Origin: Bacteroidales bacterium
GTDB taxonomy: Bacteria > Bacteroidota > Bacteroidia > Bacteroidales > ML635J-15
Direction of reading: 5' to 3'
NCBI GenBank assembly: GCA_027858835.1
Contig: JAQIBY010000102.1
Location: 1,918-65,917, forward strand
Length of the DNA stretch: 64,000 bases
In this document: positions 1-64,000 of the stretch, one piece after another
How positions within the stretch are numbered: the stretch's first letter is position 1
Layout: the number at the start of each line of letters is the position of its first letter
Made by a program: the position numbers and the translations under genes
The notes under the pieces: generated by a model
The model's input: only the letters and a program-made list of their open reading frames with translations
What the model was told of the DNA's origin: nothing
Database searches by the model: none

Positions 1-1
1 G

Positions 2-328
2 CCTGAGTATATTGGTATGGCAGCCGCTGCGGCTATCAACAAATTTCTGGAACATTCCAATCTTTTTATTGGTGATATTATTGCCCAGGCAAAATCTGCA
101 TCGCAATTCCAACACCCACTAGTCGTTATGGCTTATGGAATCGATGGAATTGGTAAATCCGCTAAGGTTTATCTCGAAGATGCTGTTTCCGGATCTCAGT
201 ATGACAAAACAATCCAAAAATATTCCGGTGGAATTGCCATTACACCGCAAACAGGAGTTATGATTAAAGTTAATGCTGGTGAAAATCTTTCATTGACAAT
301 GAAATTGTCCGCAACCTGGACATTGTAA
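2..328 (+). CDS. C-terminal fragment of an abundant structural protein (capsid-like candidate); ORF is open to the window edge
   Basis: There is no stop between nt 2 and the ATG at 17. The C-terminus is beta-rich, and the strongest intrinsic terminator of the element follows. No family is recognisable by eye. Confidence 0.45.
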   Translation, partial: PEYIGMAAAAAINKFLEHSNLFIGDIIAQAKSASQFQHPLVVMAYGIDGIGKSAKVYLEDAVSGSQYDKTIQKYSGGIAITPQTGVMIKVNAGENLSLTMKLSATWTL

Positions 329-361
329 GTCGCAACTTTAAGTTTCCAATTACATGAATGA

Positions 362-399
362 AAGCCCAGCCCCGATTTTGGGATTGGGCTTTTTTTTTA
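362..399 (+). terminator. Rho-independent terminator
   Basis: AAGCCCA (362-368) pairs with TGGGCTT (385-391), with inner CCC/GGG pairs, followed by a T9 run. Confidence 0.7.
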
Positions 400-412
400 A
401 AAAAGCAACATT

Positions 413-991
413 ATGACACACGAGGAGTTAGTAACGAGAATGAAAACAGATCCGGCATTTGTCGTTTCGTTTATCATTCAAAATAATCCAAAACGAGTTT
501 ATGAAAATATGCTTGCAAATGGCATTGTCACTTCATTGAATGCTAATATAATGTATTCGGATTTAATGAAATTTGCGGCAAAAAAACCAGACACTGCAAT
601 TGCAATTTTAAATATTCCTATCCGGGAAACCGAAGAGCAAATGCACCTTACCGAAGCAGTTAAATCTGCCGGCATTTTTAATCCGGTTAGTTCTAAAAAT
701 TCAATTTATGATGACACGTTTAATCCAGATGATGTTTTTGATGAATATGAAGATCGGCCAGATGATCCCTCCTATTTTGAAGATGAAGAAACATCCGGGA
801 ACTGGAACTGGGATTGGATCGGAAATTTCTTTGGGGCCTTGGGTGGAGCTTTTCAAGCATTTGGACCCGGTCAACAGCCGCCACAAAATGAACCTGAAGA
901 CAGCAGTTCAAAGCCAAAATCAATGACAATCATTCTCATTGTCTTGTTAGTCGTTGCAATCATTGTCGGTATGATCTTCCTAAAAAAATAA
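413..991 (+). CDS. Tail-anchored membrane protein (soluble N-domain, acidic/Pro-rich linker, C-terminal TM)
   Basis: 192-aa ORF with a C-terminal hydrophobic helix MTIILIVLLVVAIIVGMIFL followed by KK. An acidic D/E/P stretch precedes it. Confidence 0.6.
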   Translation: MTHEELVTRMKTDPAFVVSFIIQNNPKRVYENMLANGIVTSLNANIMYSDLMKFAAKKPDTAIAILNIPIRETEEQMHLTEAVKSAGIFNPVSSKNSIYDDTFNPDDVFDEYEDRPDDPSYFEDEETSGNWNWDWIGNFFGALGGAFQAFGPGQQPPQNEPEDSSSKPKSMTIILIVLLVVAIIVGMIFLKK

Positions 992-994
992 GCC

Positions 995-1321
995 ATGAAA
1001 GAAATTTTGAAAAAATCAATACCTTATGTTTTAGTGCTTGCAGTACTTGGATTTGCTTATGCATTATATGATGCTTATAAAAAATCTCGCGACAAACAAG
1101 GCTGGATTAATGGCTTAAAACAATCATTGTCCTATTACAATGAAAACACAAATGAGTGGCGAACTGCGATCGGGTGGCAAGAAGAGCTCAATGAATTTGT
1201 TCGAAAGCAGGCGGCACTACCAAAATTTGAAGCTGCCACAATACCAGAAGTTGTTAGGACTAACATTGATTGGTCCTATAACACATCAAAACCATTAGAG
1301 CGAATATTCATCAAAGTTTAA
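995..1321 (+). CDS. Small membrane protein (N-terminal TM)
   Basis: 108-aa ORF starting 4 nt after the previous stop. The helix is IPYVLVLAVLGFAYALY. Confidence 0.6.
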   Translation: MKEILKKSIPYVLVLAVLGFAYALYDAYKKSRDKQGWINGLKQSLSYYNENTNEWRTAIGWQEELNEFVRKQAALPKFEAATIPEVVRTNIDWSYNTSKPLERIFIKV

Positions 1322-1337
1322 TTAATAATCTCTCATT

Positions 1338-1439
1338 ATGAAAATGAAAACAAGGACACCAGTTTTAGTCATTGCAGGAATTGCAATTGCAGCTGTAGCA
1401 GTATGGTATTTTTTCCTACGCGAAAAAGATACTGAGTAA
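1338..1439 (+). CDS. 33-aa single-TM mini-protein (below the ORF-track cutoff)
   Basis: ATG 1338 to TAA 1437-1439. It translates as MKMKTRTPVLVIAGIAIAAVAVWYFFLREKDTE and fills an otherwise empty gap in a tightly packed operon. Confidence 0.45.
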   Translation: MKMKTRTPVLVIAGIAIAAVAVWYFFLREKDTE

Positions 1440-1463
1440 TTAACCAAAAAAAAACAGTAGCTT

Positions 1464-1592
1464 ATGGAAGCAACAAACTTTTTAATGATCCTTGCCGGGA
1501 TCTTAATTGTCGGAATGTTTTACCTGGTCCTTAAAAAACCAGAAGTAAACGTTCAATTCACAAATCCTGAAACTGAAGATAGCGATGAATAA
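1464..1592 (+). CDS. 42-aa single-TM mini-protein (below the ORF-track cutoff)
   Basis: ATG 1464 to TAA 1590-1592. It translates as MEATNFLMILAGILIVGMFYLVLKKPEVNVQFTNPETEDSDE. Confidence 0.45.
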   Translation: MEATNFLMILAGILIVGMFYLVLKKPEVNVQFTNPETEDSDE

Positions 1593-1722
1593 TGAATTAC
1601 TGTCAACTCGTGTTAATGTAGTTCTCGAAAAAGAATCAATACTTTATCTAGCCGGCTCGTTGGCAGTTGCAGGAATTATAATTATTTTATTTTGGGGTAT
1701 CATTAAAAAAATGGCATCCTAA
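1585..1722 (+). CDS. 45-aa single-TM mini-protein (below the ORF-track cutoff)
   Basis: ATG 1585 overlaps the previous ORF end by 8 nt. It translates as MNNELLSTRVNVVLEKESILYLAGSLAVAGIIIILFWGIIKKMAS, with the stop at 1720-1722. Confidence 0.45.
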   Translation: MNNELLSTRVNVVLEKESILYLAGSLAVAGIIIILFWGIIKKMAS

Positions 1723-1740
1723 AGGGTGTCATTTTTTTTT
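1711..1740 (+). terminator. Rho-independent terminator or attenuator
   Basis: ATGGCATCC (1711-1719) pairs with GGGTGTCAT (1724-1732) using two G-U pairs, with a TAAA loop, followed by a T9 run. Confidence 0.5.
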
Positions 1741-1751
1741 AAAACTTGATT

Positions 1752-1997
1752 ATGGTAAAGGTAATTGATAGTACAACTGCAGGTAGTTTGCCAATTGGGG
1801 CGAAAAAAATATACATTCAAAATTTAAGCAAAAAGGATTCTGTTGTTTTGACATTTTTGAATTCGGCAAGTGATCATCAAATTTTGCAATTGCAACAAAA
1901 TGCAATTTTGAATTTTGAATACAATCAAAATTCTTATCCGGCAATGACATTTGCCTGTAATAATGATGCTAGAATTCAAATTATAGCTGTTTATTAA
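1752..1997 (+). CDS. Small soluble beta-rich protein (vertex/penton candidate)
   Basis: The ORF track starts at TTG 1746, but ATG 1752 is more likely. There is no TM, and alternating hydrophobic beta-like segments are present. It is one of only two non-membrane ORFs in the block. Confidence 0.5.
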   Translation: MVKVIDSTTAGSLPIGAKKIYIQNLSKKDSVVLTFLNSASDHQILQLQQNAILNFEYNQNSYPAMTFACNNDARIQIIAVY

Positions 1998-2008
1998 GAT
2001 TTAGAAAT

Positions 2009-3322
2009 ATGGGATTTGGAACTAGACAAAGCATAGATAGTATATTATTACGTAATGTAATGAGTGTTGATCCGTCATTAGAACAAAATGAGGCACAACA
2101 TTTATTCAAAACTTACGCGGCTGCAAAAAAGTACATATTAGATAACTTAGATCCAGCTAGTAACACAAATAAGTATTTAATAAGGCTACCAGCTGGGGAA
2201 ATAAATGCAGCTGTTGCCGGAACGGAAATTGTCGGTGAGGAAGGTTGCGTTCATTTGGAGGCAAATATAATTCTCAGCTGTAATGATGCTACGGTAGTGA
2301 CGTGTCCACTAAAAAGTAATGGTTTAGTCGCTGATTTAATGACAGAGGGATTTAGTTATCTTTTTGCGTTTTATATTAATGGTGGGATATTTAAATCTAT
2401 TGAAGGAACCGGCAATTTATTTTCATTTTCAAATTCTTTATTGTCAGGATTTAATTTAGATTCTTGTGGTTTGTACATGAATGATATAGTTGTTTCAGAA
2501 GGATTTTCAATTGATACATTAATGTTTTTATCTTATAATTCAACTTTCGAAGAATCTTTTAGTTTATCAATTTCTAAAGATGCATTTACAAATAGATTAA
2601 TTGGGTGTAATGGAGCAATTGAACTCGTAAATCCCTCAGATACTTCCGCATATGCGGAAATCGTAGTTTACAACAGTGAAATTATATATGTTAAAAATAA
2701 TGACACTTCATATTACTACAGCTTTGACTTTAAAAATTCAAATGTTTCTTTCGATGGTGAATTTAATTTAACAGTTTATGGAGACATTCATTCTCAATCA
2801 TCCATTATTAAAATAGAAGGCGATATTGTTTTCACTAAATTTGTTTACGATTATAATGGTACTATAACATCAAATGGGTCAAATCTAACATTTGAAAATT
2901 CTGCTTATCTTTTTAATCTTGAAATTATAGATGTTACTTTAAATCTCAATAATGCAGCAGCGATAATAAATGTAAGAGGATTGCTAACTGCCAATCTTTT
3001 TAATATTACTGCTGGCATATTGAGTATTAATAATCCAGAAAAAATCATTCAAATAGTTGCCGATGCAGCAAACTATGAGGTTCTTCCCGGAACTTTGCAA
3101 TTAAATGTAGCGAATACTCCTGTCAATGCGCAAACAATAGTATTAAAAGACTATATGAAAAGCCCTCAATTGAATTTATTTATTGCAGACACTGATGATG
3201 CCAGTATAAATAACATCACAATTGAAGATGGTTTGGGAAACACAATTTATACGATAAATGCAGCTCGTGGATATGTTAATATTACTTATTCAGAAGGATT
3301 AGCTGAATTTATTGCAAAATGA
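2009..3322 (+). CDS. Large soluble N/S/T/I-rich protein (spike or receptor-binding candidate)
   Basis: 437-aa ORF with no TM. Its composition is repetitive and beta-helix-like. It is the largest protein of the visible element. Confidence 0.55.
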   Translation: MGFGTRQSIDSILLRNVMSVDPSLEQNEAQHLFKTYAAAKKYILDNLDPASNTNKYLIRLPAGEINAAVAGTEIVGEEGCVHLEANIILSCNDATVVTCPLKSNGLVADLMTEGFSYLFAFYINGGIFKSIEGTGNLFSFSNSLLSGFNLDSCGLYMNDIVVSEGFSIDTLMFLSYNSTFEESFSLSISKDAFTNRLIGCNGAIELVNPSDTSAYAEIVVYNSEIIYVKNNDTSYYYSFDFKNSNVSFDGEFNLTVYGDIHSQSSIIKIEGDIVFTKFVYDYNGTITSNGSNLTFENSAYLFNLEIIDVTLNLNNAAAIINVRGLLTANLFNITAGILSINNPEKIIQIVADAANYEVLPGTLQLNVANTPVNAQTIVLKDYMKSPQLNLFIADTDDASINNITIEDGLGNTIYTINAARGYVNITYSEGLAEFIAK

Positions 3323-3340
3323 TAATTTAATAATAAAATA

Positions 3341-3592
3341 ATGCTAAACAGTCTATTCACAAACATATTAACACCTATTGCGATAATAGGCAACGTATTT
3401 GAAACCTTCACACAAGGCAATGTGCTTTCCGGCTTGCTAGCTTGTACTGTCGCTTTTCTTGTGATAATTTATTGGATCATCAGAATACAGCGCGAGTGGT
3501 GGCATCGATCAGATGAAAGAAAAGTTCGCATACGCAAAAAACCAAAAAAAACAATCAACAAAAAACAATCAACAATAAGCAATCAACAATAA
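3341..3592 (+). CDS. Membrane protein with a basic C-terminal tail that runs into heptad array A
   Basis: 83 aa with hydrophobic segments ILTPIAIIGNVF and LLACTVAFLVIIYWII. The stop TAA 3590-3592 lies inside a CAATAAG unit. Confidence 0.55.
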   Translation: MLNSLFTNILTPIAIIGNVFETFTQGNVLSGLLACTVAFLVIIYWIIRIQREWWHRSDERKVRIRKKPKKTINKKQSTISNQQ

Positions 3593-3631
3593 GCAATCAG
3601 CAATAAGCAATCAGCAATCAACAATCAACAA
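3552..3631 (+). repeat. Heptad iteron array A (about 11 units of CAAT[C/A]A[A/G])
   Basis: Units in order from 3552: CAATCAA, CAAAAAA, CAATCAA, CAATAAG, CAATCAA, CAATAAG, CAATCAG, CAATAAG, CAATCAG, CAATCAA, CAATCAA. Then CAA and ATG at 3632. Confidence 0.95.
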
Positions 3632-4174
3632 ATGACAAAAAAACATTACATATTTATCTTAATATTAATCTCCTGGCTATTTGGGTTAGGGCTCGGTTCT
3701 TATCTTGGTGAAAAACATGCCAAAACAGAAACCGAAACAATTTATTTAGATAAAATAGTAATTGAAAAAGATACGCTGTTAATTACAGATACAGTACAAA
3801 TGCCAATCCCGGCACGAGTTGATACAGTTCAGGTATTAAGAGAATTTCACACAAAGCGAATAATTCGAGATACCGTAATAAACAACGACACAGTATTAAT
3901 TGTCATTCGTGACACCGTATATCAAAACAAAATAATTAATCGTAGAGTTGACTATCAAAATTTAATGCCAGTTCCAGTTATTTTTAAAACTGCAAATACA
4001 TTTAGTGCCGGCTTGAATTTAAACACAATTAACGGTTTTGGATATGGCCCGGCAATAAATTACAATCACCAAAAATTAACCTGTGGCTTAACCGCAGACC
4101 TTAAAAATAAAATCATTTTAGGAACAATAACAATCAAAATATTTTCCAATCAACAATCAACAATCAACAATTAG
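3632..4174 (+). CDS. Membrane-anchored protein (N-terminal TM) bracketed by arrays A and B
   Basis: 180 aa with helix YIFILILISWLFGLGLGSYLG. The ATG directly follows array A. The stop TAG 4172-4174 lies inside a CAATTAG unit of array B. Confidence 0.6.
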   Translation: MTKKHYIFILILISWLFGLGLGSYLGEKHAKTETETIYLDKIVIEKDTLLITDTVQMPIPARVDTVQVLREFHTKRIIRDTVINNDTVLIVIRDTVYQNKIINRRVDYQNLMPVPVIFKTANTFSAGLNLNTINGFGYGPAINYNHQKLTCGLTADLKNKIILGTITIKIFSNQQSTINN

Positions 4175-4255
4175 CAATCAGCAATCAACAATCAACAATA
4201 AGCAATAAGCAATCAACAATTAGCAATTAGCAATCAACAATCAGCAATCAGCAAA
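4147..4255 (+). repeat. Heptad iteron array B (15 units)
   Basis: Exact 7-bp register from 4147 to 4251: CAATCAA x3, CAATTAG, CAATCAG, CAATCAA x2, CAATAAG x2, CAATCAA, CAATTAG x2, CAATCAA, CAATCAG x2. Then CAAA and ATG at 4256. Confidence 0.95.
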
Positions 4256-4348
4256 ATGGACACTAAAAAAATAATCGAAATACTAACAATAATCACAAGC
4301 TTATTAATAGTCATAAGCTATGTAATGAAATTTTTTAGAAATGAATAA
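4256..4348 (+). CDS. 30-aa single-TM mini-protein (below the ORF-track cutoff)
   Basis: The ATG immediately follows array B. It translates as MDTKKIIEILTIITSLLIVISYVMKFFRNE. The stop overlaps the next ATG (4341). Confidence 0.45.
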   Translation: MDTKKIIEILTIITSLLIVISYVMKFFRNE

Positions 4349-4718
4349 AATAAATTTCAAAATAAAAAAACCGGTACGATTTGCGATTCTTGCGATACTT
4401 GCAGTTTTTGTAATTGCCTTAATTGCATCACCAAAATTCCGGGATAAAATAAAACAGATCTTGCACGACTTGTTATTTAATCCACTGGGGTTTGATCCGT
4501 TTGGAATGGCTGAATCAAGTACTGACAACAACGACAATGGAGACAACTCAGATGATGAATCCGGGGGAGATGATGACACGATAAATCCCGGTGATAATTG
4601 GGGAGATGCAGGCGAACAAACCCCATGTGATCCTGATTTAATTGTGAGTGAATATTATGTTGGTGAAACTTTAGTTCATGAAAATGAATGTGGTGGTATT
4701 GTAGTATTCGCAAATTAA
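4341..4718 (+). CDS. Membrane-anchored protein with an acidic D/N/G-rich ectodomain
   Basis: 125 aa with helix VRFAILAILAVFVIALIAS followed by the run DNNDNGDNSDDESGGDDD. Confidence 0.6.
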   Translation: MNKINFKIKKPVRFAILAILAVFVIALIASPKFRDKIKQILHDLLFNPLGFDPFGMAESSTDNNDNGDNSDDESGGDDDTINPGDNWGDAGEQTPCDPDLIVSEYYVGETLVHENECGGIVVFAN

Positions 4719-4730
4719 AATTAATGAATT

Positions 4731-5117
4731 ATGAAAGCAAAGTATTGGCAAGTTTTAACAGTGTTTTTAGGTGTTTTAATATCCTGGTTCGTATTTCGGA
4801 GGTATAAGGTGTATTACTTCTATTCAGTTTTGACAGGTAGTGAAACATTAAGTTTTTTCTTTAAGCCTGTTGATTTTAATTCATTTAAAGAAATTCCAAA
4901 TAATTTCAAAAATGGTGAAATAGTAACAGTTGAGGAAAACGCAACAATACCTGATGGAATTAAAAGCAAAATAGGAAGTGGTTCTGAAAGATATAAACAT
5001 TTAATTATTGCTTTTTCTGCAAGTAATTACTTTAAGTTTTATAAGGAGCTTGAGGAATATTTCAACACGAAAAAACTATTGAAGTTTAACTTTAAATTTG
5101 AAGGTGGTTATGAGTAA
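4731..5117 (+). CDS. Membrane-anchored protein (N-terminal TM)
   Basis: 128 aa with helix WQVLTVFLGVLISWFVF. Confidence 0.55.
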   Translation: MKAKYWQVLTVFLGVLISWFVFRRYKVYYFYSVLTGSETLSFFFKPVDFNSFKEIPNNFKNGEIVTVEENATIPDGIKSKIGSGSERYKHLIIAFSASNYFKFYKELEEYFNTKKLLKFNFKFEGGYE

Positions 5118-5289
5118 AACAGGATCATTTTACCTTATGATGGCTGGAACATTGTTCTTGCCGGCGGTCGCTTATCTTGTGACAACGCAATTTAAGTTAG
5201 ACAAAAACTTACAGCTTCTAATTGTCATCTTAGCACTAGCTTTAGGTGGCGCATGGAGCGCAGGAATAATTGAAAAAACGGAGGATTAA
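5098..5289 (+). CDS. Two-TM mini-protein
   Basis: 63 aa with helices FYLMMAGTLFLPAVAYLV and LLIVILALALGGAWSAGII. It overlaps the previous ORF by 20 nt. Confidence 0.55.
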   Translation: MKVVMSKTGSFYLMMAGTLFLPAVAYLVTTQFKLDKNLQLLIVILALALGGAWSAGIIEKTED

Positions 5290-5291
5290 AT

Positions 5292-5918
5292 ATGGCAGGA
5301 TTTACTATAAGAGACAGTGATTTTAAAGGTCCTTTTTTTTGGACTGTTTATCGTAATAACTTTCTTAGCAATTTTCAGAAATATTATGAAGAAAATGACA
5401 AACTAAAAACATATGAGTGGTTTAATTCAGCAAAACAAAAAGCTGATGAATTAGGTGGAAAATGGGAGGTTAAAAAAATGAACGCGGCTAATGCAGCCAG
5501 TTACTCAGGAGGTACTGAATGGTCTGTTGATTTGGTGCCTGCAATGACATGGGATGAATACAGGGCTTATCCACTTTCTTGGAAAGCTAAAAGCATAATA
5601 AAGTTATTGCATGATAATGGATTTAATTGGAATACTTATCATGCTGATTTACGACACGCGTTCAATAATTGGTCTTATGCCGGAGTTCAGTATCCAATTG
5701 ACAAATCAAATGTTGAAAATTATATAGCATCACTTGAAGATTTATGGCAAGGCATATATGAGGATGAACCAGAAAATGTAAATGCTGGTTTTCCGGATCC
5801 TGTCGACCCGCCTGGTGGAAATGATCCATCACTTTCAAACATTTTTGCAATTAAAAATTTAGTCATTGTCGGTGCAATATTTCTGGTATTGATTTTTCTA
5901 ATTTATTTATACGCTTAA
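5292..5918 (+). CDS. Tail-anchored membrane protein (soluble W/Y-rich N-domain, acidic/Pro linker, C-terminal TM)
   Basis: 208 aa. The linker EDEPENVNAGFPDPVDPPGGNDP is followed by helix LVIVGAIFLVLIFLIYLYA at the extreme C-terminus. Confidence 0.6.
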   Translation: MAGFTIRDSDFKGPFFWTVYRNNFLSNFQKYYEENDKLKTYEWFNSAKQKADELGGKWEVKKMNAANAASYSGGTEWSVDLVPAMTWDEYRAYPLSWKAKSIIKLLHDNGFNWNTYHADLRHAFNNWSYAGVQYPIDKSNVENYIASLEDLWQGIYEDEPENVNAGFPDPVDPPGGNDPSLSNIFAIKNLVIVGAIFLVLIFLIYLYA

Positions 5919-5929
5919 AAAAATAAGAT

Positions 5930-6148
5930 ATGGTGGTACTAGCAGGATTAACAGCCGCACTCGGTGGAGTTTTTAAATTTCTTAATTACAGACAACAGAT
6001 GGACGCTGCACAAACAGCCGCTGAATACGAATTGCTTGCAAGGGCACAACAGCAGCAAACTCTGAAAATAATCATCATGGGATCCGTAATGGTAATGATG
6101 ATTGTTGTAATTGGTTGGGTATTAACATCAAAAATGAAAAATAAATGA
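5930..6148 (+). CDS. Two-TM mini-protein
   Basis: 72 aa with helices VVLAGLTAALGGVF and IIIMGSVMVMMIVVIGWVL. Its stop overlaps the next ATG. Confidence 0.55.
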   Translation: MVVLAGLTAALGGVFKFLNYRQQMDAAQTAAEYELLARAQQQQTLKIIIMGSVMVMMIVVIGWVLTSKMKNK

Positions 6149-6966
6149 AAAAGATTTTAAAATTTATTTTGCCGGTTATTATTCTGGCAATTGTCATTAT
6201 TGCGAAAATAAGCATTAGTGACAATGAGGCATTGATTGTTAACAGGCAATCAGATCCGAATTTACGTGTATTAGTCGTTGCCGGTCATGGTGAACAAATT
6301 AATTCATCATATCAAACAGCTGGTAAGCAATCCCCGACATGGGAAAACGGATTAAAAATTTACGAGGGCATCTCTAATAAGGATCTGGCTGAAAATTTAG
6401 TGATAAAATTAAAACATGCCGGCATTGATGCGCAAATCATAAATCCGGAGCTTCGAGATATAAGTTTACAAGCTCGCATAAATCGTATAAATACAATATA
6501 TAGTTACGATAAGCGATCAATAGCAATTTTCCTGCATCACAACGCACAAGCTTACAATAAAACAGCTGATTATTTTGATAAACAAAACTTATACGGCTGG
6601 ACATCAGCAGAGATAGGAGGTGCAACCGGCACGGAAATTTTCACAAGTAAAGGATTTACAAAAGCCGATCAGATTGCAAAATACATAGGAAATTCAATCA
6701 GCAATCAACAATCAGCAATTAGCAATCTAAAATTCCGCGGATTAAAAGAAGCGAATTTCTTTGTTTTAAAATACACATCTTGTCCTGCAGCATTGCTTGA
6801 ATTTGGCTTTATGACAACAAAGGTTCCTGATTGTATGGTGATCTCTGATTCGTTACACAGAGAAATTTATTTGCAATCAATAGTCTCCGGATTAAAACAA
6901 TATTCAAACTCAATCAGCAATCAACAATTAGCAATCAACAATCAACAATTAACAATTAACAATTAA
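6145..6966 (+). CDS. Membrane-anchored N-acetylmuramoyl-L-alanine amidase (Amidase_3-like), carrying array C internally and array D at its 3' end
   Basis: N-terminal helix ILPVIILAIVIIAKI. The amidase-3 landmarks are VVAGHGE, AIFLHHNA and ANFFVLKYTSCPAALLEFGFMT. The stop TAA 6964-6966 lies inside a CAATTAA unit. Confidence 0.75.
   Translation: MKKILKFILPVIILAIVIIAKISISDNEALIVNRQSDPNLRVLVVAGHGEQINSSYQTAGKQSPTWENGLKIYEGISNKDLAENLVIKLKHAGIDAQIINPELRDISLQARINRINTIYSYDKRSIAIFLHHNAQAYNKTADYFDKQNLYGWTSAEIGGATGTEIFTSKGFTKADQIAKYIGNSISNQQSAISNLKFRGLKEANFFVLKYTSCPAALLEFGFMTTKVPDCMVISDSLHREIYLQSIVSGLKQYSNSISNQQLAINNQQLTINN
6695..6729 (+). repeat. Heptad iteron array C (5 units), inside the amidase coding sequence
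   Basis: The units are CAATCAG, CAATCAA, CAATCAG, CAATTAG, CAATCTA. They are read through in frame as SISNQQSAISNL. Confidence 0.9.
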
Positions 6967-6984
6967 CAATTAACACTCAACAAT
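6911..6984 (+). repeat. Heptad iteron array D (10 units)
   Basis: The units are CAATCAG, CAATCAA, CAATTAG, CAATCAA x2, CAATTAA x4, CACTCAA. Then CAAT and ATG at 6985. Confidence 0.95.
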
Positions 6985-7275
6985 ATGAACCAAATAATTC
7001 ATCAATCAGGCACAGGAAAAGCAACCTATGAAGGAGATCTTCATCCAGATGCTGTACTTATTACCGAAGGTGAAGACGGCCGGGAATACGAGGTTGGACC
7101 AGTTTTTATTATTGACGGTCTTGATGATTACGTACCTCCTATAGATCCTGATGATCAAGAGCCAGGCTCTGATGAAGATGAACCTGCTGCTAAAATTTCA
7201 CCAACTATGATTCTTATAGGTGGTGGTATTTTGCTTGCACTAGGTGTTGCAATTTATTTCATTACAAAAAAATAA
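6985..7275 (+). CDS. Tail-anchored membrane protein (small N-domain, acidic/Pro linker, C-terminal TM)
   Basis: 96 aa. The ATG directly follows array D. The linker PPIDPDDQEPGSDEDEP is followed by helix MILIGGGILLALGVAIYFIT. Confidence 0.6.
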   Translation: MNQIIHQSGTGKATYEGDLHPDAVLITEGEDGREYEVGPVFIIDGLDDYVPPIDPDDQEPGSDEDEPAAKISPTMILIGGGILLALGVAIYFITKK

Positions 7276-7341
7276 TGAAATAATGGAAAACAGAACCACA
7301 AATAAAAGCGAAAATAAATGAGATATTAAAAACAGAGACTT

Positions 7342-7779
7342 ATGAAACTCATGAACATGCAAAAGTCATATATCGTCGGCTTTGTGCTTATTGTAATTAT
7401 TATTGCAGTGGCATACTTTTCGGGTAAGAGCAAAGGATCAGAAGATTACCCTGAATTTCCTGTACCTGATGATACTCCAGGTAGTACAATCAATTTAGAT
7501 CAGGCAAAAGTGCAACGTATTGCGGTAGGTTTGCATAATGATTTGGATAGTTTCTTTTTATTTGAACGTTACAATACTTCGCTTTGGCAGGAATTTGCAA
7601 GTAGTTCTGATACTGAGTTTGTTGCTATTTACAATTATTTCAATGATAAATGGTATGCAGACAAAAGTAAAACGCTGCGCGAAAGGATTGAGTCGCGGCC
7701 AATCTCATGGTTTAGTGGCATATTGCGTACAACTATAGCTATGATCCTACAACGTTTAACACGCTTAAATTTAGTGTAA
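7342..7779 (+). CDS. Membrane-anchored protein (N-terminal TM)
   Basis: 145 aa with helix YIVGFVLIVIIIAVAYFSG. Its stop overlaps the next ATG. Confidence 0.55.
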   Translation: MKLMNMQKSYIVGFVLIVIIIAVAYFSGKSKGSEDYPEFPVPDDTPGSTINLDQAKVQRIAVGLHNDLDSFFLFERYNTSLWQEFASSSDTEFVAIYNYFNDKWYADKSKTLRERIESRPISWFSGILRTTIAMILQRLTRLNLV

Positions 7780-8135
7780 TGGATAAAAAAAACTACATAT
7801 TCATTGGTATTGCAGTTGTCTTAATTGCTGTAGTTTATTTAAGGTTCCTGAATAACACCGGTTCATCTAGCAATAATCAACCTAGCAATGATCAACCTGA
7901 CAATAATCAAACTTGTACCAATCCAACTACATGGGTTACAACTTCATTTCCATTACAACTAGGAGTTGCTAACAACTATGTAAAATTGCTTCAATTGAAT
8001 TTAAACGACAATTTTAATGCTGGGCTTAATCCTGATAAAAAATTTGGCTGCAATACCCAAGCTGCATTAATGCAGTACACCGGTAAATCTAAAATTAGAT
8101 CAGCACTAGAACTTTACATAATTATTGATTCCTAA
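7779..8135 (+). CDS. Membrane-anchored peptidoglycan-binding-domain protein (PG_binding_1-like)
   Basis: 118 aa with helix YIFIGIAVVLIAVVYL and a Q/N/P linker. The C-terminal segment VKLLQLNLN...PDKKFGCNTQAALMQY resembles the PG_binding_1 pattern (V..LQ..L ... DG.FG..T..A...FQ). Confidence 0.5.
   Translation: MDKKNYIFIGIAVVLIAVVYLRFLNNTGSSSNNQPSNDQPDNNQTCTNPTTWVTTSFPLQLGVANNYVKLLQLNLNDNFNAGLNPDKKFGCNTQAALMQYTGKSKIRSALELYIIIDS
7871..7915 (+). repeat. 15-bp x3 in-frame tandem repeat in the linker of the PG-binding protein
   Basis: The units are CAATAATCAACCTAG, CAATGATCAACCTGA and CAATAATCAAACTTG. They encode NNQPS/NDQPD/NNQTC. The CAAT..TCAA core echoes the heptad motif. Confidence 0.8.
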
Positions 8136-8163
8136 TTATATTTATGAAAAATACAAAGAAATA

Positions 8164-8781
8164 ATGAAAGCTGGAACACGTGAAATATTAATAGCCATAG
8201 GCATTAGCATAGCTTTTGCCGTGGCTTACTATTTTTGGTATTCCAGAAAATTGCATCCATTATTGCGCAGGAAAACAACCGGCACCGAAAAAGATGAATA
8301 CATTAAAAAGCTTGAAAGTGTATCACGCAATTTGCGTATTAATCCTAATGCCTTGTGGCTTGTTATCAATTCAGAAAGCCGGCACAATCCCGGAGCCATA
8401 AATCCGTACAACGGGGCAACCGGTTTAATTCAATTTGTGAATTCAACCGCGCAAACACTCGGCACAAGCTTCAGCGCATTACGGCAAATGTCGCGAATCG
8501 ATCAGCTGGATTATGTTCAGTCATATTACAAAATGTTCAAGCGCGCCAGCAATTATTCCGATTTGTATTTAACAACCTTTTATCCCTATGCTTTAGGCAA
8601 GCCGGATAGTTACATATTTGGATCAGAAGTTTCACCGGCCAGAGTTGCCATAATAACAGCTCAAAACCCATTTGATGAAAATGGAGATGGTGAAATAACC
8701 ATGAAAGAATTTAAAACATTTGCCAGGAAACAAATTGTGGCAGGTGTAGTTCCAAAATGGTTTGAATATTTATTAATGTAA
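8164..8781 (+). CDS. Membrane-anchored lytic transglycosylase (SLT domain)
   Basis: The ORF track begins at TTG 8125, but in-frame ATG 8164 avoids overlap and starts MKAGTREILIAIGISIAFAVAYYFWY (TM). The SLT signature is INSESRHNPGAINPYNGATGLIQF (E-S ... G-L-x-Q). Confidence 0.7.
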   Translation: MKAGTREILIAIGISIAFAVAYYFWYSRKLHPLLRRKTTGTEKDEYIKKLESVSRNLRINPNALWLVINSESRHNPGAINPYNGATGLIQFVNSTAQTLGTSFSALRQMSRIDQLDYVQSYYKMFKRASNYSDLYLTTFYPYALGKPDSYIFGSEVSPARVAIITAQNPFDENGDGEITMKEFKTFARKQIVAGVVPKWFEYLLM

Positions 8782-8841
8782 ACGAAATGGAAATAAGAAA
8801 TGAAAGGCAAATAAGCCTACAATTTTAATAAACAATTTTAT

Positions 8842-9198
8842 ATGGAAAAATATAAATTAATTAAAAATACATTTGTATATAAAAGCAACCCACATCCAAC
8901 AGGAGATGCAGACTTAACAATAAAAGTTCGTAGCATTGCAAAAGATACAACTGTTAACGTTTCTGCTGAAGGTAATATTATTAGATCTTGGTCATCAACA
9001 CCAATATTGTATATTGTTGATAGCATTGGCATTCCCGAATTTATTCACAAGTCAGATGTTGTTCTTATGGCATCAGGTTCACAAGATGACAATGCCCACG
9101 TTGGAACAGAGAGTGTTCCATTAATGGATAAGCTCATTGCTAAAATCAGAACTTATGTATTGGAAGGCGAACCAAAACAATCAAAGTTAAACTTTTAA
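8842..9198 (+). CDS. Soluble hypothetical protein
   Basis: 118-aa ORF with no TM and no recognisable motif. Confidence 0.5.
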   Translation: MEKYKLIKNTFVYKSNPHPTGDADLTIKVRSIAKDTTVNVSAEGNIIRSWSSTPILYIVDSIGIPEFIHKSDVVLMASGSQDDNAHVGTESVPLMDKLIAKIRTYVLEGEPKQSKLNF

Positions 9199-9208
9199 AG
9201 AATTCATC

Positions 9209-9382
9209 ATGAAAAAACAAAGTGAAAACCATTATGATATTGCCTATAAAACTAAAAGTGGTAGAATGATGGTTGCAAAAAATATTTCTGGTATCAATGC
9301 AAATGCTGCAAAGGCAAAGCTAAAAAAGCAAATGCGCAAATCATCTAGTTTCGACAGTATAATTACTGCTGTTAAGGTGTAG
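9209..9382 (+). CDS. 57-aa basic soluble mini-protein (below the ORF-track cutoff); small DNA-binding candidate
   Basis: ATG 9209 to TAG 9380-9382. It translates as MKKQSENHYDIAYKTKSGRMMVAKNISGINANAAKAKLKKQMRKSSSFDSIITAVKV. It is K/R-rich with no TM. Confidence 0.4.
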   Translation: MKKQSENHYDIAYKTKSGRMMVAKNISGINANAAKAKLKKQMRKSSSFDSIITAVKV

Positions 9383-9424
9383 AACAATAAAAATTACTAT
9401 ATTTATAAACTAAAATTAATTCTT

Positions 9425-9748
9425 ATGAGCAAATACAAAGTCAGCTGGTTGATATTGCTACCAGAAAAAGGAAAAGCAACAAAAAGAGAGGTTTCTATTA
9501 TCAACAAAAAATGTCCTTATCATGGGTTTGGCATTATTGGACTGGATAAATATATGATAGGAGGGCATTTCCCAAGTAAAAAAGAAGCTGAAAAATGCTT
9601 GCCTAAAATTAAAGGATTGGGAAAGCCTTATCGTGCATACATTATAACAGATGCTCAGTTTGGTAGTATGAAGATTGATCATGCAACAGGTTTGAATAGT
9701 CTATTTATTACAGGTAGGCAAAAAAAAGCAAGTAAAATTATCAAATAA
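9425..9748 (+). CDS. Hypothetical protein
   Basis: 107-aa basic ORF and the last gene of the rightward operon. No recognisable motif. Confidence 0.5.
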   Translation: MSKYKVSWLILLPEKGKATKREVSIINKKCPYHGFGIIGLDKYMIGGHFPSKKEAEKCLPKIKGLGKPYRAYIITDAQFGSMKIDHATGLNSLFITGRQKKASKIIK

Positions 9749-9754
9749 AAAAAA

Positions 9755-9817
9755 GTCCACATGATCGGTTTTTGTTGTGACAACATTTGAAAGCAAATCA
9801 CAATTGATCATGTGGAC
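9755..9817 (-). terminator. Perfect 12-bp inverted repeat with a nested hairpin; probable terminator between convergent operons
   Basis: GTCCACATGATC (9755-9766) pairs with GATCATGTGGAC (9806-9817). The 39-nt loop contains TGTTG-TGA-CAACA. The A8 run on the + side gives a T8 run after the stem on the - strand. Confidence 0.5.
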
Positions 9818-9926
9818 GCTGCAAGTGTAATACTTTTATTTTTGTTTTACAAGTTTTCTAGTGTAAAATGATTGAATTCGGTTGTAAAATCAATATTTTC
9901 CTTCCGGGTTATTACATTAATTGTTA

Positions 9927-10346
9927 TCAGTCAACAGCATAAATTGAATTTTTACGGCGGATATAATCATTTAGAATCGCTTCGTAGTTATCAACTCTCA
10001 TACTAGATCGACCTGTCAAATAGTCTGAAATCGTTGCCTGTCTAATATTAACTTTTTTTGCAATCGCTGCTTGATGCTCTAATGCCATTGACTGTTTTAA
10101 TAATTCACGCATATCAATTTTGTTTTGACATGTCGTAAGATTAAAAACAAATTTAATCAAAGGGCTGTCAATTATAGGTACCGGGGATTCTAGTTTTTTA
10201 TTTGCATTAGTCATCGCGAGTAAGTCCAGGGACAAATTCAAAACAGCAACTAACTCATGATCATCACGAGAAAATTCAGCCCCGTGATCACGTAAACCTT
10301 CAAGCTGTATTATAGCTTCTGATAATTGTTCAAATATTTCCATCAT
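9927..10346 (-). CDS. XRE-family helix-turn-helix regulator (HTH at the C-terminus)
   Basis: The segment HQAAIAKKVNIRQATISDYLTGRSSMRVDNYEAIL fits the Cro/C1-type HTH pattern. The gene lies in the lysogeny module next to the integrase. Confidence 0.65.
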   Translation of the reverse strand: MMEIFEQLSEAIIQLEGLRDHGAEFSRDDHELVAVLNLSLDLLAMTNANKKLESPVPIIDSPLIKFVFNLTTCQNKIDMRELLKQSMALEHQAAIAKKVNIRQATISDYLTGRSSMRVDNYEAILNDYIRRKNSIYAVD

Positions 10347-10393
10347 TTAAAATTTTGTGCCGGACTTATCCCGAAGGTGCCAGCGGTTAATGT

Positions 10394-10768
10394 TTAGTCC
10401 TCAAATAATTCGAGGTTTAAAATAGTATCTTCAATGGACTCCTCTATGTGCTGTGTATAACCACAAGCATCAAAGTCCATTTCTTCAATATTGTCATAAC
10501 CAAATTCCTCTGGACTTGGCGTTTCATGATCTTTAATTGTGTAAAAGCAATTGTCGCTTAGTTGCTGCTGTCCTAAGTAGTACAGATAATCAACAGTTAA
10601 TTCGTTTGTTTCTTCGTCAATCTTAAAGAAAAATGTCCTGTTAGCTAAGTCGCCACTTAAAGTAGTAGGCATTATTTCTAATGTTTTTTCAACTAATTCA
10701 TCTTTTCTTGTTTTTAGAATTTTTAAAGTTTCCATAATATTGTTTTTTTTAATGTTACAAAATTCCAT
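10394..10768 (-). CDS. Highly acidic small protein, first gene of the leftward operon
   Basis: 124 aa, or 113 aa from the internal ATG at 10735 (METLKIL). The C-terminal half is very D/E-rich (EEFGYDNIEEMDFDACGYTQHIEESIEDTILNLELFED). Confidence 0.5.
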   Translation of the reverse strand: MEFCNIKKNNIMETLKILKTRKDELVEKTLEIMPTTLSGDLANRTFFFKIDEETNELTVDYLYYLGQQQLSDNCFYTIKDHETPSPEEFGYDNIEEMDFDACGYTQHIEESIEDTILNLELFED

Positions 10769-10797
10769 TTGGTACGATTGATATCAGATTACAAATA

Positions 10798-10846
10798 TAC
10801 GGTATTGCGTAATGAAAACCAAATAAATTTTACGGTTTAGCGTAAT
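10798..10846. promoter_or_regulatory. Two operator-like 16-bp direct repeats in the divergent promoter region
   Basis: TACGGTATTGCGTAAT (10798-10813) and TACGGTTTAGCGTAAT (10831-10846) match at 14 of 16 positions. Each holds a TACG/CGTA half-palindrome. The centre-to-centre spacing is 33 bp. Confidence 0.45.
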
Positions 10847-10986
10847 TTGAAAGGATTCTAAATAAAAAAATACTGCAAAAACTGGCATGAGACTGACATA
10901 AAGCAAGAAATGAAATTTGTCAATAAGATTGGTTTGTAGTCTGGCAGGGAAATTGTATATTTACAGCAAATCAAATCGAACAAACT

Positions 10987-11484
10987 ATGAAAACAATCAA
11001 GATTTTAACCGTATTTGTCATTTTAATGGCTTTATTTTCATCATGCAAGGATGAGTATGTAGAGGTTGAAAAACCTAAAATTTACCGCTTTGAATACGAA
11101 GCAGAGGACTGGGAGTGGGAGTATAATGATGATAAAACTGTGCAATTTCACGAAGTCCGAAATTCAGTTACCGCAAATGTGCGAGCTAATTATTTAATAT
11201 TTTGCTATGTCAAAGCAAGCGGATCAATGTATCAAATGCCTTTTTCAACGAATTCACTTAGTTATTATTTCGTTTTTGAAGATTACGACATGGGTTTAAT
11301 AAAACAAACATTAGACGGCTATGTATGGACTCAAAAAAGTGATGAAGATTTTGTAATATACATTATGGATCCCGAATACACTGAAAATCTCAATGTTCAA
11401 TCTGAAAAATCAGTGATTGAATTTTTATCAAAAGAATTTCCACAGGATGTTGAAATCTTAAATGAAGTGAGTTTAGTCAATTAA
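10987..11484 (+). CDS. Lipoprotein of unknown function (prophage moron candidate)
   Basis: The signal peptide plus lipobox is MKTIKILTVFVILMALFSSC. The gene has its own promoter region and converges on the integrase with a 12-nt overlap. Confidence 0.6.
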   Translation: MKTIKILTVFVILMALFSSCKDEYVEVEKPKIYRFEYEAEDWEWEYNDDKTVQFHEVRNSVTANVRANYLIFCYVKASGSMYQMPFSTNSLSYYFVFEDYDMGLIKQTLDGYVWTQKSDEDFVIYIMDPEYTENLNVQSEKSVIEFLSKEFPQDVEILNEVSLVN

Positions 11485-12579
11485 AGATATTTGATCTTTT
11501 AAAGTCAAATCAACTAATCGGGAGTACACTAGCGTACTCTCGATTTTTTTGTGACCTAAAAGGTTTTTTAGCGCAAACAAATTCCCACCTCTATTCAGGA
11601 AATAAACAGAAAATGAATGCCTGGCCGTTTTCGTACTTATCGGCTTGTCAATTCCAGCAGCTTTAGCAATTTTCTTTAATTCCCGGTTAATATATTGATC
11701 TGAAATGTTTTGAAAAATAGAACTTTTAGTATAAACATCCGGTACATATTTTATAGCTCTATTTGCGATTGGAATATTAAGTGATTTGCTTGTTTTTTGC
11801 ATTTGTACATTAATCACTTTTGCATCAATCATTTGTCCTGTAACTTTGTTCCAGTCGCTGTAACGCAGGCCCGTAAAACAAAAGAACAAAAACATTTGTA
11901 GTATGTCTCGGTGAAAACCGGCCGGCATGTTTACAAAAAATGTTTCAAGTGATTCCAATTCCAAAGGTGTTAAGTAAACCGGATCTTTATCAATCTCATG
12001 AATTTTATAATCACTAAACGGATTTTTCCTTAAATAACCTTTTCGGATTGCCAGGCCACAATACTTTTTCAGGAAACGAAATTTCGTGACAATAGCATTA
12101 TGTGAGTTTCCCCGGTCCTGTAAAAATGTATAAAGTTCATTAATCCAGCTGTAGGTTATTTTTGAAAAATAAACCGGTTTATCATACTCATGTATAACAT
12201 TCAAATTAGACTTGTGGCGTTTAATTGTTCCCCAGGCATAATGATGACTATTTTCAATATGATCTTTATTCATTAAGAATTCAACTGTTTTTGTGTTGTC
12301 ATTAAAAAGCCTAGTAAATATTTCAGAAATTGAAAGTGATAATTCATTAACTTCAATATCTGCCTGAATTTGATTAAGTTCAAGTTGTATTTTTTGCAAC
12401 TTCAAATTATTAATTGTTGTTAATTTTGATTTTCCTATGAATTTTTGTTGGTCCTGGTTCCAGTCATCCGGGTTAATATCTGAAACAATTTTTTGCTGTG
12501 ATCTTTTGCTATTAATTGAAACAGCCAGTAGTATATTACTATGCTTGCCGCGAGTGTCTATTCTGAATTTATATTTCAT
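11473..12579 (-). CDS. int: Tyrosine-type site-specific integrase
   Basis: Catalytic-domain landmarks are CFTGLRYSDW, ARHSFSVYF and LLGHKKIESTLVYSRL (R...H-x-x-R...H...Y). The gene is adjacent to the tRNA 3' end. Confidence 0.85.
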   Translation of the reverse strand: MKYKFRIDTRGKHSNILLAVSINSKRSQQKIVSDINPDDWNQDQQKFIGKSKLTTINNLKLQKIQLELNQIQADIEVNELSLSISEIFTRLFNDNTKTVEFLMNKDHIENSHHYAWGTIKRHKSNLNVIHEYDKPVYFSKITYSWINELYTFLQDRGNSHNAIVTKFRFLKKYCGLAIRKGYLRKNPFSDYKIHEIDKDPVYLTPLELESLETFFVNMPAGFHRDILQMFLFFCFTGLRYSDWNKVTGQMIDAKVINVQMQKTSKSLNIPIANRAIKYVPDVYTKSSIFQNISDQYINRELKKIAKAAGIDKPISTKTARHSFSVYFLNRGGNLFALKNLLGHKKIESTLVYSRLVDLTLKDQISLID

Positions 12580-12586
12580 AGGTTCG

Positions 12587-12662
12587 GTGTCGTTTCAATA
12601 TTTAGCTTGTTGCAGACTTGTTGCAGTATTGTTGCAAAAACCGTCTTATTTAGTGTCGTTTC
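12587..12662. promoter_or_regulatory. Candidate arm-type recombinase/RDF binding sites in the att-proximal arm
   Basis: TTGTTGCA occurs three times at exact 11-bp phasing (12607, 12618, 12629). GTGTCGTTTC occurs twice (12587-12596 and 12653-12662), 66 bp apart. Confidence 0.45.
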
Positions 12663-12696
12663 GTTGTCATTGGGAACGCTTGGCTTCTAACTAAAA

Positions 12697-12739
12697 CACT
12701 GAAAACCATATAATTTAATGATTTTCAGTGCTTTCAGTG
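12697..12739. repeat. Inverted plus direct TTTCAGTG repeats abutting the tRNA 3' end (candidate core-type att sites)
   Basis: CACTGAAAA (12697-12705) pairs with TTTTCAGTG (12722-12730), followed by CTTTCAGTG (12731-12739) directly before the tRNA discriminator position. Confidence 0.45.
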
Positions 12740-12814
12740 TGATCCAGCCAGGGCTCGAACCTGGGACCTACGGCTTAGAAGGCCGTTGCTCTAATCCAAC
12801 TGAGCTACTAGACC
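12740..12814 (-). tRNA. tRNA-Arg (anticodon TCT)
   Basis: The reverse complement folds as a cloverleaf. The acceptor GGTCTAG/CTGGATC has two G-U pairs. The D-arm is GCTCAGTTGGATTAGAGC. The anticodon stem ACGGC/GCCGT carries the loop CTTCTAA. The T-arm is CCAGGTTCGAGCCCTGG. CCA is not encoded. Confidence 0.9.
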
Positions 12815-12829
12815 AGTCTTTTCGGGCTG

Positions 12830-12859
12830 CAAAAATAGCTATTTTTCATGAAATCCAAA
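12830..12859 (-). promoter_or_regulatory. Putative Bacteroidota-type promoter of tRNA-Arg
   Basis: On the minus strand, TTTG is followed by an 18-nt spacer and then TATTTTTG. This matches the phylum -33 TTTG / -7 TAnnTTTG consensus about 16 nt upstream of the tRNA 5' end. Confidence 0.45.
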
Positions 12860-13081
12860 CCTGTTCAACGAGTTTTTTTCAAAATAAATTGACAATCGCA
12901 TTTATTTTGAACTAAAAACATTGGCAACACAGGTTATACACAAACCGCTGTTCAAAATTAACAGAACTGGCATCAGGAAAGATAAGCACATGGTTCTTAA
13001 CATATCCGGGTTGATAAAACCCTTAAAATGCAATGGTTTAAACCACTTTCTAATGTATTTTTAGTCAAAAATTATCACATT

Positions 13082-14038
13082 ATGATAAAAGCGGGAATTT
13101 TAGGGAGTCATGAAAAAACCGACGAGTATTTAAACTTGTTAAATTCAATGAACACCTTTAAACTCATTGGCATACATGATCTGGATGACAAACGGATAAT
13201 TGATGTTAAAAATCGGCATGGACTAAAAATATACACACATCCGGATGATTTAGTGCAAGAAGCAGATGCTCTTTTTGCCGCTCCGGGCTTCAATTCTTAT
13301 GAAAATCTCAGAAATGCACTACGCAAATCAAAACACGTATTTATTGATCCCCCACTGAATTATAACAAACAGGAAACCCGCAACCTAATTAGTTTAAGCG
13401 ATGAAGCGGATGTTGTCGTTCACATCGGATTTCCACATCGGTACAATCCGGCATTTCTTGCAGCACGCCCATTTATAAGCCCTCGCGTACGAATGATACA
13501 TGCCCACAGCATGAAACAATATGTCGAAGAAAACAATAAAATTCATCCGGTAAACGATATTATGATTCACGATATTGACAATATCCTCAGCGTAGTCAAT
13601 TCTGAAATTCGCAAAATATCTGCTTATGGCATGTCAACCTCAAATGCCAGCCCCGATGTTGTTAATGCAATTATCGAATTTCACAACGGATGCATTGCCA
13701 ACTTGACAGCAAGTAAAATTTCCGCAACAGATTTAAAACAAATTACATTTTACAATCCTGCAAACTACGTGGCAATCGACATGTTAAAACATAAAGCCTA
13801 CCGTTATTCGAAAAATAGTGATGCTGAAATGCCACTCTTCTCAGAAAACTTCAGCGATCTTGTCAGGGAGTGCATTCCGGTAAAAAATGCCAATGAAATA
13901 GAAGATGAATTCAATGCTTTTTCAAATAGCATTTTACACATGAAATCTCCTGAAATTAGTCTTGAGAATACCAGCCAAACCATGCGGGTAATTCAAGAAA
14001 TAAACTCGAAAATTAAATTAACTTCAAATTGTTCATAA
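13082..14038 (+). CDS. Gfo/Idh/MocA-family oxidoreductase
   Basis: A Rossmann-type start MIKAGILGS is at ATG 13082 (the track start 13028 is less likely). Domain order and length are typical of the family. Confidence 0.55.
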   Translation: MIKAGILGSHEKTDEYLNLLNSMNTFKLIGIHDLDDKRIIDVKNRHGLKIYTHPDDLVQEADALFAAPGFNSYENLRNALRKSKHVFIDPPLNYNKQETRNLISLSDEADVVVHIGFPHRYNPAFLAARPFISPRVRMIHAHSMKQYVEENNKIHPVNDIMIHDIDNILSVVNSEIRKISAYGMSTSNASPDVVNAIIEFHNGCIANLTASKISATDLKQITFYNPANYVAIDMLKHKAYRYSKNSDAEMPLFSENFSDLVRECIPVKNANEIEDEFNAFSNSILHMKSPEISLENTSQTMRVIQEINSKIKLTSNCS

Positions 14039-14092
14039 TTTGAAAACAATATCTTTACTTTGCAAGCGTTTATTTCAAAATCGATATAACTC

Positions 14093-14962
14093 ATGCTGGG
14101 AAAACTACTGGGGGTTTTAAAACTAAGTGCGCTGTTTATTCTGATACAGTCTTGCGATGCATTCGATAAAGAAGAGCCCATACCTGCTTACATTCAGGTC
14201 GATAGTGTCAGTGTTGTTTCCGGGGCAGAAACTGGTAGCAATTCTCACGACATTAATGACATTTGGCTTTACGTTGACAATAAATACATTGGTACTTACG
14301 AAATTCCATTTAAAGTCCCGGTTTTACCGGTAGGCAACCAAAACATCGCACTCGAATCCGGAATTCGCGACAATGGGCTCGGGCAATTTAGAGCAGTTTA
14401 CCCATTTTACACAAGTTTTTCATTTGACACGTTGCTCCTCGAAGCGGGAACAATTGTATTAAACCCTGTGTATGAATATGAAACGGTAAGCACACCATTA
14501 CTTGAAGATTTTGAAGGGCTTGGAAACAGCTTTGAAAAAACCCCGAATAGTGACACAACAATGATGACAGTTAGTGATTCCCTTTCCTTTGAAGGACATA
14601 GCGGATTAATTGTTTTGGACGCAGAACGTACAGTTGCAGATTTAATAACATCACAACTATACAATTTACCGAGAGATCGCAAGGTCTATCTCGAATTGGA
14701 TTATTATTGTGAAGAGGGACTTGATGTTGGATTATTTGGACAACAATTTGATGGCAATTCCTATATTGAGGTACGGTATCCGGTTTTAAAACTATACCCG
14801 ACAGCAGAATGGAGAAAAATATACATTAATTTAACAGACCAAATTGCAAGAAGCCCCTATGCGAATCAATACCGTGTGTTTTTCAGTGCAGAAAAAACGG
14901 ACGCAACTGAAGGGGAACTTGCAAAAATCTATCTTGACAACATAAAAATTCTACACTACTAA
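14093..14962 (+). CDS. Lipoprotein of unknown function
   Basis: The signal peptide ends with the lipobox LIQSC. The protein is 289 aa and its stop overlaps the next ATG. Confidence 0.55.
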   Translation: MLGKLLGVLKLSALFILIQSCDAFDKEEPIPAYIQVDSVSVVSGAETGSNSHDINDIWLYVDNKYIGTYEIPFKVPVLPVGNQNIALESGIRDNGLGQFRAVYPFYTSFSFDTLLLEAGTIVLNPVYEYETVSTPLLEDFEGLGNSFEKTPNSDTTMMTVSDSLSFEGHSGLIVLDAERTVADLITSQLYNLPRDRKVYLELDYYCEEGLDVGLFGQQFDGNSYIEVRYPVLKLYPTAEWRKIYINLTDQIARSPYANQYRVFFSAEKTDATEGELAKIYLDNIKILHY

Positions 14963-16377
14963 TGAATGTAAATAAGCATAGAGCGCTATATATTATACTG
15001 GATCTTATTGCAGCAGCAGGCAGTTGGACATTGTTTTTCATTTTTAGGAAACTGGTAATCGAACCTCAAACCTTTGGTCAGGATGTTCCATTACGATTTG
15101 ACAATCAGTATGTTTTAGCAATCATTCTCATCCCAATTTTTTGGCTCATTTTACACATTTTAAGCGGATATTACAGAGACATTTATCGAAAATCGAGACT
15201 TAAAGAGCTGGCAACCACTTTTTTAACAAGTGTTATTGGGGTTTTTATTTTGTTTTTTGCAGTTATCCTTGATGATTATGTTGCAAATTACAAATCCTAC
15301 TATCAAATGTTTTTTGTCCTTCTCGGATTACATTTTTTCATAACATATTTTCCCCGAGTATTGCTAACGACCGTAACAAACCACAGAATCCGGGATCACA
15401 AATTACAGTTTAATGCAATTATGGTCGGAAGTACTGAAAGAGCAGTAAAACTGTATGAAGAAATCACCTATCAAAAACCGTATAGTGGATTAAATATTTT
15501 GGGATTTATTCCCATCCGGAAGAAAACGCATTACCAATTACAAGATCATTTACCGGCATTAGGAACAATGGATCAAATTAATGAAATCATACAAAATCAA
15601 AAAGTTGAAGAAGCCATTATTGCCATTGAATCCTCGGATCATGAGCTAATCCAGCAGCTAATAAATAAATTACAAGGAACAAAATTAACCATCAAAGTAA
15701 TTCCCGACATGTACGACATTCTCATTGGAAAAGTGCGAATGACACATATTTTGGGCACACCACTTATCCAAATCCGGAAACACATTATGCCGGTTTGGCA
15801 AGCACATGCAAAACGTTTGATGGATGTTTTTCTATCACTGCTGGCAATAATAATTCTGTTTCCCTTGTATTTAATTCTGTCCATAGGCGTAAAACTTTCA
15901 TCTCTAGGTCCGGTTTTCTATTCTCACAAACGCATTGGCAGATATGGCAAGCCGTTTAGCATTTACAAATTTCGCTCTATGGTAAAAGATGCGGAAAAAC
16001 ATGGTCCAAGTTTAAGTAGTGATGACGATAAACGGGTCACAAAATTCGGTCGCTTCATGCGAAAAACCCGAATGGATGAATTGCCACAATTTTTCAATGT
16101 CTTAAAAGGAGATATGGCCTTGGTTGGTCCCCGTCCTGAAAGGCAATTTTACATTGATAAAATCGTAGAAAAAGCACCACACTACAAATTATTGCATAAA
16201 GTCCGTCCCGGAATAACCTCTTGGGGACAAGTTAAATATGGATATGCTGAAAATGTAGATGAGATGATAGAACGACTGCAATATGACATTCTTTACATCG
16301 AAAACATTTCTCTCGCTGTTGATTTTAAAATATTGATTTACACGGTGATAACTGTCATTAAAGGAAGAGGAAAATAA
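14962..16377 (+). CDS. Polyprenyl-phosphate glycosyl-1-phosphate transferase (bacterial sugar transferase, WbaP/EpsB-like)
   Basis: Several N-terminal TMs are present. The C-terminal domain has KRLMDVFLSLLAIIIL...PVFYSHKRIG...FRSM...DELPQFFNVLKGDMALVGPRPE. Confidence 0.85.
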   Translation: MNVNKHRALYIILDLIAAAGSWTLFFIFRKLVIEPQTFGQDVPLRFDNQYVLAIILIPIFWLILHILSGYYRDIYRKSRLKELATTFLTSVIGVFILFFAVILDDYVANYKSYYQMFFVLLGLHFFITYFPRVLLTTVTNHRIRDHKLQFNAIMVGSTERAVKLYEEITYQKPYSGLNILGFIPIRKKTHYQLQDHLPALGTMDQINEIIQNQKVEEAIIAIESSDHELIQQLINKLQGTKLTIKVIPDMYDILIGKVRMTHILGTPLIQIRKHIMPVWQAHAKRLMDVFLSLLAIIILFPLYLILSIGVKLSSLGPVFYSHKRIGRYGKPFSIYKFRSMVKDAEKHGPSLSSDDDKRVTKFGRFMRKTRMDELPQFFNVLKGDMALVGPRPERQFYIDKIVEKAPHYKLLHKVRPGITSWGQVKYGYAENVDEMIERLQYDILYIENISLAVDFKILIYTVITVIKGRGK

Positions 16378-16417
16378 GCAATTATTTAGTCTCTGCAAGA
16401 AGATAGTTTTCTTACTG

Positions 16418-17473
16418 TCACAATTTACGAATCAGGGATACAAGCGATGAATCCTGTAAAATCTTATCAACCAAACGTGATTTCGGCAAATCGTCAGTTT
16501 CCGGGAGCGAATAATAGTTTGCATCTGGAAATTTCAAATCAGATTTCAAAAAATATATTTTGGAATAAATTTCCTGATGACTCAAAATATGCACAGGATA
16601 CACATTAATCAATTCAAGCTCAAAATCAGGATTTTTTAAAAGAGAAACTAAGTTTTCATTAAGCTCGGCATCTGTTAAAAAACGCTCACTTTCAATTTTC
16701 GGGAATTCATATAAACCCACCCATATACCGGTGTGTGCAGGATTCACAATCGCAATCTCGGATCCAATCCGATGCAGAAAATAATGAAAATAGCGCTTTG
16801 ATTTTGCTTTAACCGGTTTTTTCACAGGCAGCTGAAGCACTTTGTTGTTTTGATAGGCCAGACAGTTTTCTTGAAAAATACATATCTCACAATTTGGATT
16901 TTTCCGACATTGCAAAGCACCAAATTCCATAATTGCCTGATTAAAAATATCGGGTTGTTCGGCATCGAAGACAGAATTTAATGCAGTACGAATTTCCTGT
17001 TTCCCTTTTGCAGATTCAGGATATTCATCAATCTCAAATATCCGGCAAATAACACGTTTCACATTCCCATCCACAACAGGGACGGCTTCCTGAAAAGCAA
17101 AAGAAGCAATCGCAGCAGCGGTATATTCCCCTACCCCTTTAAGTTTTAAAATATCCGAATAGCGATTCGGGAAAATCCCATCAAAATCCGTTTGAATTTG
17201 TTTGGCCGCCTCCAGTAAGTTTTTTGCTCGTTGATAATAGCCCAATCCCTGCCACAAGCGAAGGAATTCATCAGGTTTTGCAGTGGCAAGCGAAGCAATA
17301 TCCGGATGTTTTTTTACAATTCTTTGGTAATAGGGCAATCCAAATTTCACCTGTGTTTGCTGCAAAACCACCTCGGAGATCCAAATTAAATACGGATTTT
17401 GAATATTTCTCCAAGGTAAATCCCGAGCTATATCCCTGTACCAATCAATCAATTGCGTTGAAAACCAATTCAT
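16418..17473 (-). CDS. mutY: A/G-specific adenine DNA glycosylase
   Basis: The motifs are RDLPWR...PY..WISEVVLQQTQV, the HhH-GPD region GVGEYTAAAIASFAF, and a Cys cluster C..C..C....C. Confidence 0.85.
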   Translation of the reverse strand: MNWFSTQLIDWYRDIARDLPWRNIQNPYLIWISEVVLQQTQVKFGLPYYQRIVKKHPDIASLATAKPDEFLRLWQGLGYYQRAKNLLEAAKQIQTDFDGIFPNRYSDILKLKGVGEYTAAAIASFAFQEAVPVVDGNVKRVICRIFEIDEYPESAKGKQEIRTALNSVFDAEQPDIFNQAIMEFGALQCRKNPNCEICIFQENCLAYQNNKVLQLPVKKPVKAKSKRYFHYFLHRIGSEIAIVNPAHTGIWVGLYEFPKIESERFLTDAELNENLVSLLKNPDFELELINVYPVHILSHQEIYSKIYFLKSDLKFPDANYYSLPETDDLPKSRLVDKILQDSSLVSLIRKL

Positions 17474-17590
17474 TTTACAAAGATAAGCAATGAATATTCA
17501 CAGAAAGCTTGTTTTGCGTGATAAAAAAGTATTATATTTGCACGTCCTTATGAATCAATAGTTAAACGAACATCTTAAAATTATATTACA

Positions 17591-17872
17591 ATGACTAAAG
17601 CAGACATCGTAAACGAAATTTCAAAAAACACAGGAATTGAGAAAGTAATCGTTCAACGCACGGTTGAAGAGTTTATGAACACGGTAAAAGACGGACTGGT
17701 AAAAGGAGACAATGTTTATCTCAGAGGTTTTGGTTCTTTCATTATTAAAGAGCGTGCAGAGAAAACAGCCAGAAATATTAGCAAGAATACAACAATCACA
17801 ATTCCTGCTCATAAAATTCCGGCTTTCAAACCTTCCAAAACATTTGTTAGTGAAGTAAAAGAAAATAATTAA
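17591..17872 (+). CDS. HU/IHF-family DNA-binding protein
   Basis: 93 aa with MTKADIV...LRGFGSF...RNISKNTTITIPAHKIPAFKPSK, which is typical of the family. Confidence 0.85.
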   Translation: MTKADIVNEISKNTGIEKVIVQRTVEEFMNTVKDGLVKGDNVYLRGFGSFIIKERAEKTARNISKNTTITIPAHKIPAFKPSKTFVSEVKENN

Positions 17873-17894
17873 TCATCTTTAAAAAAATTGAACT

Positions 17895-17984
17895 ATGCCA
17901 AGCGGTAAAAAAAGAAAAAGACATAAGATTTCAACGCACAAACGGAAGAAAAGACTGCGGAAGAACAGGCATAAAAAGAAATAA
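17895..17984 (+). CDS. 29-aa arginine/lysine-rich mini-protein, bS22-like small ribosomal subunit protein candidate (below the ORF-track cutoff)
   Basis: ATG 17895 to TAA 17982-17984. It translates as MPSGKKRKRHKISTHKRKKRLRKNRHKKK. As I recall, this is a conserved Bacteroidota peptide between hup and rng. Confidence 0.55.
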   Translation: MPSGKKRKRHKISTHKRKKRLRKNRHKKK

Positions 17985-18038
17985 TTTGTTTATTCTTTGA
18001 ATGAAAGCCAAAGCTTTAGGATATCCTAGAGCTTTGGC

Positions 18039-19631
18039 TTGTTAATACAGAATTTTCACGTGAGTAAAGTGCAAGGTGCAAATAATGAACTCGTTGTCGA
18101 AGTTAAACCAACCGGGATTCGCATTGCACTACTGAAAGGCAAACAGCTTGTTGAACTACATCAAGAAGACAACAATCATAGATTTTCAGTTGGTGACATA
18201 TATCTTGGAAAGGTAAAAAAACTAATGACCGGACTGAATGCAGCATTTGTAGATGTTGGATATCAGCGCGATGCCTTTTTGCATTATCTGGACTTAGGCC
18301 CTAACTTTTCTACACTGAAGAAATTCACCGGAATTCTACAGTCGCCAAAAGCGAAAAAACGTCCATCAAACAGAGTACGTCTTGAAACCGAAATTGATAA
18401 AAATGGAAAAATCTCTGATGTACTGAACGGTGGCGAACAAGTGGTTGTCCAAATTGCTAAAGAACCCATATCATTAAAAGGGCCAAGGCTTTCATCAGAA
18501 ATATCAATCGCAGGGAGAAACCTCGTACTGATGCCGTTTTCAAACAAAGTATCAGTTTCCCAGAAAATAAATTCACAGGAAGAAAAGCGAAGGCTCATCA
18601 ACCTGATTGAAAGCATACGTCCTAAAAACTATGGAGTGATTATCCGTACTGCAGCACAATCAAAACGTGTGGCAGATCTCGATAAAGAACTCCGTTATCT
18701 TATTGAAAAATGGGAAAGCGGGATTAAAAAACTTCAGGGATCAAAACCACCACAACTCATAATCGGAGAAGTTAATCGCACAGAAGCAATTCTTAGGGAC
18801 ATATTAAACAGCGACTTTTCACAAATTACTGTGGATGACGATACTGCCTATGTAGAAATCAAAAACTACATCCAAAAAATTGCTCCCGATAAAACAAATA
18901 TTGTCAAACAGTTCAAAGGGAAAACCCCGATTTTTGAACATTTCTCCATTGAAAAACAGATCAAAATCCTTTTTGGGAAAACAGTGCCGATGAAAGATGG
19001 AACATATCTCATCATAGAACATACCGAAGCACTGCATGTAATTGATGTAAACAGTGGAAATAAAAAGAATACAACCGGACAGGAAAACAATGCGCTCTCT
19101 GTAAATTTAACTGCAGCAGCTGAAATCGCCAGACAATTAAAGCTCAGGGATATGGGCGGTATCATTGTCGTTGATTTTATCGACATGACAGACCCTAATC
19201 ACAGGCAGCAGTTATTTGAGAAAATGAAAAATGAGATGGATGACGAACGGGCTAAGCATCACATTTTACAACTCAGCAAGTTTGGTCTCATGCAAATTAC
19301 CAGACAACGCGTTCGTCCGGAAATGCATATCCAAACAGAAGAAACCTGTCCAACCTGCCTCGGAAAAGGAAAAATCCAAGCCGGTATTCTTGTCCTCGAT
19401 GAAATTGAAAATAAATTGCAATTACTCGCTAAACAAAATAAAGAAAAACGGGTTACCATAAAAGTGCATCCGTTCCTTGAAGCGTACATTAATAAAAAAA
19501 CCGGTTTCAAATCACTGAAGAAACAATGGCAGAAAAACACAAATCTAAGCATTCGTGTTTTCTCTTCCATGGAATACACAATTATGGAATACCATTTCTT
19601 TAATGAGAAGGATGAAGAAATAATGTTGTAA
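18039..19631 (+). CDS. rng: Rne/Rng-family ribonuclease (RNase G-like)
   Basis: An S1-like N-terminus (GDIYLGKVKKLMTGLNAAFVDVG) and catalytic-core motifs (ALHVIDVNSG, GGIIVVDFIDM, SKFGLMQITRQR) are present. The TTG start is as given in the track. Confidence 0.85.
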   Translation: MLIQNFHVSKVQGANNELVVEVKPTGIRIALLKGKQLVELHQEDNNHRFSVGDIYLGKVKKLMTGLNAAFVDVGYQRDAFLHYLDLGPNFSTLKKFTGILQSPKAKKRPSNRVRLETEIDKNGKISDVLNGGEQVVVQIAKEPISLKGPRLSSEISIAGRNLVLMPFSNKVSVSQKINSQEEKRRLINLIESIRPKNYGVIIRTAAQSKRVADLDKELRYLIEKWESGIKKLQGSKPPQLIIGEVNRTEAILRDILNSDFSQITVDDDTAYVEIKNYIQKIAPDKTNIVKQFKGKTPIFEHFSIEKQIKILFGKTVPMKDGTYLIIEHTEALHVIDVNSGNKKNTTGQENNALSVNLTAAAEIARQLKLRDMGGIIVVDFIDMTDPNHRQQLFEKMKNEMDDERAKHHILQLSKFGLMQITRQRVRPEMHIQTEETCPTCLGKGKIQAGILVLDEIENKLQLLAKQNKEKRVTIKVHPFLEAYINKKTGFKSLKKQWQKNTNLSIRVFSSMEYTIMEYHFFNEKDEEIML

Positions 19632-19649
19632 ATTAATAAATCACGTACT

Positions 19650-21779
19650 ATGAAACGTTTAAATGTCCTTCGGACAAAAGGTATAGCACTTATTACTATG
19701 CTTTTATTGTCCGTTTTTGTAAACGCTCAACAAATAAATCCTGTTTCGTGGACATTTTCCACAGAACAAATCAGTGAACAGGAATTTTATTTAATTATGT
19801 CCGGAAATATTGAAGCGGACTGGCATATGTACACCATCGACATTGAAGAAGGTGGCCCAATGCCAATGTATATTGAATTCGACAAATCGGATGACTACAA
19901 ACTCGTTGGTGGTGTCTTAGAATTTCCTAAACCCAAAGAAGTATTTGACGATGTATTTAATGTCACGGTGAAATATCATGAAAAAACCGTGCAATACAAG
20001 CAAAAAATAAAACTCAACACAGAAAAAAGTTTTACTATTGAAGGACTTTTAGATGGACAAGCATGCTATGATATTGATGGCAGATGTGTGCTGGTAACTG
20101 AAGATATGGAGTTTAACATTAAACCCGTAAAAATTGAAAGTTCCGAGGAAACACAAGCCGTTAAAAATCAGATTAAATCCGAAACAAATCAAACGGATTC
20201 AGCCGATGATGAAGAAGACCTTACATCAGATGACAAAGAAGAAAACGCAGAAGAAGACCATGTAAGCGATAAAAAAGCTTCCAATCCGACAAGCACAGTT
20301 GCTCAAGCAGGCACAAAAGAAGATAGCGAAGAAAAAGAAAAAGGGATTCTCGGATTTCTGCTGATGGCTATCGGAGGCGGATTACTTGGGGTGCTTACTC
20401 CATGTGTTTTCCCGATGATTCCCATGACTGTTAGTTTCTTTTTGCAAGGACAATCCAGCAGAGCCGCAGGAATAATGAAAGCCCTCATTTTCGGACTTTC
20501 CATTATTTTTCTTTACACGTTGGTCGGATTAATTGTCTCACTAACCAGTGCCGGTGCTGATCTAACAAGCATTTTAAGCACAAGCTGGGTGGCAAATGCC
20601 ATTTTCTTCGTGCTATTTGTCATATTTTCCATTTCATTTTTCGGATTATTTGAAATTACATTACCAACAGGACTTGCAAATAAAGCAGACCAACAAGTGG
20701 ACAAAGGTGGTTTGATTGCATCCTTCTTTATGGCAGTAACCTTAGTAATTGTCAGTTTCTCGTGCACCGGCCCGATTGTTGGAGCCATTCTTGTAAAAGG
20801 AGCCGCCAGTGGTTCATGGCTGGAACCGACCATCGGTATGATGGGATTCGGTTTTGGATTTGCACTGCCATTTACACTGCTTGCCGTTTCTCCAAACCTA
20901 CTTAAAAAATTACCGAAATCAGGTGGATGGATGAATGCCGTAAAAGTCGTTTTCGCATTTATATTGCTGGCATTCTCAATGAAATTCCTGTCCAATATAG
21001 ACCAAACATACAACTTGAATTTCTTGAGCAGAGATCTATACATAGCAATCTGGATTGTACTTTTCACACTGATGGGATTCTATTTACTTGGAAAAATCAA
21101 ATTCTCACACGACAGCGATTTAAAGCATGTTGGAATATTCAGATTATTTGTCGCAATCGCCTCATTCTCATTTGTGCTTTACCTATTACCCGGTATGTTT
21201 GGTGCAAAACTCACTCCGATTGCATCGGTTTTACCGCCAATGACAGCCCAAAATTTTGAGTTGAAAGCGGGTGGAGGAAGCACAGTTGAAATTGAAGAAG
21301 CGCTTTGTGAAGAACCAAAACATACGGATGTCCTGCATTATAGCAATAACATTCAAGGATATTTTGATTATCAGCAAGGACTGGATTGTGCAAAAGAAAA
21401 AAACAAACCCTTATTGGTTTACTTTAGTGGACACGGTTGCAGTAATTGCAAACAAATGCAATCCTTTGTTTGGGAAGATACACGCGTTCAGGATTACCTG
21501 AATAATAAAGTGATTATCACAAAGTTACTAACAGACGAACGCAAAGAATTACCAGAATCAGAATGGTATGAATCTGAAATGGACGGAAGAATGAAGAAAA
21601 CCGTCGGGAAACAAAACCGAGACTTTCAAATCAGCAGATTTAACATGAACTCTCAACCGTTTTATGTGTTAATAAACCCTAAAACCGGAGAAAAACTTAT
21701 CAGTGAAACCATGGAATACGAAAAAGACCCCGAAGTTTTCATTGAATGGTTAGATAAAGGTTTGGCTGCAATGAAATAA
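19650..21779 (+). CDS. dsbD: Protein-disulfide reductase, DsbD family
   Basis: It has a signal peptide, an N-terminal periplasmic domain and an acidic linker. The multi-TM core carries LTPCVFPMIP and SCTGP motifs. The C-terminal thioredoxin-like domain has GHGCSNC. Confidence 0.8.
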   Translation: MKRLNVLRTKGIALITMLLLSVFVNAQQINPVSWTFSTEQISEQEFYLIMSGNIEADWHMYTIDIEEGGPMPMYIEFDKSDDYKLVGGVLEFPKPKEVFDDVFNVTVKYHEKTVQYKQKIKLNTEKSFTIEGLLDGQACYDIDGRCVLVTEDMEFNIKPVKIESSEETQAVKNQIKSETNQTDSADDEEDLTSDDKEENAEEDHVSDKKASNPTSTVAQAGTKEDSEEKEKGILGFLLMAIGGGLLGVLTPCVFPMIPMTVSFFLQGQSSRAAGIMKALIFGLSIIFLYTLVGLIVSLTSAGADLTSILSTSWVANAIFFVLFVIFSISFFGLFEITLPTGLANKADQQVDKGGLIASFFMAVTLVIVSFSCTGPIVGAILVKGAASGSWLEPTIGMMGFGFGFALPFTLLAVSPNLLKKLPKSGGWMNAVKVVFAFILLAFSMKFLSNIDQTYNLNFLSRDLYIAIWIVLFTLMGFYLLGKIKFSHDSDLKHVGIFRLFVAIASFSFVLYLLPGMFGAKLTPIASVLPPMTAQNFELKAGGGSTVEIEEALCEEPKHTDVLHYSNNIQGYFDYQQGLDCAKEKNKPLLVYFSGHGCSNCKQMQSFVWEDTRVQDYLNNKVIITKLLTDERKELPESEWYESEMDGRMKKTVGKQNRDFQISRFNMNSQPFYVLINPKTGEKLISETMEYEKDPEVFIEWLDKGLAAMK

Positions 21780-21802
21780 TTGAAAAGAAATTATATGTTC
21801 AG

Positions 21803-21838
21803 AAAACTGTCTCAGAGAAATTTGAGACAGTTTTTTTT
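21803..21838 (+). terminator. Rho-independent terminator after dsbD
   Basis: CTGTCTCA (21807-21814) pairs with TGAGACAG (21823-21830), followed by a T8 run. Confidence 0.7.
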
Positions 21839-21972
21839 ATTCGCTGATTTCTGATTTTGAGTTTAGCTTTTGTTCCGTCAAAAGCCGAACTAGCGTAGTT
21901 TTTGAAAATATGGAATATACAGCTTGTGTCCACCCTCCTTTTTTGATTAATCCACAATATTCCGCTATTCGC

Positions 21973-23592
21973 TTATCCCTTGCGTAAACGTTTATTCATT
22001 AATCGATAAGAAATCAAATGCAATAAAATTAAGACTGCAACAAAAAGTGAAATCCGCCCGATATAATCACCATAACGAGAATAAAAAGTAAGTTTTTCAT
22101 TTGCATGAATTTCTCCTCGAATCACATCTTCAACCCACCAACCGCGCGAATCAAGCACCTCTCCTTTTTGATTAATTAAAGATGAAATTCCGGTATTTGC
22201 TGAGCGAGCAACACTGCGTCGGTTTTCAATCGCTCTAATTCGGCTGAACATTGCATGTTGTTTATATCCGGGAGTGTCTTTCCACCATCCATCGTTGGTG
22301 ACAACAAACAAAAAATTTGCCCCGTTACGAACAAATTCCGTAAGAAACTCTCCGTAAATACTTTCATAACATATCGGTGTTCCAATCGCAATTGAATCCT
22401 GAGGATTAACAAAAACGGTTCTGTACTTTTGTCCTGTTAAGCTATTTCTTGCGCCGCCGAGATCGATAATCATATCATTCAGCCATGTCCAATTTTCAAC
22501 CAAAGGTAATGTTTCCACACCGGGAACTAGTTTTGACTTATAATATCTTTGCTGCTGTCCGGTGGTATCCAATTGGTATGTGACATTATATTCATCGAAC
22601 CAAAAATCCTGATAAGCATGAGAAGTTTCACTTCTTTCTGCTTCACTAAAATAAAAATCACGAGAGGTTAAGCCAACAACCAGCTTTAAATTAGGATACC
22701 TTTTTGAGTAATTTCGTAACTCATGTATAATTGGATGCCATTCAAATTCAGTAGAATCAGCATCAAGATAAAGTGGCAAAGCAGTTTCCGGAAAAACCAA
22801 ATAATCGACAGATTCATCCATCACCCTATCCGACAAGCTTAACATCCGGTGTAATTGCTCTGTGGTGGAAGATTTAAACTTTTTGTACGGATCAATATTC
22901 GGCTGTAAAACTACGATATCATAAATTTCACCCTGCTCTTGATAATTTGCAAACCGGATAACTGAAATAAGCACAGGCACTACGAGAAAAACGCTCGTCA
23001 CGATCACATAGTTTCGCAATTTTGCGGTCCATGCTTTTGCACTGCGATAGGTTCTGATAATCTCAAACAAAAGTAAATTAACAATGAGCACCCACAAAGT
23101 ACCTCCGGGGACACCGGTAAATTCATACCATTGGATCAATTTTACATTATTTGCAAACGCATTTCCGAGCAGCAACCAAGGAAACGATAAAGTAACTCGC
23201 AAATAAAGAAATTCAAAAGCCAGCCAAAAAACAACTAGGGCAGTATATGCCTCTTTATTATTAAAACGCAAACGGACTTTATGATAGAGTACAAACACTA
23301 GACACATAGCATTAGCATTCCACAAAATTGCGAATACTGCACCTGGCGCAGTCGCAAACCATATCCAAAAAATTGAAATAATATTCCACACTAATAACCC
23401 GGGCAAAATACGCAAGTAAAAACTCACACTCCGGTATTTATCACGATTTCTAAAAATATAATCTTCAATTAATAAAAAAGGAAGTAGTCCGATTAAAGCA
23501 ATCCAACCCATATGCCACTGAGTAAATGCAATACTCATAATAATTCCGCCAAGCGCAGAAAGTGCAAAAGCTCTCCATCCTGATAAATTCAT
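21973..23592 (-). CDS. lnt: Apolipoprotein N-acyltransferase
   Basis: A multi-TM N-terminus is followed by a CN-hydrolase domain (VVLQPNIDPY, FPETA, PICYESIYGEF). Confidence 0.85.
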   Translation of the reverse strand: MNLSGWRAFALSALGGIIMSIAFTQWHMGWIALIGLLPFLLIEDYIFRNRDKYRSVSFYLRILPGLLVWNIISIFWIWFATAPGAVFAILWNANAMCLVFVLYHKVRLRFNNKEAYTALVVFWLAFEFLYLRVTLSFPWLLLGNAFANNVKLIQWYEFTGVPGGTLWVLIVNLLLFEIIRTYRSAKAWTAKLRNYVIVTSVFLVVPVLISVIRFANYQEQGEIYDIVVLQPNIDPYKKFKSSTTEQLHRMLSLSDRVMDESVDYLVFPETALPLYLDADSTEFEWHPIIHELRNYSKRYPNLKLVVGLTSRDFYFSEAERSETSHAYQDFWFDEYNVTYQLDTTGQQQRYYKSKLVPGVETLPLVENWTWLNDMIIDLGGARNSLTGQKYRTVFVNPQDSIAIGTPICYESIYGEFLTEFVRNGANFLFVVTNDGWWKDTPGYKQHAMFSRIRAIENRRSVARSANTGISSLINQKGEVLDSRGWWVEDVIRGEIHANEKLTFYSRYGDYIGRISLFVAVLILLHLISYRLMNKRLRKG

Positions 23593-24476
23593 CGTTTTCT
23601 AATTTTTCGATTCACCAAATATACACCAAATAATACAAATCCCATCCCGACATAATGTACCATACTAAGCTGTTCACCATCAATAACACCCCATCCAATC
23701 GCAACAACAGGCATTAAATACGTTACTGAAGATGTGAAGATTGCTGTCGTTCGCTGAATTAGGATATTTACCATAACCACAGCCACGGCGGAACCAAGCA
23801 AGCCGAGTAAAAACACATAAACAAAATCGCGACCGGCATTGGCCTGAGCAAAAGTTTCCGGTAAACCAGAAGCTAACAGATAAATAGTCACAGCAGGACC
23901 AACTACAAAAAATGCCAAGGAAGAAATTTGTAAACCAGTTAAGTGTGCAAGTTTTTCTTTTACATGATTGATATTTATACCATACATTACCGTTGCAAGC
24001 ACAACAAAAAGCGCCCATGCATTTACATTGCCGCTAAAACCTTCCGAGTCTGCCATTATCAGCATTACCGAACCGGCCAAACCAATCCCGACACCAACTG
24101 CGGCTCGTCCTACAACACGAATGTGATAGACAATTGCTCCAATAATTAACGTAAAAAATGGTGTCATGGCGTTTAGCATACCTGCCAAGGACGAATCAAT
24201 GCGCGTTTCTGCTAAAGTAAACAGAAATGCGGGAATACAATTTCCGATGTATCCAACAATTAATATTGCAATAAAATTCGATTTATTTAATAATTTTATA
24301 TTTCGTAAAGCAACAGGCAAAAGCACAACAAACGCAATAAACATCCTAAATGCAGCAACTTGTCCGTATGAAAAACTACGCAATCCGTATTTCATCAGAA
24401 TAAAGCTGCTTCCCCAAATCAAACTGAGTGTCAGTAACATTCCCCAATTTATCAACTGCTCAAAATTCCGATTCAT
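23589..24476 (-). CDS. EamA/DMT-family transporter
   Basis: It has about ten TMs and two EamA-like halves. The internal ATG at 24476 (MNRNFEQL) is preferred because the long track start would run into the divergent gene. Confidence 0.7.
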   Translation of the reverse strand: MNRNFEQLINWGMLLTLSLIWGSSFILMKYGLRSFSYGQVAAFRMFIAFVVLLPVALRNIKLLNKSNFIAILIVGYIGNCIPAFLFTLAETRIDSSLAGMLNAMTPFFTLIIGAIVYHIRVVGRAAVGVGIGLAGSVMLIMADSEGFSGNVNAWALFVVLATVMYGININHVKEKLAHLTGLQISSLAFFVVGPAVTIYLLASGLPETFAQANAGRDFVYVFLLGLLGSAVAVVMVNILIQRTTAIFTSSVTYLMPVVAIGWGVIDGEQLSMVHYVGMGFVLFGVYLVNRKIRKR

Positions 24477-24536
24477 TTTTTTTACTTTGGTACAATTATT
24501 GGTTAAAATTCCCCCAAAGATATAGAATCTTAAGCT

Positions 24537-25142
24537 ATGAAAAAGATAACGGCATACATTATTTTTGCAATCAGCATGTCGCTTTGGTCGAATAATGAAA
24601 CTTTCGCTCAAGTGCCGGACTATTATTTTGATGCGATAAATTTAGATAGTATTATTGCTAACGATCCCAATCCGGTTGTTTTCATGCGTCAAGTGTACGT
24701 AACATCGGAAAAATCAAACATGAGCAGGCGAGATAGACGTCGGCAAACACGATTAACGAGAAATTTCAAAAAAGCATATCCTTACGCAAAATTGCTCAGC
24801 AGCACCATGAAGGATATTGAAAATAATATGCAATATATCAAGGATGAAAAAGACAGGGAAAGTTATGTGAAAATTAGGGAAAAAGCCTTTCGCAAGCATT
24901 ATGAAGATGAGATAAAAAAACTGACCATTTCTCAAGGCTTATTACTCATAAAGCTGATTGACAGAGAAACCGGGGAAACTAGTTTTGAAATAATCAAAGA
25001 GTTTAGAGGCGGATTACTTGCCGGCACGTATCAGGCAATTGCCCGAATTTTCGGTCATAATTTAAAAGTGGATTATGAACCTGAAGGTGAAGACAAGGAA
25101 ATTGAAATGTTGGTTTTAAAATATGAAAACGGACAATTGTAA
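24537..25142 (+). CDS. Secreted conserved hypothetical protein (DUF4294-like)
   Basis: A signal peptide and a basic RRDRRRQTRLTRNFKKAYPYAK segment are present. The family assignment is from memory only. Confidence 0.45.
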   Translation: MKKITAYIIFAISMSLWSNNETFAQVPDYYFDAINLDSIIANDPNPVVFMRQVYVTSEKSNMSRRDRRRQTRLTRNFKKAYPYAKLLSSTMKDIENNMQYIKDEKDRESYVKIREKAFRKHYEDEIKKLTISQGLLLIKLIDRETGETSFEIIKEFRGGLLAGTYQAIARIFGHNLKVDYEPEGEDKEIEMLVLKYENGQL

Positions 25143-25143
25143 A

Positions 25144-25734
25144 CTATAAAAACACCAGCATTTTTCGGTACAACTCATAGCTAATCCATGCATCGGTAGC
25201 CGCATAAACAGCCTGTGAATCAGACAGCGTATCACTCTCCCAATTTGACAATTGCTGCGTTTTCGATAAACGATGACAGAAAAACATGGCAGTCAATTTT
25301 CGTAACGAACGAACTTCAATTTCCAACTTTGCAGCGATGTTTTGAATATCTATAAAGCCCTCATCTTCAAAAGGAGTTAAAGCTTTTAATCCTTTAATAT
25401 CATCACGAACGGCAGCTCCGACTTTTAAAATTTTGGGATTCGCCAATAAGTCAGCCAAATTTTGTGGCAATCCAATTTTATTTAAACGGAATAAATAGGC
25501 CCGAGAGTCAGCATACAATTGCAATACAGCCACCTTATGCTGATTTGAGCTCCCTTTTTTAAACGATGGTTTCGTTTCCGTATCAAAACCGATGACATCA
25601 AATTGTGTAAGAAAATCGACAGCTTCCTGCACATATTGCACCTGATCAAGAACAACAATTTCTCCATCAAAAGCAATGATTGGCAAATTTCGTATTTCTT
25701 CTTTTTCAATAATTTTAGGAATCTCTGCTTTCAT
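25144..25734 (-). CDS. 3'-5' exonuclease domain protein (RNase D/DEDDy-like)
   Basis: The motifs are IGFDTETKP and YAATDAW, in a 196-aa protein. Confidence 0.7.
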   Translation of the reverse strand: MKAEIPKIIEKEEIRNLPIIAFDGEIVVLDQVQYVQEAVDFLTQFDVIGFDTETKPSFKKGSSNQHKVAVLQLYADSRAYLFRLNKIGLPQNLADLLANPKILKVGAAVRDDIKGLKALTPFEDEGFIDIQNIAAKLEIEVRSLRKLTAMFFCHRLSKTQQLSNWESDTLSDSQAVYAATDAWISYELYRKMLVFL

Positions 25735-26255
25735 ACCTCCTCCTTGCTAAGAAACTCATCACTTATCATGATTCGATGCAAATGCTCTGTCAAAATCAAA
25801 GTACGTAAACCCCAGTATTGATGGAAATTATAGCGACACTCCCAAACTGCATCATTACGAATCGATTCGTCTCCCTCACGATATTGCAACAAAAAATTTC
25901 CTACATCCTGATATATATCCGCAAATAACTCGGATAATTCCACATGCAAAAAATCCTCAGTATTCATCATAAACTCATCTTCCAAGTGGATGGTCGCATC
26001 AAAATCGCCAAGCTTTTCTTTAATCATGAGTTTCATGTATTCGTAATGCTCGGGAGTAACAAACTTTTCCAAATCTCCCTCCAACATATTTTCCATTTTT
26101 GGTAAAAAGCTGGCTTTGAGATATAACAATGGAAGAATTTGCCTCGCTTTACGGATGAAATCTTGCGTTGTCAAGCCCTCCTGCTCCTCCAAAAAACTAA
26201 CCGTTTCCTTAGAAACAGCGACAAATTCAATAATATGATTCGTTTGCTTATCCAT
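25731..26255 (-). CDS. Conserved hypothetical protein (DUF5063-like), translationally coupled to the exonuclease
   Basis: 174-aa ORF with a 4-nt overlap with the downstream gene. The family assignment is from memory only. Confidence 0.45.
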   Translation of the reverse strand: MDKQTNHIIEFVAVSKETVSFLEEQEGLTTQDFIRKARQILPLLYLKASFLPKMENMLEGDLEKFVTPEHYEYMKLMIKEKLGDFDATIHLEDEFMMNTEDFLHVELSELFADIYQDVGNFLLQYREGDESIRNDAVWECRYNFHQYWGLRTLILTEHLHRIMISDEFLSKEEV

Positions 26256-26429
26256 GATAATAATTTTTGCAAATTTTATAAAATAATACGGGAAAAGGAA
26301 ATGACATGGTGAAAATAAAATGGCAACAAAAAACGAAACTCACACAAAAACCTAACTATCAAACCCTTAGCCCAATGCATAAAGGTTAACAATTATTGCC
26401 TTCCTGTCTATTGAGAATTGATATTATGA

Positions 26430-27857
26430 CTAATCTGTTAACACAACAGATTTCCGGAATAATATTTCATTATCACGAGCTACCTCTAAAACATACAGTC
26501 CCCTACTAATTGATTGCAAATCAAAAACCGAACAATTTGTACAGTGTTTGATAAGAAGCCCATTCAAACAATACAGTCTAAGGTCAAACTCCTTGTTTTT
26601 AGGAGACTTCACATAAAGTTTATCCGTACAAGGATTTGGAAACACACTAAAATCCTCAGAGTTTAAATCGGAGAGGTGATTCGGAATATCCGTGTTTCCC
26701 CAGTGCTCTCCTGAAATAATAGAACCATCAATTTGTAAAGTATTAACCACTCCAGTATCAGAGTTAATTCGCTTTTCAACACCATAAGTTGTCGATAACT
26801 GGACGCGTGAATAATAATCAGAAATATTGCCAATACTACAATCATCCAACAAAAGAAAACCCTCCCGAATGTACTCAAATTGGTGAATTGTATCCTCAAG
26901 CCCGGGTTCAATTTCAATGGCCGTTTTCACAAAAAACTCATATCCGAAATCATCTGGAATCAAACCAAAATATGAGGTGGGATTACCAATAAACACTTCA
27001 TATTCAGCACGTGTGAAAATTTCTAAATAATTTTCATTTTCATAAATTAATTCGCCTTGACGAAAAGTTCGCCGATACATGAGATATGCAACGGAATCTG
27101 AATCCCTATAAACAGTTTTTATGGAATCTACATAGCGTTCAGTCAAATCTGGCTGGGAAATATCATAAAAATCAGACTCCCAAAACCAAAACAACATATC
27201 GCCTTCATTCAAGGTGAAATATTCTGAAAAATCGGGTTGGTGAAATCCCAAGTCCATTGCATCATCCTGTAATCCAATGAGATTATACACTTCATCATTT
27301 ACTCCGGCGAAAAAGTTTTTAAATGGGACAAAAGCAACAAAACCATACGATTTTGACAGCAAAAACTGTTGTCCTGCCAATGCGCCCGAATTGCAGGTAA
27401 ATTGCTTAACCGAATCTGTCAATCCCAGGAAACTCATTTCAAAAATGGTATCGCAAGTGATGCTAATTTCGTTGGTTGTCCAGCTATCTCCCTTTTCAGC
27501 GAATGGCAAAAACACGACAGAGTCAGGAGTATTCCATGTGAAATCCGGAAAAATCAAAGAATCATTTCGCAATATCATGCGTTCCGGTTTACGCGCTTCA
27601 TTGTAGGGGTTATTCCATTCAATTACTGGGGTAAAACTCCCATGACAAGAATCAATTACAGATTTCGCATTAAAATAAAACACCGATGCTTGTGCATTTA
27701 CATCCACAGAATCCAAAATAAATAATTCAACTTTCTGATTATCTTCTGTTTCCTGAGAAAAACAGGCATGCTGATTTACAATAAATGGCATCCAATCCTG
27801 AGCGATAGCAAATGTTGTAATAAGCAAAATTCCACAAAGCAAATAAAGTTTTTTCAT
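26430..27857 (-). CDS. Secreted protein with a T9SS C-terminal sorting domain
   Basis: The signal peptide starts from ATG 27857 (MKKLYLLCGILLITTFAIAQ). The last ~80 aa (FSVFPNPCTDKLYV...GLYVLEV...) match the Por-secretion CTD pattern. Confidence 0.7.
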   Translation of the reverse strand: MKKLYLLCGILLITTFAIAQDWMPFIVNQHACFSQETEDNQKVELFILDSVDVNAQASVFYFNAKSVIDSCHGSFTPVIEWNNPYNEARKPERMILRNDSLIFPDFTWNTPDSVVFLPFAEKGDSWTTNEISITCDTIFEMSFLGLTDSVKQFTCNSGALAGQQFLLSKSYGFVAFVPFKNFFAGVNDEVYNLIGLQDDAMDLGFHQPDFSEYFTLNEGDMLFWFWESDFYDISQPDLTERYVDSIKTVYRDSDSVAYLMYRRTFRQGELIYENENYLEIFTRAEYEVFIGNPTSYFGLIPDDFGYEFFVKTAIEIEPGLEDTIHQFEYIREGFLLLDDCSIGNISDYYSRVQLSTTYGVEKRINSDTGVVNTLQIDGSIISGEHWGNTDIPNHLSDLNSEDFSVFPNPCTDKLYVKSPKNKEFDLRLYCLNGLLIKHCTNCSVFDLQSISRGLYVLEVARDNEILFRKSVVLTD

Positions 27858-28068
27858 TTGTAGCAATATATTCGTTTGGTTTAACATTAATTTAGTAGAT
27901 AAAGATAACTAATTATATAATACAATCAATAGTTTTCTTCGCCCACCTATCAGACCCTCAATTATCATCTGCAAGCTGTCTTCCGGCATCAGTATGTTTA
28001 TAATTTCCGACCTGTTATGTGGGAAATTTTTTATGATATTCTAATGGCTTTTCGTATCTTGCAAACTT

Positions 28069-28359
28069 ATGAGAAGATCACAAACACAAGGATTATCAGA
28101 CTTAATAAAACTGATGAAAAAGCAATATCACCTTGAAAATGGGGTAGATAGAGCGAATATCAAGCGAAATTGGGAACTGGTTGTCGGAAAAAATGCTGCG
28201 GCTTACACTGAACGTATTTATTTTCGTGACAGAACCATGGTCGTTCACCTACGCTCATCCGTATTACGGCACGAATTAACCGGACAAAGAAAAAAACTCA
28301 TTTATCGAATTAACGAGCAAGTCGGGCGAAATATTATTGATGAAATTATTCTCAGATAG
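28069..28359 (+). CDS. DUF721-family small protein
   Basis: 96 aa. The segment W..VVG...A..T....F...TMVVHL.SS.L..EL is typical of DUF721. Confidence 0.55.
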   Translation: MRRSQTQGLSDLIKLMKKQYHLENGVDRANIKRNWELVVGKNAAAYTERIYFRDRTMVVHLRSSVLRHELTGQRKKLIYRINEQVGRNIIDEIILR

Positions 28360-28417
28360 TCACTGTAATCACTCAAAATAAAGGCTTAACTTTGTAAAAA
28401 ATCAGATTATCATTCAA

Positions 28418-29443
28418 ATGAATATAAAACAAACACATAAGGAACTTACTGAAATTCGAGACATCATACTAAATGCAAATCATGTCGGAATTATTACGCA
28501 CAAAAATCCCGACGGAGATGCACTAGGCTCATCCATGGCAATGTACCTGAGTTTGAAAAAACAAAATATCAAGGTTGATGTCTTTACACCAAATAAATAT
28601 CCTGATTTTCTTAGTTGGATAAAAGACGGGGATGAAATTATTGTTGCCGATAAAAACAAGGCTTCCGCTTTAAAAAAACTAGAAGCTTGTGATGTCTTAC
28701 TTTTACAGGATTTCAATGCACTTAACCGCATTGACATGCTTGCTGAGCCGGTGAAAACGCATAATGCAACAAAAATTCTCATTGATCATCATCCCCATCC
28801 TGAAAATCATTTCGATTACTCAATTTCAGAAACAGGAATGAGCTCAACAGCAGAACTTATTTATCATCTTTTTCGTGTATGGGAGTGGGATCATCTGATT
28901 GACAGAGACATTGCAGAAGCATTTTACTGCGGGATATTAACGGACACCGGTTGTTTCAACTATAATTCATCCGACCCGAAAATTTTCGAAGTTGTTGCTG
29001 ATCTTTTGAAAAAAGGTGTCCGTAAAGACCATGTTTATGCGCTCATTTACAATAATTATTCGTTTGATCGCATAAAATTACTGGGATTAGCACTAAATGA
29101 ACGCATGCATTATTTCCCGGAACACAAAACGGCATATATCGCGTTAAGCAAAGCAGATATGAAAGCATTTAATTACAAATCCGGCGATACAGAAGGCTTT
29201 GTAAACTATCCCTTATCAATAAAAGGCACGATTTTCACTGCACTTTTCCTTGAAAAAGCCAGTGAAGTTAAGATCTCATTTCGCAGCATTGGTGATTTTC
29301 CAGCAAATGAATTTGCGGCGAAGTATTTTAATGGTGGCGGACATAAAAATGCAGCCGGTGGAAATTCTCAGCAAAGTTTACAAGAAAGCATCGAAAAATT
29401 CGTTTCAGTATTACCTGAATTTTTAAATAAACTCAAAATATGA
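28418..29443 (+). CDS. nrnA: DHH-family phosphoesterase (bifunctional oligoribonuclease/pAp phosphatase NrnA-like)
   Basis: The motifs are HKNPDGDALGS, LIDHH, DTGCF and GGGHKNAAG. Confidence 0.8.
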   Translation: MNIKQTHKELTEIRDIILNANHVGIITHKNPDGDALGSSMAMYLSLKKQNIKVDVFTPNKYPDFLSWIKDGDEIIVADKNKASALKKLEACDVLLLQDFNALNRIDMLAEPVKTHNATKILIDHHPHPENHFDYSISETGMSSTAELIYHLFRVWEWDHLIDRDIAEAFYCGILTDTGCFNYNSSDPKIFEVVADLLKKGVRKDHVYALIYNNYSFDRIKLLGLALNERMHYFPEHKTAYIALSKADMKAFNYKSGDTEGFVNYPLSIKGTIFTALFLEKASEVKISFRSIGDFPANEFAAKYFNGGGHKNAAGGNSQQSLQESIEKFVSVLPEFLNKLKI

Positions 29444-29976
29444 GAATAGCAATAATAGTAAGCCTCTTAATTCTGATAATGGGAGCCTGCGCCTGCAACC
29501 GAAACTCCACTAGCTCAGAACCCATGTCAATGGATAGCATTAAGAAGACATACAATGAGCCAATGATGGAGTGGAATCACGCCAAAATTCGCGATCAGGA
29601 TATCATGATAAAAAGATATGCCGAACGCAGAAACTGGGACATGACACGTTCCGATAGCGGATTGTATTATTCAATTTATGAAACCGAAAACGGAATGAAA
29701 GCAGACAGTGGCTATATTGCAGTTTTCCATTACGATCTTCATCTACTGGACGGACAATTTTGTTATTCATCTGACAGTACGGGTCCCAGACAAATAAAAC
29801 TTGGAAGAGCCAACATTGAAAGCGGCTTGGAAGAAGCTCTGCTCGCCATGCGAATTGGAGACAAAGCCCATGTCATTATTCCACCGCATCTTGCATACGG
29901 AATGCCGGGTGACGGGAATAAGATTCCTGCAGATGCAATCTTGGTGTATGACGTTGAATTGCGTGAATTATATTAA
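29440..29976 (+). CDS. FKBP-type peptidyl-prolyl isomerase lipoprotein (GldI-like possibility)
   Basis: The lipobox is LIMGAC. The FKBP_C core is VFHYDLHLLDG...GLEEALLAMRIGDKAHVIIPPHLAYG...LVYDVEL. Confidence 0.75.
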   Translation: MRIAIIVSLLILIMGACACNRNSTSSEPMSMDSIKKTYNEPMMEWNHAKIRDQDIMIKRYAERRNWDMTRSDSGLYYSIYETENGMKADSGYIAVFHYDLHLLDGQFCYSSDSTGPRQIKLGRANIESGLEEALLAMRIGDKAHVIIPPHLAYGMPGDGNKIPADAILVYDVELRELY

Positions 29977-29999
29977 TGTTTCACATAAATTAATCGAAA

Positions 30000-30869
30000 A
30001 TGAAAACACAACATTTGATTTACTTGTTAAGCATTTTTTTCTTTATCAGTTGCAATCAAAAATCAGAAAACGATAAGTTTAAAACTGCCGATAGCGGATT
30101 GCAATATCAATTACACGAATCCTTTCCGAATAATGAAAAACCAGGAATAGATGATGTCGTGGTTTTAGATTTAATTTATGAAACCACAGATGGAAATCTG
30201 CTTTTTGACTCGCACGATTCAGACAGAACCTACATGCGCACAATCAAAGGTGCAACCCACCCGGGCGGCAGCTTAGAAGATGGCTTAAACATGATGAATA
30301 TCGGTGACTCTGCAAGTTTCAAAATTAATGCTCAGGACTTTTTCAGATTCACATTACGGCAGGAAAATTTACCGGAAAATGTCTCTCCAAATGATTATAT
30401 AATTGTCCATGTCAGGATGAAAAACATGCTTAAAAAAGAAGAATATTCCAATCAATTGGACAAGAATTATCACGCTAGTGAAGAAATGGAACTGGAACTG
30501 CTGGAAAATTATCTTAAAATTACAAACGTTACGGTTGAGCCGACTGAATCAGGCTTATACTATGTGCCGATACAAGCAGGCAGCGGCGATAAAGCAAAAT
30601 CCGATGATAAAGTTTCTGTTCACTACACAGGAAGCTTAATCAGTGGAAAAGTATTTGATTCTTCCATCGGAAAATCACCGATTCAGTTTACTTTAGGAAA
30701 AGGGCAAGTAATCCCAGGCTGGGACGAAGGCATTGCAATGATGAAAAAAGGAGAAAAAGCCAAACTCATTATCCCATCAAAATTAGCATACGGAAAGCGT
30801 GGCAAAGGGGAAAACATTCTCCCCTACTCAACACTAGTTTTTGACGTTGAATTAATTAACATACAATAA
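30000..30869 (+). CDS. FKBP-type peptidyl-prolyl isomerase lipoprotein (degenerate N-terminal plus canonical C-terminal FKBP domain)
   Basis: The lipobox is FFISC. The C-terminal core is VSVHYTGSLISGKVFDSS...VIPGWDEGIAMMKKGEKAKLIIPSKLAYG...LVFDVELI. Confidence 0.8.
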   Translation: MKTQHLIYLLSIFFFISCNQKSENDKFKTADSGLQYQLHESFPNNEKPGIDDVVVLDLIYETTDGNLLFDSHDSDRTYMRTIKGATHPGGSLEDGLNMMNIGDSASFKINAQDFFRFTLRQENLPENVSPNDYIIVHVRMKNMLKKEEYSNQLDKNYHASEEMELELLENYLKITNVTVEPTESGLYYVPIQAGSGDKAKSDDKVSVHYTGSLISGKVFDSSIGKSPIQFTLGKGQVIPGWDEGIAMMKKGEKAKLIIPSKLAYGKRGKGENILPYSTLVFDVELINIQ

Positions 30870-31843
30870 TGCGGACACAAAAAATTTACATTTTGATTTT
30901 TATTTTGATTTTACTTGCAGCTCAAGCTTGTAATCCGAAAAACAAATCAGATAAAACGAAAAGCGAAACGGTAAAATCAGACAGTGTAAGCTTAGATGAA
31001 GAGGTTACCGAAAGGCAAGATTTATCAGAAAATGACAGCAGCGAAAACCCAGCATATTACAAAGTGCTGGAAACCGGCTTGAAATATCATATGCATGAGT
31101 ATTATCCAAACATGCCCTATGCAAATCCGGGAGATGTCATTTATTTACGAATGGATTATTTCTTGGAAGACAGCTTACTTTTCTCATCCTCAAGCTTGCC
31201 AGATACCATGAAAATGCGTTTGCTAAAACCGGATTTACCGGGAACCATTGACGAAGCCCTTTTTCAAATGCATGAAAATGACAGCGCCGAATTCATCCTC
31301 GATGCTACAAAATTTTACAGACACACGAGACAGCTTGCAGAGCTCCCGCATTTCATTGTTCCTGGTGATTCATTACGATTTTATATTCGTCTGATGAAGA
31401 TTATCCCTTCAGACAAATGGGTTGTGATGCAGGAAGATAAGCTTACAGAAAAACGTAAATTTGAAACAAGTGAAATTAAACGATATGTTCTCAAAAAGGA
31501 ACTTAATCCGGAAACACTAAACGGTGGGGTTTTGCGTGAAGTTACCTACGAAGGAAACGGACCGACAGTAACAGAGAACTCCATTGTGAATGTTCATTAC
31601 GATGGCAGATTTCTTGATGACAAATTATTTTCCACTACGTATGAGAATAAGGAAGTGTTTAAAGTGAATCTTGGCGAGCAAGAAATTATTCCGGGACTGG
31701 AAATTGGCTTAATCGGTTTAAAACAAGGCAGTACGGCAAAAATCATTGTTCCCTTTGAATTGGCATACGGCGAAGAACAACGTGGTCCTGTTCCACCATG
31801 GTCAACTTTAGTTTTTGATGTGCAGGTTGTGTCGGTGCAGTAA
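30869..31843 (+). CDS. FKBP-type peptidyl-prolyl isomerase lipoprotein (two-domain)
   Basis: The lipobox is LLAAQAC. The C-terminal core is VNVHYDGRFLDDKLFSTT...IIPGLEIGLIGLKQGSTAKIIVPFELAYG...LVFDVQVV. Confidence 0.8.
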   Translation: MRTQKIYILIFILILLAAQACNPKNKSDKTKSETVKSDSVSLDEEVTERQDLSENDSSENPAYYKVLETGLKYHMHEYYPNMPYANPGDVIYLRMDYFLEDSLLFSSSSLPDTMKMRLLKPDLPGTIDEALFQMHENDSAEFILDATKFYRHTRQLAELPHFIVPGDSLRFYIRLMKIIPSDKWVVMQEDKLTEKRKFETSEIKRYVLKKELNPETLNGGVLREVTYEGNGPTVTENSIVNVHYDGRFLDDKLFSTTYENKEVFKVNLGEQEIIPGLEIGLIGLKQGSTAKIIVPFELAYGEEQRGPVPPWSTLVFDVQVVSVQ

Positions 31844-31892
31844 GTAGATTTTTGAGAGATAAAACTGTTGGCTCATTTAGACAAATTAGATA

Positions 31893-32330
31893 TCAATCCT
31901 CCACTGATTTTGTCCATCCGATAACGGCAGCGGGCAAGGTGTGGGCAAGTAAAAAGATACCGATTACACTAACAAGATCAGGGCTGTATCCTGCAAAGGA
32001 AAAAACCAATAATAGCGAAATAATAAATAAGGCAAACACGGTATAAGCAATCCGTAATGCGCGACTCGTAATTTCAAACTCTTTTTCATCCATTTGGCGC
32101 AATGGCTTATGAATGAAACGCCACAAACCGGTACGAATGAATCCTAAATAAAAACCGGCAGCAAAAATCAGCAGGAAAACAATGCATAATGCTTCTGACC
32201 ACAGTTTAAGCCCATGAATTTTGCAATACTCAAAACTTACAATAAAGCCCGCTAAGGCAACATAAGTTAAAGCAATGGTAATGCTAACAAAGCGACGATA
32301 TGCTTTTTTTCGATTTGCTTTCTGAACCAT
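31893..32330 (-). CDS. Four-TM membrane protein of unknown function
   Basis: 145-aa ORF with four hydrophobic helices. Confidence 0.5.
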   Translation of the reverse strand: MVQKANRKKAYRRFVSITIALTYVALAGFIVSFEYCKIHGLKLWSEALCIVFLLIFAAGFYLGFIRTGLWRFIHKPLRQMDEKEFEITSRALRIAYTVFALFIISLLLVFSFAGYSPDLVSVIGIFLLAHTLPAAVIGWTKSVED

Positions 32331-32441
32331 AATTCATTCGCTAAATTCAAGGTAAAAGTACATTTTTTAAAATCGCTAACAAAATTTGCAGTTCTAATGA
32401 GCAAATCTTAAGCTTATACATAACGATTTTTTTGAATTTCG

Positions 32442-33287
32442 CTACAAATCATGAGCCAAGCGAATTCCTCTGGCATTACTTCCGTAGTTACGAAATCCCT
32501 CAACACGGTTCGTATTTCGGCAATCATATGGCTTATTAAACCAAGAACCACCACGCAATACCTGATAATCACCCATCGCAGGATTCACCGGGTTGTTCGG
32601 CACTGAAAAGTTATAATAATCGGCATAATATTTATCCTGACAAGGCTCCCAAACATTGCCTGTCATATCATAAAGGTCAAGCGCATTGGGCTTTTTCAAA
32701 CCAATCGGCTGCGTTTTGCCTCGGCTGTTATCTGCATACCAACCCACTTCATCAATTTGGTTACTGCCGCTGTATTTGTAATCTGTGCGCTCATCTAAAC
32801 TCGGCATATATTGACCTCCTCTGGCAGCATATTCCCACTCGGCCTCAGTCGGTAGCCGATAATCTTTACCGGTAACCTGATTCAGCGCCTCAATAAACTC
32901 CTCAACCCGAAACATGATATTTTCCGCCGGGCAATCATCACAACCTTTATTATAGGATGGGTTATCACCAATAATCGCCTCCCATTGTGCTTGTGTAACT
33001 TCATACTTACAAAGGTAAAAATCATCAAGACGTACCTTGTGAACCGGATTTTCATCATCGTGTGCATCTGAGTCATTAGAGCCCATATAATAAACGCCAC
33101 CCTCTATTGCAATCATTTCAAATTCAACACCCAACACGCGCTCAGTATAATCTTGTCCGGCAAAATGAGATTCTGTCGTATTGTTTAAACCAATAGCGGC
33201 ATAATCAGTCATCTCCTTACCTCCTTTACAGGAAATTAAGGTGAAAATGACAATAAAAATGACCGAAAATTTGACGACATTACTCAT
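32442..33287 (-). CDS. Formylglycine-generating-enzyme (SUMF1/FGE-sulfatase) family lipoprotein
   Basis: The lipobox is LISC. The motifs are YRLPTEAEWEYAARGG, GNVWEP and LRGGSW. Confidence 0.8.
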   Translation of the reverse strand: MSNVVKFSVIFIVIFTLISCKGGKEMTDYAAIGLNNTTESHFAGQDYTERVLGVEFEMIAIEGGVYYMGSNDSDAHDDENPVHKVRLDDFYLCKYEVTQAQWEAIIGDNPSYNKGCDDCPAENIMFRVEEFIEALNQVTGKDYRLPTEAEWEYAARGGQYMPSLDERTDYKYSGSNQIDEVGWYADNSRGKTQPIGLKKPNALDLYDMTGNVWEPCQDKYYADYYNFSVPNNPVNPAMGDYQVLRGGSWFNKPYDCRNTNRVEGFRNYGSNARGIRLAHDL

Positions 33288-33423
33288 ATAACAGTTTTTT
33301 CAGCAACGAAAGATAATATTTTTTTGTCAAGTGGGAAAAATCATCAGGAAAAATTATCTGTTTTTGTACAAATTTTCGGAATTTAGACAGGCAAGACTTC
33401 CCCAGATGCAATTATCAAAAAAA

Positions 33424-35757
33424 TCAAAACCGAAAGGCAACTCCAAACTGATGAACGAAATTTCTACCTAGGAGCATCCCGTATTTTACGGTATAATTAC
33501 GACCAATATTTAGCATAAACCCGGCTTCATAAAAATATCCTCCCTCTGAATTGTTTTCATTACGAACCCACTCGTCAGAAACCATTTCGCTACTATAAAG
33601 CTCATATTGAGGGTAATAGCCGAGCCCCATTCCGCCATAAACCCACAAAGGATAAATTATAGGATAAGTAACTCCTGCCGAAATAGCCACATTCCCTTTC
33701 CTTTTTCTTCCTGTGTACTCAGCATCAGAATACAAAAACTCATACTCCGACTTTGTATGAAGTACCTGTGACCCAGTGAGTATCCAATCGAAATTACATT
33801 TGACAGCATAATAGGTCCCCATTCCTTTCTGTTTAAGTCCACCCAAAGAAAATCCGATTTCAGATTCTGTGTCAAAATTATACATCAGATATGTATTATC
33901 CGGACGGTTTAAGCGGTTATTTGCTTTATTCAACTTTTTCATAACCTCACTACTACGTTCTGTATTCGGATAAGCTGCCATATATTTATTGAAATAAAAT
34001 TGTGTCAAGGAATAGTTTTTCTCATCAAATGCCTCATTTCCAAGCACGTAATATGAGTTCTCAAGCACCTCATGCACCGATTTTATGTGTTTTCCGTTGG
34101 GAAATGAATCCACATAGATTTCATAATCTGCAAGTTTATTTGAACTGTTCGCTTTTTCAAACATGGCATCATCCAAACGACTACGTAAGTTTGATATTTT
34201 CAATTCTGCATCCGACTGATAACGTCCGTTCGGGTATGCATTCAGGTAAGTTTGATACATGCTAAGCTTATCGGCGCGTTCGGCTTTTTCCCATAAAGCC
34301 ATTTCACGTTTATCTGCCTCAGAGCGGACATCGGCAAAAAAGGTGTTTTCACTATCCATTTCAACTTGTATTGTCCCGCGCTGTGTTATCGTCCCGTTTC
34401 GGATAAGCAAAGGATATGCTCCAAATCCCAATTCAAGTTGCAAGGGTGTTTTCCCTTGAAAAACCTCATCAATAAAAACCTCGGCTCCTTTGGGTGAAGA
34501 TTCAATAAGAACTTGTGTTGCACTGCGAAGTACCGTGTCAATTACAATGGTTTTATTTTGTAAAATTTCAAAAACTTGTCGGTGGGTTGCATATCCGTCA
34601 AAAGTCAATTGCAATTCGTGCTCCCCACAAATCAAATCTGAAATTGTATTTGGAGTTTTTCCATAAGCATTTCCATCAACAAAAATTTCAGCACCAATCG
34701 GTTTGCTGATGATATCAACATTTCCAGTTTGAGGGGTTAAACTCAAATCTAGGGAGATGGCTTTCCCTGACTGAACATCTAACTGTTTGTTGCGAGTTTG
34801 GTAATGAGCTTTTTGAACATTGACTTCATAAATCCCTACAAGTAAGCGCCCATTCCACTCCCTGACACCGCGTTTTTGACCACTAATCTGTATTTCCGCA
34901 CCCTCAGTTGAAACAATGCTTACATCAGCAAAAGCGGGCATCATAGTAAAAGCCACATCTGTCTGGGTTTCATCCTCAATCAGGATTGTTTTTGTTTGAT
35001 TTTGATACCATTTTGATTTTAATCCGATTTCTTGATTCCCACTGTCAATTCCTGTTAACAATACGGGAGTGGTTTTTCCGCTTGCTTTTCCGTTAACAAA
35101 AACTTCCATCCCATCTTCCGGTTCAGAACTGACATACACATCGCCAAATTTCGGTTTAAGCACATGACTTATTTCCTTTTTCTCATTGGCAATTTCAAGT
35201 TTTCCAATAACGGGATGATGCCGCGGATATTGGATGCGATAATCATACGTACCTTCTTTATATTTCCGATTCAGCGGAGTTTCTCCGATTTCTTTTCCGT
35301 CTATATAAAATGTAGCTCCGGCAGGCTCAGTTTGAACCACCAACCATTGTGCTGCAATTTCCAAATCTTCAACAATGGTAGTTACTTTACCGGATACCAA
35401 TACCATTTCATAAACTGAGGCTTCTTTAATGCTTTCAGGATACAAATAATTACGCAATACGCCTAAATCGGCATGTTTTATGGTGATTTTTTTTGCAGCT
35501 CTCGGAATATAAACCCATATTTCACCGGTTTTTTGTTCTGTTTTTACAATTCCCAACATGCCACCTTCAAATTCGAATCCACGCTCGCCGGTAACAATTT
35601 TTATGAGTGCAGCCTTTTCCCCGTTTTGATCAGTTACTACATGATTAATGCGTGCATCCATATCCTGCGGCAAACTGCGAAAAGTTTTCACATCAAAATT
35701 TTGCGCTGAACCAATCAGCGAAAACAATAATAATATGAAAACAAGCAGGCGACCCAT
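33424..35757 (-). CDS. PEGA-domain repeat protein with a TPR-like region and a beta-rich C-terminal domain
   Basis: A signal peptide is present. At least three PEGA motifs occur (EPAGATFYIDGKEIGETPL, PIGAEIFVDGNAYGKTPN, SPKGAEVFIDEVFQGKTPL). Y..YL..YPNG repeats follow, and the protein ends ...GVAFRF. Confidence 0.7.
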   Translation of the reverse strand: MGRLLVFILLLFSLIGSAQNFDVKTFRSLPQDMDARINHVVTDQNGEKAALIKIVTGERGFEFEGGMLGIVKTEQKTGEIWVYIPRAAKKITIKHADLGVLRNYLYPESIKEASVYEMVLVSGKVTTIVEDLEIAAQWLVVQTEPAGATFYIDGKEIGETPLNRKYKEGTYDYRIQYPRHHPVIGKLEIANEKKEISHVLKPKFGDVYVSSEPEDGMEVFVNGKASGKTTPVLLTGIDSGNQEIGLKSKWYQNQTKTILIEDETQTDVAFTMMPAFADVSIVSTEGAEIQISGQKRGVREWNGRLLVGIYEVNVQKAHYQTRNKQLDVQSGKAISLDLSLTPQTGNVDIISKPIGAEIFVDGNAYGKTPNTISDLICGEHELQLTFDGYATHRQVFEILQNKTIVIDTVLRSATQVLIESSPKGAEVFIDEVFQGKTPLQLELGFGAYPLLIRNGTITQRGTIQVEMDSENTFFADVRSEADKREMALWEKAERADKLSMYQTYLNAYPNGRYQSDAELKISNLRSRLDDAMFEKANSSNKLADYEIYVDSFPNGKHIKSVHEVLENSYYVLGNEAFDEKNYSLTQFYFNKYMAAYPNTERSSEVMKKLNKANNRLNRPDNTYLMYNFDTESEIGFSLGGLKQKGMGTYYAVKCNFDWILTGSQVLHTKSEYEFLYSDAEYTGRKRKGNVAISAGVTYPIIYPLWVYGGMGLGYYPQYELYSSEMVSDEWVRNENNSEGGYFYEAGFMLNIGRNYTVKYGMLLGRNFVHQFGVAFRF

Positions 35758-36157
35758 AATTGAATTTGTTGTAAAAGTAACATGGTTTCATCAAATCCCA
35801 AAACGCAAATAAAATTCCAATATCTGTGCCAATATTTCAGTTTGCAAGCTGTTGCTTAACACCAATAAAATATTGCAACGCATAAAATAATATTTTCTGA
35901 TTGTCATTATAGATATTATGTCCAGAATTAAACATGCCAAGTAAGAAACACAAACATATTAATACTCATAAACATTTTGTCGACCAATTTTTCTTATAAT
36001 TCATTAAATAAATGAATGAAATAAAAAAATATTATACATAATATTTGGTCATTACAAAATATTTACTATATTGAAGACAATGAAAAGTCGGTTTTTCAAT
36101 ATGATTAAGTCGTTCTTTCAGAAATTAAATAAATGTTTAACTTAAAAAATGTAAATT

Positions 36158-36379
36158 ATGTCAAACAGTGGAAAAATTTTATTAGGTATTTTGAGTGGCG
36201 TTGCTGCCGGAGTTATTACTGGAATCCTTGTTGCTCCTACAAGTGGTAAAGAAACCAGACAAAATATATCAGAAAAAACTGATGATTTGCTTTCAAACTT
36301 AAAAGAATTTTTAAGTAGAGAAAAAGCAAAAGAGGCAGAAGAAGGTAAAACAACAAGTAAGAAATCAAGTGCCAGTTAG
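36158..36379 (+). CDS. YtxH-domain protein
   Basis: 73 aa. The N-terminus GILSGVAAGVITGILVAPTSGKETR is typical of YtxH. Confidence 0.7.
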   Translation: MSNSGKILLGILSGVAAGVITGILVAPTSGKETRQNISEKTDDLLSNLKEFLSREKAKEAEEGKTTSKKSSAS

Positions 36380-36568
36380 ATAATTTAATCATTCTAGCAA
36401 AAGTGCGCTGGCAATATTACACAATATGTGTCTTAGGTTTTTTTAATCAGGACAAGGAGTTGTGTCTCCTGTCTGAAAGCAGGGGTCTGTCGTTGTTCTT
36501 TAACAAAGGCTGCGACAGGCTAGCCGGCAAGCTTTTTATTTTTTATTTTAAAAATTAAGTAAGGCTGT

Positions 36569-36898
36569 ATGCTAAAAAGAATCGAAAATTATATAAGCTC
36601 TCGAATTTTACTTTTGAAAGTGGAAGCGATAGAAAAAGTGAGTGATGCCATTTCCGTAGTTTTCAAACGGATAATATTATTTATAATTGCAGGCTTGGTT
36701 TTCTTTTTTGCCTCAATAGCTGTTGCAATATGGATTGGAGAGCTTTACAATTCATACATTATCGGGTTTTTTGCGATAGCGGCTGTATATTTTTTGATAT
36801 TGATTATTTTGTTTGTTTTCAGAAAACAATTGCTCGAGAAAAATATCAAAAATGATGTAATCCGCACATTATTTAATGATTCAAGTACGCAGAAATAA
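36569..36898 (+). CDS. Two-TM membrane protein (Holin-X/YqjE-like topology)
   Basis: 109 aa with an amphipathic N-terminus followed by two long hydrophobic helices. Adjacency to ytxH is common for this family. This is a weak call. Confidence 0.4.
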   Translation: MLKRIENYISSRILLLKVEAIEKVSDAISVVFKRIILFIIAGLVFFFASIAVAIWIGELYNSYIIGFFAIAAVYFLILIILFVFRKQLLEKNIKNDVIRTLFNDSSTQK

Positions 36899-36907
36899 AT
36901 AACTGCT

Positions 36908-37213
36908 ATGATAAATAATTACGACGAATTAATACTAGTCAAAAATGAGTTGAAAAATCGTGTTCATCAAACGGAACAAGATTTTATCAACCAATATGAA
37001 CTAATTTCTACCTTTATAAAGGTATCTGAAATTCATAAAGACACAAAGCATGAGGAAAAGCGTAGAAATATTCATGCGCTAATCATTCAAAGCATCACTG
37101 AATATCTTAAAGAACAAAAGGTTTTGAAAAAATACAAAGCAGAATATACCACGATTGGGATTCCAATTATTTTAACTTTGATTTCCAGCCTTATCATGAA
37201 AAATCGGAATTGA
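36908..37213 (+). CDS. Hypothetical protein with a C-terminal TM
   Basis: 101-aa ORF with helix IGIPIILTLISSLIM. Confidence 0.45.
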   Translation: MINNYDELILVKNELKNRVHQTEQDFINQYELISTFIKVSEIHKDTKHEEKRRNIHALIIQSITEYLKEQKVLKKYKAEYTTIGIPIILTLISSLIMKNRN

Positions 37214-37406
37214 TGAGGGTAAACTCCTAATTGCAAATACCATAAATCTCAATAAACGTTGGAAAAAAATAAGTTGCAGCGTCTTTTACGACGATTGAAT
37301 CATATCAAAAGACAGTTTAACATATTCCCAATGTAGCTTTGTAAATTTACTTATGAGTAATCTGCAAAAAAAGGCTCAAATCATAAACCCATAGTGTTTT
37401 ATACAA

Positions 37407-38396
37407 CTACCGATACACAATGCTGTATCCGATACTTTGAAAATCTGCGGTATTTCTCATTTGTCCATGCGGATTGACACCATAATAATACCTGACATAA
37501 AATCCCAAACTCGATTTTTGATTTTTCAATAAATGGCGATATCCAAGATACACATTAACACTCCACAATCTTTCTTCCTGGCTTTCATAATCATAAGCAA
37601 ACTTCACCCGATTTCTTGCCTCAACTGAAATTTCCTGCATCCATCGCTTTGAGCATAAAAACCCCTCTGTTTGCTGATAATTCATCTGTATAAAATATTC
37701 AAAATGTTTGCTGCTCAACGGAACGTCAACACCGCCAACCTCTAGACTATCGATGCCATAATATCCTTCAGACGGAAACCATAAACCGTGAATGCCGGCT
37801 TTGAACGACAATAAATTCAAACGAATTGTATTAGGATCATTTAGCACAAAAGCAAATTCCCAAGCTTCGTACGAAATATTGATTCGCTTAAAATCGGGAA
37901 CTAATGCTTGCCCGTGCATTATAAATTCATCCCCAAGATGAGTGCTTTCATGAAATATGGGAACAAGTTGTACACCAATATTTTTGAGCTTCTTATGGTC
38001 AAGATTTTTCAACAAAGACAAACTCAATCCGAAAAAATAATCGTTATTAATAACCGGAGCAGTGCTTGTTTCAAACATGTCAACCAACACGATACTTGCA
38101 ATATCGGCATTCAATTTCCATGAAAAATTGTTTTCTGCATTGTGATATGCAATTAAAGGAATATCAGCCCCTAGATGCGTTTCAATAAAGGGACGGTTTG
38201 AAAAATCATTTAAATAATAATTTCCGTCCAGATCATTCAATTTCACCAATTCCATTTTTATTATCGGACTGCGAATATCAGAAACAAAAGGCTTTCCAAA
38301 CTCTGAATTTTCAAAAAACCGGAAATTATGGGTTTGTGAAAATCCGTGTGCTACAAAAAACACACTTATCATGAAAAAAATCAAAAGATATTTCAT
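37407..38396 (-). CDS. Secreted beta-rich protein, probable outer-membrane protein of unknown family
   Basis: A signal peptide and alternating aromatic/polar beta-strand pattern are present, along with the motif HESTHLGDE. Confidence 0.45.
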   Translation of the reverse strand: MKYLLIFFMISVFFVAHGFSQTHNFRFFENSEFGKPFVSDIRSPIIKMELVKLNDLDGNYYLNDFSNRPFIETHLGADIPLIAYHNAENNFSWKLNADIASIVLVDMFETSTAPVINNDYFFGLSLSLLKNLDHKKLKNIGVQLVPIFHESTHLGDEFIMHGQALVPDFKRINISYEAWEFAFVLNDPNTIRLNLLSFKAGIHGLWFPSEGYYGIDSLEVGGVDVPLSSKHFEYFIQMNYQQTEGFLCSKRWMQEISVEARNRVKFAYDYESQEERLWSVNVYLGYRHLLKNQKSSLGFYVRYYYGVNPHGQMRNTADFQSIGYSIVYR

Positions 38397-38433
38397 TGTA
38401 TCAAAATTGTTTAGGTAAAGCTACATTTTTTTA

Positions 38434-39090
38434 CTAAACTGAAAACACAATTAAATTACCCTGAATTTCCAGATGCTTAAACCCAAAGCGATGTTTAATA
38501 TACTCCAAGGTTTTTTCGTGATAAAAGAGCAAGTGTGTTTTATCATTTTTATAATGCCAGGTCTTGAAATCTATTTTCGAATGATAAATGGATGTCATGC
38601 AAATTATCTTACCCCCGGGTTTTAAGCGATTATACAGAAATTGGAATTCATCCAATGGATAATGAAAATGTTCGATGACTTCGCAGGCCACAATATAATC
38701 AAATTGCTTTTTTAAAAGCTCCTTGTCGGGATGAAAAAAGGGATCATACACAGATATATCATAGCCTAATTCCCTAAGCAATTTGGAGATAACTGGTCCT
38801 GGACCTGCCCCATAATCCAAGCCTTTGTCTTTTGCTGTAAAAACCTGTTTTACTGTCTCGACAATTGGTCTCACAAACGTTTGATATCCGAGATTATCAA
38901 CATCATTATTGTGAGTCTCATAGCGAGCCTTTTCATAAGCTGATTTTGGGAAATATTCAGGGGGACAAAATCGTGCAAAACACTGATCGCATTCATAGTA
39001 TCTACGATTTTTATCCTGATGAAAAGCATTTGCCGGATTTGAGCAAATCGGACATTGACGATTTTCCATCTTATCGAAACGCTTTTTCAT
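38434..39090 (-). CDS. Class I SAM-dependent methyltransferase with an N-terminal zinc ribbon
   Basis: The zinc ribbon is CPICS...CDQC. Motif I is GLDYGAGPGPV. Confidence 0.7.
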   Translation of the reverse strand: MKKRFDKMENRQCPICSNPANAFHQDKNRRYYECDQCFARFCPPEYFPKSAYEKARYETHNNDVDNLGYQTFVRPIVETVKQVFTAKDKGLDYGAGPGPVISKLLRELGYDISVYDPFFHPDKELLKKQFDYIVACEVIEHFHYPLDEFQFLYNRLKPGGKIICMTSIYHSKIDFKTWHYKNDKTHLLFYHEKTLEYIKHRFGFKHLEIQGNLIVFSV

Positions 39091-39091
39091 G

Positions 39092-41533
39092 TTAAAAAGC
39101 CATATACAGTTTGAGATTCCAGCGTCGCCCAGTCAAATAATTTGGGACAGCGTATTGTCTTCCAGAAATATCAGAAACCCAAATATGAGATATTGTATTA
39201 TTTATATCCAGCAGGTTAAATGCCTCCAGCGATATCCAAAAATCCTTGATAAAACGAAACGGACTTTTTTCCGGAAAACTCGTATTTTTACCCACAATTT
39301 GTTTTGACAAACCAAGGTCAACACGACGATAAGCCGGAATTGTGCCAGTGTCCATATAGCGTGGTGAATTTGGCGGTCCAAACGGAAGCCCTGAACCATA
39401 AACCATGTTTAAATGTGCTTTCCAGCTCTCATTTCCGGGCAAATAATCCTGAAAAAAGATATTGACATTAACACGCTGATCAGTCGGGCGCCGCAAATAT
39501 CCGGGATAAACTGTATTTCCGTCTTCATCAACATAAGAATCCCCTTCAATGTCCTCTTTGGTTTGCATTACCGAAATTGACACCCATGATTCTGTTCCTT
39601 TTACAAACTCGCCATTTACTTTCAAATCAAAGCCAACTGCATATCCAACTGCCATGTTTTCTCCATAATATCGAATCCGCACATTCTCAATATCATACGG
39701 AATAATATTCCACAAATATTTGTAATACACTTCGCTCATCAATTTGAATGGTCTGTCCCAGGCTTTAAAAATGTAATCACCGCCGAGTACAGCTTGTGCC
39801 GATGATTGCGCCTTAATATCTTCATTGACTGAACCATCCGGTAATATCATTTCTTTAAAAAATGGCGGTTGATGATAAATTCCTCCAGACAAGCGAAAAA
39901 TCACATCGCGCCAACTATTTGGATCGTAAGATAATGCAAGCCGTGGAGAAACTAAGAATTGCTTGTTAAAAGACCAATAATTCCCGCGGATTCCGGTCAT
40001 TAAACTAAACTCATTGCTGTCTTGAACAAAATCAATTTCGTGTTGGGCATATATCTCTCCCCGATGCGATAACAAATTCAGATTGGAAGTATCCGTAAAA
40101 AAGAGCAGGACATTTTCATCGCTGTATGGTAATGAGTATCCGGCAGAATCAATCATTTTCCATTCTTTAAGGATATAATCAATGGACTCTATCTGATATT
40201 TCCCGCCCCATTTAATTTTTTGATTACTCCAGTCTTTTCGTCCCGAATGGCTAAGACTTAACACGTTTGCTGACAATTGGTTATTGGCGTGATCTAGAAA
40301 ACTTCCCACCCCGATATTTGTCACACTGTCACCATAATCCTCTTCGCCGGGATTCGTTTCCAGATTATTCAAATAATATTGTCCCAAAATATCAAAACGC
40401 TCTTTTTCCTCAGTAAAAAATCCGGAAAGAATAAAGCGCATACTCAAGCTGTCTAAATCCTGATAATTAAAACTCAAGGCACCCGTTCCGGTTGAATAGG
40501 TATCTTTTTCTTGACCATCGAAGTAAATTTTCAGTTTATAGGCTTCATTAAATGTGCCAAAAGAAGTTTCACCAGTTTCCGGAAAAAATCGATATGTATT
40601 TTGGGCATAGTTTCCCAAGAAGGAAACCTCCCAGCGTTCGGTCATCAAATAATTAAGATATGTTTGCACATCGAAAAAATTGGGATCGTACTGCCCTTCG
40701 GTATCCAGTGATTTCAATAAATATCGATTGGTTTTATAACGTGTACCCATCAAGTATTGGAACCTTCTATTTTTTGAAATGCCCTCAAGATGCATCGTTC
40801 CGCCTAATAAACTGGCCGAAAAACTAGCTGCATTTTCTCTGGGTTTCCGATAAGTGATATCCAATACCGAGGACATCTTATCGCCGTATGTGGCATCAAA
40901 TCCTCCCGCAGAGAATATCAAGGATGAAACCATATCTGAATTAATAAAACTCAAACCCTCTTGTTGTCCAGAACGAATTAACATGGGACGATATATCTGA
41001 ACCCCATTTACATATACCAGGTTTTCATCAAAATTTCCGCCACGCACATTATATTGTGAGCTTAATTCATTATTTGATGATGTGCCCGGCAAGCTTTTAA
41101 TCAAAGACTCCACTCCAATTGTAGAAACGACATATTTTGTAATTTTAGGATCAAGTCGGGTAAGCCCTGATTTACGTATCATTTTATCTTCAACAGTAGC
41201 CGGACCTAGTATTTCAACAGACTGCTTGAGCGATACATCAAGTCGAATCTCAGTTTGCCCGTTTGTTGCCCTATGAACCACTTTTTTTTCATATCCAACG
41301 GCAGAGAACTCAAGATGCAAACTGTCTGAAAGTGGGACTTTTAATTCATATTTTCCATTTATATCTGAAGCCGTTCCACCATTAAAATTCAGCATTGAGA
41401 CATTAACAAAGGCCACCGACTCAGCTTGTTCATCAGTAATAAAACCGTGCACACGAATGGTTTGCTGAGCCTCAACTACAGGCAGCATTCCGAATAATAA
41501 AACGAAGCTAATCAGCAAATATCGCATAAGCAC
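39092..41533 (-). CDS. TonB-dependent receptor with an N-terminal carboxypeptidase-regulatory-like domain
   Basis: It has a signal peptide, the segment HGFITDEQAESVAFVNVS...GKYELKV, a plug region and a long beta-barrel ending ...LKLYMAF. Confidence 0.75.
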   Translation of the reverse strand: MLMRYLLISFVLLFGMLPVVEAQQTIRVHGFITDEQAESVAFVNVSMLNFNGGTASDINGKYELKVPLSDSLHLEFSAVGYEKKVVHRATNGQTEIRLDVSLKQSVEILGPATVEDKMIRKSGLTRLDPKITKYVVSTIGVESLIKSLPGTSSNNELSSQYNVRGGNFDENLVYVNGVQIYRPMLIRSGQQEGLSFINSDMVSSLIFSAGGFDATYGDKMSSVLDITYRKPRENAASFSASLLGGTMHLEGISKNRRFQYLMGTRYKTNRYLLKSLDTEGQYDPNFFDVQTYLNYLMTERWEVSFLGNYAQNTYRFFPETGETSFGTFNEAYKLKIYFDGQEKDTYSTGTGALSFNYQDLDSLSMRFILSGFFTEEKERFDILGQYYLNNLETNPGEEDYGDSVTNIGVGSFLDHANNQLSANVLSLSHSGRKDWSNQKIKWGGKYQIESIDYILKEWKMIDSAGYSLPYSDENVLLFFTDTSNLNLLSHRGEIYAQHEIDFVQDSNEFSLMTGIRGNYWSFNKQFLVSPRLALSYDPNSWRDVIFRLSGGIYHQPPFFKEMILPDGSVNEDIKAQSSAQAVLGGDYIFKAWDRPFKLMSEVYYKYLWNIIPYDIENVRIRYYGENMAVGYAVGFDLKVNGEFVKGTESWVSISVMQTKEDIEGDSYVDEDGNTVYPGYLRRPTDQRVNVNIFFQDYLPGNESWKAHLNMVYGSGLPFGPPNSPRYMDTGTIPAYRRVDLGLSKQIVGKNTSFPEKSPFRFIKDFWISLEAFNLLDINNTISHIWVSDISGRQYAVPNYLTGRRWNLKLYMAF

Positions 41534-41573
41534 TTAAAACGCATTCAAAAAAAGAAACACAAATATGCAAATT

Positions 41574-43715
41574 TTATTGCGCATCCTCCTTATCAGTTTC
41601 AGTTTTATTTAACTCCGGATATTCAATGCGTGTATGGTAAATACTGAGTAATTTCTCAGTAAACACTTTCTTGGACAAACTTATTTTTTTCAGAGTAATA
41701 TCCACATGGTCAAATTGTCCGGCAGCTAATTGGGAATCAATAATCGCATTTACCATTTTGGATATGCTTTCTTCCGTATATTCTTTCAGCGTACGGGTTG
41801 CCGCTTCAATAGAGTCCGCCATCATCAAAATTGCATTTTCTATATTTCTTGGCGATGGTCCCGGGTAGGTAAATTTTGCTTCGTCAATTTCCTTGTCGGG
41901 ATACTTATTGAGATAAGAGCGGTAAAAATACTGCGCTTTGCCAATTCCGTGATGCGTACGGATAAAGTCAATTACAGAATCCGGGAGTTTTGCTTTTTTT
42001 GCCATTTCAACTCCGCGGGTTACATGCGAAATAATAATTTCAGCAGATTCATCAAACTCAAGTTTTTCGTGCGGATTAAACCCCGATTGGTTTTCCACAA
42101 AATATTCCGGAGTAGCTGCCTTTCCAATATCATGATACAAAGCACCCGTGCGAATAAGTAAGGGATTTCCGCCCACCACTCTACCAACAGCTTCTGCCAA
42201 ATTTGCAACCTGCATTGAATGTTGAAATGAGCCCGGTGCTTTTTCTGCCAATTTGCGCAATAAAGGATGATTGGTGTCTGTCAATTCCATCAAAGTTGCA
42301 TCAGAAATAAAGCCGAAGATTTTTTCGTACACCCAAATCAGAGGAATGGTAAATAAAATTAGCAAAGCAGATCCGCCAAACCAGGCAAAATCAACCCAAT
42401 CTATATGCGGCAGGCCTCCGCTGTACATAATTTGCAACGAAAAGAATAAGCCCGCGTATGTCATTAAAACATAAAATGCGGTAACAAACATGCGCTTTCG
42501 CTGCTGAATATTTTTAAGGCTAAATACCGCAACAATACCAGCAATCATTTGAATAAAAACAAATTCAAATCCGTTGGGAGCAACAAATCCGACCATCATA
42601 ATCACAATAATATGAACAAAAAGCGCAGTTCTGTCATCAAAAAAGGTTTGTACCATCATCGGAACGATGACAAAAGGAATGACATAAAGACTAATGTCAG
42701 GATTTCGAGAAATTAGCATAGCCAGTCCTGTGAAAACCAGAACCTGTAAAAGCACAAAAGATATTTTACGGGCAGAATTAAGAATTTTAGGTTTGAAATT
42801 TAGCAAAAACATGAATAATGAAAAGGCTGTAGCAAGATACAACAAGCTGATTCCCAGTATCAACAAGCCTTTACTTGTAATACTTGCATTGGATTCATAT
42901 TCCTTTTTCAAACTTGTCAACACAATATAACTTTGATCATCCACTATTCCGCCTTGCTGAATAATAAGCTCTCCTTTTTGTACTAAACCACTGGTGCTTG
43001 ATAAACTCTCCAACTTTTCATTCAGGAGTTTTTTATTGGTTTGCTCATCATATATTAAATTGGGCTTAAGTGAGTTTTCAAATTGAAATGAAGCAAGAAA
43101 TTCTTCAAACAATGGGTATTGTTTATCAATTTTCCGGATACGCTTATCGGCAGTTTCGATTAAATAATTTTGAACATCATCTAAATGATATACAGTATCA
43201 GTGATTGCTGGATAAGACACCCCCTCGTTTAACACAAAAAAGTCAAAGTTTTCTTGACTTAAACTATCCGGGAGCACAATAAGCCCCTTGTTATAAATGG
43301 ATTGTATCTCTAAAACCAAATGATTTCTCAAACTATCAGACAATTTTGAAATCTGTGAATTATACAATTTCAAATCCAGTGCAGATGATTTATTTTTCGA
43401 TTTAACAAATTGCTCCCACTGCCTTTCAAAAGCAGACTGAAAAACATCAATCGATTTCGAAGCAATGCTACTATCCTTCTCAAAATACGGCACAAAATTT
43501 CGATTAATACTGTCTTGTTCTGCGCGTATCCGAGCATCCGACTTTAATACGGGGAAGTCATACTCCGCAATTAAATCTTCATGCATCCAAGGCGCACCGG
43601 ATTTAAATTCGAACTCAAATTTTCGTTCTTTCGGAAAAATAAGGACAATGATCCCATACACTAAAATAAATGTGATAACTATATAAAACCGCAAAATGCC
43701 CTTTTTAAAATTCAT
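41574..43715 (-). CDS. 7TM-receptor/HD-hydrolase protein (HDIG domain, PgpH-like)
   Basis: An extracellular N-domain is followed by seven TMs and a C-terminal HD domain (HSMQVANLAE...LYHDIGK...HHG). Confidence 0.8.
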   Translation of the reverse strand: MNFKKGILRFYIVITFILVYGIIVLIFPKERKFEFEFKSGAPWMHEDLIAEYDFPVLKSDARIRAEQDSINRNFVPYFEKDSSIASKSIDVFQSAFERQWEQFVKSKNKSSALDLKLYNSQISKLSDSLRNHLVLEIQSIYNKGLIVLPDSLSQENFDFFVLNEGVSYPAITDTVYHLDDVQNYLIETADKRIRKIDKQYPLFEEFLASFQFENSLKPNLIYDEQTNKKLLNEKLESLSSTSGLVQKGELIIQQGGIVDDQSYIVLTSLKKEYESNASITSKGLLILGISLLYLATAFSLFMFLLNFKPKILNSARKISFVLLQVLVFTGLAMLISRNPDISLYVIPFVIVPMMVQTFFDDRTALFVHIIVIMMVGFVAPNGFEFVFIQMIAGIVAVFSLKNIQQRKRMFVTAFYVLMTYAGLFFSLQIMYSGGLPHIDWVDFAWFGGSALLILFTIPLIWVYEKIFGFISDATLMELTDTNHPLLRKLAEKAPGSFQHSMQVANLAEAVGRVVGGNPLLIRTGALYHDIGKAATPEYFVENQSGFNPHEKLEFDESAEIIISHVTRGVEMAKKAKLPDSVIDFIRTHHGIGKAQYFYRSYLNKYPDKEIDEAKFTYPGPSPRNIENAILMMADSIEAATRTLKEYTEESISKMVNAIIDSQLAAGQFDHVDITLKKISLSKKVFTEKLLSIYHTRIEYPELNKTETDKEDAQ

Positions 43716-43892
43716 AGAAGTCTTTTTTATAACGATATACTCAAAATATTGGTTAACAAATATTTGTTGATAAAAAACCCTTTATATCAACGTATAAATA
43801 TATATTTTTGAACTGAAACAAAGAAATAAAATTAACTTGAATAAAAAATAATCCACGCAAGTTGGTTATTTAAGGCAAATAAATTTAACGTA

Positions 43893-44675
43893 ATGAGTAT
43901 GAAATCAGGCATAAGCTGTTTAAGTGTAATTCCAATGCGCTCAGCGTCTAACGACAGAAGCGAGCTTGTTAATCAACTGTTATTTGGCGACCGATTTGAA
44001 TTACTTCAGACCCAGGGAAAATGGATGAAAATTCGTAGCATTGAAGATGATTATGAAGGTTGGATTGACCGTATTATGGCAGGAGAAATCAAATCGCAAG
44101 CCGTTTCCGATGAAAACGCGCGGGTAATTACCCAACCCATTTTGTGTGAAATTAAGGACGATAAAAATCACATCATGCGAATTCCCGGAGGTTCAAGCAT
44201 TCCAAAACCTGATGAAACTGGAAGTTTTTTAATCGGCGATAAGCAATTTTCATTTGTACATAGTGATTTTGCTGATTTCTTTGTGCCTGCAGCCAATATT
44301 ACTGATTCTGCGATGCAGTATATAAACAGCCCATACCTTTGGGGTGGGAAAACTGTGTTGGGAATGGACTGTTCTGGGTTTACCCAAATTTTATTTTGTA
44401 TGCACGGACTAAATATCCCTCGAGATGCATCGCAACAAGTTGAGCTCGGAGAGACTATTTGTTTCAGACACGATGCAGAAGCTGGCGACTTGGCTTTCTT
44501 TCAAAATTCGAAAGGAAAAATCATTCACGTTGGCATTATTATGGATAAAGAACACATTATTCATGCGAGCGGAAGTGTTCGCATTGACAAACTTGACCAC
44601 TCAGGGATTTACAATGCGGATATTAAGCAATACACACACGAACTAAGCGTGATTAAACGAATTTCGTTGGAATAA
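43893..44675 (+). CDS. C40 (NlpC/P60) peptidase with an SH3-like N-domain
   Basis: The catalytic motif is YLWGGKTVLGMDCSGFTQ, followed by GHVGII-like IHVGIIM and HAS. Confidence 0.8.
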   Translation: MSMKSGISCLSVIPMRSASNDRSELVNQLLFGDRFELLQTQGKWMKIRSIEDDYEGWIDRIMAGEIKSQAVSDENARVITQPILCEIKDDKNHIMRIPGGSSIPKPDETGSFLIGDKQFSFVHSDFADFFVPAANITDSAMQYINSPYLWGGKTVLGMDCSGFTQILFCMHGLNIPRDASQQVELGETICFRHDAEAGDLAFFQNSKGKIIHVGIIMDKEHIIHASGSVRIDKLDHSGIYNADIKQYTHELSVIKRISLE

Positions 44676-44747
44676 AAAACCCTGTTTTTTCAAAACAAAA
44701 AATCACAATATGTGTTGTATTATTGAAACCAAATGAAAGTAAAAATT

Positions 44748-45326
44748 ATGAGTATTAAATTACCCGAATTACCCTACGCTATGGATGCGTTAGATCCACA
44801 CATTTCAAAACAAACTGTTGAAATTCATTACACAAAACACCATCAGGGATATGTCAAAAAGCTGAATGCCGGAATTGAAGGTACTGAGTTTGAAGGTATG
44901 CCGCTTGATGAAATTGTGATGAAATCAGAAGGTGGAATTTTTAATAATGCAGCCCAAACCTGGAACCACACGTTTTATTGGGAAGGATTTTCTCCCAATG
45001 GCGCTGGAAAACCAACAGGAGCAATTGCTGAAGCCATTAATAAAAAATGGGGTTCTTTTGAGAAATTCCAAGAAGATTTCAATAATAAAGCTGCCACATT
45101 ATTTGGTAGTGGATGGGCTTGGTTAGTGAAAAACAATGTAGGAGATTTGGAAATTGTTCAAACCGGAAATGCAGGTTGCCCAATTACCGATGGTTTTACT
45201 CCGCTGCTCACCTGTGATGTTTGGGAGCACGCTTATTACTTAGATCAACAGAATAAACGTCCGGCTTATATTGATGCATTCTGGAATATCGTAAATTGGG
45301 ATGTTGTGAATGAGCGATTTAAATAA
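44748..45326 (+). CDS. Fe/Mn superoxide dismutase
   Basis: The motifs are [28 protein letters not shown] and [13 protein letters not shown] 44748 is preferred over 44733. Confidence 0.9.
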
Positions 45327-45352
45327 AGGATTTTAATTGAAATAAAGCAAAA

Positions 45353-45386
45353 ACAAGGGCTGTCTTTAATCTGAGACAGCCCTTGT
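45353..45386 (+). terminator. Strong hairpin after the SOD gene
   Basis: A 13-bp perfect stem forms between ACAAGGGCTGTCT (45353-45365) and AGACAGCCCTTGT (45374-45386). There is no clear T-run on the + side. Confidence 0.5.
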
Positions 45387-45611
45387 TGTAAAAATGTGTT
45401 AATGAGTGTTTATTCAACGAAGATGGGTTAAATATGCTTCTTCTCAATATCAAAATTCTTGACCTCACTATCAAGAACATGATTTTTATCACAACAACAA
45501 TAAACCGACATTTAGTCTTACGGGAATTAATGCTTGTATCATATTCAAAAGAATGAGGATTTAAAGCACAATTTTATTATTTTCGCATCTTAATTGTAGT
45601 AATCGATTCTT

Positions 45612-46481
45612 ATGAAGAAATTAAACATTGTAGTTTTAGCCAAACAAGTTCCGGACACCCGTAATGTTGGGAAAGATGCGATGAAAGCAGACGGTACGGT
45701 AAATCGTGGTGCGCTTGATGCAATTTTCAATCCTGAAGATTTAAATGCGCTGGAACAAGCGTTAAGAATAAAAGAAACTTATGGCGCCAATGTATGCCTG
45801 CTAACCATGGGACCTCCACGGGCTGCCGAAATTATCAGAGAAGCAATGTTTCGCGGTGCAGATGAAGGCATACTGTTAACCGATAGAGCATTTGCCGGAT
45901 CTGACACACTGGCAACCTCTTATGCCATTTCACAGGCAATCCGTAAAATTAATCCGGATATGATTATTGCTGGTCGCCAAGCGATTGACGGAGATACAGC
46001 GCAAGTCGGACCGCAAGTTGCTGAAAAGCTCAACTGGCCACAAATTACCTATACTGAAGAAATATTAAAACTTTCAGAAAAGGAAATCCAAATAAAACGA
46101 AGACTAGAAAATGGTGTTGAAGTGGTCAAATCACCCATGCCATCAGTTATTACGGTAACAGGCTCAGCTCCTGAATGCAGAACCCGGAATGCAAAACTTA
46201 CCATGAAATACAAGCATGCCAGAACCATTTCTGAATTGCAAAATGAAAATCGTGATTATGAAGCTTTGCTTATGGATAAACCACACCTTATCATTAAAGA
46301 GTGGAGCGTAAAAGAAGTAGATGCTGACACCGATTTACTCGGATTGTCAGGCAGTCCTACAAAAGTGAAAAAAATTGAAAATGTGGTATTTACAGCGAAA
46401 GAAACAAGACGACTCGGTGATTCTGAGCAAGAAATTAATGAGCTTTTTGCTGATTTAATTAAAAATCACACCATTGGTTAA
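45612..46481 (+). CDS. etfB: Electron transfer flavoprotein beta subunit
   Basis: The N-terminus is MKKLNIVVLAKQVPD, with AGRQAIDGDTAQVGP. Its size and pairing with etfA fit. Confidence 0.85.
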   Translation: MKKLNIVVLAKQVPDTRNVGKDAMKADGTVNRGALDAIFNPEDLNALEQALRIKETYGANVCLLTMGPPRAAEIIREAMFRGADEGILLTDRAFAGSDTLATSYAISQAIRKINPDMIIAGRQAIDGDTAQVGPQVAEKLNWPQITYTEEILKLSEKEIQIKRRLENGVEVVKSPMPSVITVTGSAPECRTRNAKLTMKYKHARTISELQNENRDYEALLMDKPHLIIKEWSVKEVDADTDLLGLSGSPTKVKKIENVVFTAKETRRLGDSEQEINELFADLIKNHTIG

Positions 46482-46493
46482 AAACGAAAGACT

Positions 46494-47516
46494 ATGAACA
46501 ATATATTTGTCATTACTGAACTCACCGAACAAGGCAATATTGCAGATGTTTCTCTGGAATTAATGACTAAAGGCAGACAACTGGCGAATGAACTGAAAGT
46601 TGATTTGGAAGCACTTGTTATCGGGCATGAATTAAACGGAATTGAAAATGAGCTGTATCCCTACGGAGCAGATAAAGTATGGGTTGCTGATGACGCCCGT
46701 TTAAAACATTATCTCACCCTCCCATTCACCAAAATTGCCGTAGAGCTGTTTAAAGAAGAGAAACCGCAAATTGCATTACTCGGAGCCACTACCGCTGGTC
46801 GAGATTTAGGACCGCGTGTTTCAAGCGCATTAAGCAGTGGCTTAACGGCAGATTGTACCGAACTTGTCATTGGTGAACATTATGATAAAAAATCGGACAC
46901 ACAATACGACCAGCTACTGTATCAAATTCGTCCGGCCTTCGGTGGAAACATTATCGCAACTATTATTAACCCAGATCATCGTCCACAAATGGCAACTGTC
47001 CGCGAGGGCGTTATGAAAAAATCCATTGTCGGTACCGATTACAAAGGTGAACGTATCGATTTAGATTTTAACAAATGGCTTTCTGACGAAGATTTTATTG
47101 TCAGCATCATAGAGCGCCATATAGAAGAAAGCGATATTAACATTAAAAATGCATCAATTATTGTAGCAGGAGGCTATGGTGTCGGTTCGAAAGATAATTT
47201 CAAATTACTGCATAATCTGGCTCATGTGCTCGGCGGTGAAGTCGGAGCTTCCAGGGCAGCTGTTGATGCAGGATTTGCACCACATGAGCGTCAAGTAGGG
47301 CAAACTGGAATCACTGTACGTCCAAAGCTTTACATTGCCTGCGGAATCTCAGGACAAATCCAGCATACTGCAGGAATGAAAGAGTCCGCAATGATCATCT
47401 CAATTAATAACGATCCAGATGCTCCAATTAATGCAGTTGCAGATTATGTTATTACCGGCGATCTTGGTGCAATTATTCCAAAAATGATTGAAGCATATCA
47501 TAAAAACACAAAGTAA
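46494..47516 (+). CDS. etfA: Electron transfer flavoprotein alpha subunit
   Basis: The C-terminal FAD-binding region is GASRAAVDAGF...QVGQTG..V.PKLYIACGISGQIQH. Confidence 0.85.
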   Translation: MNNIFVITELTEQGNIADVSLELMTKGRQLANELKVDLEALVIGHELNGIENELYPYGADKVWVADDARLKHYLTLPFTKIAVELFKEEKPQIALLGATTAGRDLGPRVSSALSSGLTADCTELVIGEHYDKKSDTQYDQLLYQIRPAFGGNIIATIINPDHRPQMATVREGVMKKSIVGTDYKGERIDLDFNKWLSDEDFIVSIIERHIEESDINIKNASIIVAGGYGVGSKDNFKLLHNLAHVLGGEVGASRAAVDAGFAPHERQVGQTGITVRPKLYIACGISGQIQHTAGMKESAMIISINNDPDAPINAVADYVITGDLGAIIPKMIEAYHKNTK

Positions 47517-47560
47517 GCGTATTAGAATATGCGATACAGTGCAAACTAAAATTAAAAAAA

Positions 47561-49285
47561 ATGGCAAACTTTTTTACTGATAATAAAGACCTAAAATTCC
47601 ACTTGACACATCCGCAAATGCAGAAGATTGTGGGATTAAAAGAAAATAATTACAGCGAAGCAGATCAATATGATTATGCTCCTGCAGATTTTGAAGACGC
47701 CATGGATTCCTACGAAAAAGTCCTAGAAATTGTTGGTGAAATTAGCGGCGATGTCATTGCTGAAAATGCTGAAGATGTTGACAAAGAAGGCGCATTACAT
47801 AAAGGTGATCGCGTTTTTTATGCTAAAGGAACACAGGAAAACCATGACAAACTCACACAAGCCGGCGTAGTAGGAATGTCACTTCCCCGCAAATATGCCG
47901 GACTGAATTTCTCAATGGTGCCTTACGTTATGGCTGCAGAAATTGTGTCTCGTGCAGATGCAGGATTTGCAAACATTTGGGGATTGCAGGATTGTGCTGA
48001 AACCATCAATGAATTTGCGGATGAAGAAATCAAACAAGAGTTTCTCCCACGTTTTAATGCAGGAGCAACTGCTGCAATGGACTTAACTGAACCTGATGCC
48101 GGCTCTGACCTTCAGGCAGTCATGCTAAAAGCAAGTTATAATGAGAAAGAAGACCAATGGTATCTGAATGGTGTGAAGCGCTTTATCACCAACGGTGATG
48201 CTGACATTTCCCTCGTACTTGCACGTTCTGAAGAGGGAACTCACGATGGCCGCGGACTCAGCCTTTTTGTTTATGACAAAGCCGACGATGCAGTGATTGT
48301 TCGTCGTATTGAAAATAAATTGGGAATTAAAGGATCGCCAACTTGTGAACTAGTTTTCAAAAATGCACCAGCAAAATTGGTTGGAAACCGACGTTTGGGG
48401 CTAATTAAATATGTGATGTCACTCATGAACGGTGCTCGCCTCGGTGTTGCAGCACAATCAGTAGGTTTGGCTGAAGCTGCTTTACGCGAAGGAAAAAAAT
48501 ACGCCTCTGAACGCATGCAGTTCGGTCAAGTCATTCAGGATTTTGCTCCGGTTTACGAAATGCTGGCAACAATGGATGCAAAAACAAAAGCAATACGAAG
48601 CCTGCTGTATGAAACAACCCGCTTTGTTGATGTGTACAAATCATATACTCATTTAAGCACTGAACGAAAATTAGAACCGGATGAACGAAAAGAGCATAAA
48701 GCTTATACACGCCTTGCAGATGTTTTCACACCCTTAGCAAAACTATTCGGTAGTGAATTTTGTAATGAAATTGCATATGAGTCTTTGCAAATTCATGGTG
48801 GTGCAGGGTATATGAAAGATTTTCCGATAGAGCGTTTATTTCGTGATGCGAGAATCACCAATATATACGAAGGCACAACACAACTTCAGGTAGTTGCTGC
48901 TATTCGCGGCGTAAGTACAGGTCAATTTCTGAACCAAATTGAAGCCTATGCAGCTGAGCAATACCCAGAAATCTATCGCCCCTTACTAGACGAACTCAAA
49001 ACCATGACCGAAACCTATAAAAATGCTGAGAAATGGGTTGATCAGGAAAATGATAAGATTGAAGGAAATAATGACATGATGGATTTCCATGCAAGACGCC
49101 TTGTTGAAATGGCAGGATACATCATTATGACATACTTGTTAATTCGGGATGCAAAACGTGATGAATCATATGAAAAACAAGCACGAATCTTCCTGCGTTA
49201 TGCAAGTTCCAAAGTTTCAGAACATGAAAAACACATTTATTCTATTGATGCAGATACATTGGCAGAATACAAGTGTGAAGCATAA
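47561..49285 (+). CDS. Long-form acyl-CoA dehydrogenase family protein
   Basis: The motifs are LTEPDAGSDL, GVKRFITNG and IHGGAGY...RDARITNIYEGT. The gene is in an operon with etfBA. Confidence 0.8.
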   Translation: MANFFTDNKDLKFHLTHPQMQKIVGLKENNYSEADQYDYAPADFEDAMDSYEKVLEIVGEISGDVIAENAEDVDKEGALHKGDRVFYAKGTQENHDKLTQAGVVGMSLPRKYAGLNFSMVPYVMAAEIVSRADAGFANIWGLQDCAETINEFADEEIKQEFLPRFNAGATAAMDLTEPDAGSDLQAVMLKASYNEKEDQWYLNGVKRFITNGDADISLVLARSEEGTHDGRGLSLFVYDKADDAVIVRRIENKLGIKGSPTCELVFKNAPAKLVGNRRLGLIKYVMSLMNGARLGVAAQSVGLAEAALREGKKYASERMQFGQVIQDFAPVYEMLATMDAKTKAIRSLLYETTRFVDVYKSYTHLSTERKLEPDERKEHKAYTRLADVFTPLAKLFGSEFCNEIAYESLQIHGGAGYMKDFPIERLFRDARITNIYEGTTQLQVVAAIRGVSTGQFLNQIEAYAAEQYPEIYRPLLDELKTMTETYKNAEKWVDQENDKIEGNNDMMDFHARRLVEMAGYIIMTYLLIRDAKRDESYEKQARIFLRYASSKVSEHEKHIYSIDADTLAEYKCEA

Positions 49286-49480
49286 ATAGTCTCTGCAAGA
49301 AAATAGAAATTACAATAGATTATTAATGAGCGATTGGCAATGATGTCAATCGCTTTTTTTGAAAGAATAAAAATTCTCACCAAGCAATTATACCGATTAA
49401 ACATCAAAATAACGTACATCTAAGTGTTCAGCAAAAGTTATAGTGTATTTCTGTCAATAATTCCACGATTTGTCAGGCTA

Positions 49481-49849
49481 TCAATTATTATTCTGATGAA
49501 GACAGTCTGTGTTGTTAATTGTATCAATAGGAAAAGTATGCCATCGGATTTTGACGTCACCATTCAAATCTGTTTCTAAAGTTGATTCCTGACATTCCGA
49601 AATCACAATAGGAAACCCATTATAATACAGCATTTTCAGCAATGCAAAATTTTGATCTTTCAGGACTCCTTCCCAACCAATTATACTGCCACCAGTGCTA
49701 TGAAAAAGAAAAATAGTTCCCTTGGAATTATTCGGAACAACATAACAAATAAGCTTACTGTAATCATCAGTCTGAATCTCATCATATTGCAGAAATCCAT
49801 CCGGCAAATCTTCACATAAAGCAGTATTTTCAATGGCATTAGCAGTCAT
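49481..49849 (-). CDS. Hypothetical protein (possible alpha/beta-hydrolase-like fragment)
   Basis: 122-aa ORF in an AT-rich, poorly coding 0.9-kb gap. The only family hint is GTIFLFHSTGGS. Confidence 0.3.
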   Translation of the reverse strand: MTANAIENTALCEDLPDGFLQYDEIQTDDYSKLICYVVPNNSKGTIFLFHSTGGSIIGWEGVLKDQNFALLKMLYYNGFPIVISECQESTLETDLNGDVKIRWHTFPIDTINNTDCLHQNNN

Positions 49850-50140
49850 AATGAAACTAAATAATTATTCATTTTTATTGCTTTCTATTTCAATATTTGC
49901 TGAAACACCCCGCCTACAAACACCTCATTACATGCAAGTTATTTTGAATATATATGCACGATTTCTCGAATCTCATATAAACTAAACCCATATACATTAT
50001 GAGTTGTTAGCATATAAGATTGAGCAAACCCAATACCTGACAATAAAGTCAATATTGCGGAAATGTCATTTTCATTAAATCATTCAAATAGTTATGCTTA
50101 TAAAACTGAGAAATAATAATGAAATCTGACTTTATAAAAC

Positions 50141-50172
50141 AAAAAAAGAGAGGCAATTCAGCCTCTCCTTTT
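50141..50172 (-). terminator. Rho-independent terminator of the OMP-lipoprotein operon
   Basis: GAGAGGC (50148-50154) pairs with GCCTCTC (50161-50167). The A7 run on the + side gives a T-run after the stem on the - strand. Confidence 0.65.
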
Positions 50173-50194
50173 CAATAAGTTTTGTATTTATCTA

Positions 50195-50659
50195 CTAGAA
50201 ATAGTTAATATCAACAAAGTAATTTTGTTCAGCTTGAGTAGCTTGTCCAACTGGAGCAGCTGTGAAAACAACATCTTTGTAAGAGTTATCGGGTTGAGTT
50301 TGTTGTGCTTCAAACTGATTTGCTTGGATAGTTACATTAACAGCCTGATGTGTTGCTGTTGGCAGTGTAATTGAATAAGTACCATCTGAACCTACAGTCG
50401 TTTTGTACTGTAATGTTTGGTATGTATAACCTGCTTGTGGGTTAAGTACAAGATCTTGTGAATTAATACGGAAGAAAATTTCAGTTCCTTGTGGAGCTTC
50501 TTCCATATTTACATTGGTAAGATCAGTATCAACATATACAGAACCTTGTATTGTTGCAGTTGGGTTTGTTCCTGGTTCAACTTCCTCAGTTTTATCACAT
50601 GAAGTGAATGTAAAAACACCAGCTAGGAGGATCATGGTAATAAATAATGACTTTTTCAT
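50195..50659 (-). CDS. Lipoprotein of unknown function (beta-sandwich-like)
   Basis: The lipobox is FTFTSC. The protein is 154 aa and T/Q/V-rich with a beta pattern. Confidence 0.55.
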   Translation of the reverse strand: MKKSLFITMILLAGVFTFTSCDKTEEVEPGTNPTATIQGSVYVDTDLTNVNMEEAPQGTEIFFRINSQDLVLNPQAGYTYQTLQYKTTVGSDGTYSITLPTATHQAVNVTIQANQFEAQQTQPDNSYKDVVFTAAPVGQATQAEQNYFVDINYF

Positions 50660-50697
50660 ATAAATATGGTTTTTAAAGGTTTAAACAAATTTATTAA

Positions 50698-51534
50698 TTA
50701 AAAATGAAAGATTAAGAAAATATTTCCAAAAGCACGATCAGTATCCAAATCGAAGTCTGTGTCTCTTGCAATATCAGTTATTTCAACTTCAACTTCAGTA
50801 CCTGTCCAACGTTCTTCAACGCGAGTACCATCAGTTAAAACATTAAAAGCAGGACCCCAACCAAACTCACCACCAAGTGATAATTTCGGAGCAAGGAAAT
50901 ACTCAACTCCAACAAAAGCACGAAGACCAACACCAATGTTTGTCAAATTGTTAATTTCTGTCAAGCGACCAGTACCAGTGATGTTTCCACCAAAGTTGGT
51001 TGTGTTAGGAGTGTTAAAGTCAGAAGTAATTGCGTTACCATAGAGGTATTTTGTGCTGTTTTGGCTATATTGGAATGTTACCATACCACCGTAATAACCC
51101 TGAATACGACCATGTCCACGACGCATTTCATAACCTGCACCTAAATGAACATTTGTAGTGTTGAATTTCATCTTGTCAGTAACCAATACATCAGCATCCG
51201 GTACATCAAGATCTTTCATAATGAACTCCTGATTAGAGACACTATTGAAACCGAGGCGAAGCTCACCACGAACAGCTGCATCATCAGCAAGATAATACTT
51301 ACCTACGATAGCCTGATTGTTAATGAAATTAGTAAATACGGAGTTGCCGACATTACCATTGAACATGTTACCCATGTAGTTTAAAAACGGAACAGCATCA
51401 AACCCTAAGCCGATATCACCGGATTCAGGAAGAATGTACACACCGCGTTTAGACATAAAGTCTTCTTTGTCCTGAGCATGGAGGGTTAGTCCAAAACCGA
51501 GAACAGCGATCATTACAATTGCAATTTTTTTCAT
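50698..51534 (-). CDS. Outer-membrane beta-barrel protein (porin-family-like)
   Basis: It has a signal peptide, alternating beta-strand pattern with G/N/T-rich loops, and a C-terminal ...IFLIFHF. Confidence 0.6.
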   Translation of the reverse strand: MKKIAIVMIAVLGFGLTLHAQDKEDFMSKRGVYILPESGDIGLGFDAVPFLNYMGNMFNGNVGNSVFTNFINNQAIVGKYYLADDAAVRGELRLGFNSVSNQEFIMKDLDVPDADVLVTDKMKFNTTNVHLGAGYEMRRGHGRIQGYYGGMVTFQYSQNSTKYLYGNAITSDFNTPNTTNFGGNITGTGRLTEINNLTNIGVGLRAFVGVEYFLAPKLSLGGEFGWGPAFNVLTDGTRVEERWTGTEVEVEITDIARDTDFDLDTDRAFGNIFLIFHF

Positions 51535-51605
51535 AATTTTTGGTTTTGTTGTTTGTACAAATTTAATAATAATATTTCAAATAGCAAGTTTTACAAGTAT
51601 TGTGC

Positions 51606-51632
51606 CAAAAAAAGGAGGAATAAACCCTCCTT
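51606..51632 (-). terminator. Rho-independent terminator of rpmH
   Basis: AAGGAGG (51612-51618) pairs with CCTCCTT (51626-51632). The A-run on the + side gives a T-run on the - strand. Confidence 0.6.
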
Positions 51633-51655
51633 AATACACACTATCTTATGATAAA

Positions 51656-51820
51656 TTATTTTGCACGTCTTGGGCGATATTCGCTTGAGACTGATAATTT
51701 TTTTCTTCCTTTTGCTCTGCGACGAGCTAAAACTTTACGACCTGTCTTACTAGACATACGTTCTCTAAACCCGTGTTTATTATTTCGTTTCCGTACTGAT
51801 GGTTGAAATGTTCGTTTCAT
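51656..51820 (-). CDS. rpmH: 50S ribosomal protein L34 (below the ORF-track cutoff)
   Basis: The reverse-strand translation is [54 protein letters not shown], which carries the classic L34 signature. Confidence 0.9.
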
Positions 51821-51941
51821 TATTATTTCTTTTAAAAGTTTTACTTCATGTTTAAGAAGTGCAAAAGTAACACATTTTAATCAAGTAACAAATAAAATTA
51901 CTTTTTTTTTCTTTGCCTCATCAGTCATTAGAATATGTCGG

Positions 51942-52556
51942 CTAAAGTGGTAAAAAGACAAGTTTTTTCGTTTCAAAAAAGGTCTCCTGAAAGAACGTTG
52001 ACAATTCCCACACTTTATGTTTGCGAAAGGGTTTCAACTCTTCCTGCAGATCGCCTCCTTTCAAATAATAGAAGCCTTGATGCTGAAATTTCGAATGCTT
52101 TTTCAACAAATGTCTTGTCATGCCGACAAATTCCGGCAATCTTGTAACCGCTCTTGCAGTCATATAATGATATGAGCCTTTATGATCCTCTGAACGTGCA
52201 TGAATAACCTCCACATTTTCCAACCCGATTGCTTGTTTTACTTCGCTTATCACTTTCGTTTTTTTACGAATAGAATCAAGCATAAAAAACTGTACATCGG
52301 GAAACATAATTGCAAGCGGTATTCCGGGAAAACCACCACCGCTACCAATATCAATCAGTTTCGCTCCTTTGGAAAAACGCACACATTTTGCAATAGACAA
52401 GGCATGTAAAACATGATGCAAATAAAACGCATCCATATCCTTACGGGATATCACATTAATTCTGGCATTCCAATATTCATACAAAGGCTTCATTTGCTCA
52501 AAAGCCTCTAGTTGAGAATCACTTAAATGCGGAAAATAATTTTTTATTTGATCCAT
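51942..52556 (-). CDS. rsmG: 16S rRNA (guanine527-N7)-methyltransferase
   Basis: The motif DIGSGGGFPGIPLAIMFP and the 204-aa GidB-like layout fit. Confidence 0.85.
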   Translation of the reverse strand: MDQIKNYFPHLSDSQLEAFEQMKPLYEYWNARINVISRKDMDAFYLHHVLHALSIAKCVRFSKGAKLIDIGSGGGFPGIPLAIMFPDVQFFMLDSIRKKTKVISEVKQAIGLENVEVIHARSEDHKGSYHYMTARAVTRLPEFVGMTRHLLKKHSKFQHQGFYYLKGGDLQEELKPFRKHKVWELSTFFQETFFETKKLVFLPL

Positions 52557-52559
52557 AAA

Positions 52560-53162
52560 TTACATGTTCTTCACATCAGGTTTCAGCATCGCCTGCAATA
52601 ACTCTCGGGAGCGATATAACTGGGCCTTCACAGTGCCTAACGGGATATCGAGCTCCTCTGCAATCTCCGCATAACTCATTTCGCGATAATAACGCAATTT
52701 TATCAAGGTACTGTACCGAGGCTTGAGTTGACGAATAATATCTTTCAGCATTTCTGCTTTTTGGTCTTTTATCAAGCGTTCTTCAGGATCCAAGAGTGTC
52801 GTAGCCACATCAACTGATTGGCGATTTTCGTCATCGTGAATATAAGCGTCAATCGGATAGGTTTTCTTCTTTTGTTTTCTAAGAAAATCGATGCAATTAT
52901 TATTCGCTATTTTGAACAACCAGGTGCTAAATGCAAAATTAGGAGTGTATTGATGAATGTTGTTGAAGGCTTTACCAAACGCCTCAATGGTTAAATCCTC
53001 TGCATCAATTTCATTATTAACTTTCTTTAACAGCATGAAAAAAATGGTATCGCGATAACGTTGAAGTAACTCGGCAAAGGCAGATTCTTCCCTATTCTTA
53101 GCTCTTTCAACCAGTACCAAATCATATTTTGCCTTATCGGATAAATTGGAGCTTATTTCCAT
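52560..53162 (-). CDS. Sigma-70 family RNA polymerase sigma factor (ECF-like, group 4)
   Basis: The region 2 segment is DAEDLTIEAFGKAF...FSTWLFKIANNNCIDFLRK. The region 4 HTH is MSYAEIAEELDIPLGTVKAQLYR. Confidence 0.8.
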   Translation of the reverse strand: MEISSNLSDKAKYDLVLVERAKNREESAFAELLQRYRDTIFFMLLKKVNNEIDAEDLTIEAFGKAFNNIHQYTPNFAFSTWLFKIANNNCIDFLRKQKKKTYPIDAYIHDDENRQSVDVATTLLDPEERLIKDQKAEMLKDIIRQLKPRYSTLIKLRYYREMSYAEIAEELDIPLGTVKAQLYRSRELLQAMLKPDVKNM

Positions 53163-54292
53163 GCCTTTGTTTTCGATTTCTTGTTTCCTGAAAGTGCAAA
53201 GATAATATAAATTAAGGGCAATATCACATCAAAAATCCCAGATTTTCCAATCAAGCCCACCTCGCTAATCATCAGCGTTTTATGGCGGACAATTAAGATT
53301 TCAGATAGCTTTACAAGCAGCCAGACACCCAATAAAGCATATGCATAAATACTACCCCAAAATAAAAATGCGGCTAAACCAATCAATATTGGGGATAATA
53401 CTTGATTAAACGGCTCTAACAAAAGAAGAAATCGCAGATGTGCAGCATAATATCGACTGGTTGACATGTGTCTGCTTTTTTGATCTTTCCATTCAGTAAA
53501 ACGGCTTGCCGGCACCGATTCCGTTTTCCCCTCAGCAGAAAAGCAAACCGCTGTGCGTTTCGACTTCGCATATGCGTTTACAAACAAATCATCATCGCCG
53601 GATGCCAGATGAAAAAAACCTGCAAAGCCACGATTTTCGACCCATAAAGATTTTCGATATGCAAGATTACGACCAACACCCATATAAACTTGTCCTAGTC
53701 GGGCATATCCGCCGTATCGCAATGCAATTTTCAGTGTGTCAAAACGGATCAAATTATTTAAACCGGATTTTTCATGGCGATAAGCCCCATATCCCAGAAT
53801 AAAATCATGCTCATCATGCATAAAAGCTGCCATGGTTTTTATCCAACTTTTGCTCGCCGGATAACAATCTGCATCGGTAAAAAGCAACCATTCATTCGAT
53901 GCCGCTTTTATCCCAATACTTAAAGCCAGTTTCTTCCCACGCCTTTGCACCGCTTTATCAGGTACCCAACTGACAGTTAAATTGGAATATTTTTTTTGCA
54001 TTTCCGACAAAACTTCCCGGCTGTTATCAAGGGAGCAATCATCGACGACTATGACTTCAAAATCAGGATAATCTTGTGATAAAATTTCAGGCAAAAACCG
54101 ACTTAAGTTTTCGGCTTCATTTCTTCCCGCAATAATTACGGAAACCGGGGGAAAATTGGCATTTAATTGCTTAGCTTTTCTAGACTTTCCTGAACGCAAA
54201 AACACAAAAAATGCAAAAAATATCCGTAGCAACAAACTCAATGCTGCTGCACCAAAGAGGATAAGAAACAAAACACTATTCATTGTCAGCAT
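53153..54292 (-). CDS. Family 2 glycosyltransferase (membrane-associated)
   Basis: The motifs are VSVIIAGRNEAENL...DFEVIVVDDCSLDNS and FTDADC. N- and C-terminal TMs are present. Confidence 0.75.
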   Translation of the reverse strand: MLTMNSVLFLILFGAAALSLLLRIFFAFFVFLRSGKSRKAKQLNANFPPVSVIIAGRNEAENLSRFLPEILSQDYPDFEVIVVDDCSLDNSREVLSEMQKKYSNLTVSWVPDKAVQRRGKKLALSIGIKAASNEWLLFTDADCYPASKSWIKTMAAFMHDEHDFILGYGAYRHEKSGLNNLIRFDTLKIALRYGGYARLGQVYMGVGRNLAYRKSLWVENRGFAGFFHLASGDDDLFVNAYAKSKRTAVCFSAEGKTESVPASRFTEWKDQKSRHMSTSRYYAAHLRFLLLLEPFNQVLSPILIGLAAFLFWGSIYAYALLGVWLLVKLSEILIVRHKTLMISEVGLIGKSGIFDVILPLIYIIFALSGNKKSKTKAWK

Positions 54293-55055
54293 TTAATTTG
54301 GCTTCATTCCAGATTGCATCCATCTCTTCTAGGCTCATATCCCTTAATTTTCGATTTATATCACGGGCTTTGTTCTCCAAATAATTAAATCGATATCTGA
54401 ATTTAATATTTGTCCGCTCCAAGGCATTCTCCGGATTCACATCATATAAACGTGCAGCATTTATCAAAGAGAAAAACAAATCACCAAATTCGGCTTCAAC
54501 CTCAGCCTGCGATTTTTCACGGATTGCTTCTTTCACTTCATCAAGCTCTTCCAACACTTTATCCCATACCTGTTCTTTTTCATCCCAATCAAAGCCTACT
54601 GCCCTTGCCTTGTCCTGCATGCGATATGCTTTCACAAGTGCCGGCATAGTATTTGGAACACCGCTCAAAACCCGTTTCTTCGTATTTTCCTTCAGCTTAA
54701 TTTGCTCCCAATTTTCTTCAACTTCCTGAGAATCTCTCACTTTAACATCACCAAAAATATGAGGATGACGGAATATTAATTTTTCACTAATCCCTTTTAA
54801 AACATCCGTAATATCAAAAGCTGATTTTTCTGAACCAATTTTTGCGTAAAACACAATATGCAGCAAAATATCTCCCAGCTCCTCACGAATTGAATCCAAA
54901 TCATTATTTATTATTGCATCAGCAAGCTCGTAAGTTTCTTCAATTGTCAATGTTCTTAATGATTCAAGCGTTTGCTTGCTGTCCCATGGGCATTTTTCCC
55001 GTAGTTCATCCATAATATCTAACAGACGCTTAAATTCTTGTAATGATGATTCCAT
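54276..55055 (-). CDS. mazG: Nucleoside triphosphate pyrophosphohydrolase MazG
   Basis: The motif CPWDSKQTLESLRTLTIEETYELADAI and a duplicated MazG domain are present. ATG 55055 (MESSLQEF) is preferred over the longer track start. Confidence 0.85.
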   Translation of the reverse strand: MESSLQEFKRLLDIMDELREKCPWDSKQTLESLRTLTIEETYELADAIINNDLDSIREELGDILLHIVFYAKIGSEKSAFDITDVLKGISEKLIFRHPHIFGDVKVRDSQEVEENWEQIKLKENTKKRVLSGVPNTMPALVKAYRMQDKARAVGFDWDEKEQVWDKVLEELDEVKEAIREKSQAEVEAEFGDLFFSLINAARLYDVNPENALERTNIKFRYRFNYLENKARDINRKLRDMSLEEMDAIWNEAKLNADNE

Positions 55056-55199
55056 GATAAAAAATTTTGGACAAAGGAATGGAAACATTTTTAATAGATA
55101 AAGCATTGGATGAAAAAGTTTGTAACAGACAAGGCTTAGTTTTCAACCATAAAAAATCACAAAATCGAATTATAATATAGGAAACCTGAAATGAAAAAC

Positions 55200-56339
55200 T
55201 TATTTTGATTGAAATGAAAAACCGATACCCGCCTCAACAGTCTCTGCCTTAAATCCATATGCCTTTACCGATACATTAACAAACAAATTTTCAATGGGAT
55301 AATATCGAAAACCAAGTCGCTCATAAGCCCACTCATCAGCTCTCAAACCCAGAATTCCATTTTTATCAGGAGATGGAATAATATAAACCCCACCTGCAAT
55401 AATGATGCTTAACCGCTTGAGCATAAATTCATGATTGATTGCCATACCCAAACGGGACAAATCTTTCCAATTATAATCATGAAACTCAAATCCGTTCCAA
55501 TATGACCAATTAAATGATTCATTGTAAAATCCATCAAGTGACAAACCCACCTTTCGGTGAGCAGCATACCGGTAATTATATCCTAAAGTGATTGCAGCCG
55601 TGGTGTACATCTGATTTGTTCCAACATTAGCAGTTTCTGTCCCGATATTTACCCTACCAGCGGCACCCATCGCATAAATTTCATGATTTGGATTCCAGAC
55701 AATCGGGCGTTTTGCCCCGGAAAATTGATTGTACTCTCCTTTTAAATAATGCAAAACACCAAGATTAAGGTGCAACTGATTTAATCCTTTGTTTGGGATT
55801 CGTGTCCCTCCATTCGAATAATGCGTTAACCCGACACCCAGTCCAAAAGCCGTTTCTTTTGTCAACCAGTATCTGCCTTGAAACCCGGTATTAAACAGAT
55901 AATTTACCCAGGTTGAGATTGCAATGTTTTCCGGATTATCATATTGATTAAATCGTTCAGAAACATATGTTAAACCACTTGTCAAGCGATACATGATTTC
56001 AAAATCAGCTTGTCGCACAATCGGAACCTCAAGAAATCCATAAAACCCGACAGCATATCCGAGTACATCGGGATTATTCATGTAATCATAATGTAAACCA
56101 AAGCCTGTCATTGGGTAATTATAGGCCACATGCCAATTTTCATTCCCCGCCATTTGCATCCCGACTTCTAACTCAGCCCCCTGAACTAAACCTTTTTGAA
56201 GACTTTCCATACCTAAACGATGAGGCATCACTTGCCCGGTTAAGTATTTACCGCTCACAAATATTGGCAAATTGCTAAGTTGCGCAAATCCAGTAAGTGT
56301 TACCAAGCTAATTATTGCAGTAATCAATGCTTTCATCAT
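55200..56339 (-). CDS. Outer-membrane acyloxyacyl hydrolase / PagL-like lipid A deacylase family candidate
   Basis: It has a signal peptide, a beta-barrel pattern, the motif LTHYSNGGTRIPNKGLN (His-x-Ser-Asn as in PagL-type deacylases), and ends ...GFSFQSK. Confidence 0.45.
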   Translation of the reverse strand: MMKALITAIISLVTLTGFAQLSNLPIFVSGKYLTGQVMPHRLGMESLQKGLVQGAELEVGMQMAGNENWHVAYNYPMTGFGLHYDYMNNPDVLGYAVGFYGFLEVPIVRQADFEIMYRLTSGLTYVSERFNQYDNPENIAISTWVNYLFNTGFQGRYWLTKETAFGLGVGLTHYSNGGTRIPNKGLNQLHLNLGVLHYLKGEYNQFSGAKRPIVWNPNHEIYAMGAAGRVNIGTETANVGTNQMYTTAAITLGYNYRYAAHRKVGLSLDGFYNESFNWSYWNGFEFHDYNWKDLSRLGMAINHEFMLKRLSIIIAGGVYIIPSPDKNGILGLRADEWAYERLGFRYYPIENLFVNVSVKAYGFKAETVEAGIGFSFQSK

Positions 56340-57121
56340 TCAAAAAATTCAATCCTTATTTGTACCCCAACTTCTAAATTCATTAATTGTCGGACATTTG
56401 CTTCTCGCATGGCAATTTCCAATAAATTTAACGAATTAAATAATGCTAAAAATTCTCCTTGTTTTACACTAAGGTAAGATTCCGATATTTTACGGATTTG
56501 ATTTCTTTCCGAGATAAAACTCATCACAAACTTTCGTCCGTTTCTTGCAGCTTCAAATTGATCACGCTCCAAATTTGTCATAGCATTTCCAAAGGAATCA
56601 AAATAAACGATGCCAACATACATCAGGTTTCCTTCCGTTACCGGGATAAGTGCAGTGTTTTCCATTACCTTACTCTCTGCACATCCGATTTCTTCTGGAG
56701 TCATGCCTTTTGCAATGGCCGCGGCAAGCTGAGCAAACACATGATATTCCGGGAAGCTGCTTCCTTCATACTCAAGGGCATCATTTACTAAATACACATG
56801 CTCAGGCTGCTCTCCTATAATAAATGGCCAATATCCTAAATCAGCACCAATAAAGTAGTGCGACTTATGAACAATTAACAACTGCGGTGTTTTGGGTGAT
56901 GCTGAAGAATTCACGCAATTTAAATGGATACTTCCTTTAGGAAATTTCTTCCACGCAGCTTTCAAAACAAAGGCAGCTTCCATGCTGTCAAATTGGGAAA
57001 TATCATGTGTGATGACAGACAGGTCATATCCTGAAGTCAGTTGCAACAAACGAGATCTGAGACTTACTGTATAAAAGTCTTCCTTCTGCCAATCAGATAT
57101 GATGCTGATATTTTTTTGCAT
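56336..57121 (-). CDS. SAM hydrolase / SAM hydroxide adenosyltransferase family (DUF62) protein
   Basis: 261 aa. The N-terminal pattern IISDWQKEDFYTVSLRSRLL...ITHDISQFD and its common pairing beside phoH fit the family. Confidence 0.5.
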   Translation of the reverse strand: MQKNISIISDWQKEDFYTVSLRSRLLQLTSGYDLSVITHDISQFDSMEAAFVLKAAWKKFPKGSIHLNCVNSSASPKTPQLLIVHKSHYFIGADLGYWPFIIGEQPEHVYLVNDALEYEGSSFPEYHVFAQLAAAIAKGMTPEEIGCAESKVMENTALIPVTEGNLMYVGIVYFDSFGNAMTNLERDQFEAARNGRKFVMSFISERNQIRKISESYLSVKQGEFLALFNSLNLLEIAMREANVRQLMNLEVGVQIRIEFFE

Positions 57122-57186
57122 GGATAAAAAAAGCCATTTTTGTCAGTATAAAATTAGAAAATTAAATATTTTTGCATAACAATATT

Positions 57187-58137
57187 ATGACAGAAAGATC
57201 ATTTCTTATCAACATGCCAGATCCAAGCGCTTTGCATGGGTTAAATGATACCAATTTGGAGATCATTAAGCAGCATTTCCCGAAACTCAAACTAGTTTTT
57301 CGTGGTGATAATGTCAAAGCAATCGGCGACAGTGAGCAAATAACTAAGTTTGGAGATTGTCTGGATTTAATGGTAAATTATCATGACAAGTTTCAAAAAT
57401 TGACTACCGACAATGTACGCGAGATATTGAATGCAGGTCCCGGAATGTCTGAGTCAATCCGACATTCCGATGACGATATTTTAGTTTATAGTACGCTTGG
57501 AAAACCAATCAGAGCCCGTACTGAAAATCAAAAAAAGCTGGTTGAATTATCGAAAGATAATGATTTGCTTTTGGCGATTGGTCCTGCAGGTACCGGAAAA
57601 ACCTACACAGCAATTGCACTGGCTGTTAAAGCACTCAAAGACAGAAAAGTTAAACGTATTATTTTAAGCCGCCCTGCAGTTGAAGCCGGGGAAAACCTGG
57701 GTTTTTTACCCGGAGATTTAAAAGAAAAACTTGACCCTTATTTGCAACCACTTTATGATGCATTATTAGATATGCTGCCATACAAAAAGCTGGAGAAAAT
57801 GTTGGAGGAACAAGTTATTCAAATTGCACCGCTTGCTTTCATGCGTGGACGAACTCTCAGCAATTCATTCGCCATTTTAGACGAAGCACAAAACGCAAGT
57901 ATAAATCAACTAAAAATGTTTTTAACCCGCATGGGTGAGCAATCACAATTTATTGTAACGGGCGACATTACACAAATTGATTTACGCCATAAATCAGACA
58001 GCGGATTACCTTATGCAATGGATATCTTAAAAAATATTAAAGGAATCGGGATTGTGAAAATGGGCAGGGAAGATATCATTCGCCATAAGTTGGTTAACGA
58101 TATTGTCAAAGCCTATGAAGATTCAGAAAACAAATAA
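57187..58137 (+). CDS. phoH: PhoH-family ATPase
   Basis: Walker A is GPAGTGKTY, with LSRPAVEAGENLGFLPGD and ILDEAQN. ATG 57187 is preferred over TTG 57172. Confidence 0.85.
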   Translation: MTERSFLINMPDPSALHGLNDTNLEIIKQHFPKLKLVFRGDNVKAIGDSEQITKFGDCLDLMVNYHDKFQKLTTDNVREILNAGPGMSESIRHSDDDILVYSTLGKPIRARTENQKKLVELSKDNDLLLAIGPAGTGKTYTAIALAVKALKDRKVKRIILSRPAVEAGENLGFLPGDLKEKLDPYLQPLYDALLDMLPYKKLEKMLEEQVIQIAPLAFMRGRTLSNSFAILDEAQNASINQLKMFLTRMGEQSQFIVTGDITQIDLRHKSDSGLPYAMDILKNIKGIGIVKMGREDIIRHKLVNDIVKAYEDSENK

Positions 58138-58146
58138 AATAAATAT

Positions 58147-59100
58147 ATGGAAACAATTACGAATGCAAATTTTGATTTCCCAGGTGTGAAAAATGTATAT
58201 CACGGGAAAGTGCGTGAAGTTTACACAATTAAAAACGACCTACTGGTTATGGTTGTTTCTGATCGAATTTCTGCGTTTGATGTTGTCCTGCCGAAAGGAA
58301 TTCCATTCAAAGGACAGGTATTAAATCAAATTGCATCAGAGTTTTTAGATGCAACAAAAGACATTGTCCCGAATTGGAAAATCAGCACTCCGGATCCTAT
58401 GGTTACTATTGGACATTATTGTGACCCATTTCCGGTTGAAATGATTGTTCGCGGGTATTTGACAGGTAGCTCATGGCGTGCGTATAAAAAAGGAGCCCGT
58501 GATATTTGCGGTGTGCCGATTCCTGAGGGGATGAGAGAACATCAGGCATTTGAAAGTCCGATTTTAACACCAACGACTAAGGCAGAACAAGGTGAGCATG
58601 ATGAAAATATTTCCCGTGAAGAAATTCTGCGCCAGGGATTGGTTTCTGAAGAGGACTACCTGAAATTAGAGAAATACTCACTTGAGCTTTTTAAACGGGG
58701 ATCTGAAATTGCCGAAAAACATGGTTTAATTTTGGTTGATACCAAATATGAATTTGGCAAAAAAGATGGGCAAATATATTTAATTGATGAAATTCACACG
58801 CCTGATTCATCCCGCTATTTTTATAAAGAAGGCTATCAAGCACGTTTTGACAAAGGAGAAGCTCAACGACAATTAAGTAAAGAATTTGTTCGCGAGTGGT
58901 TAATGGAAAACGGATTTCAAGGAGAAGCCGGTCAAACACTTCCTGAAATATCAGATGAAAAAGCCAATGAAATCAGCCAACGATATATTGAGCTGTATGA
59001 AAAAATCACGGGACGTAAATTTGAAAAAGCAAATAATGAGAATCTTAAGTCAAGAATTGAAAACAATGTGAAAAATGCAATGGCTTCACTTTTGAAATAA
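58147..59100 (+). CDS. purC: Phosphoribosylaminoimidazole-succinocarboxamide synthase
   Basis: The motifs are [24 protein letters not shown] and [10 protein letters not shown]. Confidence 0.85.
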
Positions 59101-59120
59101 AACGAGACAAAATTGCAATA

Positions 59121-59151
59121 AAAAAAAAGCACCTCGTGAGGTGCTTTTTTT
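59121..59151. terminator. Bidirectional terminator between purC and rpsA
   Basis: The hairpin AGCACC-tcgtga-GGTGCT is flanked by an A9 run and a T8 run. Confidence 0.7.
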
Positions 59152-59170
59152 ATTTAGAATCAGAATTAGA

Positions 59171-61441
59171 TTATTCTTTATCAGCGGCTTCATCTTTCTT
59201 GTCAGCGGCTTCATCTTCTGCTTTATCCTCAGCTTTTTCTGCTTTAGGTGCAGCTTTTTTAGCTTTGGGTTTCGCTTCAGGTTTTTCCTCTGATTTCGGA
59301 GCGGCTGCTTTTTCAGCTTTAGCTTCTTCCTTTGGAGCCTCTTCCTTTTTAGTTTCAGCTTTCGGAGTCTCTTCATTAGCTTCTGCTTTCGGAGTCTCCT
59401 CACTAGCTTCTGCTTTCGGAGTCTCTTCATTAGCCTCTGCTTTCGGAGTCTCTTTCACTTCCGCTTTTTTCGTTTTCTTAGGAGCTTTTGAAGCTTTCTC
59501 CTGATCTTCCATTTGCTGTTTCAATTCAGCGAGTCCGGAAACATCACCAAGTGTAGTTTTTTCAATCTTATCATTCATCTTATTGACAGGACGACCACCT
59601 TGTTTTTTACCGGATTTTTTCGGTTGTTCACCTTGTTGTGCACGATTTTCATCTTCGTGGATACGTGAGTGAGAAACGAAAATTTTCTTCGCATCTTTAT
59701 TGAATTCAACAACTTTGAAGTTCATTTTTTCATCCTGTTTTGCAGGAGTTCCGTCCTCTTTCACAAGATGTTTCGGAGTCGCAAATCCTTCAACACCATA
59801 TGGTAAAGAAATTACAGCACCTTTATTGTTAAGGTCAGTAATTGTTCCTTCGTGGATACTTCCAGGGCCAAAGATTGTTTCAAACACATCCCATGGATTT
59901 TCTTCCAATTGTTTGTGTCCGAGACTCAGGCGACGGTTTTCTTTGTCCACCTCAAGTACAACAACTTCCATTTCAATACCGATTTGTGTGAATTCTGCAG
60001 GATGCTTGATTTTCTTAGTCCATGACAAGTCACTGATATGGATAAGTCCGTCAACACCTTCTTCAAGCTCAACAAATACACCAAAGTTTGTAAAGTTACG
60101 AACTTTCGCTTTGTGGCGTGAGCTTACAGGATATTTTTCTTCAATATCAGCCCATGGATCTGGATAAAGTTGTTTGATACCGAGTGACATTTTGCGCTCT
60201 TCGCGGTCAAGGGTAAGAATAACTGCTTCAACTTCATCTTTCACATTCATAAACTCTTGTGCAGAGCGTAAGTGCTGTGACCAAGACATTTCAGAAACGT
60301 GGATAAGTCCCTCAACACCGGGAGCAATTTCAACAAATGCACCATAGTCAGCCATAACCACAACTTTACCTTTAACTTTATCACCCACTTTAAGGTTTTC
60401 ATCAAGGGAATCCCATGGATGTGGAGTAAGCTGTTTAAGACCAAGCGCAATCCGTCTTTTGTCATTATCAAAGTCGAGAATAACCACTTGGATTTTTTCG
60501 TCGAGATTAACAATTTCTTCAGGATGTTGTACGCGTCCCCAAGACAAGTCAGTAATATGGATTAATCCGTCCACACCGCCGAGGTCCACAAATACACCGT
60601 AAGATGTAATATTTTTAACGGTACCTTCAAGGACTTGACCTTTCTCAAGTTTCGCAATAATTTCTTTTTTCTGAGCTTCCAGTTCTGCTTCAATAAGTGC
60701 TTTGTGAGAAACAACCACGTTTTTGTATTCTTGGTTAATTTTCACCACTTTGAAGTTCATGGTTTTCTCAACAAACTGATCGTAATCGCGGATAGGTTTC
60801 ACATCGATTTGTGAACCAGGCAAGAATGCCTCGATACCGAATACATCGACAATCATACCACCTTTTGTGCGACACTTAATGAAACCTTTAATAATTTCAT
60901 CATGTTCAAACGCAGAGTTAACACGTTCCCAGCTACGCAATGAACGAGCTTTTTTGTGGGAAAGAATAAGCTGTCCGTCAGGATCCTCGAGTGTCTCTAC
61001 CATAACCTCGACTTTATCGCCGGGTTGGAGGTCTGGATTGTAACGGAATTCTGTTGCATTAATGACAGCCTCAGATTTGTAACCAATATTAACAACAACT
61101 TCACGTTTGTTAAAACTGACTACGATTCCGTCAATTACTTCATTTTCATTAACGGTTGAAAGCGTTTCGTCATAAACATTTTCGAGCTTTTCCATTTCGT
61201 CTTTGGAATAAACCTCTTCAGTTCTGCCGCCGTCTTCCCAATCAAAATCATCAGTAGGAGTTGCCCAGTCGGTTACAGCCTCAGGGTGTACAGCTTCTTC
61301 AGTTTCTTCAGTTTCAGCAGGTTCAGTTTCTGCTTTTGCTTCTGTTTCAGCTTTTGACTCAACAGGAGCTTGTTTCTTTTCTTGCTGATTTTCAGCCGGT
61401 TGCTCATTATTTTGAGCATCCATGTTTTTTTCTTCAGTCAT
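59171..61441 (-). CDS. rpsA: 30S ribosomal protein S1 with acidic N-terminal and K/E/A/P-rich C-terminal extensions
   Basis: Six S1 (OB) repeats are recognisable (for example GTVKNITSYGVFVDLGGVDGLIHITDLSW and GKVVVMADYGAFVEIAPGVEGLIHVSEMSW). At 756 aa it is long for S1. Confidence 0.85.
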   Translation of the reverse strand: MTEEKNMDAQNNEQPAENQQEKKQAPVESKAETEAKAETEPAETEETEEAVHPEAVTDWATPTDDFDWEDGGRTEEVYSKDEMEKLENVYDETLSTVNENEVIDGIVVSFNKREVVVNIGYKSEAVINATEFRYNPDLQPGDKVEVMVETLEDPDGQLILSHKKARSLRSWERVNSAFEHDEIIKGFIKCRTKGGMIVDVFGIEAFLPGSQIDVKPIRDYDQFVEKTMNFKVVKINQEYKNVVVSHKALIEAELEAQKKEIIAKLEKGQVLEGTVKNITSYGVFVDLGGVDGLIHITDLSWGRVQHPEEIVNLDEKIQVVILDFDNDKRRIALGLKQLTPHPWDSLDENLKVGDKVKGKVVVMADYGAFVEIAPGVEGLIHVSEMSWSQHLRSAQEFMNVKDEVEAVILTLDREERKMSLGIKQLYPDPWADIEEKYPVSSRHKAKVRNFTNFGVFVELEEGVDGLIHISDLSWTKKIKHPAEFTQIGIEMEVVVLEVDKENRRLSLGHKQLEENPWDVFETIFGPGSIHEGTITDLNNKGAVISLPYGVEGFATPKHLVKEDGTPAKQDEKMNFKVVEFNKDAKKIFVSHSRIHEDENRAQQGEQPKKSGKKQGGRPVNKMNDKIEKTTLGDVSGLAELKQQMEDQEKASKAPKKTKKAEVKETPKAEANEETPKAEASEETPKAEANEETPKAETKKEEAPKEEAKAEKAAAPKSEEKPEAKPKAKKAAPKAEKAEDKAEDEAADKKDEAADKE
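59358..59465 (-). repeat. 27-bp x4 in-frame tandem repeat in the rpsA 3' tail
   Basis: Units begin at 59358, 59385, 59412 and 59439 (GCTTTCGGAGTCTCYTCAYTAGCYTCT on the + strand). They encode (E)ETPKAEA(N/S). Confidence 0.9.
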
Positions 61442-61495
61442 CTAATTTCTTTTGTTAATTAGTAGTTAGACATTATTTATAGATTTCACGAGCCG

Positions 61496-61526
61496 CAAAA
61501 GTACCCATTTTTCTGAAAACGACAAG
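61496..61526 (-). promoter_or_regulatory. Putative rpsA promoter
   Basis: On the minus strand, TTG is followed by a 19-nt spacer and then TACTTTTG (a TAnnTTTG -7 box), about 55 nt upstream of the ATG. Confidence 0.35.
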
Positions 61527-61625
61527 GGAAAGTGCTGAAAAATTGCATGTTATCCTTTTTTTTTAAATTGTCAACAAATTTTGCTTTTCATATGTTATAT
61601 TAGCAGAAACATTAAATTATTACAC

Positions 61626-62150
61626 ATGAAAAAAATTGCCATCGTTTATTGGCCTTTACATGGAAATGTAAGTAGAGCCGCAAAAAAAATCCACTCACTC
61701 ATCGCAGAAAAAGCCGACCTATTTGATTTAGCGTCTTTCAGCTCTCTCGAAATACAACAATACGATTATTTTATTGTCGGAAATTCGACTGTCGGCGCAG
61801 ATGCATGGCAAGATGCAAACACCAAAGACAAATGGTTACCCTTTTTCAAACAGATGGAATTTGAGGAAATCTCTATGGAAGGAAAAAAAGTTGCATTATT
61901 CGGACTGGGAGATCAAATTCTGTATCCCGATCATTTTATTGACGGCCTAGCAATTCTTAAAAATGAATTTGAAAAACTTGGTGCTGAAATTCATGGCGAA
62001 TGGTCATCTGAAGGATATGAACACACCGGTTCACAAGCAGAAAAACACGGAAAATTCTTCGGTCTGGCTTTGGATGAAGATCATCAGGATAATCAAACTG
62101 AAACACGAGCTGAAAAATGGCTGCAACAGTTAAGCAAGTTTGGTTTCTAG
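61626..62150 (+). CDS. fldA: Long-chain flavodoxin
   Basis: The N-terminus MKKIAIVY and the C-terminal FGLALDEDHQDNQTETRAEKW are typical. ATG 61626 is preferred over the track start. Confidence 0.75.
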   Translation: MKKIAIVYWPLHGNVSRAAKKIHSLIAEKADLFDLASFSSLEIQQYDYFIVGNSTVGADAWQDANTKDKWLPFFKQMEFEEISMEGKKVALFGLGDQILYPDHFIDGLAILKNEFEKLGAEIHGEWSSEGYEHTGSQAEKHGKFFGLALDEDHQDNQTETRAEKWLQQLSKFGF

Positions 62151-62165
62151 TGCGAAACAAAAGCA

Positions 62166-62198
62166 TAAAAAAACAGTCCATAATGGACTGTTTTTTTT
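62166..62198. terminator. Bidirectional terminator
   Basis: ACAGTCCA (62173-62180) pairs with TGGACTGT (62184-62191), flanked by an A7 run and a T8 run. It overlaps the stop of the M48 gene. Confidence 0.65.
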
Positions 62199-63441
62199 AT
62201 TTTTCTCGTTTCAGAATTAACCCAATCCTTTCGGCAACAGGAGGATGAGAATAAGACAACTTAACCATAAGGGGATGTGGTGTTAAATTGGACAAGTTTT
62301 TTGCAGACAACTTTTTCAATGCTGATATCAATGATTTTCCGTATCCGTAATATGTAGCAAAACCATCGGCTTCCCGTTCGTTTTTTCGAGATAAGGCATG
62401 CATAAAAACCCCAGTTATTGCAGACAGAGGAGTGTAAAGCACAGCAAAACCAATGGCGCCGATATGAAAACTTGCCGACTCCACACCCAAGGCTTGTGAA
62501 AACACATCCTGACCAACAAAGAGTCCGAAAACAAACAACACAAATCCGGTATTTACAGTTGATATAATCAGTGATTTACGGATATGATTTTTTCGAAAAT
62601 GTCCGATTTCATGAGCTAAGACAGCAACAATCTCACCCTCCTCAAAATCATTGATTAACGTATCGTATAACACAATTCTCTTTTTCTTTCCAAGTCCGGT
62701 AAAGTAAGCGTTAGCACGGGTTGATCGCTTTGAACCATCAATAACAAACACATTATCCAAGCGAAAACCGGCATTATCTGCAAATTCGGAAATTTTATCT
62801 CTCAGGCTTCCTGCCTCCAAGGGTGTTTGTTTGTTAAAAAGCGGAACAATTAATGAGGAATAAAATTCTGCCATAAAAATTGAAAACACACTTATAAGTA
62901 TCCATGCCAAAAGCCAAAACCAAGTTTCTGTAGCCTGCCAGATAAGAATAACAAGCGCAAGCAGCCCACCGCCGATAATTGCACTGACAAACATCGACTT
63001 GATTGTATCAAAAATAAAGGTCTTTGGATTAGTTTTATTAAATCCGAATTTTTCTTCAATCACAAAGGTATCATAAATCGAAAACGGAAGGGACAAAATA
63101 AAAGCAGCCATTCCAATTACAGCAAAAAATGCCAGTGCCAGCCAAACTTCAGAATCAATATATTGCCTTAAAAAGCCATCTAGGAAAGCAAATCCATCGA
63201 AAATAAACATAGACACAGTGAGGATAAACATTAACACGGAAGAAAACAATCCGATTTTAAAATTCACCCTGCTATAATCCTGAAATTTCTTATATTCCTT
63301 TTCATCATACACATCCTGCACAGATTCAGGCACCGGCTTTTTTCTCCATTTGTAATTCAAAACGGACGTCCACTTGCCAAAAACAAAATCGACAATGAGA
63401 ATGATTAAAATAGATGCAAATACAAAGTCAGATGTTATCAT
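62197..63441 (-). CDS. M48-family (Ste24/HtpX-like) zinc metalloprotease
   Basis: It has a multi-TM N-domain, the zinc motif HEIGH, and a downstream E..AD. ATG 63441 (MITSDF) is preferred. Confidence 0.8.
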   Translation of the reverse strand: MITSDFVFASILIILIVDFVFGKWTSVLNYKWRKKPVPESVQDVYDEKEYKKFQDYSRVNFKIGLFSSVLMFILTVSMFIFDGFAFLDGFLRQYIDSEVWLALAFFAVIGMAAFILSLPFSIYDTFVIEEKFGFNKTNPKTFIFDTIKSMFVSAIIGGGLLALVILIWQATETWFWLLAWILISVFSIFMAEFYSSLIVPLFNKQTPLEAGSLRDKISEFADNAGFRLDNVFVIDGSKRSTRANAYFTGLGKKKRIVLYDTLINDFEEGEIVAVLAHEIGHFRKNHIRKSLIISTVNTGFVLFVFGLFVGQDVFSQALGVESASFHIGAIGFAVLYTPLSAITGVFMHALSRKNEREADGFATYYGYGKSLISALKKLSAKNLSNLTPHPLMVKLSYSHPPVAERIGLILKREK

Positions 63442-63522
63442 ATGATTGAAATTTATTACAAAGATAGCATATAAAAAAGCCGTCTGCAATGCAAACGGCT
63501 TTTCGATATAATCGTTTATTTA

Positions 63523-64000
63523 TTATTCTTGATTTGCAAGTCTGGTATAATATCTATATCTCCATTTTGCATCTTCTTCAACAATTTTGAACAAGCGATC
63601 TGCTTCTTCTGGGAATGTTTTCATCAATGATGAATAACGCACTTCACTGCGAATGAAGTCCTGGAAGAGAGACCAATCCGGCTCTTTGCTATCAAGTTGG
63701 AACGGATTTTTACCTTCTTTTTCCAACAATGGATTGTAGCGATAATTATGCCAGTATCCTGATTTCACGGCGAGATTTTCTTCAAGTTGAGTTTTACCCA
63801 TCCCAAGTTTCAATCCGTGGTTAATACAAGGAGCATAAGCAATAATTAATGATGGTCCCGGATAAGCTTCCGCTTCTTTAATTGCTTTGAAGTACTGATT
63901 TTGGCTGGCACCCATTGCAACTTGTGCAACATAAACACCACCATAAGTCATTGCCATTGCGCCAAGGTCTTTTTTACGGTTTTTCATTCCGCTGGCAGCA
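63523..64000 (-). CDS. nifJ: Pyruvate:ferredoxin (flavodoxin) oxidoreductase, C-terminal part (ORF continues past the window end)
   Basis: The segment KKDLGAMAMTYGGVYVAQVAMGA...AYAPCINHG...GYWHNYRYNP is characteristic of the PFOR TPP-domain/C-terminus. The frame is open to nt 64000. Confidence 0.8.
   Translation of the reverse strand, partial: AASGMKNRKKDLGAMAMTYGGVYVAQVAMGASQNQYFKAIKEAEAYPGPSLIIAYAPCINHGLKLGMGKTQLEENLAVKSGYWHNYRYNPLLEKEGKNPFQLDSKEPDWSLFQDFIRSEVRYSSLMKTFPEEADRLFKIVEEDAKWRYRYYTRLANQE

Follow-up and report, generated by a model that had tools for sequence, protein, structure and literature searches.

A block of small membrane proteins in a Bacteroidales genome as the probable late region of a temperate, tailless phage of the internal-membrane type

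Tailless phages with an internal membrane have been described in several families. In the Tectiviridae (PRD1) and Corticoviridae (PM2) small membrane proteins make up about half of the set of virion proteins and the capsid protein is a double jelly-roll of 269-395 aa; PRD1, whose genome is linear and which uses a protein-primed polymerase, also carries a transglycosylase associated with the membrane (P7) and, at its vertex, a penton and a spike, and PM2 has a rolling-circle initiator. The Matsushitaviridae (Thermus phages P23-77 and IN93; Helvetiavirae) have circular dsDNA of 17-20 kb, in which small jelly-roll capsid genes (170-290 aa) lie downstream of a packaging ATPase of ~190-225 aa and are followed by a string of small membrane proteins, with a lysozyme/amidase and a transglycosylase late in the operon. 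In IN93, which is temperate, an opposite-strand integrase and repressor come right after the transglycosylase. The Finnlakeviridae are represented by the Flavobacterium phage FLiP, which is tailless, has a Bacteroidota host, an internal membrane, a lytic enzyme among its structural proteins, an ssDNA genome, an M13-like rolling-circle initiator and a double jelly-roll capsid protein, and lacks a packaging ATPase. FLiP-like proviruses of Bacteroidetes, up to 17 kb, have been reported (PMC5894146).

We analysed a 64,000-nucleotide stretch of Bacteroidales DNA (hereafter the window), which carries a block of small membrane proteins near its left end (Table 1). This block forms the right-hand part of an element that has inserted at tRNA-Arg and carries an integrase and an HTH repressor; contig L001 breaks inside the same tRNA-Arg(TCT) gene. 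We consider it probable (roughly 0.6) that window positions 1 to ~12,800 are the right part of a temperate, tailless dsDNA phage of the internal-membrane type, with a Bacteroidota host and a length of more than 15.5 kb. If so, it would represent a virus family missing from all phage databases. The element was absent from every phage resource searched (Pfam, PHROGs, GenBank phages and IMG/VR), so its description in the first-pass annotation as essentially uncharacterised is fair.

The Matsushitaviridae arrangement outlined above is found again in this locus and, for the ATPase, in its relatives (contigs of 9.6-20 kb), and the position of the integrase and repressor gives the same genome plan as in IN93. 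In contrast to these Thermus phages, the host here is an anaerobe-type bacterium of the Bacteroidota, a glycosyltransferase gene adjoins the capsid-candidate gene, the spike is a tailspike-like protein common to tailed phages, and the sequences show no similarity to VP16 or VP17. Known single-jelly-roll membrane phages have two capsid proteins, whereas this element shows one and, among its relatives, only L027 has two, the second being a tandem paralog (hhalign 97.8%). The membrane-protein content and anchored transglycosylase resemble those of PRD1 and PM2, and a penton plus spike may also be shared with PRD1; however, a double jelly-roll protein was not found in the element or the relatives examined, nor was any sequence link to the capsid proteins of PM2, PRD1 or FLiP, and the element is not of these phage types, which the first-pass annotation had cited for their similar gene content. 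FLiP, although similar in host phylum and probable virion type, differs further: the relatives here encode both a primase-helicase and an ATPase, and the FLiP proteins showed no similarity to the family profiles.

The block at 413-8781 comprises 20 ORFs, all on the + strand and closely packed (96.7% coding), with overlaps at 6 of the 19 gene junctions, including an ATGA at 6145, as the tight coupling noted previously would have it. Hydrophobic helices were scored by a 19-residue Kyte-Doolittle (KD) scan in which values of at least 1.6 were counted. By this measure 17 of the 20 ORFs have a clear helix (at least 2.3 in 14), one is marginal (4731-5117, KD 1.51, with an N-terminus of 18 hydrophobic residues) and two, 1752-1997 and 2009-3322, are soluble, so the earlier count of 18 small membrane proteins is acceptable. 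The same threshold is reached by 45% of host ORFs at 13000-64000, which gives a probability of 3e-4 for 17 or more of 20. KD 2.3 is reached by all four mini-ORFs of the block (1338, 1464, 1585 and 4256) but, among 48 small decoy ORFs from its other frames, by only 2. The membrane-protein block is therefore genuine and beyond chance; its small proteins may sit in a virion membrane.

Table 1. Features of the element in the window (KD, Kyte-Doolittle score)
Feature	Position	Strand	Basis
C-terminal 108 residues of 188-aa jelly-roll-like protein P0001	2..328	+	full length from L001, L002
Intrinsic terminator after capsid-candidate gene	360..399	+	14-pair hairpin then U9, -21 kcal/mol, z = -2.7
192-aa protein, N-terminal domain soluble, C-terminal membrane anchor	413..991	+	helix 172-190, KD 3.39
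Four small membrane proteins, one hydrophobic helix each: 995-1321 (108 aa), 1338-1439 (33 aa), 1464-1592 (42 aa), 1585-1722 (45 aa)	995..1722	+	KD scan
81-aa soluble beta-rich protein, possibly penton-like vertex protein	1752..1997	+	no hydrophobic helix; role inferred
437-aa tailspike-like receptor-binding protein (putative)	2009..3322	+	homologs, AF2/Foldseek
Eight membrane proteins: 3341-3592, 3632-4174, 4256-4348, 4341-4718, 4731-5117 (marginal), 5098-5289 (two helices), 5292-5918, 5930-6148 (two helices)	3341..6148	+	KD scan
N-acetylmuramoyl-L-alanine amidase, N-terminal membrane anchor	6145..6966	+	Pfam Amidase_3 2.3e-16, PHROG endolysin 2.5e-18; helix 4-22, KD 2.78
96-aa protein, acidic N-terminal part, C-terminal membrane anchor	6985..7275	+	KD scan
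145-aa N-terminally anchored, family-conserved protein	7342..7779	+	homologs in relatives
118-aa membrane-anchored protein, possible peptidoglycan-binding C-terminus	7779..8135	+	N-terminal helix; role inferred
Lytic transglycosylase (SLT), N-terminal membrane anchor	8125..8781	+	Pfam SLT 9.3e-8; PHROG lytic domains of baseplate-hub and tail proteins, 3e-25
Three small soluble ORFs (118, 57, 107 aa), operon end	8842..9748	+	no family matched
Lysogeny control: 139-aa HTH protein and 124-aa ORF	9927..10768	-	Pfam HTH_3 E 1e-3, below curated cut-off
165-aa predicted lipoprotein, likely accessory gene	10987..11484	+	signal peptide then Cys in sequence; no family matched
Tyrosine integrase	11473..12579	-	Pfam Phage_integrase 5e-17, Phage_int_SAM_5 8e-16, Arm-DNA-bind_5
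tRNA-Arg(TCT), integration site, right end of element	12739..12814	-	ARAGORN and Rfam

The gene truncated at the left edge of the window had been proposed to encode the major capsid protein and to be followed by a strong terminator, and the terminator is indeed there. The AlphaFold (AF2) model of the full 188-aa protein is an eight-stranded sandwich (pLDDT 79.6) with loop helices and a disordered 40-residue N-terminal arm. The Foldseek matches to this model, weak as they were (TM about 0.3, E about 1e-3), were almost without exception jelly-rolls, among them nucleoplasmin, C1q-like domains and the capsid proteins of STMV and of picorna-, tymo- and bromoviruses. The jelly-roll-like model and the role of the gene as a family marker thus speak for the proposal, while the weak fold matches and the lack of a sequence link to any known capsid protein in comparisons that included PM2, PRD1, FLiP and VP16/VP17 speak against it; we regard the protein as a candidate major capsid protein that may build the shell. 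Its family is rare, with 27 clusters or representatives among 1.84 billion proteins.

The 188-aa gene marks a conserved family of small elements with shared synteny. Five relatives (L009, L010, L014, L026 and L027) were found, one of them from a Bacteroidales MAG and none demonstrably complete or circular. Common to all five is a jelly-roll-like gene followed by a conserved small protein and then membrane mini-proteins, and the layout further includes a cell-wall hydrolase, a ~83-aa beta protein and variable spike proteins. In each of the five, the jelly-roll gene(s) are immediately followed by a homolog of 413-991 (phmmer 2e-10 to 1.6e-4), and 7342-7779 has homologs in L026 (3e-15), L009 (4e-10) and, after one iteration, L027 (2e-6). 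The proteins of 3341-6148 had no homologs in the five relatives and no Pfam, PHROG or NCBIfam family among those scanned (all but 4256-4348). Directly upstream of the marker gene the relatives carry a small ATPase that is not a terminase and a primase-helicase of the D5/VapE type, the latter suggestive of a 14-20 kb dsDNA replicon. With respect to window-related contigs, the sequences of L001 and L002 part as little as 2 kb upstream of the capsid-candidate gene, and L002 has a crAss001_48-family gene upstream.

A candidate for the FtsK/HerA-type packaging ATPase, the search for which had been recommended, was present in four of the five relatives but not in the 15.5 kb seen of the window element. 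This ~190-aa protein aligns over its full length with the packaging ATPases of P23-77/IN93 and PRD1, with a probability of 95.9% (E 5e-9, 148-179 columns) against the P23-77 and IN93 profile and 84% (175 columns) against PRD1 P9, compared with 41% for the best host P-loop protein and a weak 33% for PM2 P9; its long Pfam alignments were with Pox_A32 and HerA only. The window element itself presumably carries this ATPase too, which, with the replication genes, would be expected in its left part.

The relationship of the ATPase to those of capsid-bearing membrane phages also bears on an alternative, a virus that is enveloped or pleomorphic, like plasmaviruses or pleolipoviruses, and lacks an icosahedral shell; its small proteins would belong to the envelope, and the jelly-roll-like protein would be a spike or genome-associated protein. 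An operon dominated by membrane proteins, the finding of a single small jelly-roll-like gene and no double jelly-roll, and top fold matches that include pentameric nucleoplasmin-type and C1q/TNF-type domains rather than shell proteins would all suit such a virus. We nevertheless think it unlikely, given the ATPase and the combination of a Gram-negative host with three wall-directed enzymes or binders, as in icosahedral membrane phages.

For the internal-membrane phage that we favor, the + strand block would be the late operon, in which the first gene, ending at the terminator, would encode a strongly expressed jelly-roll-like capsid protein of ~190 aa. Virion-membrane proteins would follow, mostly single-pass and anchored by either terminus, and the vertex would consist of the small beta protein plus a receptor-binding spike with a beta-helix. 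The membrane-anchored amidase, possible peptidoglycan binder and transglycosylase would open the wall at entry and/or lysis, much as the transglycosylases and lysozymes of P23-77/IN93 and P7 of PRD1 do, and an FtsK/HerA-like ATPase like that upstream in the relatives would drive DNA into a procapsid already formed and lined by a membrane. The lysis/entry enzymes and lysogeny module named in the first-pass annotation were confirmed as Amidase_3, SLT, integrase and HTH protein; the peptidoglycan-binding role is suggested by a single weak PHROG endolysin match (residues 59-106, E 0.029).

The 437-aa protein had been put forward as the spike. Its homologs, 35-47% identical over 95-96% of the length, are found on two contigs of crAss-like phages and where a tail module ends, and its poor AF2 model (pLDDT 59.7), with a solenoid-like core at 190-330, gave weak Foldseek matches to tail fibres and pectate-lyase-type spikes. 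By homology it appears to be a tailspike-like receptor binder common to crAss-like and other tailed phages, and it therefore fits either kind of virion. Like the amidase, for which the crAss-like contigs L005 and L008 have counterparts at 37-41% identity, it had homologs only in tailed phages.

A shared receptor-binding protein would also be expected of a satellite or defective element without its own capsid, riding on a helper phage that is perhaps crAss-like. Small size, tRNA integration, retention of integrase, lysis and surface genes, the L001/L002 divergence and the relatives' VapE/D5-type primases, which are common in satellites, are in keeping with this. Such an origin is also unlikely: the element has its own cell-wall hydrolases and a jelly-roll-like structural candidate that is conserved with a packaging-type ATPase in the relatives, and it yielded no match to the capsid-redirecting or head-completion genes that known satellites carry (Pfam, PHROGs).

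The tailed-phage homologies, the crAss001_48-family gene in L002 and a view that covers 15.5 kb, with the left part outside, might instead indicate the end or remnant of a tailed prophage, its head, tail and packaging genes upstream and the block a long lysis, accessory or exclusion region. However, no portal, terminase or tail family, as first reported, and no capsid family was matched by 27 of the 30 ORFs in Pfam and PHROGs (1338 and 4256 were run against neither library and 9927-10346 against Pfam only). Terminase, portal, HK97 capsid, tape measure and other tail genes were absent from the 15.5 kb seen, and the relatives, which share its marker and synteny, encode a primase-helicase and a non-terminase ATPase and show no tailed-phage hallmark across 14-20 kb in their precomputed Pfam lists (the genes that we ourselves scanned with PHROG and Pfam were a selection from L010, L014 and L026). 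The tailed-phage homologs of the 437-aa protein also have a different N-terminus, longer by about 25-40 residues, and we know of no tailed-phage late region with a run of 17-18 membrane proteins; a tailed prophage is thus improbable. A non-viral integrative island encoding a membrane or secretion apparatus, though suggested by the many membrane proteins, integrase and tRNA site, is very improbable, given phage-type lysins and a tailspike-like protein in the element, a jelly-roll-like protein and packaging-type ATPase in the relatives, and, as the first-pass annotation would require, no conjugation or secretion family match in Pfam or NCBIfam.

Within the proposed membrane phage, the 81-aa protein may be a penton-like vertex protein. 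Its counterpart in the relatives, a protein of 83-87 aa encoded immediately ahead of their large soluble proteins (alignment A8), is positional only, with an hhalign probability of 35% (E 4e-4, 61 columns). With respect to the mini-ORFs, which had all been predicted as genes, outside support was found for two but not for 1585-1722 and 4256-4348. ORF 1464-1592 has homologs in four relatives (L026, L010, L009 and L014) and 1338-1439 in L014 and, after one iteration, L010, the latter ORF's match being largely helix-based; both are also called in the JGI contig.

The best-supported reading of the integrated element is a membrane-containing, tailless temperate virus, to which we assign a probability of roughly 0.6. 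All 20 ORFs of the late operon at 413-8781 lie on the + strand, and they were analyzed by a Kyte-Doolittle scan with a 19-residue window, taking a score of at least 1.6 (stricter, at least 2.3) as the criterion for a hydrophobic helix. Seventeen ORFs reached 1.6 and 14 reached 2.3, ORF 4731-5117 was marginal at 1.51, and by the same scan no hydrophobic helix was present in ORFs 1752-1997 and 2009-3322, which encode an 81-aa beta-rich protein and a 437-aa protein respectively. As 45% of host ORFs in window 13000-64000 passed the same criterion, the probability of at least 17 of 20 is 3e-4. All four mini-ORFs reached 2.3, compared with 2 of 48 decoy small ORFs from the other frames of the block. 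Overlaps were observed at 6 of 19 gene junctions, the coding fraction of the block was 96.7%, and no Shine-Dalgarno sequences were found ahead of the block genes, as is usual in Bacteroidota. The block of small membrane-protein ORFs described in the first-pass annotation was thus confirmed, with a hydrophobic helix in 17-18 of 20 late-operon proteins. For a lipid membrane beneath the protein shell, as in prokaryotic Varidnaviria, these helices give indirect support only. Family scans took in 27 of the 30 element ORFs (Pfam and/or PHROGs) and 10 proteins (NCBIfam); the scanned ORFs matched only as amidase, SLT, integrase, HTH or crAss001_48-type protein.

Coordinates of features in the element and its relatives (window positions unless a contig is named)
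Feature	Position	Strand	Basis
Clean intrinsic terminator after the ORF ending at 328	360-399		
Amidase_3 enzyme, N-terminal anchor	6145-6966	+	Pfam/PHROGs domain scan
SLT transglycosylase, N-terminal anchor	8125-8781	+	Pfam/PHROGs domain scan
HTH protein, weak HTH_3 match	9927-10346	-	Pfam
Gene for predicted 165-aa lipoprotein	10987-11484	+	
Terminator hairpin, 12 pairs	11516-11545		
Tyrosine integrase, SAM_5 and Arm-DNA-bind_5 domains	11473-12579	-	Pfam
Integrase-tRNA spacer	12580-12738		
11-nt tandem repeat CTTGTTGCAGA in spacer, 2.8 copies	12606-12636		
TGTCGTTTC in spacer, two copies	12588 and 12654		
tRNA-Arg(TCT), adjoining the integrase	12739-12814		
CAATCAR arrays	3550-3631, 4123-4254, 6695-6727, 6911-6984	+	
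CAATCAR arrays on L002	about 890-930, and inside L002:1148-1936	+	
Gene conserved directly upstream of the capsid-candidate gene	L002:1148-2385, L010:8177-9190, L014:7954-8979		
Tandem paralogs of the jelly-roll-like gene, 185 and 166 aa	L027:4199-4756 and L027:4758-5258		
Gene closing the relatives' contigs	L014:16504-17073, L026:13802-14221, L027:8971-9465	-	

The integrase, the adjoining tRNA-Arg and other edge features place the window start inside the integrated element, with its right end at the tRNA. The same element was found at 99% identity on two metagenome contigs, L001 and L002, which extend to the left of the window. They encode there a crAss001_48-family protein (63 aa), two ORFs of 76 and 72 aa, a protein of 262 aa, a coiled-coil protein of 150 aa and, in full, the 188-aa protein of which window 2-328 is the tail. 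Some 2 kb to the left of the 188-aa gene L001 and L002 part ways, and this divergence, about 2 kb from the window start, reflects either a mosaic boundary or a branch point in the assembly. At L001:1-50 and L002:767-816 these near-identical element copies, which come from sister samples, become completely different once a small hairpin is passed in the upstream direction. The tRNA 3' end, searched for as a left attachment site, has no copy in L001 or L002.

With respect to the 188-aa protein, a word-index search of 5.8 billion clusters returned the query alone and hence no word-level homologs, and three proteins were returned when the family alignment was used as the query. An exhaustive HMMER search with the protein recovered 27 representatives, 180-283 aa long and with a best E-value of 9e-21; their sources, given for 21 of the 27, were metagenome assemblies and MAGs. 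The AlphaFold (AF2) model built on the family alignment (pLDDT 79.6, pTM 0.69) is an eight-stranded sandwich with helices in the loops and a disordered stretch of 40 residues at the N-terminus. Foldseek gave no strong match to this model, and the weak matches obtained (E 1e-3 to 1e-2, TM about 0.3) were jelly-roll sandwiches in almost every case: nucleoplasmin cores, capsid proteins of picorna-, tymo- and bromoviruses and of STMV, and C1q-/TNF-like domains. Profile comparison of the family with the capsid proteins of FLiP, PM2, PRD1, P23-77 and IN93 gave nothing, and a PDB sequence search with the family profile returned nothing specific. We interpret the protein, on fold evidence that is moderate rather than strong, as jelly-roll-like and as belonging to a new sequence family; a role as major structural protein would fit both its conservation and the location of its gene ahead of the terminator.

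Five relatives were available for comparison: L009 (10.6 kb, from a Bacteroidales MAG), L010/L011 (20.4 kb), L014 (17.4 kb), L026 (14.2 kb) and L027 (9.65 kb). One metagenome scan was empty and another produced only contigs of 1.4-3.5 kb. In all five relatives the jelly-roll-like gene is followed directly by a homolog of window 413-991, then by 9-15 small ORFs, the majority of which have a hydrophobic helix, by a cell-wall hydrolase (M15 peptidase or phrog_873-type enzyme), and at the end by large soluble proteins that vary among the relatives and in some cases have tailspike-type domains. Between the hydrolase and the large soluble proteins, a beta-rich protein of 83-87 aa is present in four of the five, with none identified in L027. 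Window ORFs 413-991, 1464-1592, 7342-7779 and, more weakly, 1338-1439 have homologs in the relatives; the remaining membrane proteins of the block had none in these five and are specific to the window element. Directly before the capsid region, L010, L014, L026 and L027 share four genes, encoding a ~93-aa protein, a ~110-aa protein, a Pro/Glu/Lys-rich protein of 254-305 aa with two hydrophobic helices, and a ~190-aa P-loop ATPase. A D5/VapE-type primase-helicase is carried by L010, L014 and L026. No integrase was seen on the L014, L026 and L027 contigs, and these relatives may therefore be lytic, episomal or simply incomplete. Each of these three contigs closes with a - strand gene; those of L014 and L026 look alike by eye and are unrelated to the HTH gene of the window.

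One rival reading is a tailed prophage with structural genes beyond the sequence seen. The SLT domain of the transglycosylase resembles lytic domains also carried by tail proteins, and ORF 2009-3322 encodes a tailspike-like receptor-binding protein, which was the only find in a search for tail genes, with no tail tube, tape measure or baseplate gene. Caudoviricetes hallmarks (HK97-fold capsid, portal, large terminase) were absent from the ORFs of window 1-12,600 and of the L002 upstream sequence scanned with Pfam/PHROGs. Nor were terminase, portal, HK97 capsid or tail genes present in the precomputed Pfam lists for L009-L027, or the same hallmarks in PHROG/Pfam scans of selected genes of L010, L014 and L026. 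The only homologs of the 437-aa protein, at 35-47% identity over 95-96% of its length, lie on three phage contigs. Two are on crAss-like phage contigs, close to an Amidase_3 gene and upstream of a Crass_capsid-family gene and of terminase-/portal-sized genes (no Pfam match on record), and the third is the last gene of a tail module in another phage contig; the tailed-phage versions have 25-40 additional N-terminal residues. AlphaFold produced a poor model of the 437-aa protein (pLDDT 59.7) with a solenoid-like core, so that its weak Foldseek matches to tail fibres and pectate-lyase-type spikes are only indicative. The protein is best read as a receptor-binding spike moving between phages of the same hosts; it fits a tailed and a tailless virion alike and does not discriminate between them. 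At L005:10001-13937 and L008:1836-4415, on the crAss-like contigs, homologs of the 437-aa protein and of the amidase occur close together, which suggests a shared host range and a spike-plus-lysin cassette exchanged between tailed and tailless phages.

Less probable than the tailless virus, too, is a satellite or defective element. For the FtsK/HerA-superfamily (A32-like) genome-packaging ATPase of Varidnaviria (both kingdoms), the gene compared was that of four relatives, the left part of the window element lying outside the sequence covered. When a profile of seven sequences of this ATPase was compared by hhalign, the packaging ATPase profile of P23-77 and IN93 aligned with a probability of 95.9% (E 5e-9, 148-179 columns), PRD1 P9 with 84% (E 7.7e-6, 175 columns), PM2 P9 with 33% (E 4.7e-4, 165 columns) and the best host P-loop control with 41% (E 2.8e-4, 156 columns). 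Pfam matches were mostly to Walker A only; the long alignments were to Pox_A32 and HerA only, both below the curated cut-offs, and a PDB sequence search with the ATPase profile gave nothing specific.

By analogy, the closest match in how the element would work is with the internal-membrane phages P23-77 and IN93. Their genes run from the ATPase through small jelly-roll capsid genes and small membrane proteins to lysozyme and transglycosylase; in IN93 an opposite-strand integrase and repressor come next, and the window has the same order. No sequence signal of the 188-aa family to VP16 or VP17 was detected for Helvetiavirae (Matsushitaviridae, Sphaerolipoviridae, Simuloviridae). While these viruses have two different single jelly-roll capsid proteins side by side, a tandem pair of the jelly-roll-like gene was seen here only in L027, where the tandem copy (hhalign 97.8%, E 1e-12) recalls the small and large capsid proteins of P23-77; no second copy was found by profile scan of all proteins of the window element, L009, L010, L014 and L026. 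PRD1 and PM2 resemble the element in their wealth of small membrane proteins, and PRD1 also has a membrane-bound transglycosylase, but the capsid protein of both is a double jelly-roll, and none was found here. For Bamfordvirae (Tectiviridae, Corticoviridae, Autolykiviridae, Finnlakeviridae) no signal to PRD1 P3, PM2 P2 or the FLiP capsid was obtained at the sequence level, and no soluble protein of at least 250 aa is conserved across the family in a sequence test. Two candidates for a double jelly-roll were rejected: the alignment of the upstream 262-aa protein, whose counterparts in relatives have 337-341 aa, shows a coiled-coil tail and motifs resembling those of glycosyltransferases, and the 254-305-aa protein before the ATPase is low-complexity and Pro/Glu/Lys-rich with two hydrophobic helices. 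FLiP, whose host phylum is that of the element, has ssDNA, a rolling-circle initiator and no ATPase (PMC5894146). The PM2, PRD1 or FLiP type proposed in the first-pass annotation is not supported, no double jelly-roll capsid protein having been found. Inoviridae marks (Zot-type assembly ATPase, rolling-circle initiator) were not detected; one Zot-like PHROG match (E 0.013) fell on a hydrophobic segment of a relative's protein. Of two defining features looked for, paired capsid proteins and a double jelly-roll capsid protein, neither was found in the window element, and membership in any of the internal-membrane phage families compared is not supported.

An enveloped virus without a shell is a weaker alternative to the tailless virus. 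It would suit the membrane-protein block, but Plasmaviridae have no capsid protein and a wall-less host, whereas the element has cell-wall hydrolases and a jelly-roll-like protein. Least probable is a non-viral island, with which an integrase and a tRNA site are compatible: the scanned proteins gave no Pfam or NCBIfam match to Tra or type IV secretion proteins, or to a relaxase, of the conjugative elements of Bacteroidota.

IMG/VR was empty for the 188-aa protein, the 437-aa protein, the family alignment and the ATPase alignment, and tblastn against GenBank phages (50,697 records) and PLSDB plasmids gave no useful match. A literature search turned up no account of a group of this kind; the elements of a gut Vinavirales survey (PMC9502842) and of the marine 'Charybdis' preprint (10.1101/2025.08.03.668216) are unrelated. 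As the family is without matches in Pfam, PHROGs, NCBIfam, GenBank phages and IMG/VR, prophage and virome surveys of gut-like and of anaerobic habitats would miss it. Tailless phages that contain lipid are hardly known from anaerobic Bacteroidota, and the ssDNA phage FLiP is, to our knowledge, the only characterised membrane phage of the phylum. A one-gene state is the presumed origin of both the two-protein (Helvetiavirae) and the fused double jelly-roll capsids. A bolder proposal, which we hold only tentatively and think rather unlikely as a whole, is that the elements represent a deep, new lineage of dsDNA phages that contain a membrane and infect anaerobic Bacteroidales, their shell being built of a single small upright jelly-roll protein. 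They would be a living form of that one-gene state, with L027 caught directly after the gene duplication, and would exchange receptor-binding spikes and lysins with the crAss-like tailed phages that infect their hosts. Should the ~190-aa protein form the shell, the group would be informative on the evolution of jelly-roll capsids, and receptor-binding gene flow between tailed and tailless phages would be shown. The integrated copy at tRNA-Arg points to a concrete lysogen.

The 262-aa and 150-aa coiled-coil proteins upstream of the window correspond to one protein of 337-341 aa in L010 and L014, and the gene has a coiled-coil tail. Its alignment motifs look like those of a GT-A-type glycosyltransferase; no database match was obtained, and a PDB sequence search with its profile gave nothing specific. 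Several sugar-modifying enzymes are present in L010 and L014, with more (GT25, GT11, TOD1/MUCI70, PIG-L, FkbM-type methyltransferase) at L010 2519-3914 and L014 6079-7498. Together with the glycosyltransferase-like gene, these predicted enzymes hint at glycosylation of the virion or host surface.

In the integrase-tRNA spacer, the CTTGTTGCAGA repeat and the TGTCGTTTC copies are candidate arm-type integrase sites. The short motif of this spacer, taken alone, was not above chance in the window, and a motif possibly shared with the L001 left end was rejected for the same reason. The lipoprotein gene, with the repressor-side genes on one side and the integrase on the other, shares 12 bases with the 3' end of the integrase gene, is followed by the terminator hairpin and is probably a lysogen-expressed accessory gene. 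Tandem CAATCAR heptamers occur on the + strand only and inside the element only (29 matches, 0 expected). One array lies within the amidase gene and one lengthens the glycosyltransferase-like gene by 14 residues relative to its homologs. Indels among the window, L001 and L002 lie at or near two arrays, and three arrays stop exactly at the start codons at 3632, 4256 and 6985. The arrays may be translation leaders that lack structure and are poor in G, or repeats prone to slippage.

Follow-up and report, generated by a model that had tools for sequence, protein, structure and literature searches.

Tandem heptanucleotide arrays at gene junctions of a Bacteroidales prophage as candidate Shine-Dalgarno-independent leaders

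The window analyzed here, a 64-kb stretch of DNA from a Bacteroidales bacterium, contains part of a prophage and the adjoining host DNA. The plus strand of the prophage carries a membrane-like ORF of 83 amino acids (3341–3592), an ORF of 180 amino acids (3632–4174), a hydrophobic ORF of 30 amino acids (4256–4348), an N-acetylmuramoyl-L-alanine amidase gene (Amidase_3, 6145–6966), and an ORF of 96 amino acids (6985–7275). Annotation of the amidase is based on Pfam PF01520 (E = 2.3e-16) and on matches to amidases in the PDB, with which a homolog alignment agrees. Distributed among these genes are four heptanucleotide arrays, likewise on the plus strand: A (3552–3631; 11 units followed by CAA), B (4147–4255; 15 units followed by CAAA), C (6695–6729; five units), and D (6911–6984; 10 units followed by CAAT). 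Arrays A, B, and D run up to the ATG codons at 3632, 4256, and 6985, respectively, such that the 180-, 30-, and 96-residue ORFs each start directly after an array. Array C is contained within the amidase gene, which itself ends in array D.

Within the window, Tandem Repeats Finder returned period-7 arrays at 3550–3631, 4147–4254, 6695–6727, and 6911–6984, and a unit parser delimited A at 3552–3628 (11 units), B at 4147–4251 (15), C at 6695–6729 (5), and D at 6911–6980 (10). These 41 units follow the pattern CAAT[C/A/T]A[A/G] and comprise CAATCAA (16 copies), CAATCAG (8), CAATAAG (5), CAATTAG (5), and CAATTAA (4), with CAAAAAA, CAATCTA, and CACTCAA as the remainder. The array coordinates, strand, and unit number given in an initial annotation of this DNA were borne out, and its census agreed exactly with the parser counts. 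Unit positions 1–4 and 6 are nearly invariant, and G is restricted to position 7. Searching the window for three consecutive CAATNAR units with up to one mismatch gave 33 matches, every one on the plus strand and inside A–D, compared with 0 matches across 100 dinucleotide-preserving shuffles. Outside A–D, no run of at least three units was found on either strand of the whole 64 kb, in keeping with the initial claim that the host portion holds nothing comparable. Two further arrays of the same kind, E and F, lie in the part of the element left of the window (L050:128–162 and L050:742–797, where L050 is a near-identical copy of the element), giving six arrays for the whole prophage, all in the mRNA-sense orientation. 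The arrays are not assembly artefacts, a concern raised at the outset, because two assemblies made independently from other samples carry them at the same positions. We conclude that the blocks are heptanucleotide simple-sequence-repeat arrays of a bacterial heptamer class that is known but little understood, and that they are young and lineage specific.

Four of the six arrays, including A, B, and D, stop 3–4 nt short of the following ATG, and three of these four start-proximal arrays (A, B, and D) also contain the stop codon of the upstream ORF. Array A encodes the C-terminal residues and stop (3590–3592) of the 83-residue ORF and provides every reading frame with one stop. Array B, which also closes three frames, holds the last nine codons and stop (4172–4174) of the 180-residue ORF; this ORF is indeed bracketed by A and B, as had been noted. 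Array D encodes the final 18 residues of the amidase and its stop (6964–6966), again with all three frames closed. The frame-closing units are CAATAAG, CAATTAG, and CAATTAA, and stop-bearing units of this kind occur mainly where an array follows an ORF; the 5′-UTR array E has none. Three-frame closure of A, B, and D is seen in all three strains examined and is not statistically compelling alone, with a chance probability that we estimate at roughly 0.1–0.2. ATG, GTG, and TTG are absent from every array of the element, and an A at position −3 is present in only two of the four start-proximal arrays.

Arrays C and F lie in frame within the genes for the amidase and a 262-amino-acid protein, respectively; no start codon follows either array, and their stops are out of frame only. 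Array C encodes SISNQQSAISNL, which the predicted amidase structure (mean pLDDT 87; helices at 173–187 and 189–192) assigns to the last part of a surface helix and the loop after it. This peptide is missing from all amidase homologs aligned, and the homologs stop short of the tail encoded by array D. The initial annotation had overlooked the in-frame position of array C, the spacing of A, B, and D to their ATGs together with the enclosed stops, the three-frame closure and lack of start codons, and the two arrays left of the window.

Two other metagenomes yielded copies of the element at 99% identity (L050 and L051), whose flanks are 99.2–99.9% identical across copies, and we compared their arrays with those described above. 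Array A in L050 has four additional units (+28 nt), and array D has one extra CAATTAA (+7 nt). In L051, array A is rearranged and takes the place of 62–64 nt of upstream coding DNA, thereby shortening ORF 3341–3592 from 83 to 57 amino acids. Array B is identical in the three copies, as are C and F. Three of approximately six indel events fall within the arrays, which make up roughly 3% of the sequence. The arrays are hypermutable: unit number and order differ between otherwise 99% identical copies. The 17 nt before each ATG are nevertheless constant in every variant while the array interior varies. The added units in A and D fall downstream of an in-frame stop and leave the proteins unchanged, and clusters of SNPs among the copies are not bounded by arrays.

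This polymorphism upholds one part of an earlier proposal, that the arrays are slipped-strand contingency tracts or recombination joints flanking gene cassettes. On/off switching and cassette joints found no such backing, because the unit changes leave the ORFs unaltered, the in-frame arrays do not vary, and arrays do not delimit the SNP clusters. As contingency (phase-variation) loci, the arrays would switch or tune genes through gain and loss of 7-nt units, whether by frameshifts at C and F, by changed C-terminal tails, or by changed leaders. Length does vary in 7-nt steps, gain or loss of a unit in C or F would frameshift an enzyme since 7 is not a multiple of 3, and the L051 rearrangement truncates an ORF. 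In pathogens such as Haemophilus and Neisseria, contingency loci similarly consist of tandem repeats that are prone to slippage and have a unit length not divisible by 3. We regard this explanation as quite unlikely, however, given that C and F, unlike those loci, are the same in all three copies and that the changes in A (+4) and D (+1) alter no protein. Nor do the unit-number variants give an on/off frameshift of any downstream ORF, since the arrays do not include the ATGs.

Beyond the prophage, identical arrays were found at about 300 unrelated loci across many phyla, on both phage and bacterial contigs, and CAATCAA-type arrays are present in the genomes of Stigonema, Fischerella, and Microcoleus. 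In IMG/VR, 49 CAATCAR stretches were counted versus 20 and 16 for two composition-matched control heptamers (CAAATCR and CATACAR), which are thus 2.5–3 times rarer. Orientation was scored within 30 nt upstream of the ATG of ORFs of at least 70 amino acids; with these ORF calls, which are crude, CAATCAR was sense versus antisense in 28 versus 8 cases (viral and GTDB contigs) and in 12 versus 2 (viral only), and each control gave 6 versus 0. Metagenomes, a high-GC set with many inverted array pairs, showed a weak bias (21 versus 12). Sense arrays cluster 0–19 nt before start codons, whereas antisense arrays are spread evenly over 0–150 nt. That the controls share the start-proximal sense bias speaks for an effect of composition and not for recognition of a sequence, and the bias points to a composition-driven role at the RNA level and not to a sequence-specific DNA iteron. 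It could also reflect tolerance only and not benefit, since the antisense TTGATTG carries TGA and TTG and would hence be harmful.

The same data bear on two explanations that invoke a dedicated binding protein. The initial annotation had likened the arrays to the heptads read by omega-type RHH regulators and centromere binders, and DNA-level iterons of this type could be omega-like RHH operator/centromere arrays or replication-origin iterons. The heptad consensus of inc18 omega, whose operators are likewise contiguous 7-bp repeats, is WATCACW, and the rephased unit AATCA[A/G]C matches it at five of seven positions but fails at the C of position 6 and the W of position 7. Moreover, the six sites are scattered inside the operon, ORF tails, and ORF interiors rather than at promoters, and promoter-like and terminator-like sites occur at chance level around them. 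Neither a cognate RHH gene nor any omega, ParB, or Rep domain was found among the proteins scanned, the small proteins included (Pfam, E up to 1). Double-stranded DNA binding does not require the strict single-strand, direct-only orientation seen here, and the occurrence of identical arrays in unrelated genomes fits poorly with a cognate regulator. We thus consider DNA iterons highly improbable and do not retain the omega comparison. In the second explanation, an RNA-binding regulator with sequence specificity would occupy the arrays on the mRNA cooperatively, each unit taking up one Csp-like or S1-like OB fold, and would control the marked genes jointly as one regulon. This has been proposed for the TAACTGA repeats discussed below, and the proposal is summarized together with one-protein-per-heptamer binding by CspB in PMC4679880. 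Same-strand arrays at ribosome-loading sites, the near-invariance of unit positions 1–4 and 6, and the excess of CAATCAR over the controls in viral contigs are consistent with such a regulator. It is unlikely all the same, as the controls show the same sense bias, a CSD/S1 domain protein was not found in the examined part of the element, and some arrays lie inside ORFs.

Relatives at ≤54% identity lack the arrays, as do tailed-phage contigs with the 437-residue homolog, so the downstream genes evidently do not need them to function. The comparison among relatives anticipated by the initial annotation gave differences in unit number between 99%-identical copies but no arrays at ≤54% identity. 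Such a distribution would be expected of neutral or selfish microsatellites, born by polymerase slippage, useless to the phage, and kept where harmless, namely at gene junctions, C-terminal tails, and surface loops, with the strand fixed because the reverse complement holds TGA and TTG. Length variation with ORFs counted as unaltered, the placement of two arrays within ORFs where no start codon follows, and a rarity of the controls in IMG/VR of only 2.5–3-fold agree with this explanation. Heptamers are also an over-represented class of simple sequence repeats and are thought to be a favored unit size for slippage (PMC4692102). Neutrality is possible on these grounds but doubtful, as it leaves unexplained why about 9 kb of phage DNA holds six arrays of one dialect and the 51 kb of adjoining host DNA none, why four of six stop just short of an ATG, and why sense arrays bunch before starts. 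The invariance of the ATG-proximal 17 nt and the gathering of stop-bearing units in ORF-following arrays likewise speak against it.

Considering the anatomy of the arrays, we favor their interpretation as Shine-Dalgarno-independent intercistronic leaders, to which we assign a probability of roughly 0.5. The predicted RNA MFE is only −1.1 to −6.3 kcal/mol for 116–146 nt spanning A, B, and D with their start codons, and −2.4 kcal/mol for 86 nt around array E. Among host genes of the window, a Shine-Dalgarno-like 4-mer was present in 2 of 34, and leaders are enriched in A at −15 to −10 and at −6 and −5. Published rules for initiation in Bacteroidetes (PMC6847099) are low mRNA structure, upstream A, and AUG depletion near the start, the last of which is also seen in the arrays. 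In a Bacteroidales host, where ribosomes would ignore Shine-Dalgarno sequences and initiation would be set by low structure, upstream adenines, and few nearby AUGs, the arrays could act as cassettes at the junctions between cistrons. The upstream ORF would end inside the array, whichever frame slippage leaves, and the 30S would load on an open runway free of competing starts, perhaps via S1 or a Csp-like OB-fold protein, and initiate at the first AUG. Slippage would alter the length of the runway and may tune expression. In-frame arrays C and F would be by-products of the same expansion/conversion process, tolerated because CAATCAR is open in three sense frames and yields polar Q/S/N/I peptides at surface positions. 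Of the three functions initially suggested, that of CA-rich unstructured leaders is consequently the best supported, by start abutment in four of six arrays, predicted lack of structure, freedom from start codons, and sense bias.

Leaders of this composition might alternatively be Rho-utilization-like tracts between cistrons, which would load Rho and impose polarity if the upstream ORF is untranslated. Typical rut sites are C-rich, G-poor, and unstructured, and the arrays, at 22–31% C, 2–9% G, and 35–109 nt, are predicted to be unstructured. Yet A (46–57%) dominates rather than C, and initiating ribosomes would cover the arrays because they abut start codons, making Rho loading very improbable.

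The initial impression that nothing described looks like these arrays was too strong, because heptamer repeats near start codons are already on record for bacteria, Bacteroidetes among them (PMC4679880), and heptamer SSRs are over-represented (PMC4692102). The published repeats most similar to the prophage arrays are the TAACTGA repeats that lie close to start codons in marine Beggiatoaceae, Cyanobacteria, and some Bacteroidetes (MacGregor 2015, PMC4679880). Both sets consist of head-to-tail 7-nt units that are mostly intergenic, lie in forward orientation a few nucleotides before the start codon, and often overlap the upstream stop while supplying stops in three frames; both lack a Shine-Dalgarno site between repeat and start, lack predicted RNA structure, vary between close strains by 7-nt indels, and are now and then found within ORFs (PMC4679880). 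They differ in unit (CAATCAR plus stop-bearing variants versus TAACTGA, itself holding stops), length (5–15 units versus mostly 2–6), and location (a prophage versus a chromosome-wide set), and the prophage arrays, unlike TAACTGA repeats, are translatable in the sense orientation, as two are. A/C-rich unstructured translational enhancers include the CAA-rich TMV omega leader and CA multimers in E. coli. These resemble the prophage arrays in being G-poor, A/C-rich, unstructured, and directly upstream of the start, but are neither 7-nt tandem nor hypermutable, and enhancement by the prophage arrays is a candidate function only. Cyanobacterial STRR heptanucleotide repeats and over-represented heptameric long SSRs were reportedly described by Mazel in 1990 and Mrazek in 2007. 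STRR units have other sequences, the G-rich ones being discussed as quadruplex formers, and have no consistent start-codon link reported, unlike the prophage arrays (PMC4692102). This class is otherwise similarly tandem, intergenic, and variable between close relatives, and, like heptamer arrays of the metagenome set, sometimes occurs as inverted pairs (PMC4692102).

Tandem Repeats Finder and inspection of positions 3300-7300 resolved four period-7 arrays in the window, all on the + strand. A unit parser placed array A at 3552-3628 (11 units, then CAA and the ATG at 3632), array B at 4147-4251 (15 units, then CAAA and the ATG at 4256), array C at 6695-6729 (5 units), and array D at 6911-6980 (10 units, then CAAT and the ATG at 6985). 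The heptamers are contiguous, in perfect head-to-tail register, and conform to the unit CAAT[C/A/T]A[A/G], with G confined to unit position 7 in arrays A-D. The parser exactly reproduced the 41-unit census of the initial annotation, and the 7-bp register was confirmed. A search for three tandem copies of CAATNAR with at most one mismatch returned 33 matches in the window, all within the A-D blocks, and 100 dinucleotide-preserving shuffles yielded none. The initial observation holds and is statistically certain. Across both strands of the remaining 60 kb of the window, neither Tandem Repeats Finder nor the unit parser detected comparable arrays. A CRISPR array was rejected because the units are contiguous, with no unique spacers in between. 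Two further arrays lie to the left of the window and are known from L050 and L051, near-identical metagenome copies of the same element: array E (L050:128-162, corresponding to L051:894-928) comprises 5 units and ends 4 nt before the ATG (L050:167) of a 72-aa ORF, and array F (L050:742-797, corresponding to L051:1508-1563) comprises 8 units in frame inside a 262-aa ORF. The element total is therefore six arrays on a single strand, dispersed over ~9 kb.

The arrays are part of a run of small ORFs on one strand, most of them encoding hydrophobic proteins; an Amidase_3 gene (6145-6966) and a gene with an SLT domain (8125-8781) belong to the same run. The window carries the right end of a prophage, marked by a tyrosine integrase (11473-12579, - strand; domains Arm-DNA-bind_5, SAM_5, and Phage_integrase) and the tRNA gene that it adjoins (12740-12814, - strand). 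A search of L051:1-1000 for an att repeat of the tRNA was negative, and PHROGs and Pfam left most element proteins without a functional assignment. At L051:130-321, a gene of the crAss001_48 (Sequestin) family precedes the part of the element that the window covers, and the element thus reaches farther to the left; upstream of the common sequence AACTACGAAATAAAAGCC, L050 and L051 diverge. An 18-nt direct repeat occupies 8780-8815, in the gap between ORFs 8125-8781 and 8842-9198, and 27-nt tandem repeats lie on the host side at 59318-59454.

Arrays A, B, D, and E are sense-oriented and separated from a start codon by 3-4 nt, with no Shine-Dalgarno site in the gap; arrays C and F, located inside ORFs, are the exceptions to start-proximal placement. 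At A, B, and D, the preceding ORF has its stop codon within the array, and each of the three reading frames is closed by at least one stop, including in the L050 and L051 versions. CAATCAA and CAATCAG leave every sense frame open, and 14 of the 17 non-CAATCAR units (CAATAAG, CAATTAG, and CAATTAA) make TAA or TAG. Array E has neither an upstream ORF nor stops, and in-ORF arrays C and F contain one stop each, out of frame. When scanned for start codons, every array was devoid of ATG, GTG, and TTG. Array composition spans 46-57% A, 22-31% C, 12-22% T, and 2-9% G. A Rho-loading role for the arrays seems very improbable. Predicted RNA folding gave only -1.1 to -6.3 kcal/mol for stretches of 116-146 nt spanning A, B, or D plus the next start codon, and -2.4 kcal/mol for 86 nt around array E; shuffled sequences fold equally well, and the models leave the start codons unpaired. 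Around the arrays, promoter-like and terminator-like matches occurred at chance level only, and the arrays thus appear to lie within a polycistronic unit. None of the promoter-like matches, whether sigma-70-like or of the Bacteroidetes TAnnTTTG type, falls within ~700 nt upstream of any array. At Rfam gathering thresholds, the tRNA was the sole match, with no known RNA family at the arrays.

These junctions occur in a host that largely dispenses with Shine-Dalgarno pairing; a protein of the element is annotated with a Bacteroidales MAG as its source. A Shine-Dalgarno-like motif precedes 2 of the 34 host genes in the window, and host leaders are A-enriched at -15 to -10 and at -6 and -5, matching the expectation for Bacteroidia. 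Initiation in Bacteroidetes is governed by low mRNA structure, upstream adenines, and depletion of AUG near the start (PMC6847099). Being predicted to be unstructured, free of start codons, A-rich, G-poor, and placed at junctions in a Shine-Dalgarno-poor host, the arrays display leader-type properties, and an unstructured mRNA leader is the best supported of the three functions proposed in the initial annotation. We assign a probability of about 0.5 to the arrays acting as Shine-Dalgarno-independent intercistronic leaders. The upstream ORF would terminate inside the array whatever its frame, an unstructured runway lacking a competing start codon would lead to the next AUG, and slippage could tune runway length. 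Such a role would show how a phage builds gene junctions in a host whose ribosomes ignore Shine-Dalgarno sequences, with one hypermutable repeat both ending the upstream ORF in any frame and offering an open, AUG-free start region.

A second proposal, that the arrays bind an omega-type or other ribbon-helix-helix (RHH) protein as DNA, fared poorly. The heptad consensus of inc18 omega is 5'-WATCACW-3', from which the rephased unit, AATCA[A/G]C, departs at positions 6 and 7. The arrays occupy ORF ends and ORF interiors rather than promoters, and a cognate protein was not apparent: no RHH or omega Pfam match was obtained at E<=1 for small ORFs or E<=0.01 for the other scanned ORFs, in a scan that covered part of the element and has limited HMM sensitivity for very small proteins. 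Similar arrays are also widespread in unrelated genomes. Replication-origin iterons cluster at one origin beside a rep gene, but the six arrays are spread across ~9 kb that holds membrane-protein and lysis genes, and the Pfam scans detected no Rep domain. An omega/RHH operator or iteron reading is accordingly highly unlikely.

Comparison of close copies of the element revealed how the arrays change. L050 (14.8 kb) and L051 (10 kb) are independent metagenome contigs with 99.2-100% identity to window positions 1-12793. In L050, array A is longer by four units (+28 nt) and array D by one CAATTAA unit (+7 nt); neither change alters a protein. In L051, the 13 units of array A stand in a different order and include CACTCAA, CACTAAG, and CAATTAG; the array takes the place of 62-64 nt at the 3' end of ORF 3341-3592, with ACA microhomology at the junction, and the encoded protein shrinks from 83 to 57 aa. 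The three near-identical copies do not differ in arrays B, C, E, and F. Roughly 3% of the aligned length accounts for about three of the six indel events, and the 17 nt adjoining each ATG are unchanged in every variant.

The suggestion that the arrays are slippage tracts or recombination joints was half right: unit number does vary between copies, but the unit-number variants seen in A and D change no ORF. Recombination joints were rejected because the SNP clusters at 5361-5683 fall within a single ORF rather than between arrays. A unit-number change in C or F could frameshift the ORF, as classical phase variation would entail; given that both are identical in the three copies and that the unit-number changes in A and D alter no ORF, phase variation is not seen in the variants at hand and appears improbable. 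The SNPs themselves, between copies of 99% identity, form three patches (5361-5369, 5480-5521, and 5643-5683) in the 208-aa ORF 5292-5918, which could encode a hypervariable or recombined protein.

Beyond these copies, arrays were not found in homologs of the amidase (<=54% identity) or the 262-aa protein (<=49%), nor elsewhere on the contigs carrying the 54% amidase homologs. A search with the 437-aa protein (2009-3322) found no relatives in IMG/VR; in the protein database, its matches were limited to L050, L051, and three distant tailed-phage contigs, the latter without arrays. These distant homologs are 35-47% identical and reside in crAss-like (Crass_capsid) and other tailed-phage contigs (L052, L053, and L055). 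In L052 and L055, the 437-aa homolog is followed by small ORFs and an Amidase_3 gene, an arrangement suggestive of a shared host-recognition or lysis cassette. From their absence in more distant relatives, we conclude that the arrays are young and fast-evolving. They are hypermutable, lineage-specific, sense-strand heptamer arrays at gene junctions, varying in length between close copies and not conserved in distant relatives.

The in-ORF arrays permit a direct comparison with homologous proteins. Array C encodes SISNQQSAISNL, where 18 amidase homologs (<=54% identity) have an unrelated segment of ~9 residues; the same homologs end before the tail encoded by array D. In a confident structure model (mean pLDDT 87), the array C peptide is predicted to complete a surface helix and form the loop after it, and the array D tail a helical extension of the amidase. 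Compared with its homologs, the 262-aa protein carries 13 extra residues at array F. The closest of these (P0076 gene, 46-49% identical) carries AAATCAA AATTCAA AAATAAG, encoding INQNS, exactly at the array F site (L339:1240-1275), and the other homologs have nothing there. These heptamers are possibly a decayed array, in which case the site would be older or recurrent. From arrays C, D, and F compared with homologs, it follows that arrays can overwrite or extend coding DNA. With all sense frames open and encoding polar Q/S/N/T/I/A peptides, they are tolerated within ORFs. On a small scale, the cases of the amidase, the 262-aa protein, and the L051 variant clearly illustrate how repeats give rise to new protein segments. 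Elsewhere in the element, a period-15 repeat, CTAGCAATAATCAAC, at 7867-7910 within ORF 7779-8135 encodes the N/Q/S/P-rich linker SSNNQPSNDQPDNNQT; parts of it read CAATAAT and CAATGAT, and it may derive from an ancient heptamer array that became fixed in frame.

Cyanobacterial STRR repeats are heptamers, and the arrays share with these and with heptameric long simple sequence repeats both length variation and a lack of distant conservation. The main rival to a leader role is that the arrays are merely tolerated microsatellites, with selection against harm filtering their strand and position, a reading that we regard as possible if on the unlikely side; the finding would then be ordinary. Heptamers are over-represented among simple sequence repeats, for which polymerase slippage is held responsible (PMC4692102). 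A leader role, if true, would give a concrete, testable function to this long-noted, unexplained heptamer excess in bacteria, and the element offers a compact system, with six arrays in ~9 kb and natural length variants at hand.

The initial view that the arrays lack precedent was too strong, given that heptamer repeats of the TAACTGA type have the same anatomy. TAACTGA direct repeats were described in marine Beggiatoaceae, Cyanobacteria, and five Bacteroidetes (MacGregor 2015, PMC4679880). They are mainly intergenic and forward, lie a few nucleotides from start codons, frequently overlap the upstream stop, and provide stops in three frames without a Shine-Dalgarno site or predicted structure; 7-nt indels between strains and occasional in-ORF copies were noted, and S1, Csp, or CsrA were proposed as readers (PMC4679880). 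The present arrays share the register, sense start-proximal placement, stop overlap, three-frame stops, and indels in 7-nt steps. They fit this kind in every tested feature except unit sequence, with CAAT[C/A/T]A[A/G] in place of TAACTGA defining a different repeat family. A full-text literature search for the repeat strings returned nothing relevant on CAATCAA or CAATCAG arrays themselves. What is new is a CAATCAR-type member that resides in a prophage, has informative natural variants, and clearly overwrites coding sequence.

Similar heptamers are common in other genomes. Three tandem copies of CAATCAR occur in 49 IMG/VR stretches (GC 0.22-0.69) and at least 120 GTDB genome stretches, and the mixed pattern CAATCAR-CAATWAG-CAATCAR in at least 120 metagenome stretches. 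The 80 titled GTDB matches listed (L056-L135) are unevenly distributed over phyla, with 26 from Acidobacteriota, 15 from Bacteroidota, 12 from Cyanobacteria, and 0 from Bacillota. Two composition-matched, stop-free control heptamers were retrieved from 20 and 16 IMG/VR stretches; CAATCAR is thus favored only 2.5-3 fold. Using crude ORF calls (first ATG, >=70 aa), we counted arrays within 30 nt upstream of a start as sense or antisense. The combined viral and GTDB set gave 28 sense versus 8 antisense, with sense distances clustered at 0-19 nt and antisense distances evenly spread, and the viral-only set gave 12 versus 2. Controls CAAATCR and CATACAR each gave 6 versus 0, and a mostly high-GC metagenome set 21 versus 12. 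Because the controls behave like CAATCAR, the start association looks driven by composition (A/C-rich and G-poor on the sense strand) and not by one particular sequence. A sequence-specific, phage-specific element was rejected, the controls being just 2.5-3 times rarer with the same behavior. The same result weakens the proposal of a platform for a sequence-specific RNA regulator, which we consider unlikely.

As a broader and doubtful extension, A/C-rich heptamer arrays might constitute a general, portable, self-renewing intercistronic module in Shine-Dalgarno-sparing phages and bacteria. Such a module would supply a frame-independent stop and then an AUG-free, unstructured runway bound by S1/Csp-type OB folds (roughly one domain per heptamer), with slippage serving as a heritable, quickly adjusted expression dial at each junction and coding overwriting yielding new tails and loops.

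The heptamer array class is not uniform, since many arrays in high-GC genomes form inverted pairs. In L009, L011, L034 (IMG/VR contig 3300037424_002340), L012, L022, and L063, TTGATTG- and CAATCAA-type arrays are opposed as long inverted repeats with the potential to form hairpins. Some of these pairs are followed by a Shine-Dalgarno site and ATG, a different use of the same heptamers. In L014, an IMG/VR contig of 220 kb (GC 0.29), an identical 50-nt block followed by a same-strand CAAACAA/CAATCAG array occurs twice (5260-5301 and 6966-7028), resembling a duplicated promoter-and-leader module in a large phage.

Follow-up and report, generated by a model that had tools for sequence, protein, structure and literature searches.

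Intergenic direct repeats of the heptamer TAACTGA have been described in marine Beggiatoaceae, some Cyanobacteria, and a few Bacteroidetes (MacGregor 2015, PMC4679880). Other heptameric repeats known from bacteria include the STRR of heterocystous cyanobacteria, GGGAATC in Xanthomonas, and GGGGA(T/C)T in Nostoc (Rehm 2015, PMC4692102). NeuO of the E. coli K1 prophage CUS-3 has heptanucleotide tandem repeats of varying unit number (PMC13001214). They lie in the 5' coding region and act as an on/off switch. The omega leader of TMV, which contains (CAA)n and ACAAUUAC repeats, is reported to support Shine-Dalgarno-independent translation by bacterial ribosomes (PMC13577412).

The window (the whole stretch of DNA analyzed here, 64,000 nucleotides long) holds four sense-strand arrays, A to D, out of a total of six in a small temperate Bacteroidales phage or prophage of at least ~15 kb; arrays E and F lie outside it. 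Arrays A to D share the heptamer pattern CAATNAR (Table 1), and re-reading of the sequence confirmed all coordinates and unit counts that an earlier note on this DNA had given for arrays A, B, and D. Three consecutive CAATNAR units match 29 times in the window, every time inside these four arrays, and not once in 100 dinucleotide-preserving shuffles; the arrays were also found in three independent assemblies, namely the window and the metagenome contigs L121 and L249. The core unit, CAATCAA or CAATCAG, is stop-free, and the stop-bearing units CAATAAG, CAATTAG, and CAATTAA are variants of it with A or T for C at position 5, that is, single-base AT-ward changes in an AT-rich genome. All six consist of direct repeats in sense orientation, on the coding strand. 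Such hypervariable tandem repeats of a heptanucleotide belong to a known but poorly understood bacterial class located just before start codons.

By analogy, their architecture matches that of the published TAACTGA repeats (PMC4679880). Both consist of tandem direct 7-nt units that are mostly intergenic and forward to the downstream gene, the largest TAACTGA class stopping 1 nt short of the start codon; some extend over the 3' end of the preceding ORF, forward translation meets stops, and a Shine-Dalgarno site and predicted RNA structure are lacking. Further likenesses are the related variant heptamers that interrupt the arrays, the occasional in-ORF copies, the longer arrays in Bacteroidetes, and the repeat-free state of the same junctions in close relatives. 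Unlike the TAACTGA repeats, the phage arrays are built on another heptamer, CAATCAR, a stop-free core with TAA or TAG only in variant units, are longer when intergenic (10–15 units versus mostly 2–6), and fill whole intercistronic spacers while encoding tails of 8–19 residues (8–9 after arrays A and B, 18–19 after array D). Moreover, they sit in a prophage, and the 51 kb of the window that belong to the host chromosome showed none, in contrast to the genome-wide scatter of TAACTGA repeats. The unit-number polymorphism of the phage arrays is documented between near-identical copies. With the STRR, Xanthomonas, and Nostoc heptamers they share tandem organization, intergenic enrichment, wide variation in length and sequence among close relatives, inverted pairs (for CAATCAR, in other genomes), and polymerase slippage as the proposed origin. 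Those heptamers, however, are G-rich (quadruplex-forming) or otherwise different in sequence, are chromosomal, and are not reported to abut start codons systematically, whereas the phage arrays are A/C-rich and unstructured.

Table 1. Arrays, reading frames, and stop codons at the array-bearing junctions (positions in the window)
Feature	Position	Strand	Remarks
ORF, 83 aa	3341..3592	+	Hydrophobic, basic tail; last residues and stop supplied by array A
Array A	3552..3631	+	11 units (CAATCAA/CAAAAAA/CAATAAG/CAATCAG), then CAA
TAA stop of ORF 3341-3592	3590..3592	+	Within CAATAAG unit; five more units, then CAA-ATG at 3632
ORF, 180 aa	3632..4174	+	Hydrophobic segment at N terminus; ATG in register with last array A unit (CAAATGA)
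Array B	4147..4255	+	15 units, then CAAA
TAG stop of ORF 3632-4174	4172..4174	+	Within CAATTAG unit; eleven more units, then CAAA-ATG at 4256
Putative hydrophobic ORF, 30 aa	4256..4348	+	ATG closes array B (CAAAATG)
N-acetylmuramoyl-L-alanine amidase (Amidase_3), 273 aa	6145..6966	+	PF01520, E 2.3e-16
Array C	6695..6729	+	5 units, in frame within amidase, encodes NSISNQQSAISN
Array D	6911..6984	+	10 units, then CAAT
TAA stop of amidase	6964..6966	+	Within CAATTAA unit; two more units, then CAAT-ATG at 6985
ORF, 96 aa	6985..7275	+	N-terminal part acidic, C-terminal hydrophobic segment; ATG in register with last array D unit (CAATATG)

Arrays A, B, and D had been described as supplying the upstream stop and then running in register into the next ATG, and this description holds, with the start at 4256 being putative. 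Each of the three fills its spacer completely: its 5' part encodes a Q/S/T/I/N tail that ends at the first in-frame TAA or TAG of a variant unit, and its 3' part reaches the next ATG. The tails read as previously given, ...KKQSTISNQQ on ORF 3341-3592, ...SNQQSTINN from array B, and ...NSISNQQLAINNQQLTINN on the amidase, and are followed by stop-to-start spacers of 39, 81, and 18 nt, respectively, the first of these being the leader of ORF 3632-4174. A homologue search with ORF 3632-4174 returned nothing but itself. Array E ends 4 nt short of a start codon within a 156-nt gap, and each intergenic array of the phage (A, B, D, and E) ends 0–4 nt ahead of an ATG. The array-bearing genes form a closely spaced same-strand block that is probably co-transcribed; no terminator-like site was found at the gene junctions of 3300–7300 (three matches all fell within ORFs), which is consistent with one transcript.

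The earlier note saw in this layout a dedicated coupling device, a multi-frame stop pad followed by a leader for re-initiation by the same ribosome, with the number of units tuning tail and coupling. Several observations fit: translation in three frames places stops in every forward frame of arrays A, B, and D, the junctions are free of terminator-like sites, natural unit changes keep both ORFs intact, and an unstructured spacer with no AUG ahead of the true start would suit 70S scanning or re-initiation. Yet array E abuts a start with no stop nearby, the upstream ORF having stopped 117 nt earlier, and arrays C and F are inserted in frame into coding sequence (F in the ORF of a 262-aa protein), contain no stop in that frame, and are not followed by a start codon. 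The stop-to-start distance, at 18–81 nt, is long for coupling and varies between copies of the phage, related amidase genes have overlapping junctions without arrays, and the stop units are only one base away from a stop-free core. The data do not show a purpose-built stop pad or termination-reinitiation coupling, and we consider such a device quite improbable.

The amidase, which harbors array C and whose reading frame extends 18 codons into array D, offers a comparison with array-free relatives. Its homologues end 2–10 aa past a conserved Y(S/N)N, and in the alignment array D starts at this natural C terminus (...YSN), the window amidase continuing for its array-encoded codons; this comparison indicates that arrays begin at natural protein ends. 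Array C, with stops in the two unused frames only, sits in place of a variable ~11-aa stretch of the homologues (+3 aa). In phages with related genes (41–54% protein identity), neighboring genes overlap or are separated by short junctions and arrays are absent, the junctions of the closest amidase relatives overlap, and no arrays were seen in a relative found via a different gene (L250). Homologous junctions without arrays, which the earlier note had named as evidence against coupling, were thus found for the amidase, but only in part, as the relatives' flanking genes have no detectable homology to those of the window.

Contigs L121 and L249 are 99% identical to the window phage. Across 10.7 kb, 42 substitutions separate L249 from the window, all of them outside the arrays, along with three indels, two of which are whole-unit changes: a four-unit duplication (+28 nt) that brings array A to 15 units and its spacer from 39 to 67 nt, and one extra CAATTAA unit (+7 nt) that lengthens the array D spacer from 18 to 25 nt. 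In L121, array A has 13 rearranged units and 64 nt of upstream coding sequence are missing, and the protein upstream of it has 57 aa versus 83 aa in L249 and the window, its stop being the TAA of a CACTAAG unit. These comparisons show that near-identical copies of the phage differ by whole units gained or lost in the arrays, although differences in unit number between metagenome assemblies could partly be assembly or population-consensus effects. The neighboring ORFs are intact in every copy, and the natural variants bear out the expectation that a change in unit number alters spacer or tail and leaves the next ORF unharmed. The three copies agree fully in arrays B and C, which are therefore uninformative on tolerance to change; array F is identical in all copies bearing it.

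Unit changes do happen in this phage, and because 7 nt is not a multiple of three, gaining or losing one unit within array C or F would throw the ORF out of frame. The amidase and the 262-aa protein might then be contingency (phase-variation) loci that switch on and off as in neuO, a precedent with heptanucleotide repeats in a prophage gene (PMC13001214). Against this, arrays C and F are the ones that do not vary, variation being seen only in noncoding parts or C-terminal tails; array C has just five, heterogeneous units, and turning off a lysis amidase brings no obvious benefit. We give such switching very little credence. The NeuO repeat motif is AAGACTC, and, as in the phage, three units encode a 7-residue peptide repeat; in contrast to NeuO, the variable phage arrays are intercistronic and the in-ORF arrays invariant.

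The whole-unit polymorphism, the array-free relatives, and the appearance of arrays as C-terminal tails or Q/N/S/T-rich loop insertions within ORFs would be expected of neutral or selfish simple-sequence repeats, slippage-prone heptamers that expand where harmless and have no effect on expression. Heptamers are reported to be over-represented in bacteria, possibly via polymerase slippage (PMC4692102), and the CAATCAR unit occurs in many phyla in both orientations. Neutrality does not readily account for the position of all four intergenic arrays next to an ATG, that of array E within its long gap being rare under random placement, nor for the orientation of all six arrays in the unstructured sense. 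Start-adjacent placement also recurs at independent chromosomal loci of Bacteroidota, at distances of 0 nt (L211 and L149), -1 (L146), 3 (L233), and 7 (L157). In high-GC bacteria, 38 of 126 CAATCAR arrays are reversed and abut a gene's 3' end and 10 are forward within 30 nt of a start, so the association with start codons is not universal. Overall, an absence of any effect on expression seems unlikely.

The G-poor leader proposed earlier is real, and it is also unstructured as RNA. Minimum free energies of the sense arrays are -1.6 (A), -2.8 (B), and 0.0 kcal/mol (D), whereas same-length random pieces of the window average -11.1, -16.5, and -9.7, with 0 of 300 reaching -1 or higher; for the antisense strands the values are -5.0, -11.5, and -9.2. 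Of 23 phage genes, those led by arrays rank among the least structured in the -40 to +20 region. The host is a Bacteroidales metagenome-assembled genome with an SD-like motif in 2 of 41 genes. For such a host, which lacks Shine-Dalgarno sites, essentially unstructured, A-rich, G-poor, AUG-free arrays are a good fit. They resemble in this the A-rich initiation regions of Bacteroidia, where initiation depends on weak folding, adenines ahead of the start, and a shortage of AUG; in Flavobacterium johnsoniae these factors tune initiation, the adenines being those at -3, -6, -12, and -13 (PMC6847099). All four adenines are present in the array D leader, three in that of array B, and one in that of array A, where C occupies -3 and -6. 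Array-free leaders that are just as rich in A precede other genes of this phage, so arrays are not required for initiation here. The TMV omega leader is likewise G-poor, CAA-rich, and repeat-containing (PMC13577412); it shares no sequence homology with the arrays, and it is 5'-terminal on a plant virus RNA, whereas the phage arrays are intercistronic and their leader role is putative.

The strong asymmetry in structure between sense and antisense RNA speaks against an action at the DNA level, in which heptad iterons would be bound by a phage or host protein or would serve as recombination hot spots that shuffle gene modules. The ribbon-helix-helix repressor omega of plasmid pSM19035 binds 7-bp heptads (WATCACW), to which the rotated unit AATCARC presumably corresponds at five of seven positions. 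Three units make 21 bp, or two helical turns, the arrays flank ORFan genes, and the 64-nt deletion in L121 lies at the array A boundary. A Pfam search, however, found no ribbon-helix-helix protein or other candidate binder, only a weak HTH_3 match in ORF 9927-10346, and the direct coding-strand repeats hug starts or lie inside ORFs, not at promoters. A DNA-level role is, in our judgment, highly improbable.

The account we favor, with belief and doubt about evenly balanced, is that slippage-driven heptanucleotide repeats have expanded in tight junctions and today make up the downstream gene's leader, with the "stop pad" as a by-product. The arrays would have arisen within junctions that were at first tight or overlapping, replication slippage would lengthen and shorten them, and selection would preserve the next start codon and N terminus. 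A stop inside and an ATG at the end would then follow from which sites let such a repeat expand and tolerate it. The working part would be the leader: low structure, A-richness, scarcity of G, and freedom from AUG may be what governs how efficiently Bacteroidia ribosomes, which disregard Shine-Dalgarno sites, initiate. The arrays therefore most likely serve the downstream genes as length-tolerant leaders of a permissive or enhancing kind, possibly via ribosomal protein S1. In favor of this leader reading we counted the non-randomness of the repeats, the concentration of indels in arrays, the unstructured sense RNA, and the host's lack of SD sites; against it, the array-free A-rich leaders, the C residues upstream of ORF 3632-4174, and the reversed arrays of high-GC bacteria.

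At the array B junction, the start at 4256 is plausible from the sequence. The putative ORF 4256-4348 overlaps the start of ORF 4341-4718 (ATG at 4341) and is absent from the gene calls of both metagenome contigs; it resembles other small hydrophobic ORFs of the phage.

The window contains a 7-nt unit repeated in tandem in four arrays (A–D; see the table). Their core units are CAATCAA and CAATCAG, and the unit tables show occasional related variants interspersed among the direct repeats, with variation at position 5, where A or T replaces C in CAATAAG, CAATTAG, and CAATTAA, and at position 7, which is A or G. TRF assigned a period of 7, with 10.6 to 15.4 copies in arrays A, B, and D and 4.7 in array C. 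Three consecutive CAATNAR units matched 29 times in the window, always within arrays A–D, and never in 100 dinucleotide-preserving shuffles. An earlier note had claimed that arrays A, B, and D each supply the stop codon of the upstream ORF and end at the next start codon, and this was confirmed: the stops fall within variant units (TAA at 3590 in array A, TAG at 4172 in B, TAA at 6964 in D), five, eleven, and two further units follow, and the next ATGs at 3632, 4256, and 6985 are in register with the last truncated unit (CAA-ATG, CAAA-ATG, and CAAT-ATG). Stops in all three frames were likewise present in these arrays. Array C leaves the frame in use open, the other two being closed by stops. 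The ATG at 4256 plausibly starts a 30-aa hydrophobic putative ORF, passed over by automatic gene calls on related contigs.

Coordinates of the heptamer arrays and of other phage and boundary features (window positions unless a contig is named)
Feature	Position	Strand, orientation, or location	Remarks
Array A	3552-3631	+	7-nt tandem units
Array B	4147-4255	+	7-nt tandem units
Array C	6695-6729	+	7-nt tandem units, within amidase ORF
Array D	6911-6984	+	7-nt tandem units
Array E	L121 893-927 = L249 127-161	sense	five units, ACCT, then ATG of 72-aa ORF
Array F	L121 ~1503-1552 = L249 737-786	sense	in frame within 262-aa ORF, encoding QQSAIINQQSTINNQQPTIT
Amidase_3 lysin	6145-6966	phage part of window	Pfam scan
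SLT-domain protein	8125-8781	phage part of window	Pfam scan
Tyrosine integrase, Bacteroidota-type (Arm-DNA-bind_5, SAM_5, catalytic domains)	11473-12579	-	domain scan
tRNA-Arg(TCT)	12739-12814	-	adjoins integrase

An integrated phage has its right-hand part in the window, from position 1 to ~12.7 kb; this part carries the amidase and SLT-domain protein together with small, mostly hydrophobic ORFs, on one strand and of no known families. The integrase and tRNA gene are likely the right end and attachment site of this prophage. Its host is a Bacteroidales MAG, to judge by the source named for an identical protein and by the names of amidase homologues. The phage is at least ~15 kb long and almost all ORFans; a small protein upstream of the window (L121 130-321) matches the crAss001_48-related family PF21825. 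A PHROGs scan of ten phage ORFs assigned no family, the phage DNA had no match in the INPHARED phage collection, and we found no relatives of the phage in IMG/VR. When ORF 3632-4174 was searched against 5.8 billion proteins, the sole match was itself; neither a search of the 437-aa protein against IMG/VR and the JGI metagenomes nor a 27-mer DNA scan of metagenomes found anything.

Near-identical copies of the phage (~99% identity) occur on two metagenome contigs, L121 (JGI 3300051639) and L249 (JGI 3300051640), both consensus assemblies. Contig L249 terminates within tRNA-Arg(TCT). Both contigs extend upstream of the window's first base and there carry arrays E and F; all six phage arrays are in sense orientation. 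Arrays A, B, and D run forward into their ATG; array E ends 4 nt short of its own, at the 3' edge of a 156-nt intergenic region, the preceding ORF having stopped 117 nt earlier. Compared with homologues, array F is a ~13-residue insertion in a variable loop, and array C takes the place of a variable ~11-residue stretch between conserved amidase blocks, adding 3 residues. Homologous amidases (41–54% identity) end 2–10 residues past a conserved Y(S/N)N; the window amidase has 18 more codons, read from array D, which starts exactly at this natural end. The closest related contigs (L245-L247 and L248 for the amidase, L250 for the 262-aa protein) have no 7-nt periodicity, and their junctions are overlapping or short. 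Because the junctions of these relatives are tight and lack the periodicity, the arrays appear to be a recent, lineage-specific acquisition that grew in such junctions.

Over 10.7 kb, L249 differs from the window by 42 substitutions, none of them in arrays, and by three indels, namely 9 nt within ORF 413-991, +28 nt in array A (four units), and +7 nt in array D (one CAATTAA unit). Since both array gains fall 3' of the stop in use, the L249 proteins are unchanged. From stop to start, the spacer of array A measures 39 nt in the window and 67 nt in L249, that of array D 18 and 25 nt, and that of array B 81 nt in both, so this distance is not fixed between phage copies. In L121, array A has 13 units in an altered order and 64 nt of coding sequence upstream of it are absent; the upstream protein is 57 aa long, against 83 aa in the window, and again has its stop in one of the array units, CACTAAG. 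Arrays B and C do not differ among the three copies. The differences of L249 and L121 from the window suggest that the arrays are hot spots of whole-unit change, and the earlier expectation that units could be gained or lost without harm to the next ORF holds in both variants. In the window, the flanking ORFs of each of the three junctions share a reading frame, arrays A and D each holding a single in-frame stop (sites 3590, 4172/4199, and 6964 for A, B, and D). Read-through fusion of the flanking proteins was considered and set aside; because the frame relation is lost through the unit changes of L249 and L121, the shared frame is probably a coincidence.

These variants also bear on phase variation. 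Contingency repeats of the NeuO type lie within an ORF or at its 5' end, and their unit-number alleles switch the frame, whereas the in-ORF arrays C and F of the phage are identical in all available copies and the variation seen among those copies falls outside the frames in use, making this reading very improbable.

The earlier note further took the arrays to be stop pads that couple termination to reinitiation. Every observation behind that proposal stands, but the interpretation is only partly supported. Classical coupling has the stop overlapping the start or within a few nucleotides of it and makes translation of the second ORF depend on that of the first, whereas the phage spacers, at 18–81 nt, exceed those distances and vary between copies, and array E adjoins a start codon yet provides no stop at all. 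Stops in several frames need no separate selection, because AT-ward variants of a stop-free unit yield them. A dedicated termination–reinitiation device is unlikely. The gene junctions of 3300-7300 hold no terminator-like sites, the three matches there all lying within ORFs, and a scan for terminators and sigma-70-type promoters, a promoter type that is not that of Bacteroidia, gave counts at chance level.

A role at the DNA level would recall the heptad operator/centromere arrays bound by omega of pSM19035, a small ribbon-helix-helix protein encoded nearby; such heptads sit at promoters in direct and inverted orientation. In the phage, the arrays are all direct and lie at start codons or within ORFs, and a Pfam scan of 20 phage ORFs found no ribbon-helix-helix domain; that the arrays are protein-binding heptads, or else recombination hot spots, seems scarcely credible.

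As RNA, the arrays are predicted to be unstructured in the sense orientation only. Array A has an MFE of −1.6 kcal/mol in sense and −5.0 in antisense, against a mean of −11.1 for random window pieces of the same length; the corresponding values are −2.8, −11.5, and −16.5 for array B and 0.0, −9.2, and −9.7 for array D. None of 300 random window pieces reached −1 or higher. The −40 to +20 regions of the three array-led genes gave −1.1 to −1.6, against a mean of −4.5 over 23 phage genes. No ATG, GTG, or TTG occurs within the arrays ahead of the true start, and the last 30 nt ahead of the start contain 0–3 G in the array leaders, which have no Shine-Dalgarno-like motif. Such a motif precedes only 2 of 41 host genes, as fits Bacteroidia, whose ribosomes ignore Shine-Dalgarno sequences and in which start choice on polycistronic phage mRNAs is still being worked out. 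Initiation in Flavobacterium johnsoniae is tuned by low structure, by A at −3, −6, −12, and −13, and by AUG depletion near the start (PMC6847099); at these four positions, the leader of array D has four adenines, that of array B three, and that of array A one. A-rich leaders also precede other phage genes that have no array, so arrays are not required for initiation; judged by sequence and predicted folding, they look compatible with initiation in this host and are possibly favorable to it. It is conceivable, though doubtful, that the repeats are purely neutral, and as merely tolerated slippage products they would provide a clean case of repeats reshaping protein termini and little more.

The account that we prefer, and hold with about even confidence, combines slippage with a leader role. 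Whole-unit changes are seen directly, as is the placement of the arrays, which fill complete spacers, begin at protein ends or loops, and, where intergenic, end at start codons. The arrays would have arisen and expanded by slippage in once-tight junctions, with selection preserving the downstream ATG and N terminus and holding in-ORF arrays in frame and stop-free, while the Q/S/T/I/N tails would be tolerated. The sense RNA may then act as a leader independent of Shine-Dalgarno sites, with little depending on its exact length.

Heptamer tandem repeats are a recognized but little-studied class, reported to be over-represented among bacterial simple-sequence repeats, possibly via polymerase slippage (PMC4692102). 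The array architecture is not new, because it has already been described for another heptamer, the closest precedent, TAACTGA, of marine Beggiatoaceae, some Cyanobacteria, and a few Bacteroidetes (PMC4679880). TAACTGA sets are mostly forward to the downstream gene, the largest class stopping 1 nt short of the start codon; fourteen sets share sequence with the end of the ORF upstream, and forward translation runs into stop codons (PMC4679880). Shine-Dalgarno sites seldom occur, no structure is predicted for the RNA, and the repeats are missing at the same junctions in relatives; the author suggested that they act in translation and named S1, cold-shock proteins, and CsrA as candidate binders (PMC4679880). 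The phage arrays resemble these repeats (MacGregor 2015) in their 7-nt tandem direct units with occasional variants, in running forward and ending within a few nucleotides of a start (that at 4256 being putative), and in having no Shine-Dalgarno site before the start and a sense RNA predicted to be unstructured. They differ in their unit, CAATCAR and variants, which no rotation matches to TAACTGA, and may differ in distribution: TAACTGA occurs in many sets across the host chromosome, whereas the window's 51 kb of host DNA contains none of the arrays, against six in the phage. New here are the motif, its occurrence in a phage, arrays long enough to form whole intercistronic spacers and protein tails, and the direct evidence for unit-number change.

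A search for the 18-mer CAATCAGCAATCAACAAT, common to all four window arrays, returned only four IMG/VR contigs but at least 120 loci (L125-L244) in the genome collection, against a chance expectation of ~17 for uniform sequence. The matches listed span many phyla, with many Acidobacteriaceae and Ca. Sulfotelmatobacter as well as Anaerolineales, Verrucomicrobiota, Planctomycetota, Saprospiraceae, Hymenobacteraceae, Flavobacteriales, and Prevotella; several of the listed genomes have two to three loci each. Units are CAATCAG and CAATCAA plus neighbors such as CAATCGG, TAATCAG, and CCATCAG. Among the matches listed, arrays have 3–15 units and are almost always intergenic, those within ORFs are all in sense orientation (24/24), and in high-GC genomes the arrays often abut a gene 3' end in reverse orientation (38/126), the reverse unit CTGATTG giving TGA; these counts are indicative only, because genes were called crudely by ORF length and third-position GC. 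Some loci are inverted pairs (hairpins). In low-GC Bacteroidota, several forward arrays lie 0 nt (L211 and L149), −1 (L146), 3 (L233), and 7 nt (L157) from an ATG. A literature search gave no match to CAATCAR array sequences, no Rfam family corresponds to them, and an Rfam scan of window positions 1-13000 and 16 array-bearing loci had no match on the arrays. A broader reading would make CAATCAR arrays a cross-phylum class of cis-acting RNA leaders that recruit ribosomes without Shine-Dalgarno pairing, for example via ribosomal protein S1, and that serve in the phage as length-tunable intercistronic stop and ribosome-loading modules through which slippage varies membrane and lysis gene expression; we consider this decidedly unlikely.

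If the leader role is true, a natural repeat that assembles entire initiation regions out of a single unstructured 7-nt unit would provide a ready-made system for testing how initiation depends on the length of the leader, the placement of adenines, and the absence of structure, with natural unit-number variants as an added value. The poorly understood class of start-codon-proximal heptamer repeats is extended to a new motif and to phage, and near-identical genomes show directly that whole units are gained or lost and that arrays can overwrite protein ends and surface loops.

Four consecutive CAATNAR units in IMG/VR were mostly unrelated homogeneous microsatellites (CAATAAA, CAATTAA) of AT-rich and giant-virus contigs, and no match shared genes with the window's phage. 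One IMG/VR contig, L112, was considered as a second phage with an array at an ATG and rejected: the ATG opens a 7-codon ORF only, and the contig's other array forms one arm of a hairpin that precedes a Shine-Dalgarno site. A separate group of eight small viral contigs in IMG/VR (L075, L071, L008, L088, L092, L093, L097, and L011; ~4–11 kb, GC 0.41–0.46) carries heterogeneous heptamer arrays (CAATGAG, CAATTAA, CAATTAG, and CAATGAA) at several sites per contig and has no genes in common with the window's phage. In L075, the sole member of this group read in detail, one array is upstream of a Shine-Dalgarno site and another beside its own inverted copy.

Other repeats and local variation were also seen in the window. 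ORF 7779-8135 contains a 15-nt tandem repeat, CTAGCAATAATCAAC (7867-7910, 2.9 copies), that encodes NNQPS/NDQPD/NNQ; its DNA is similar to heptamer units (CAATAAT, CAATGAT), yet its period is 15. The ribosomal protein S1 gene (59171-61441, − strand) has a long K/E/A-rich C-terminal extension, and its 27-nt tandem repeats (59318-59454) encode three to four copies of EETPKAEAN. Where L249 and the window differ by substitutions, these cluster in short patches (697-717, 5361-5377, 5480-5521, and 5643-5683, in ORFs 413-991 and 5292-5918), one of which adjoins a 9-nt indel; the patches may reflect recombination or local diversification.
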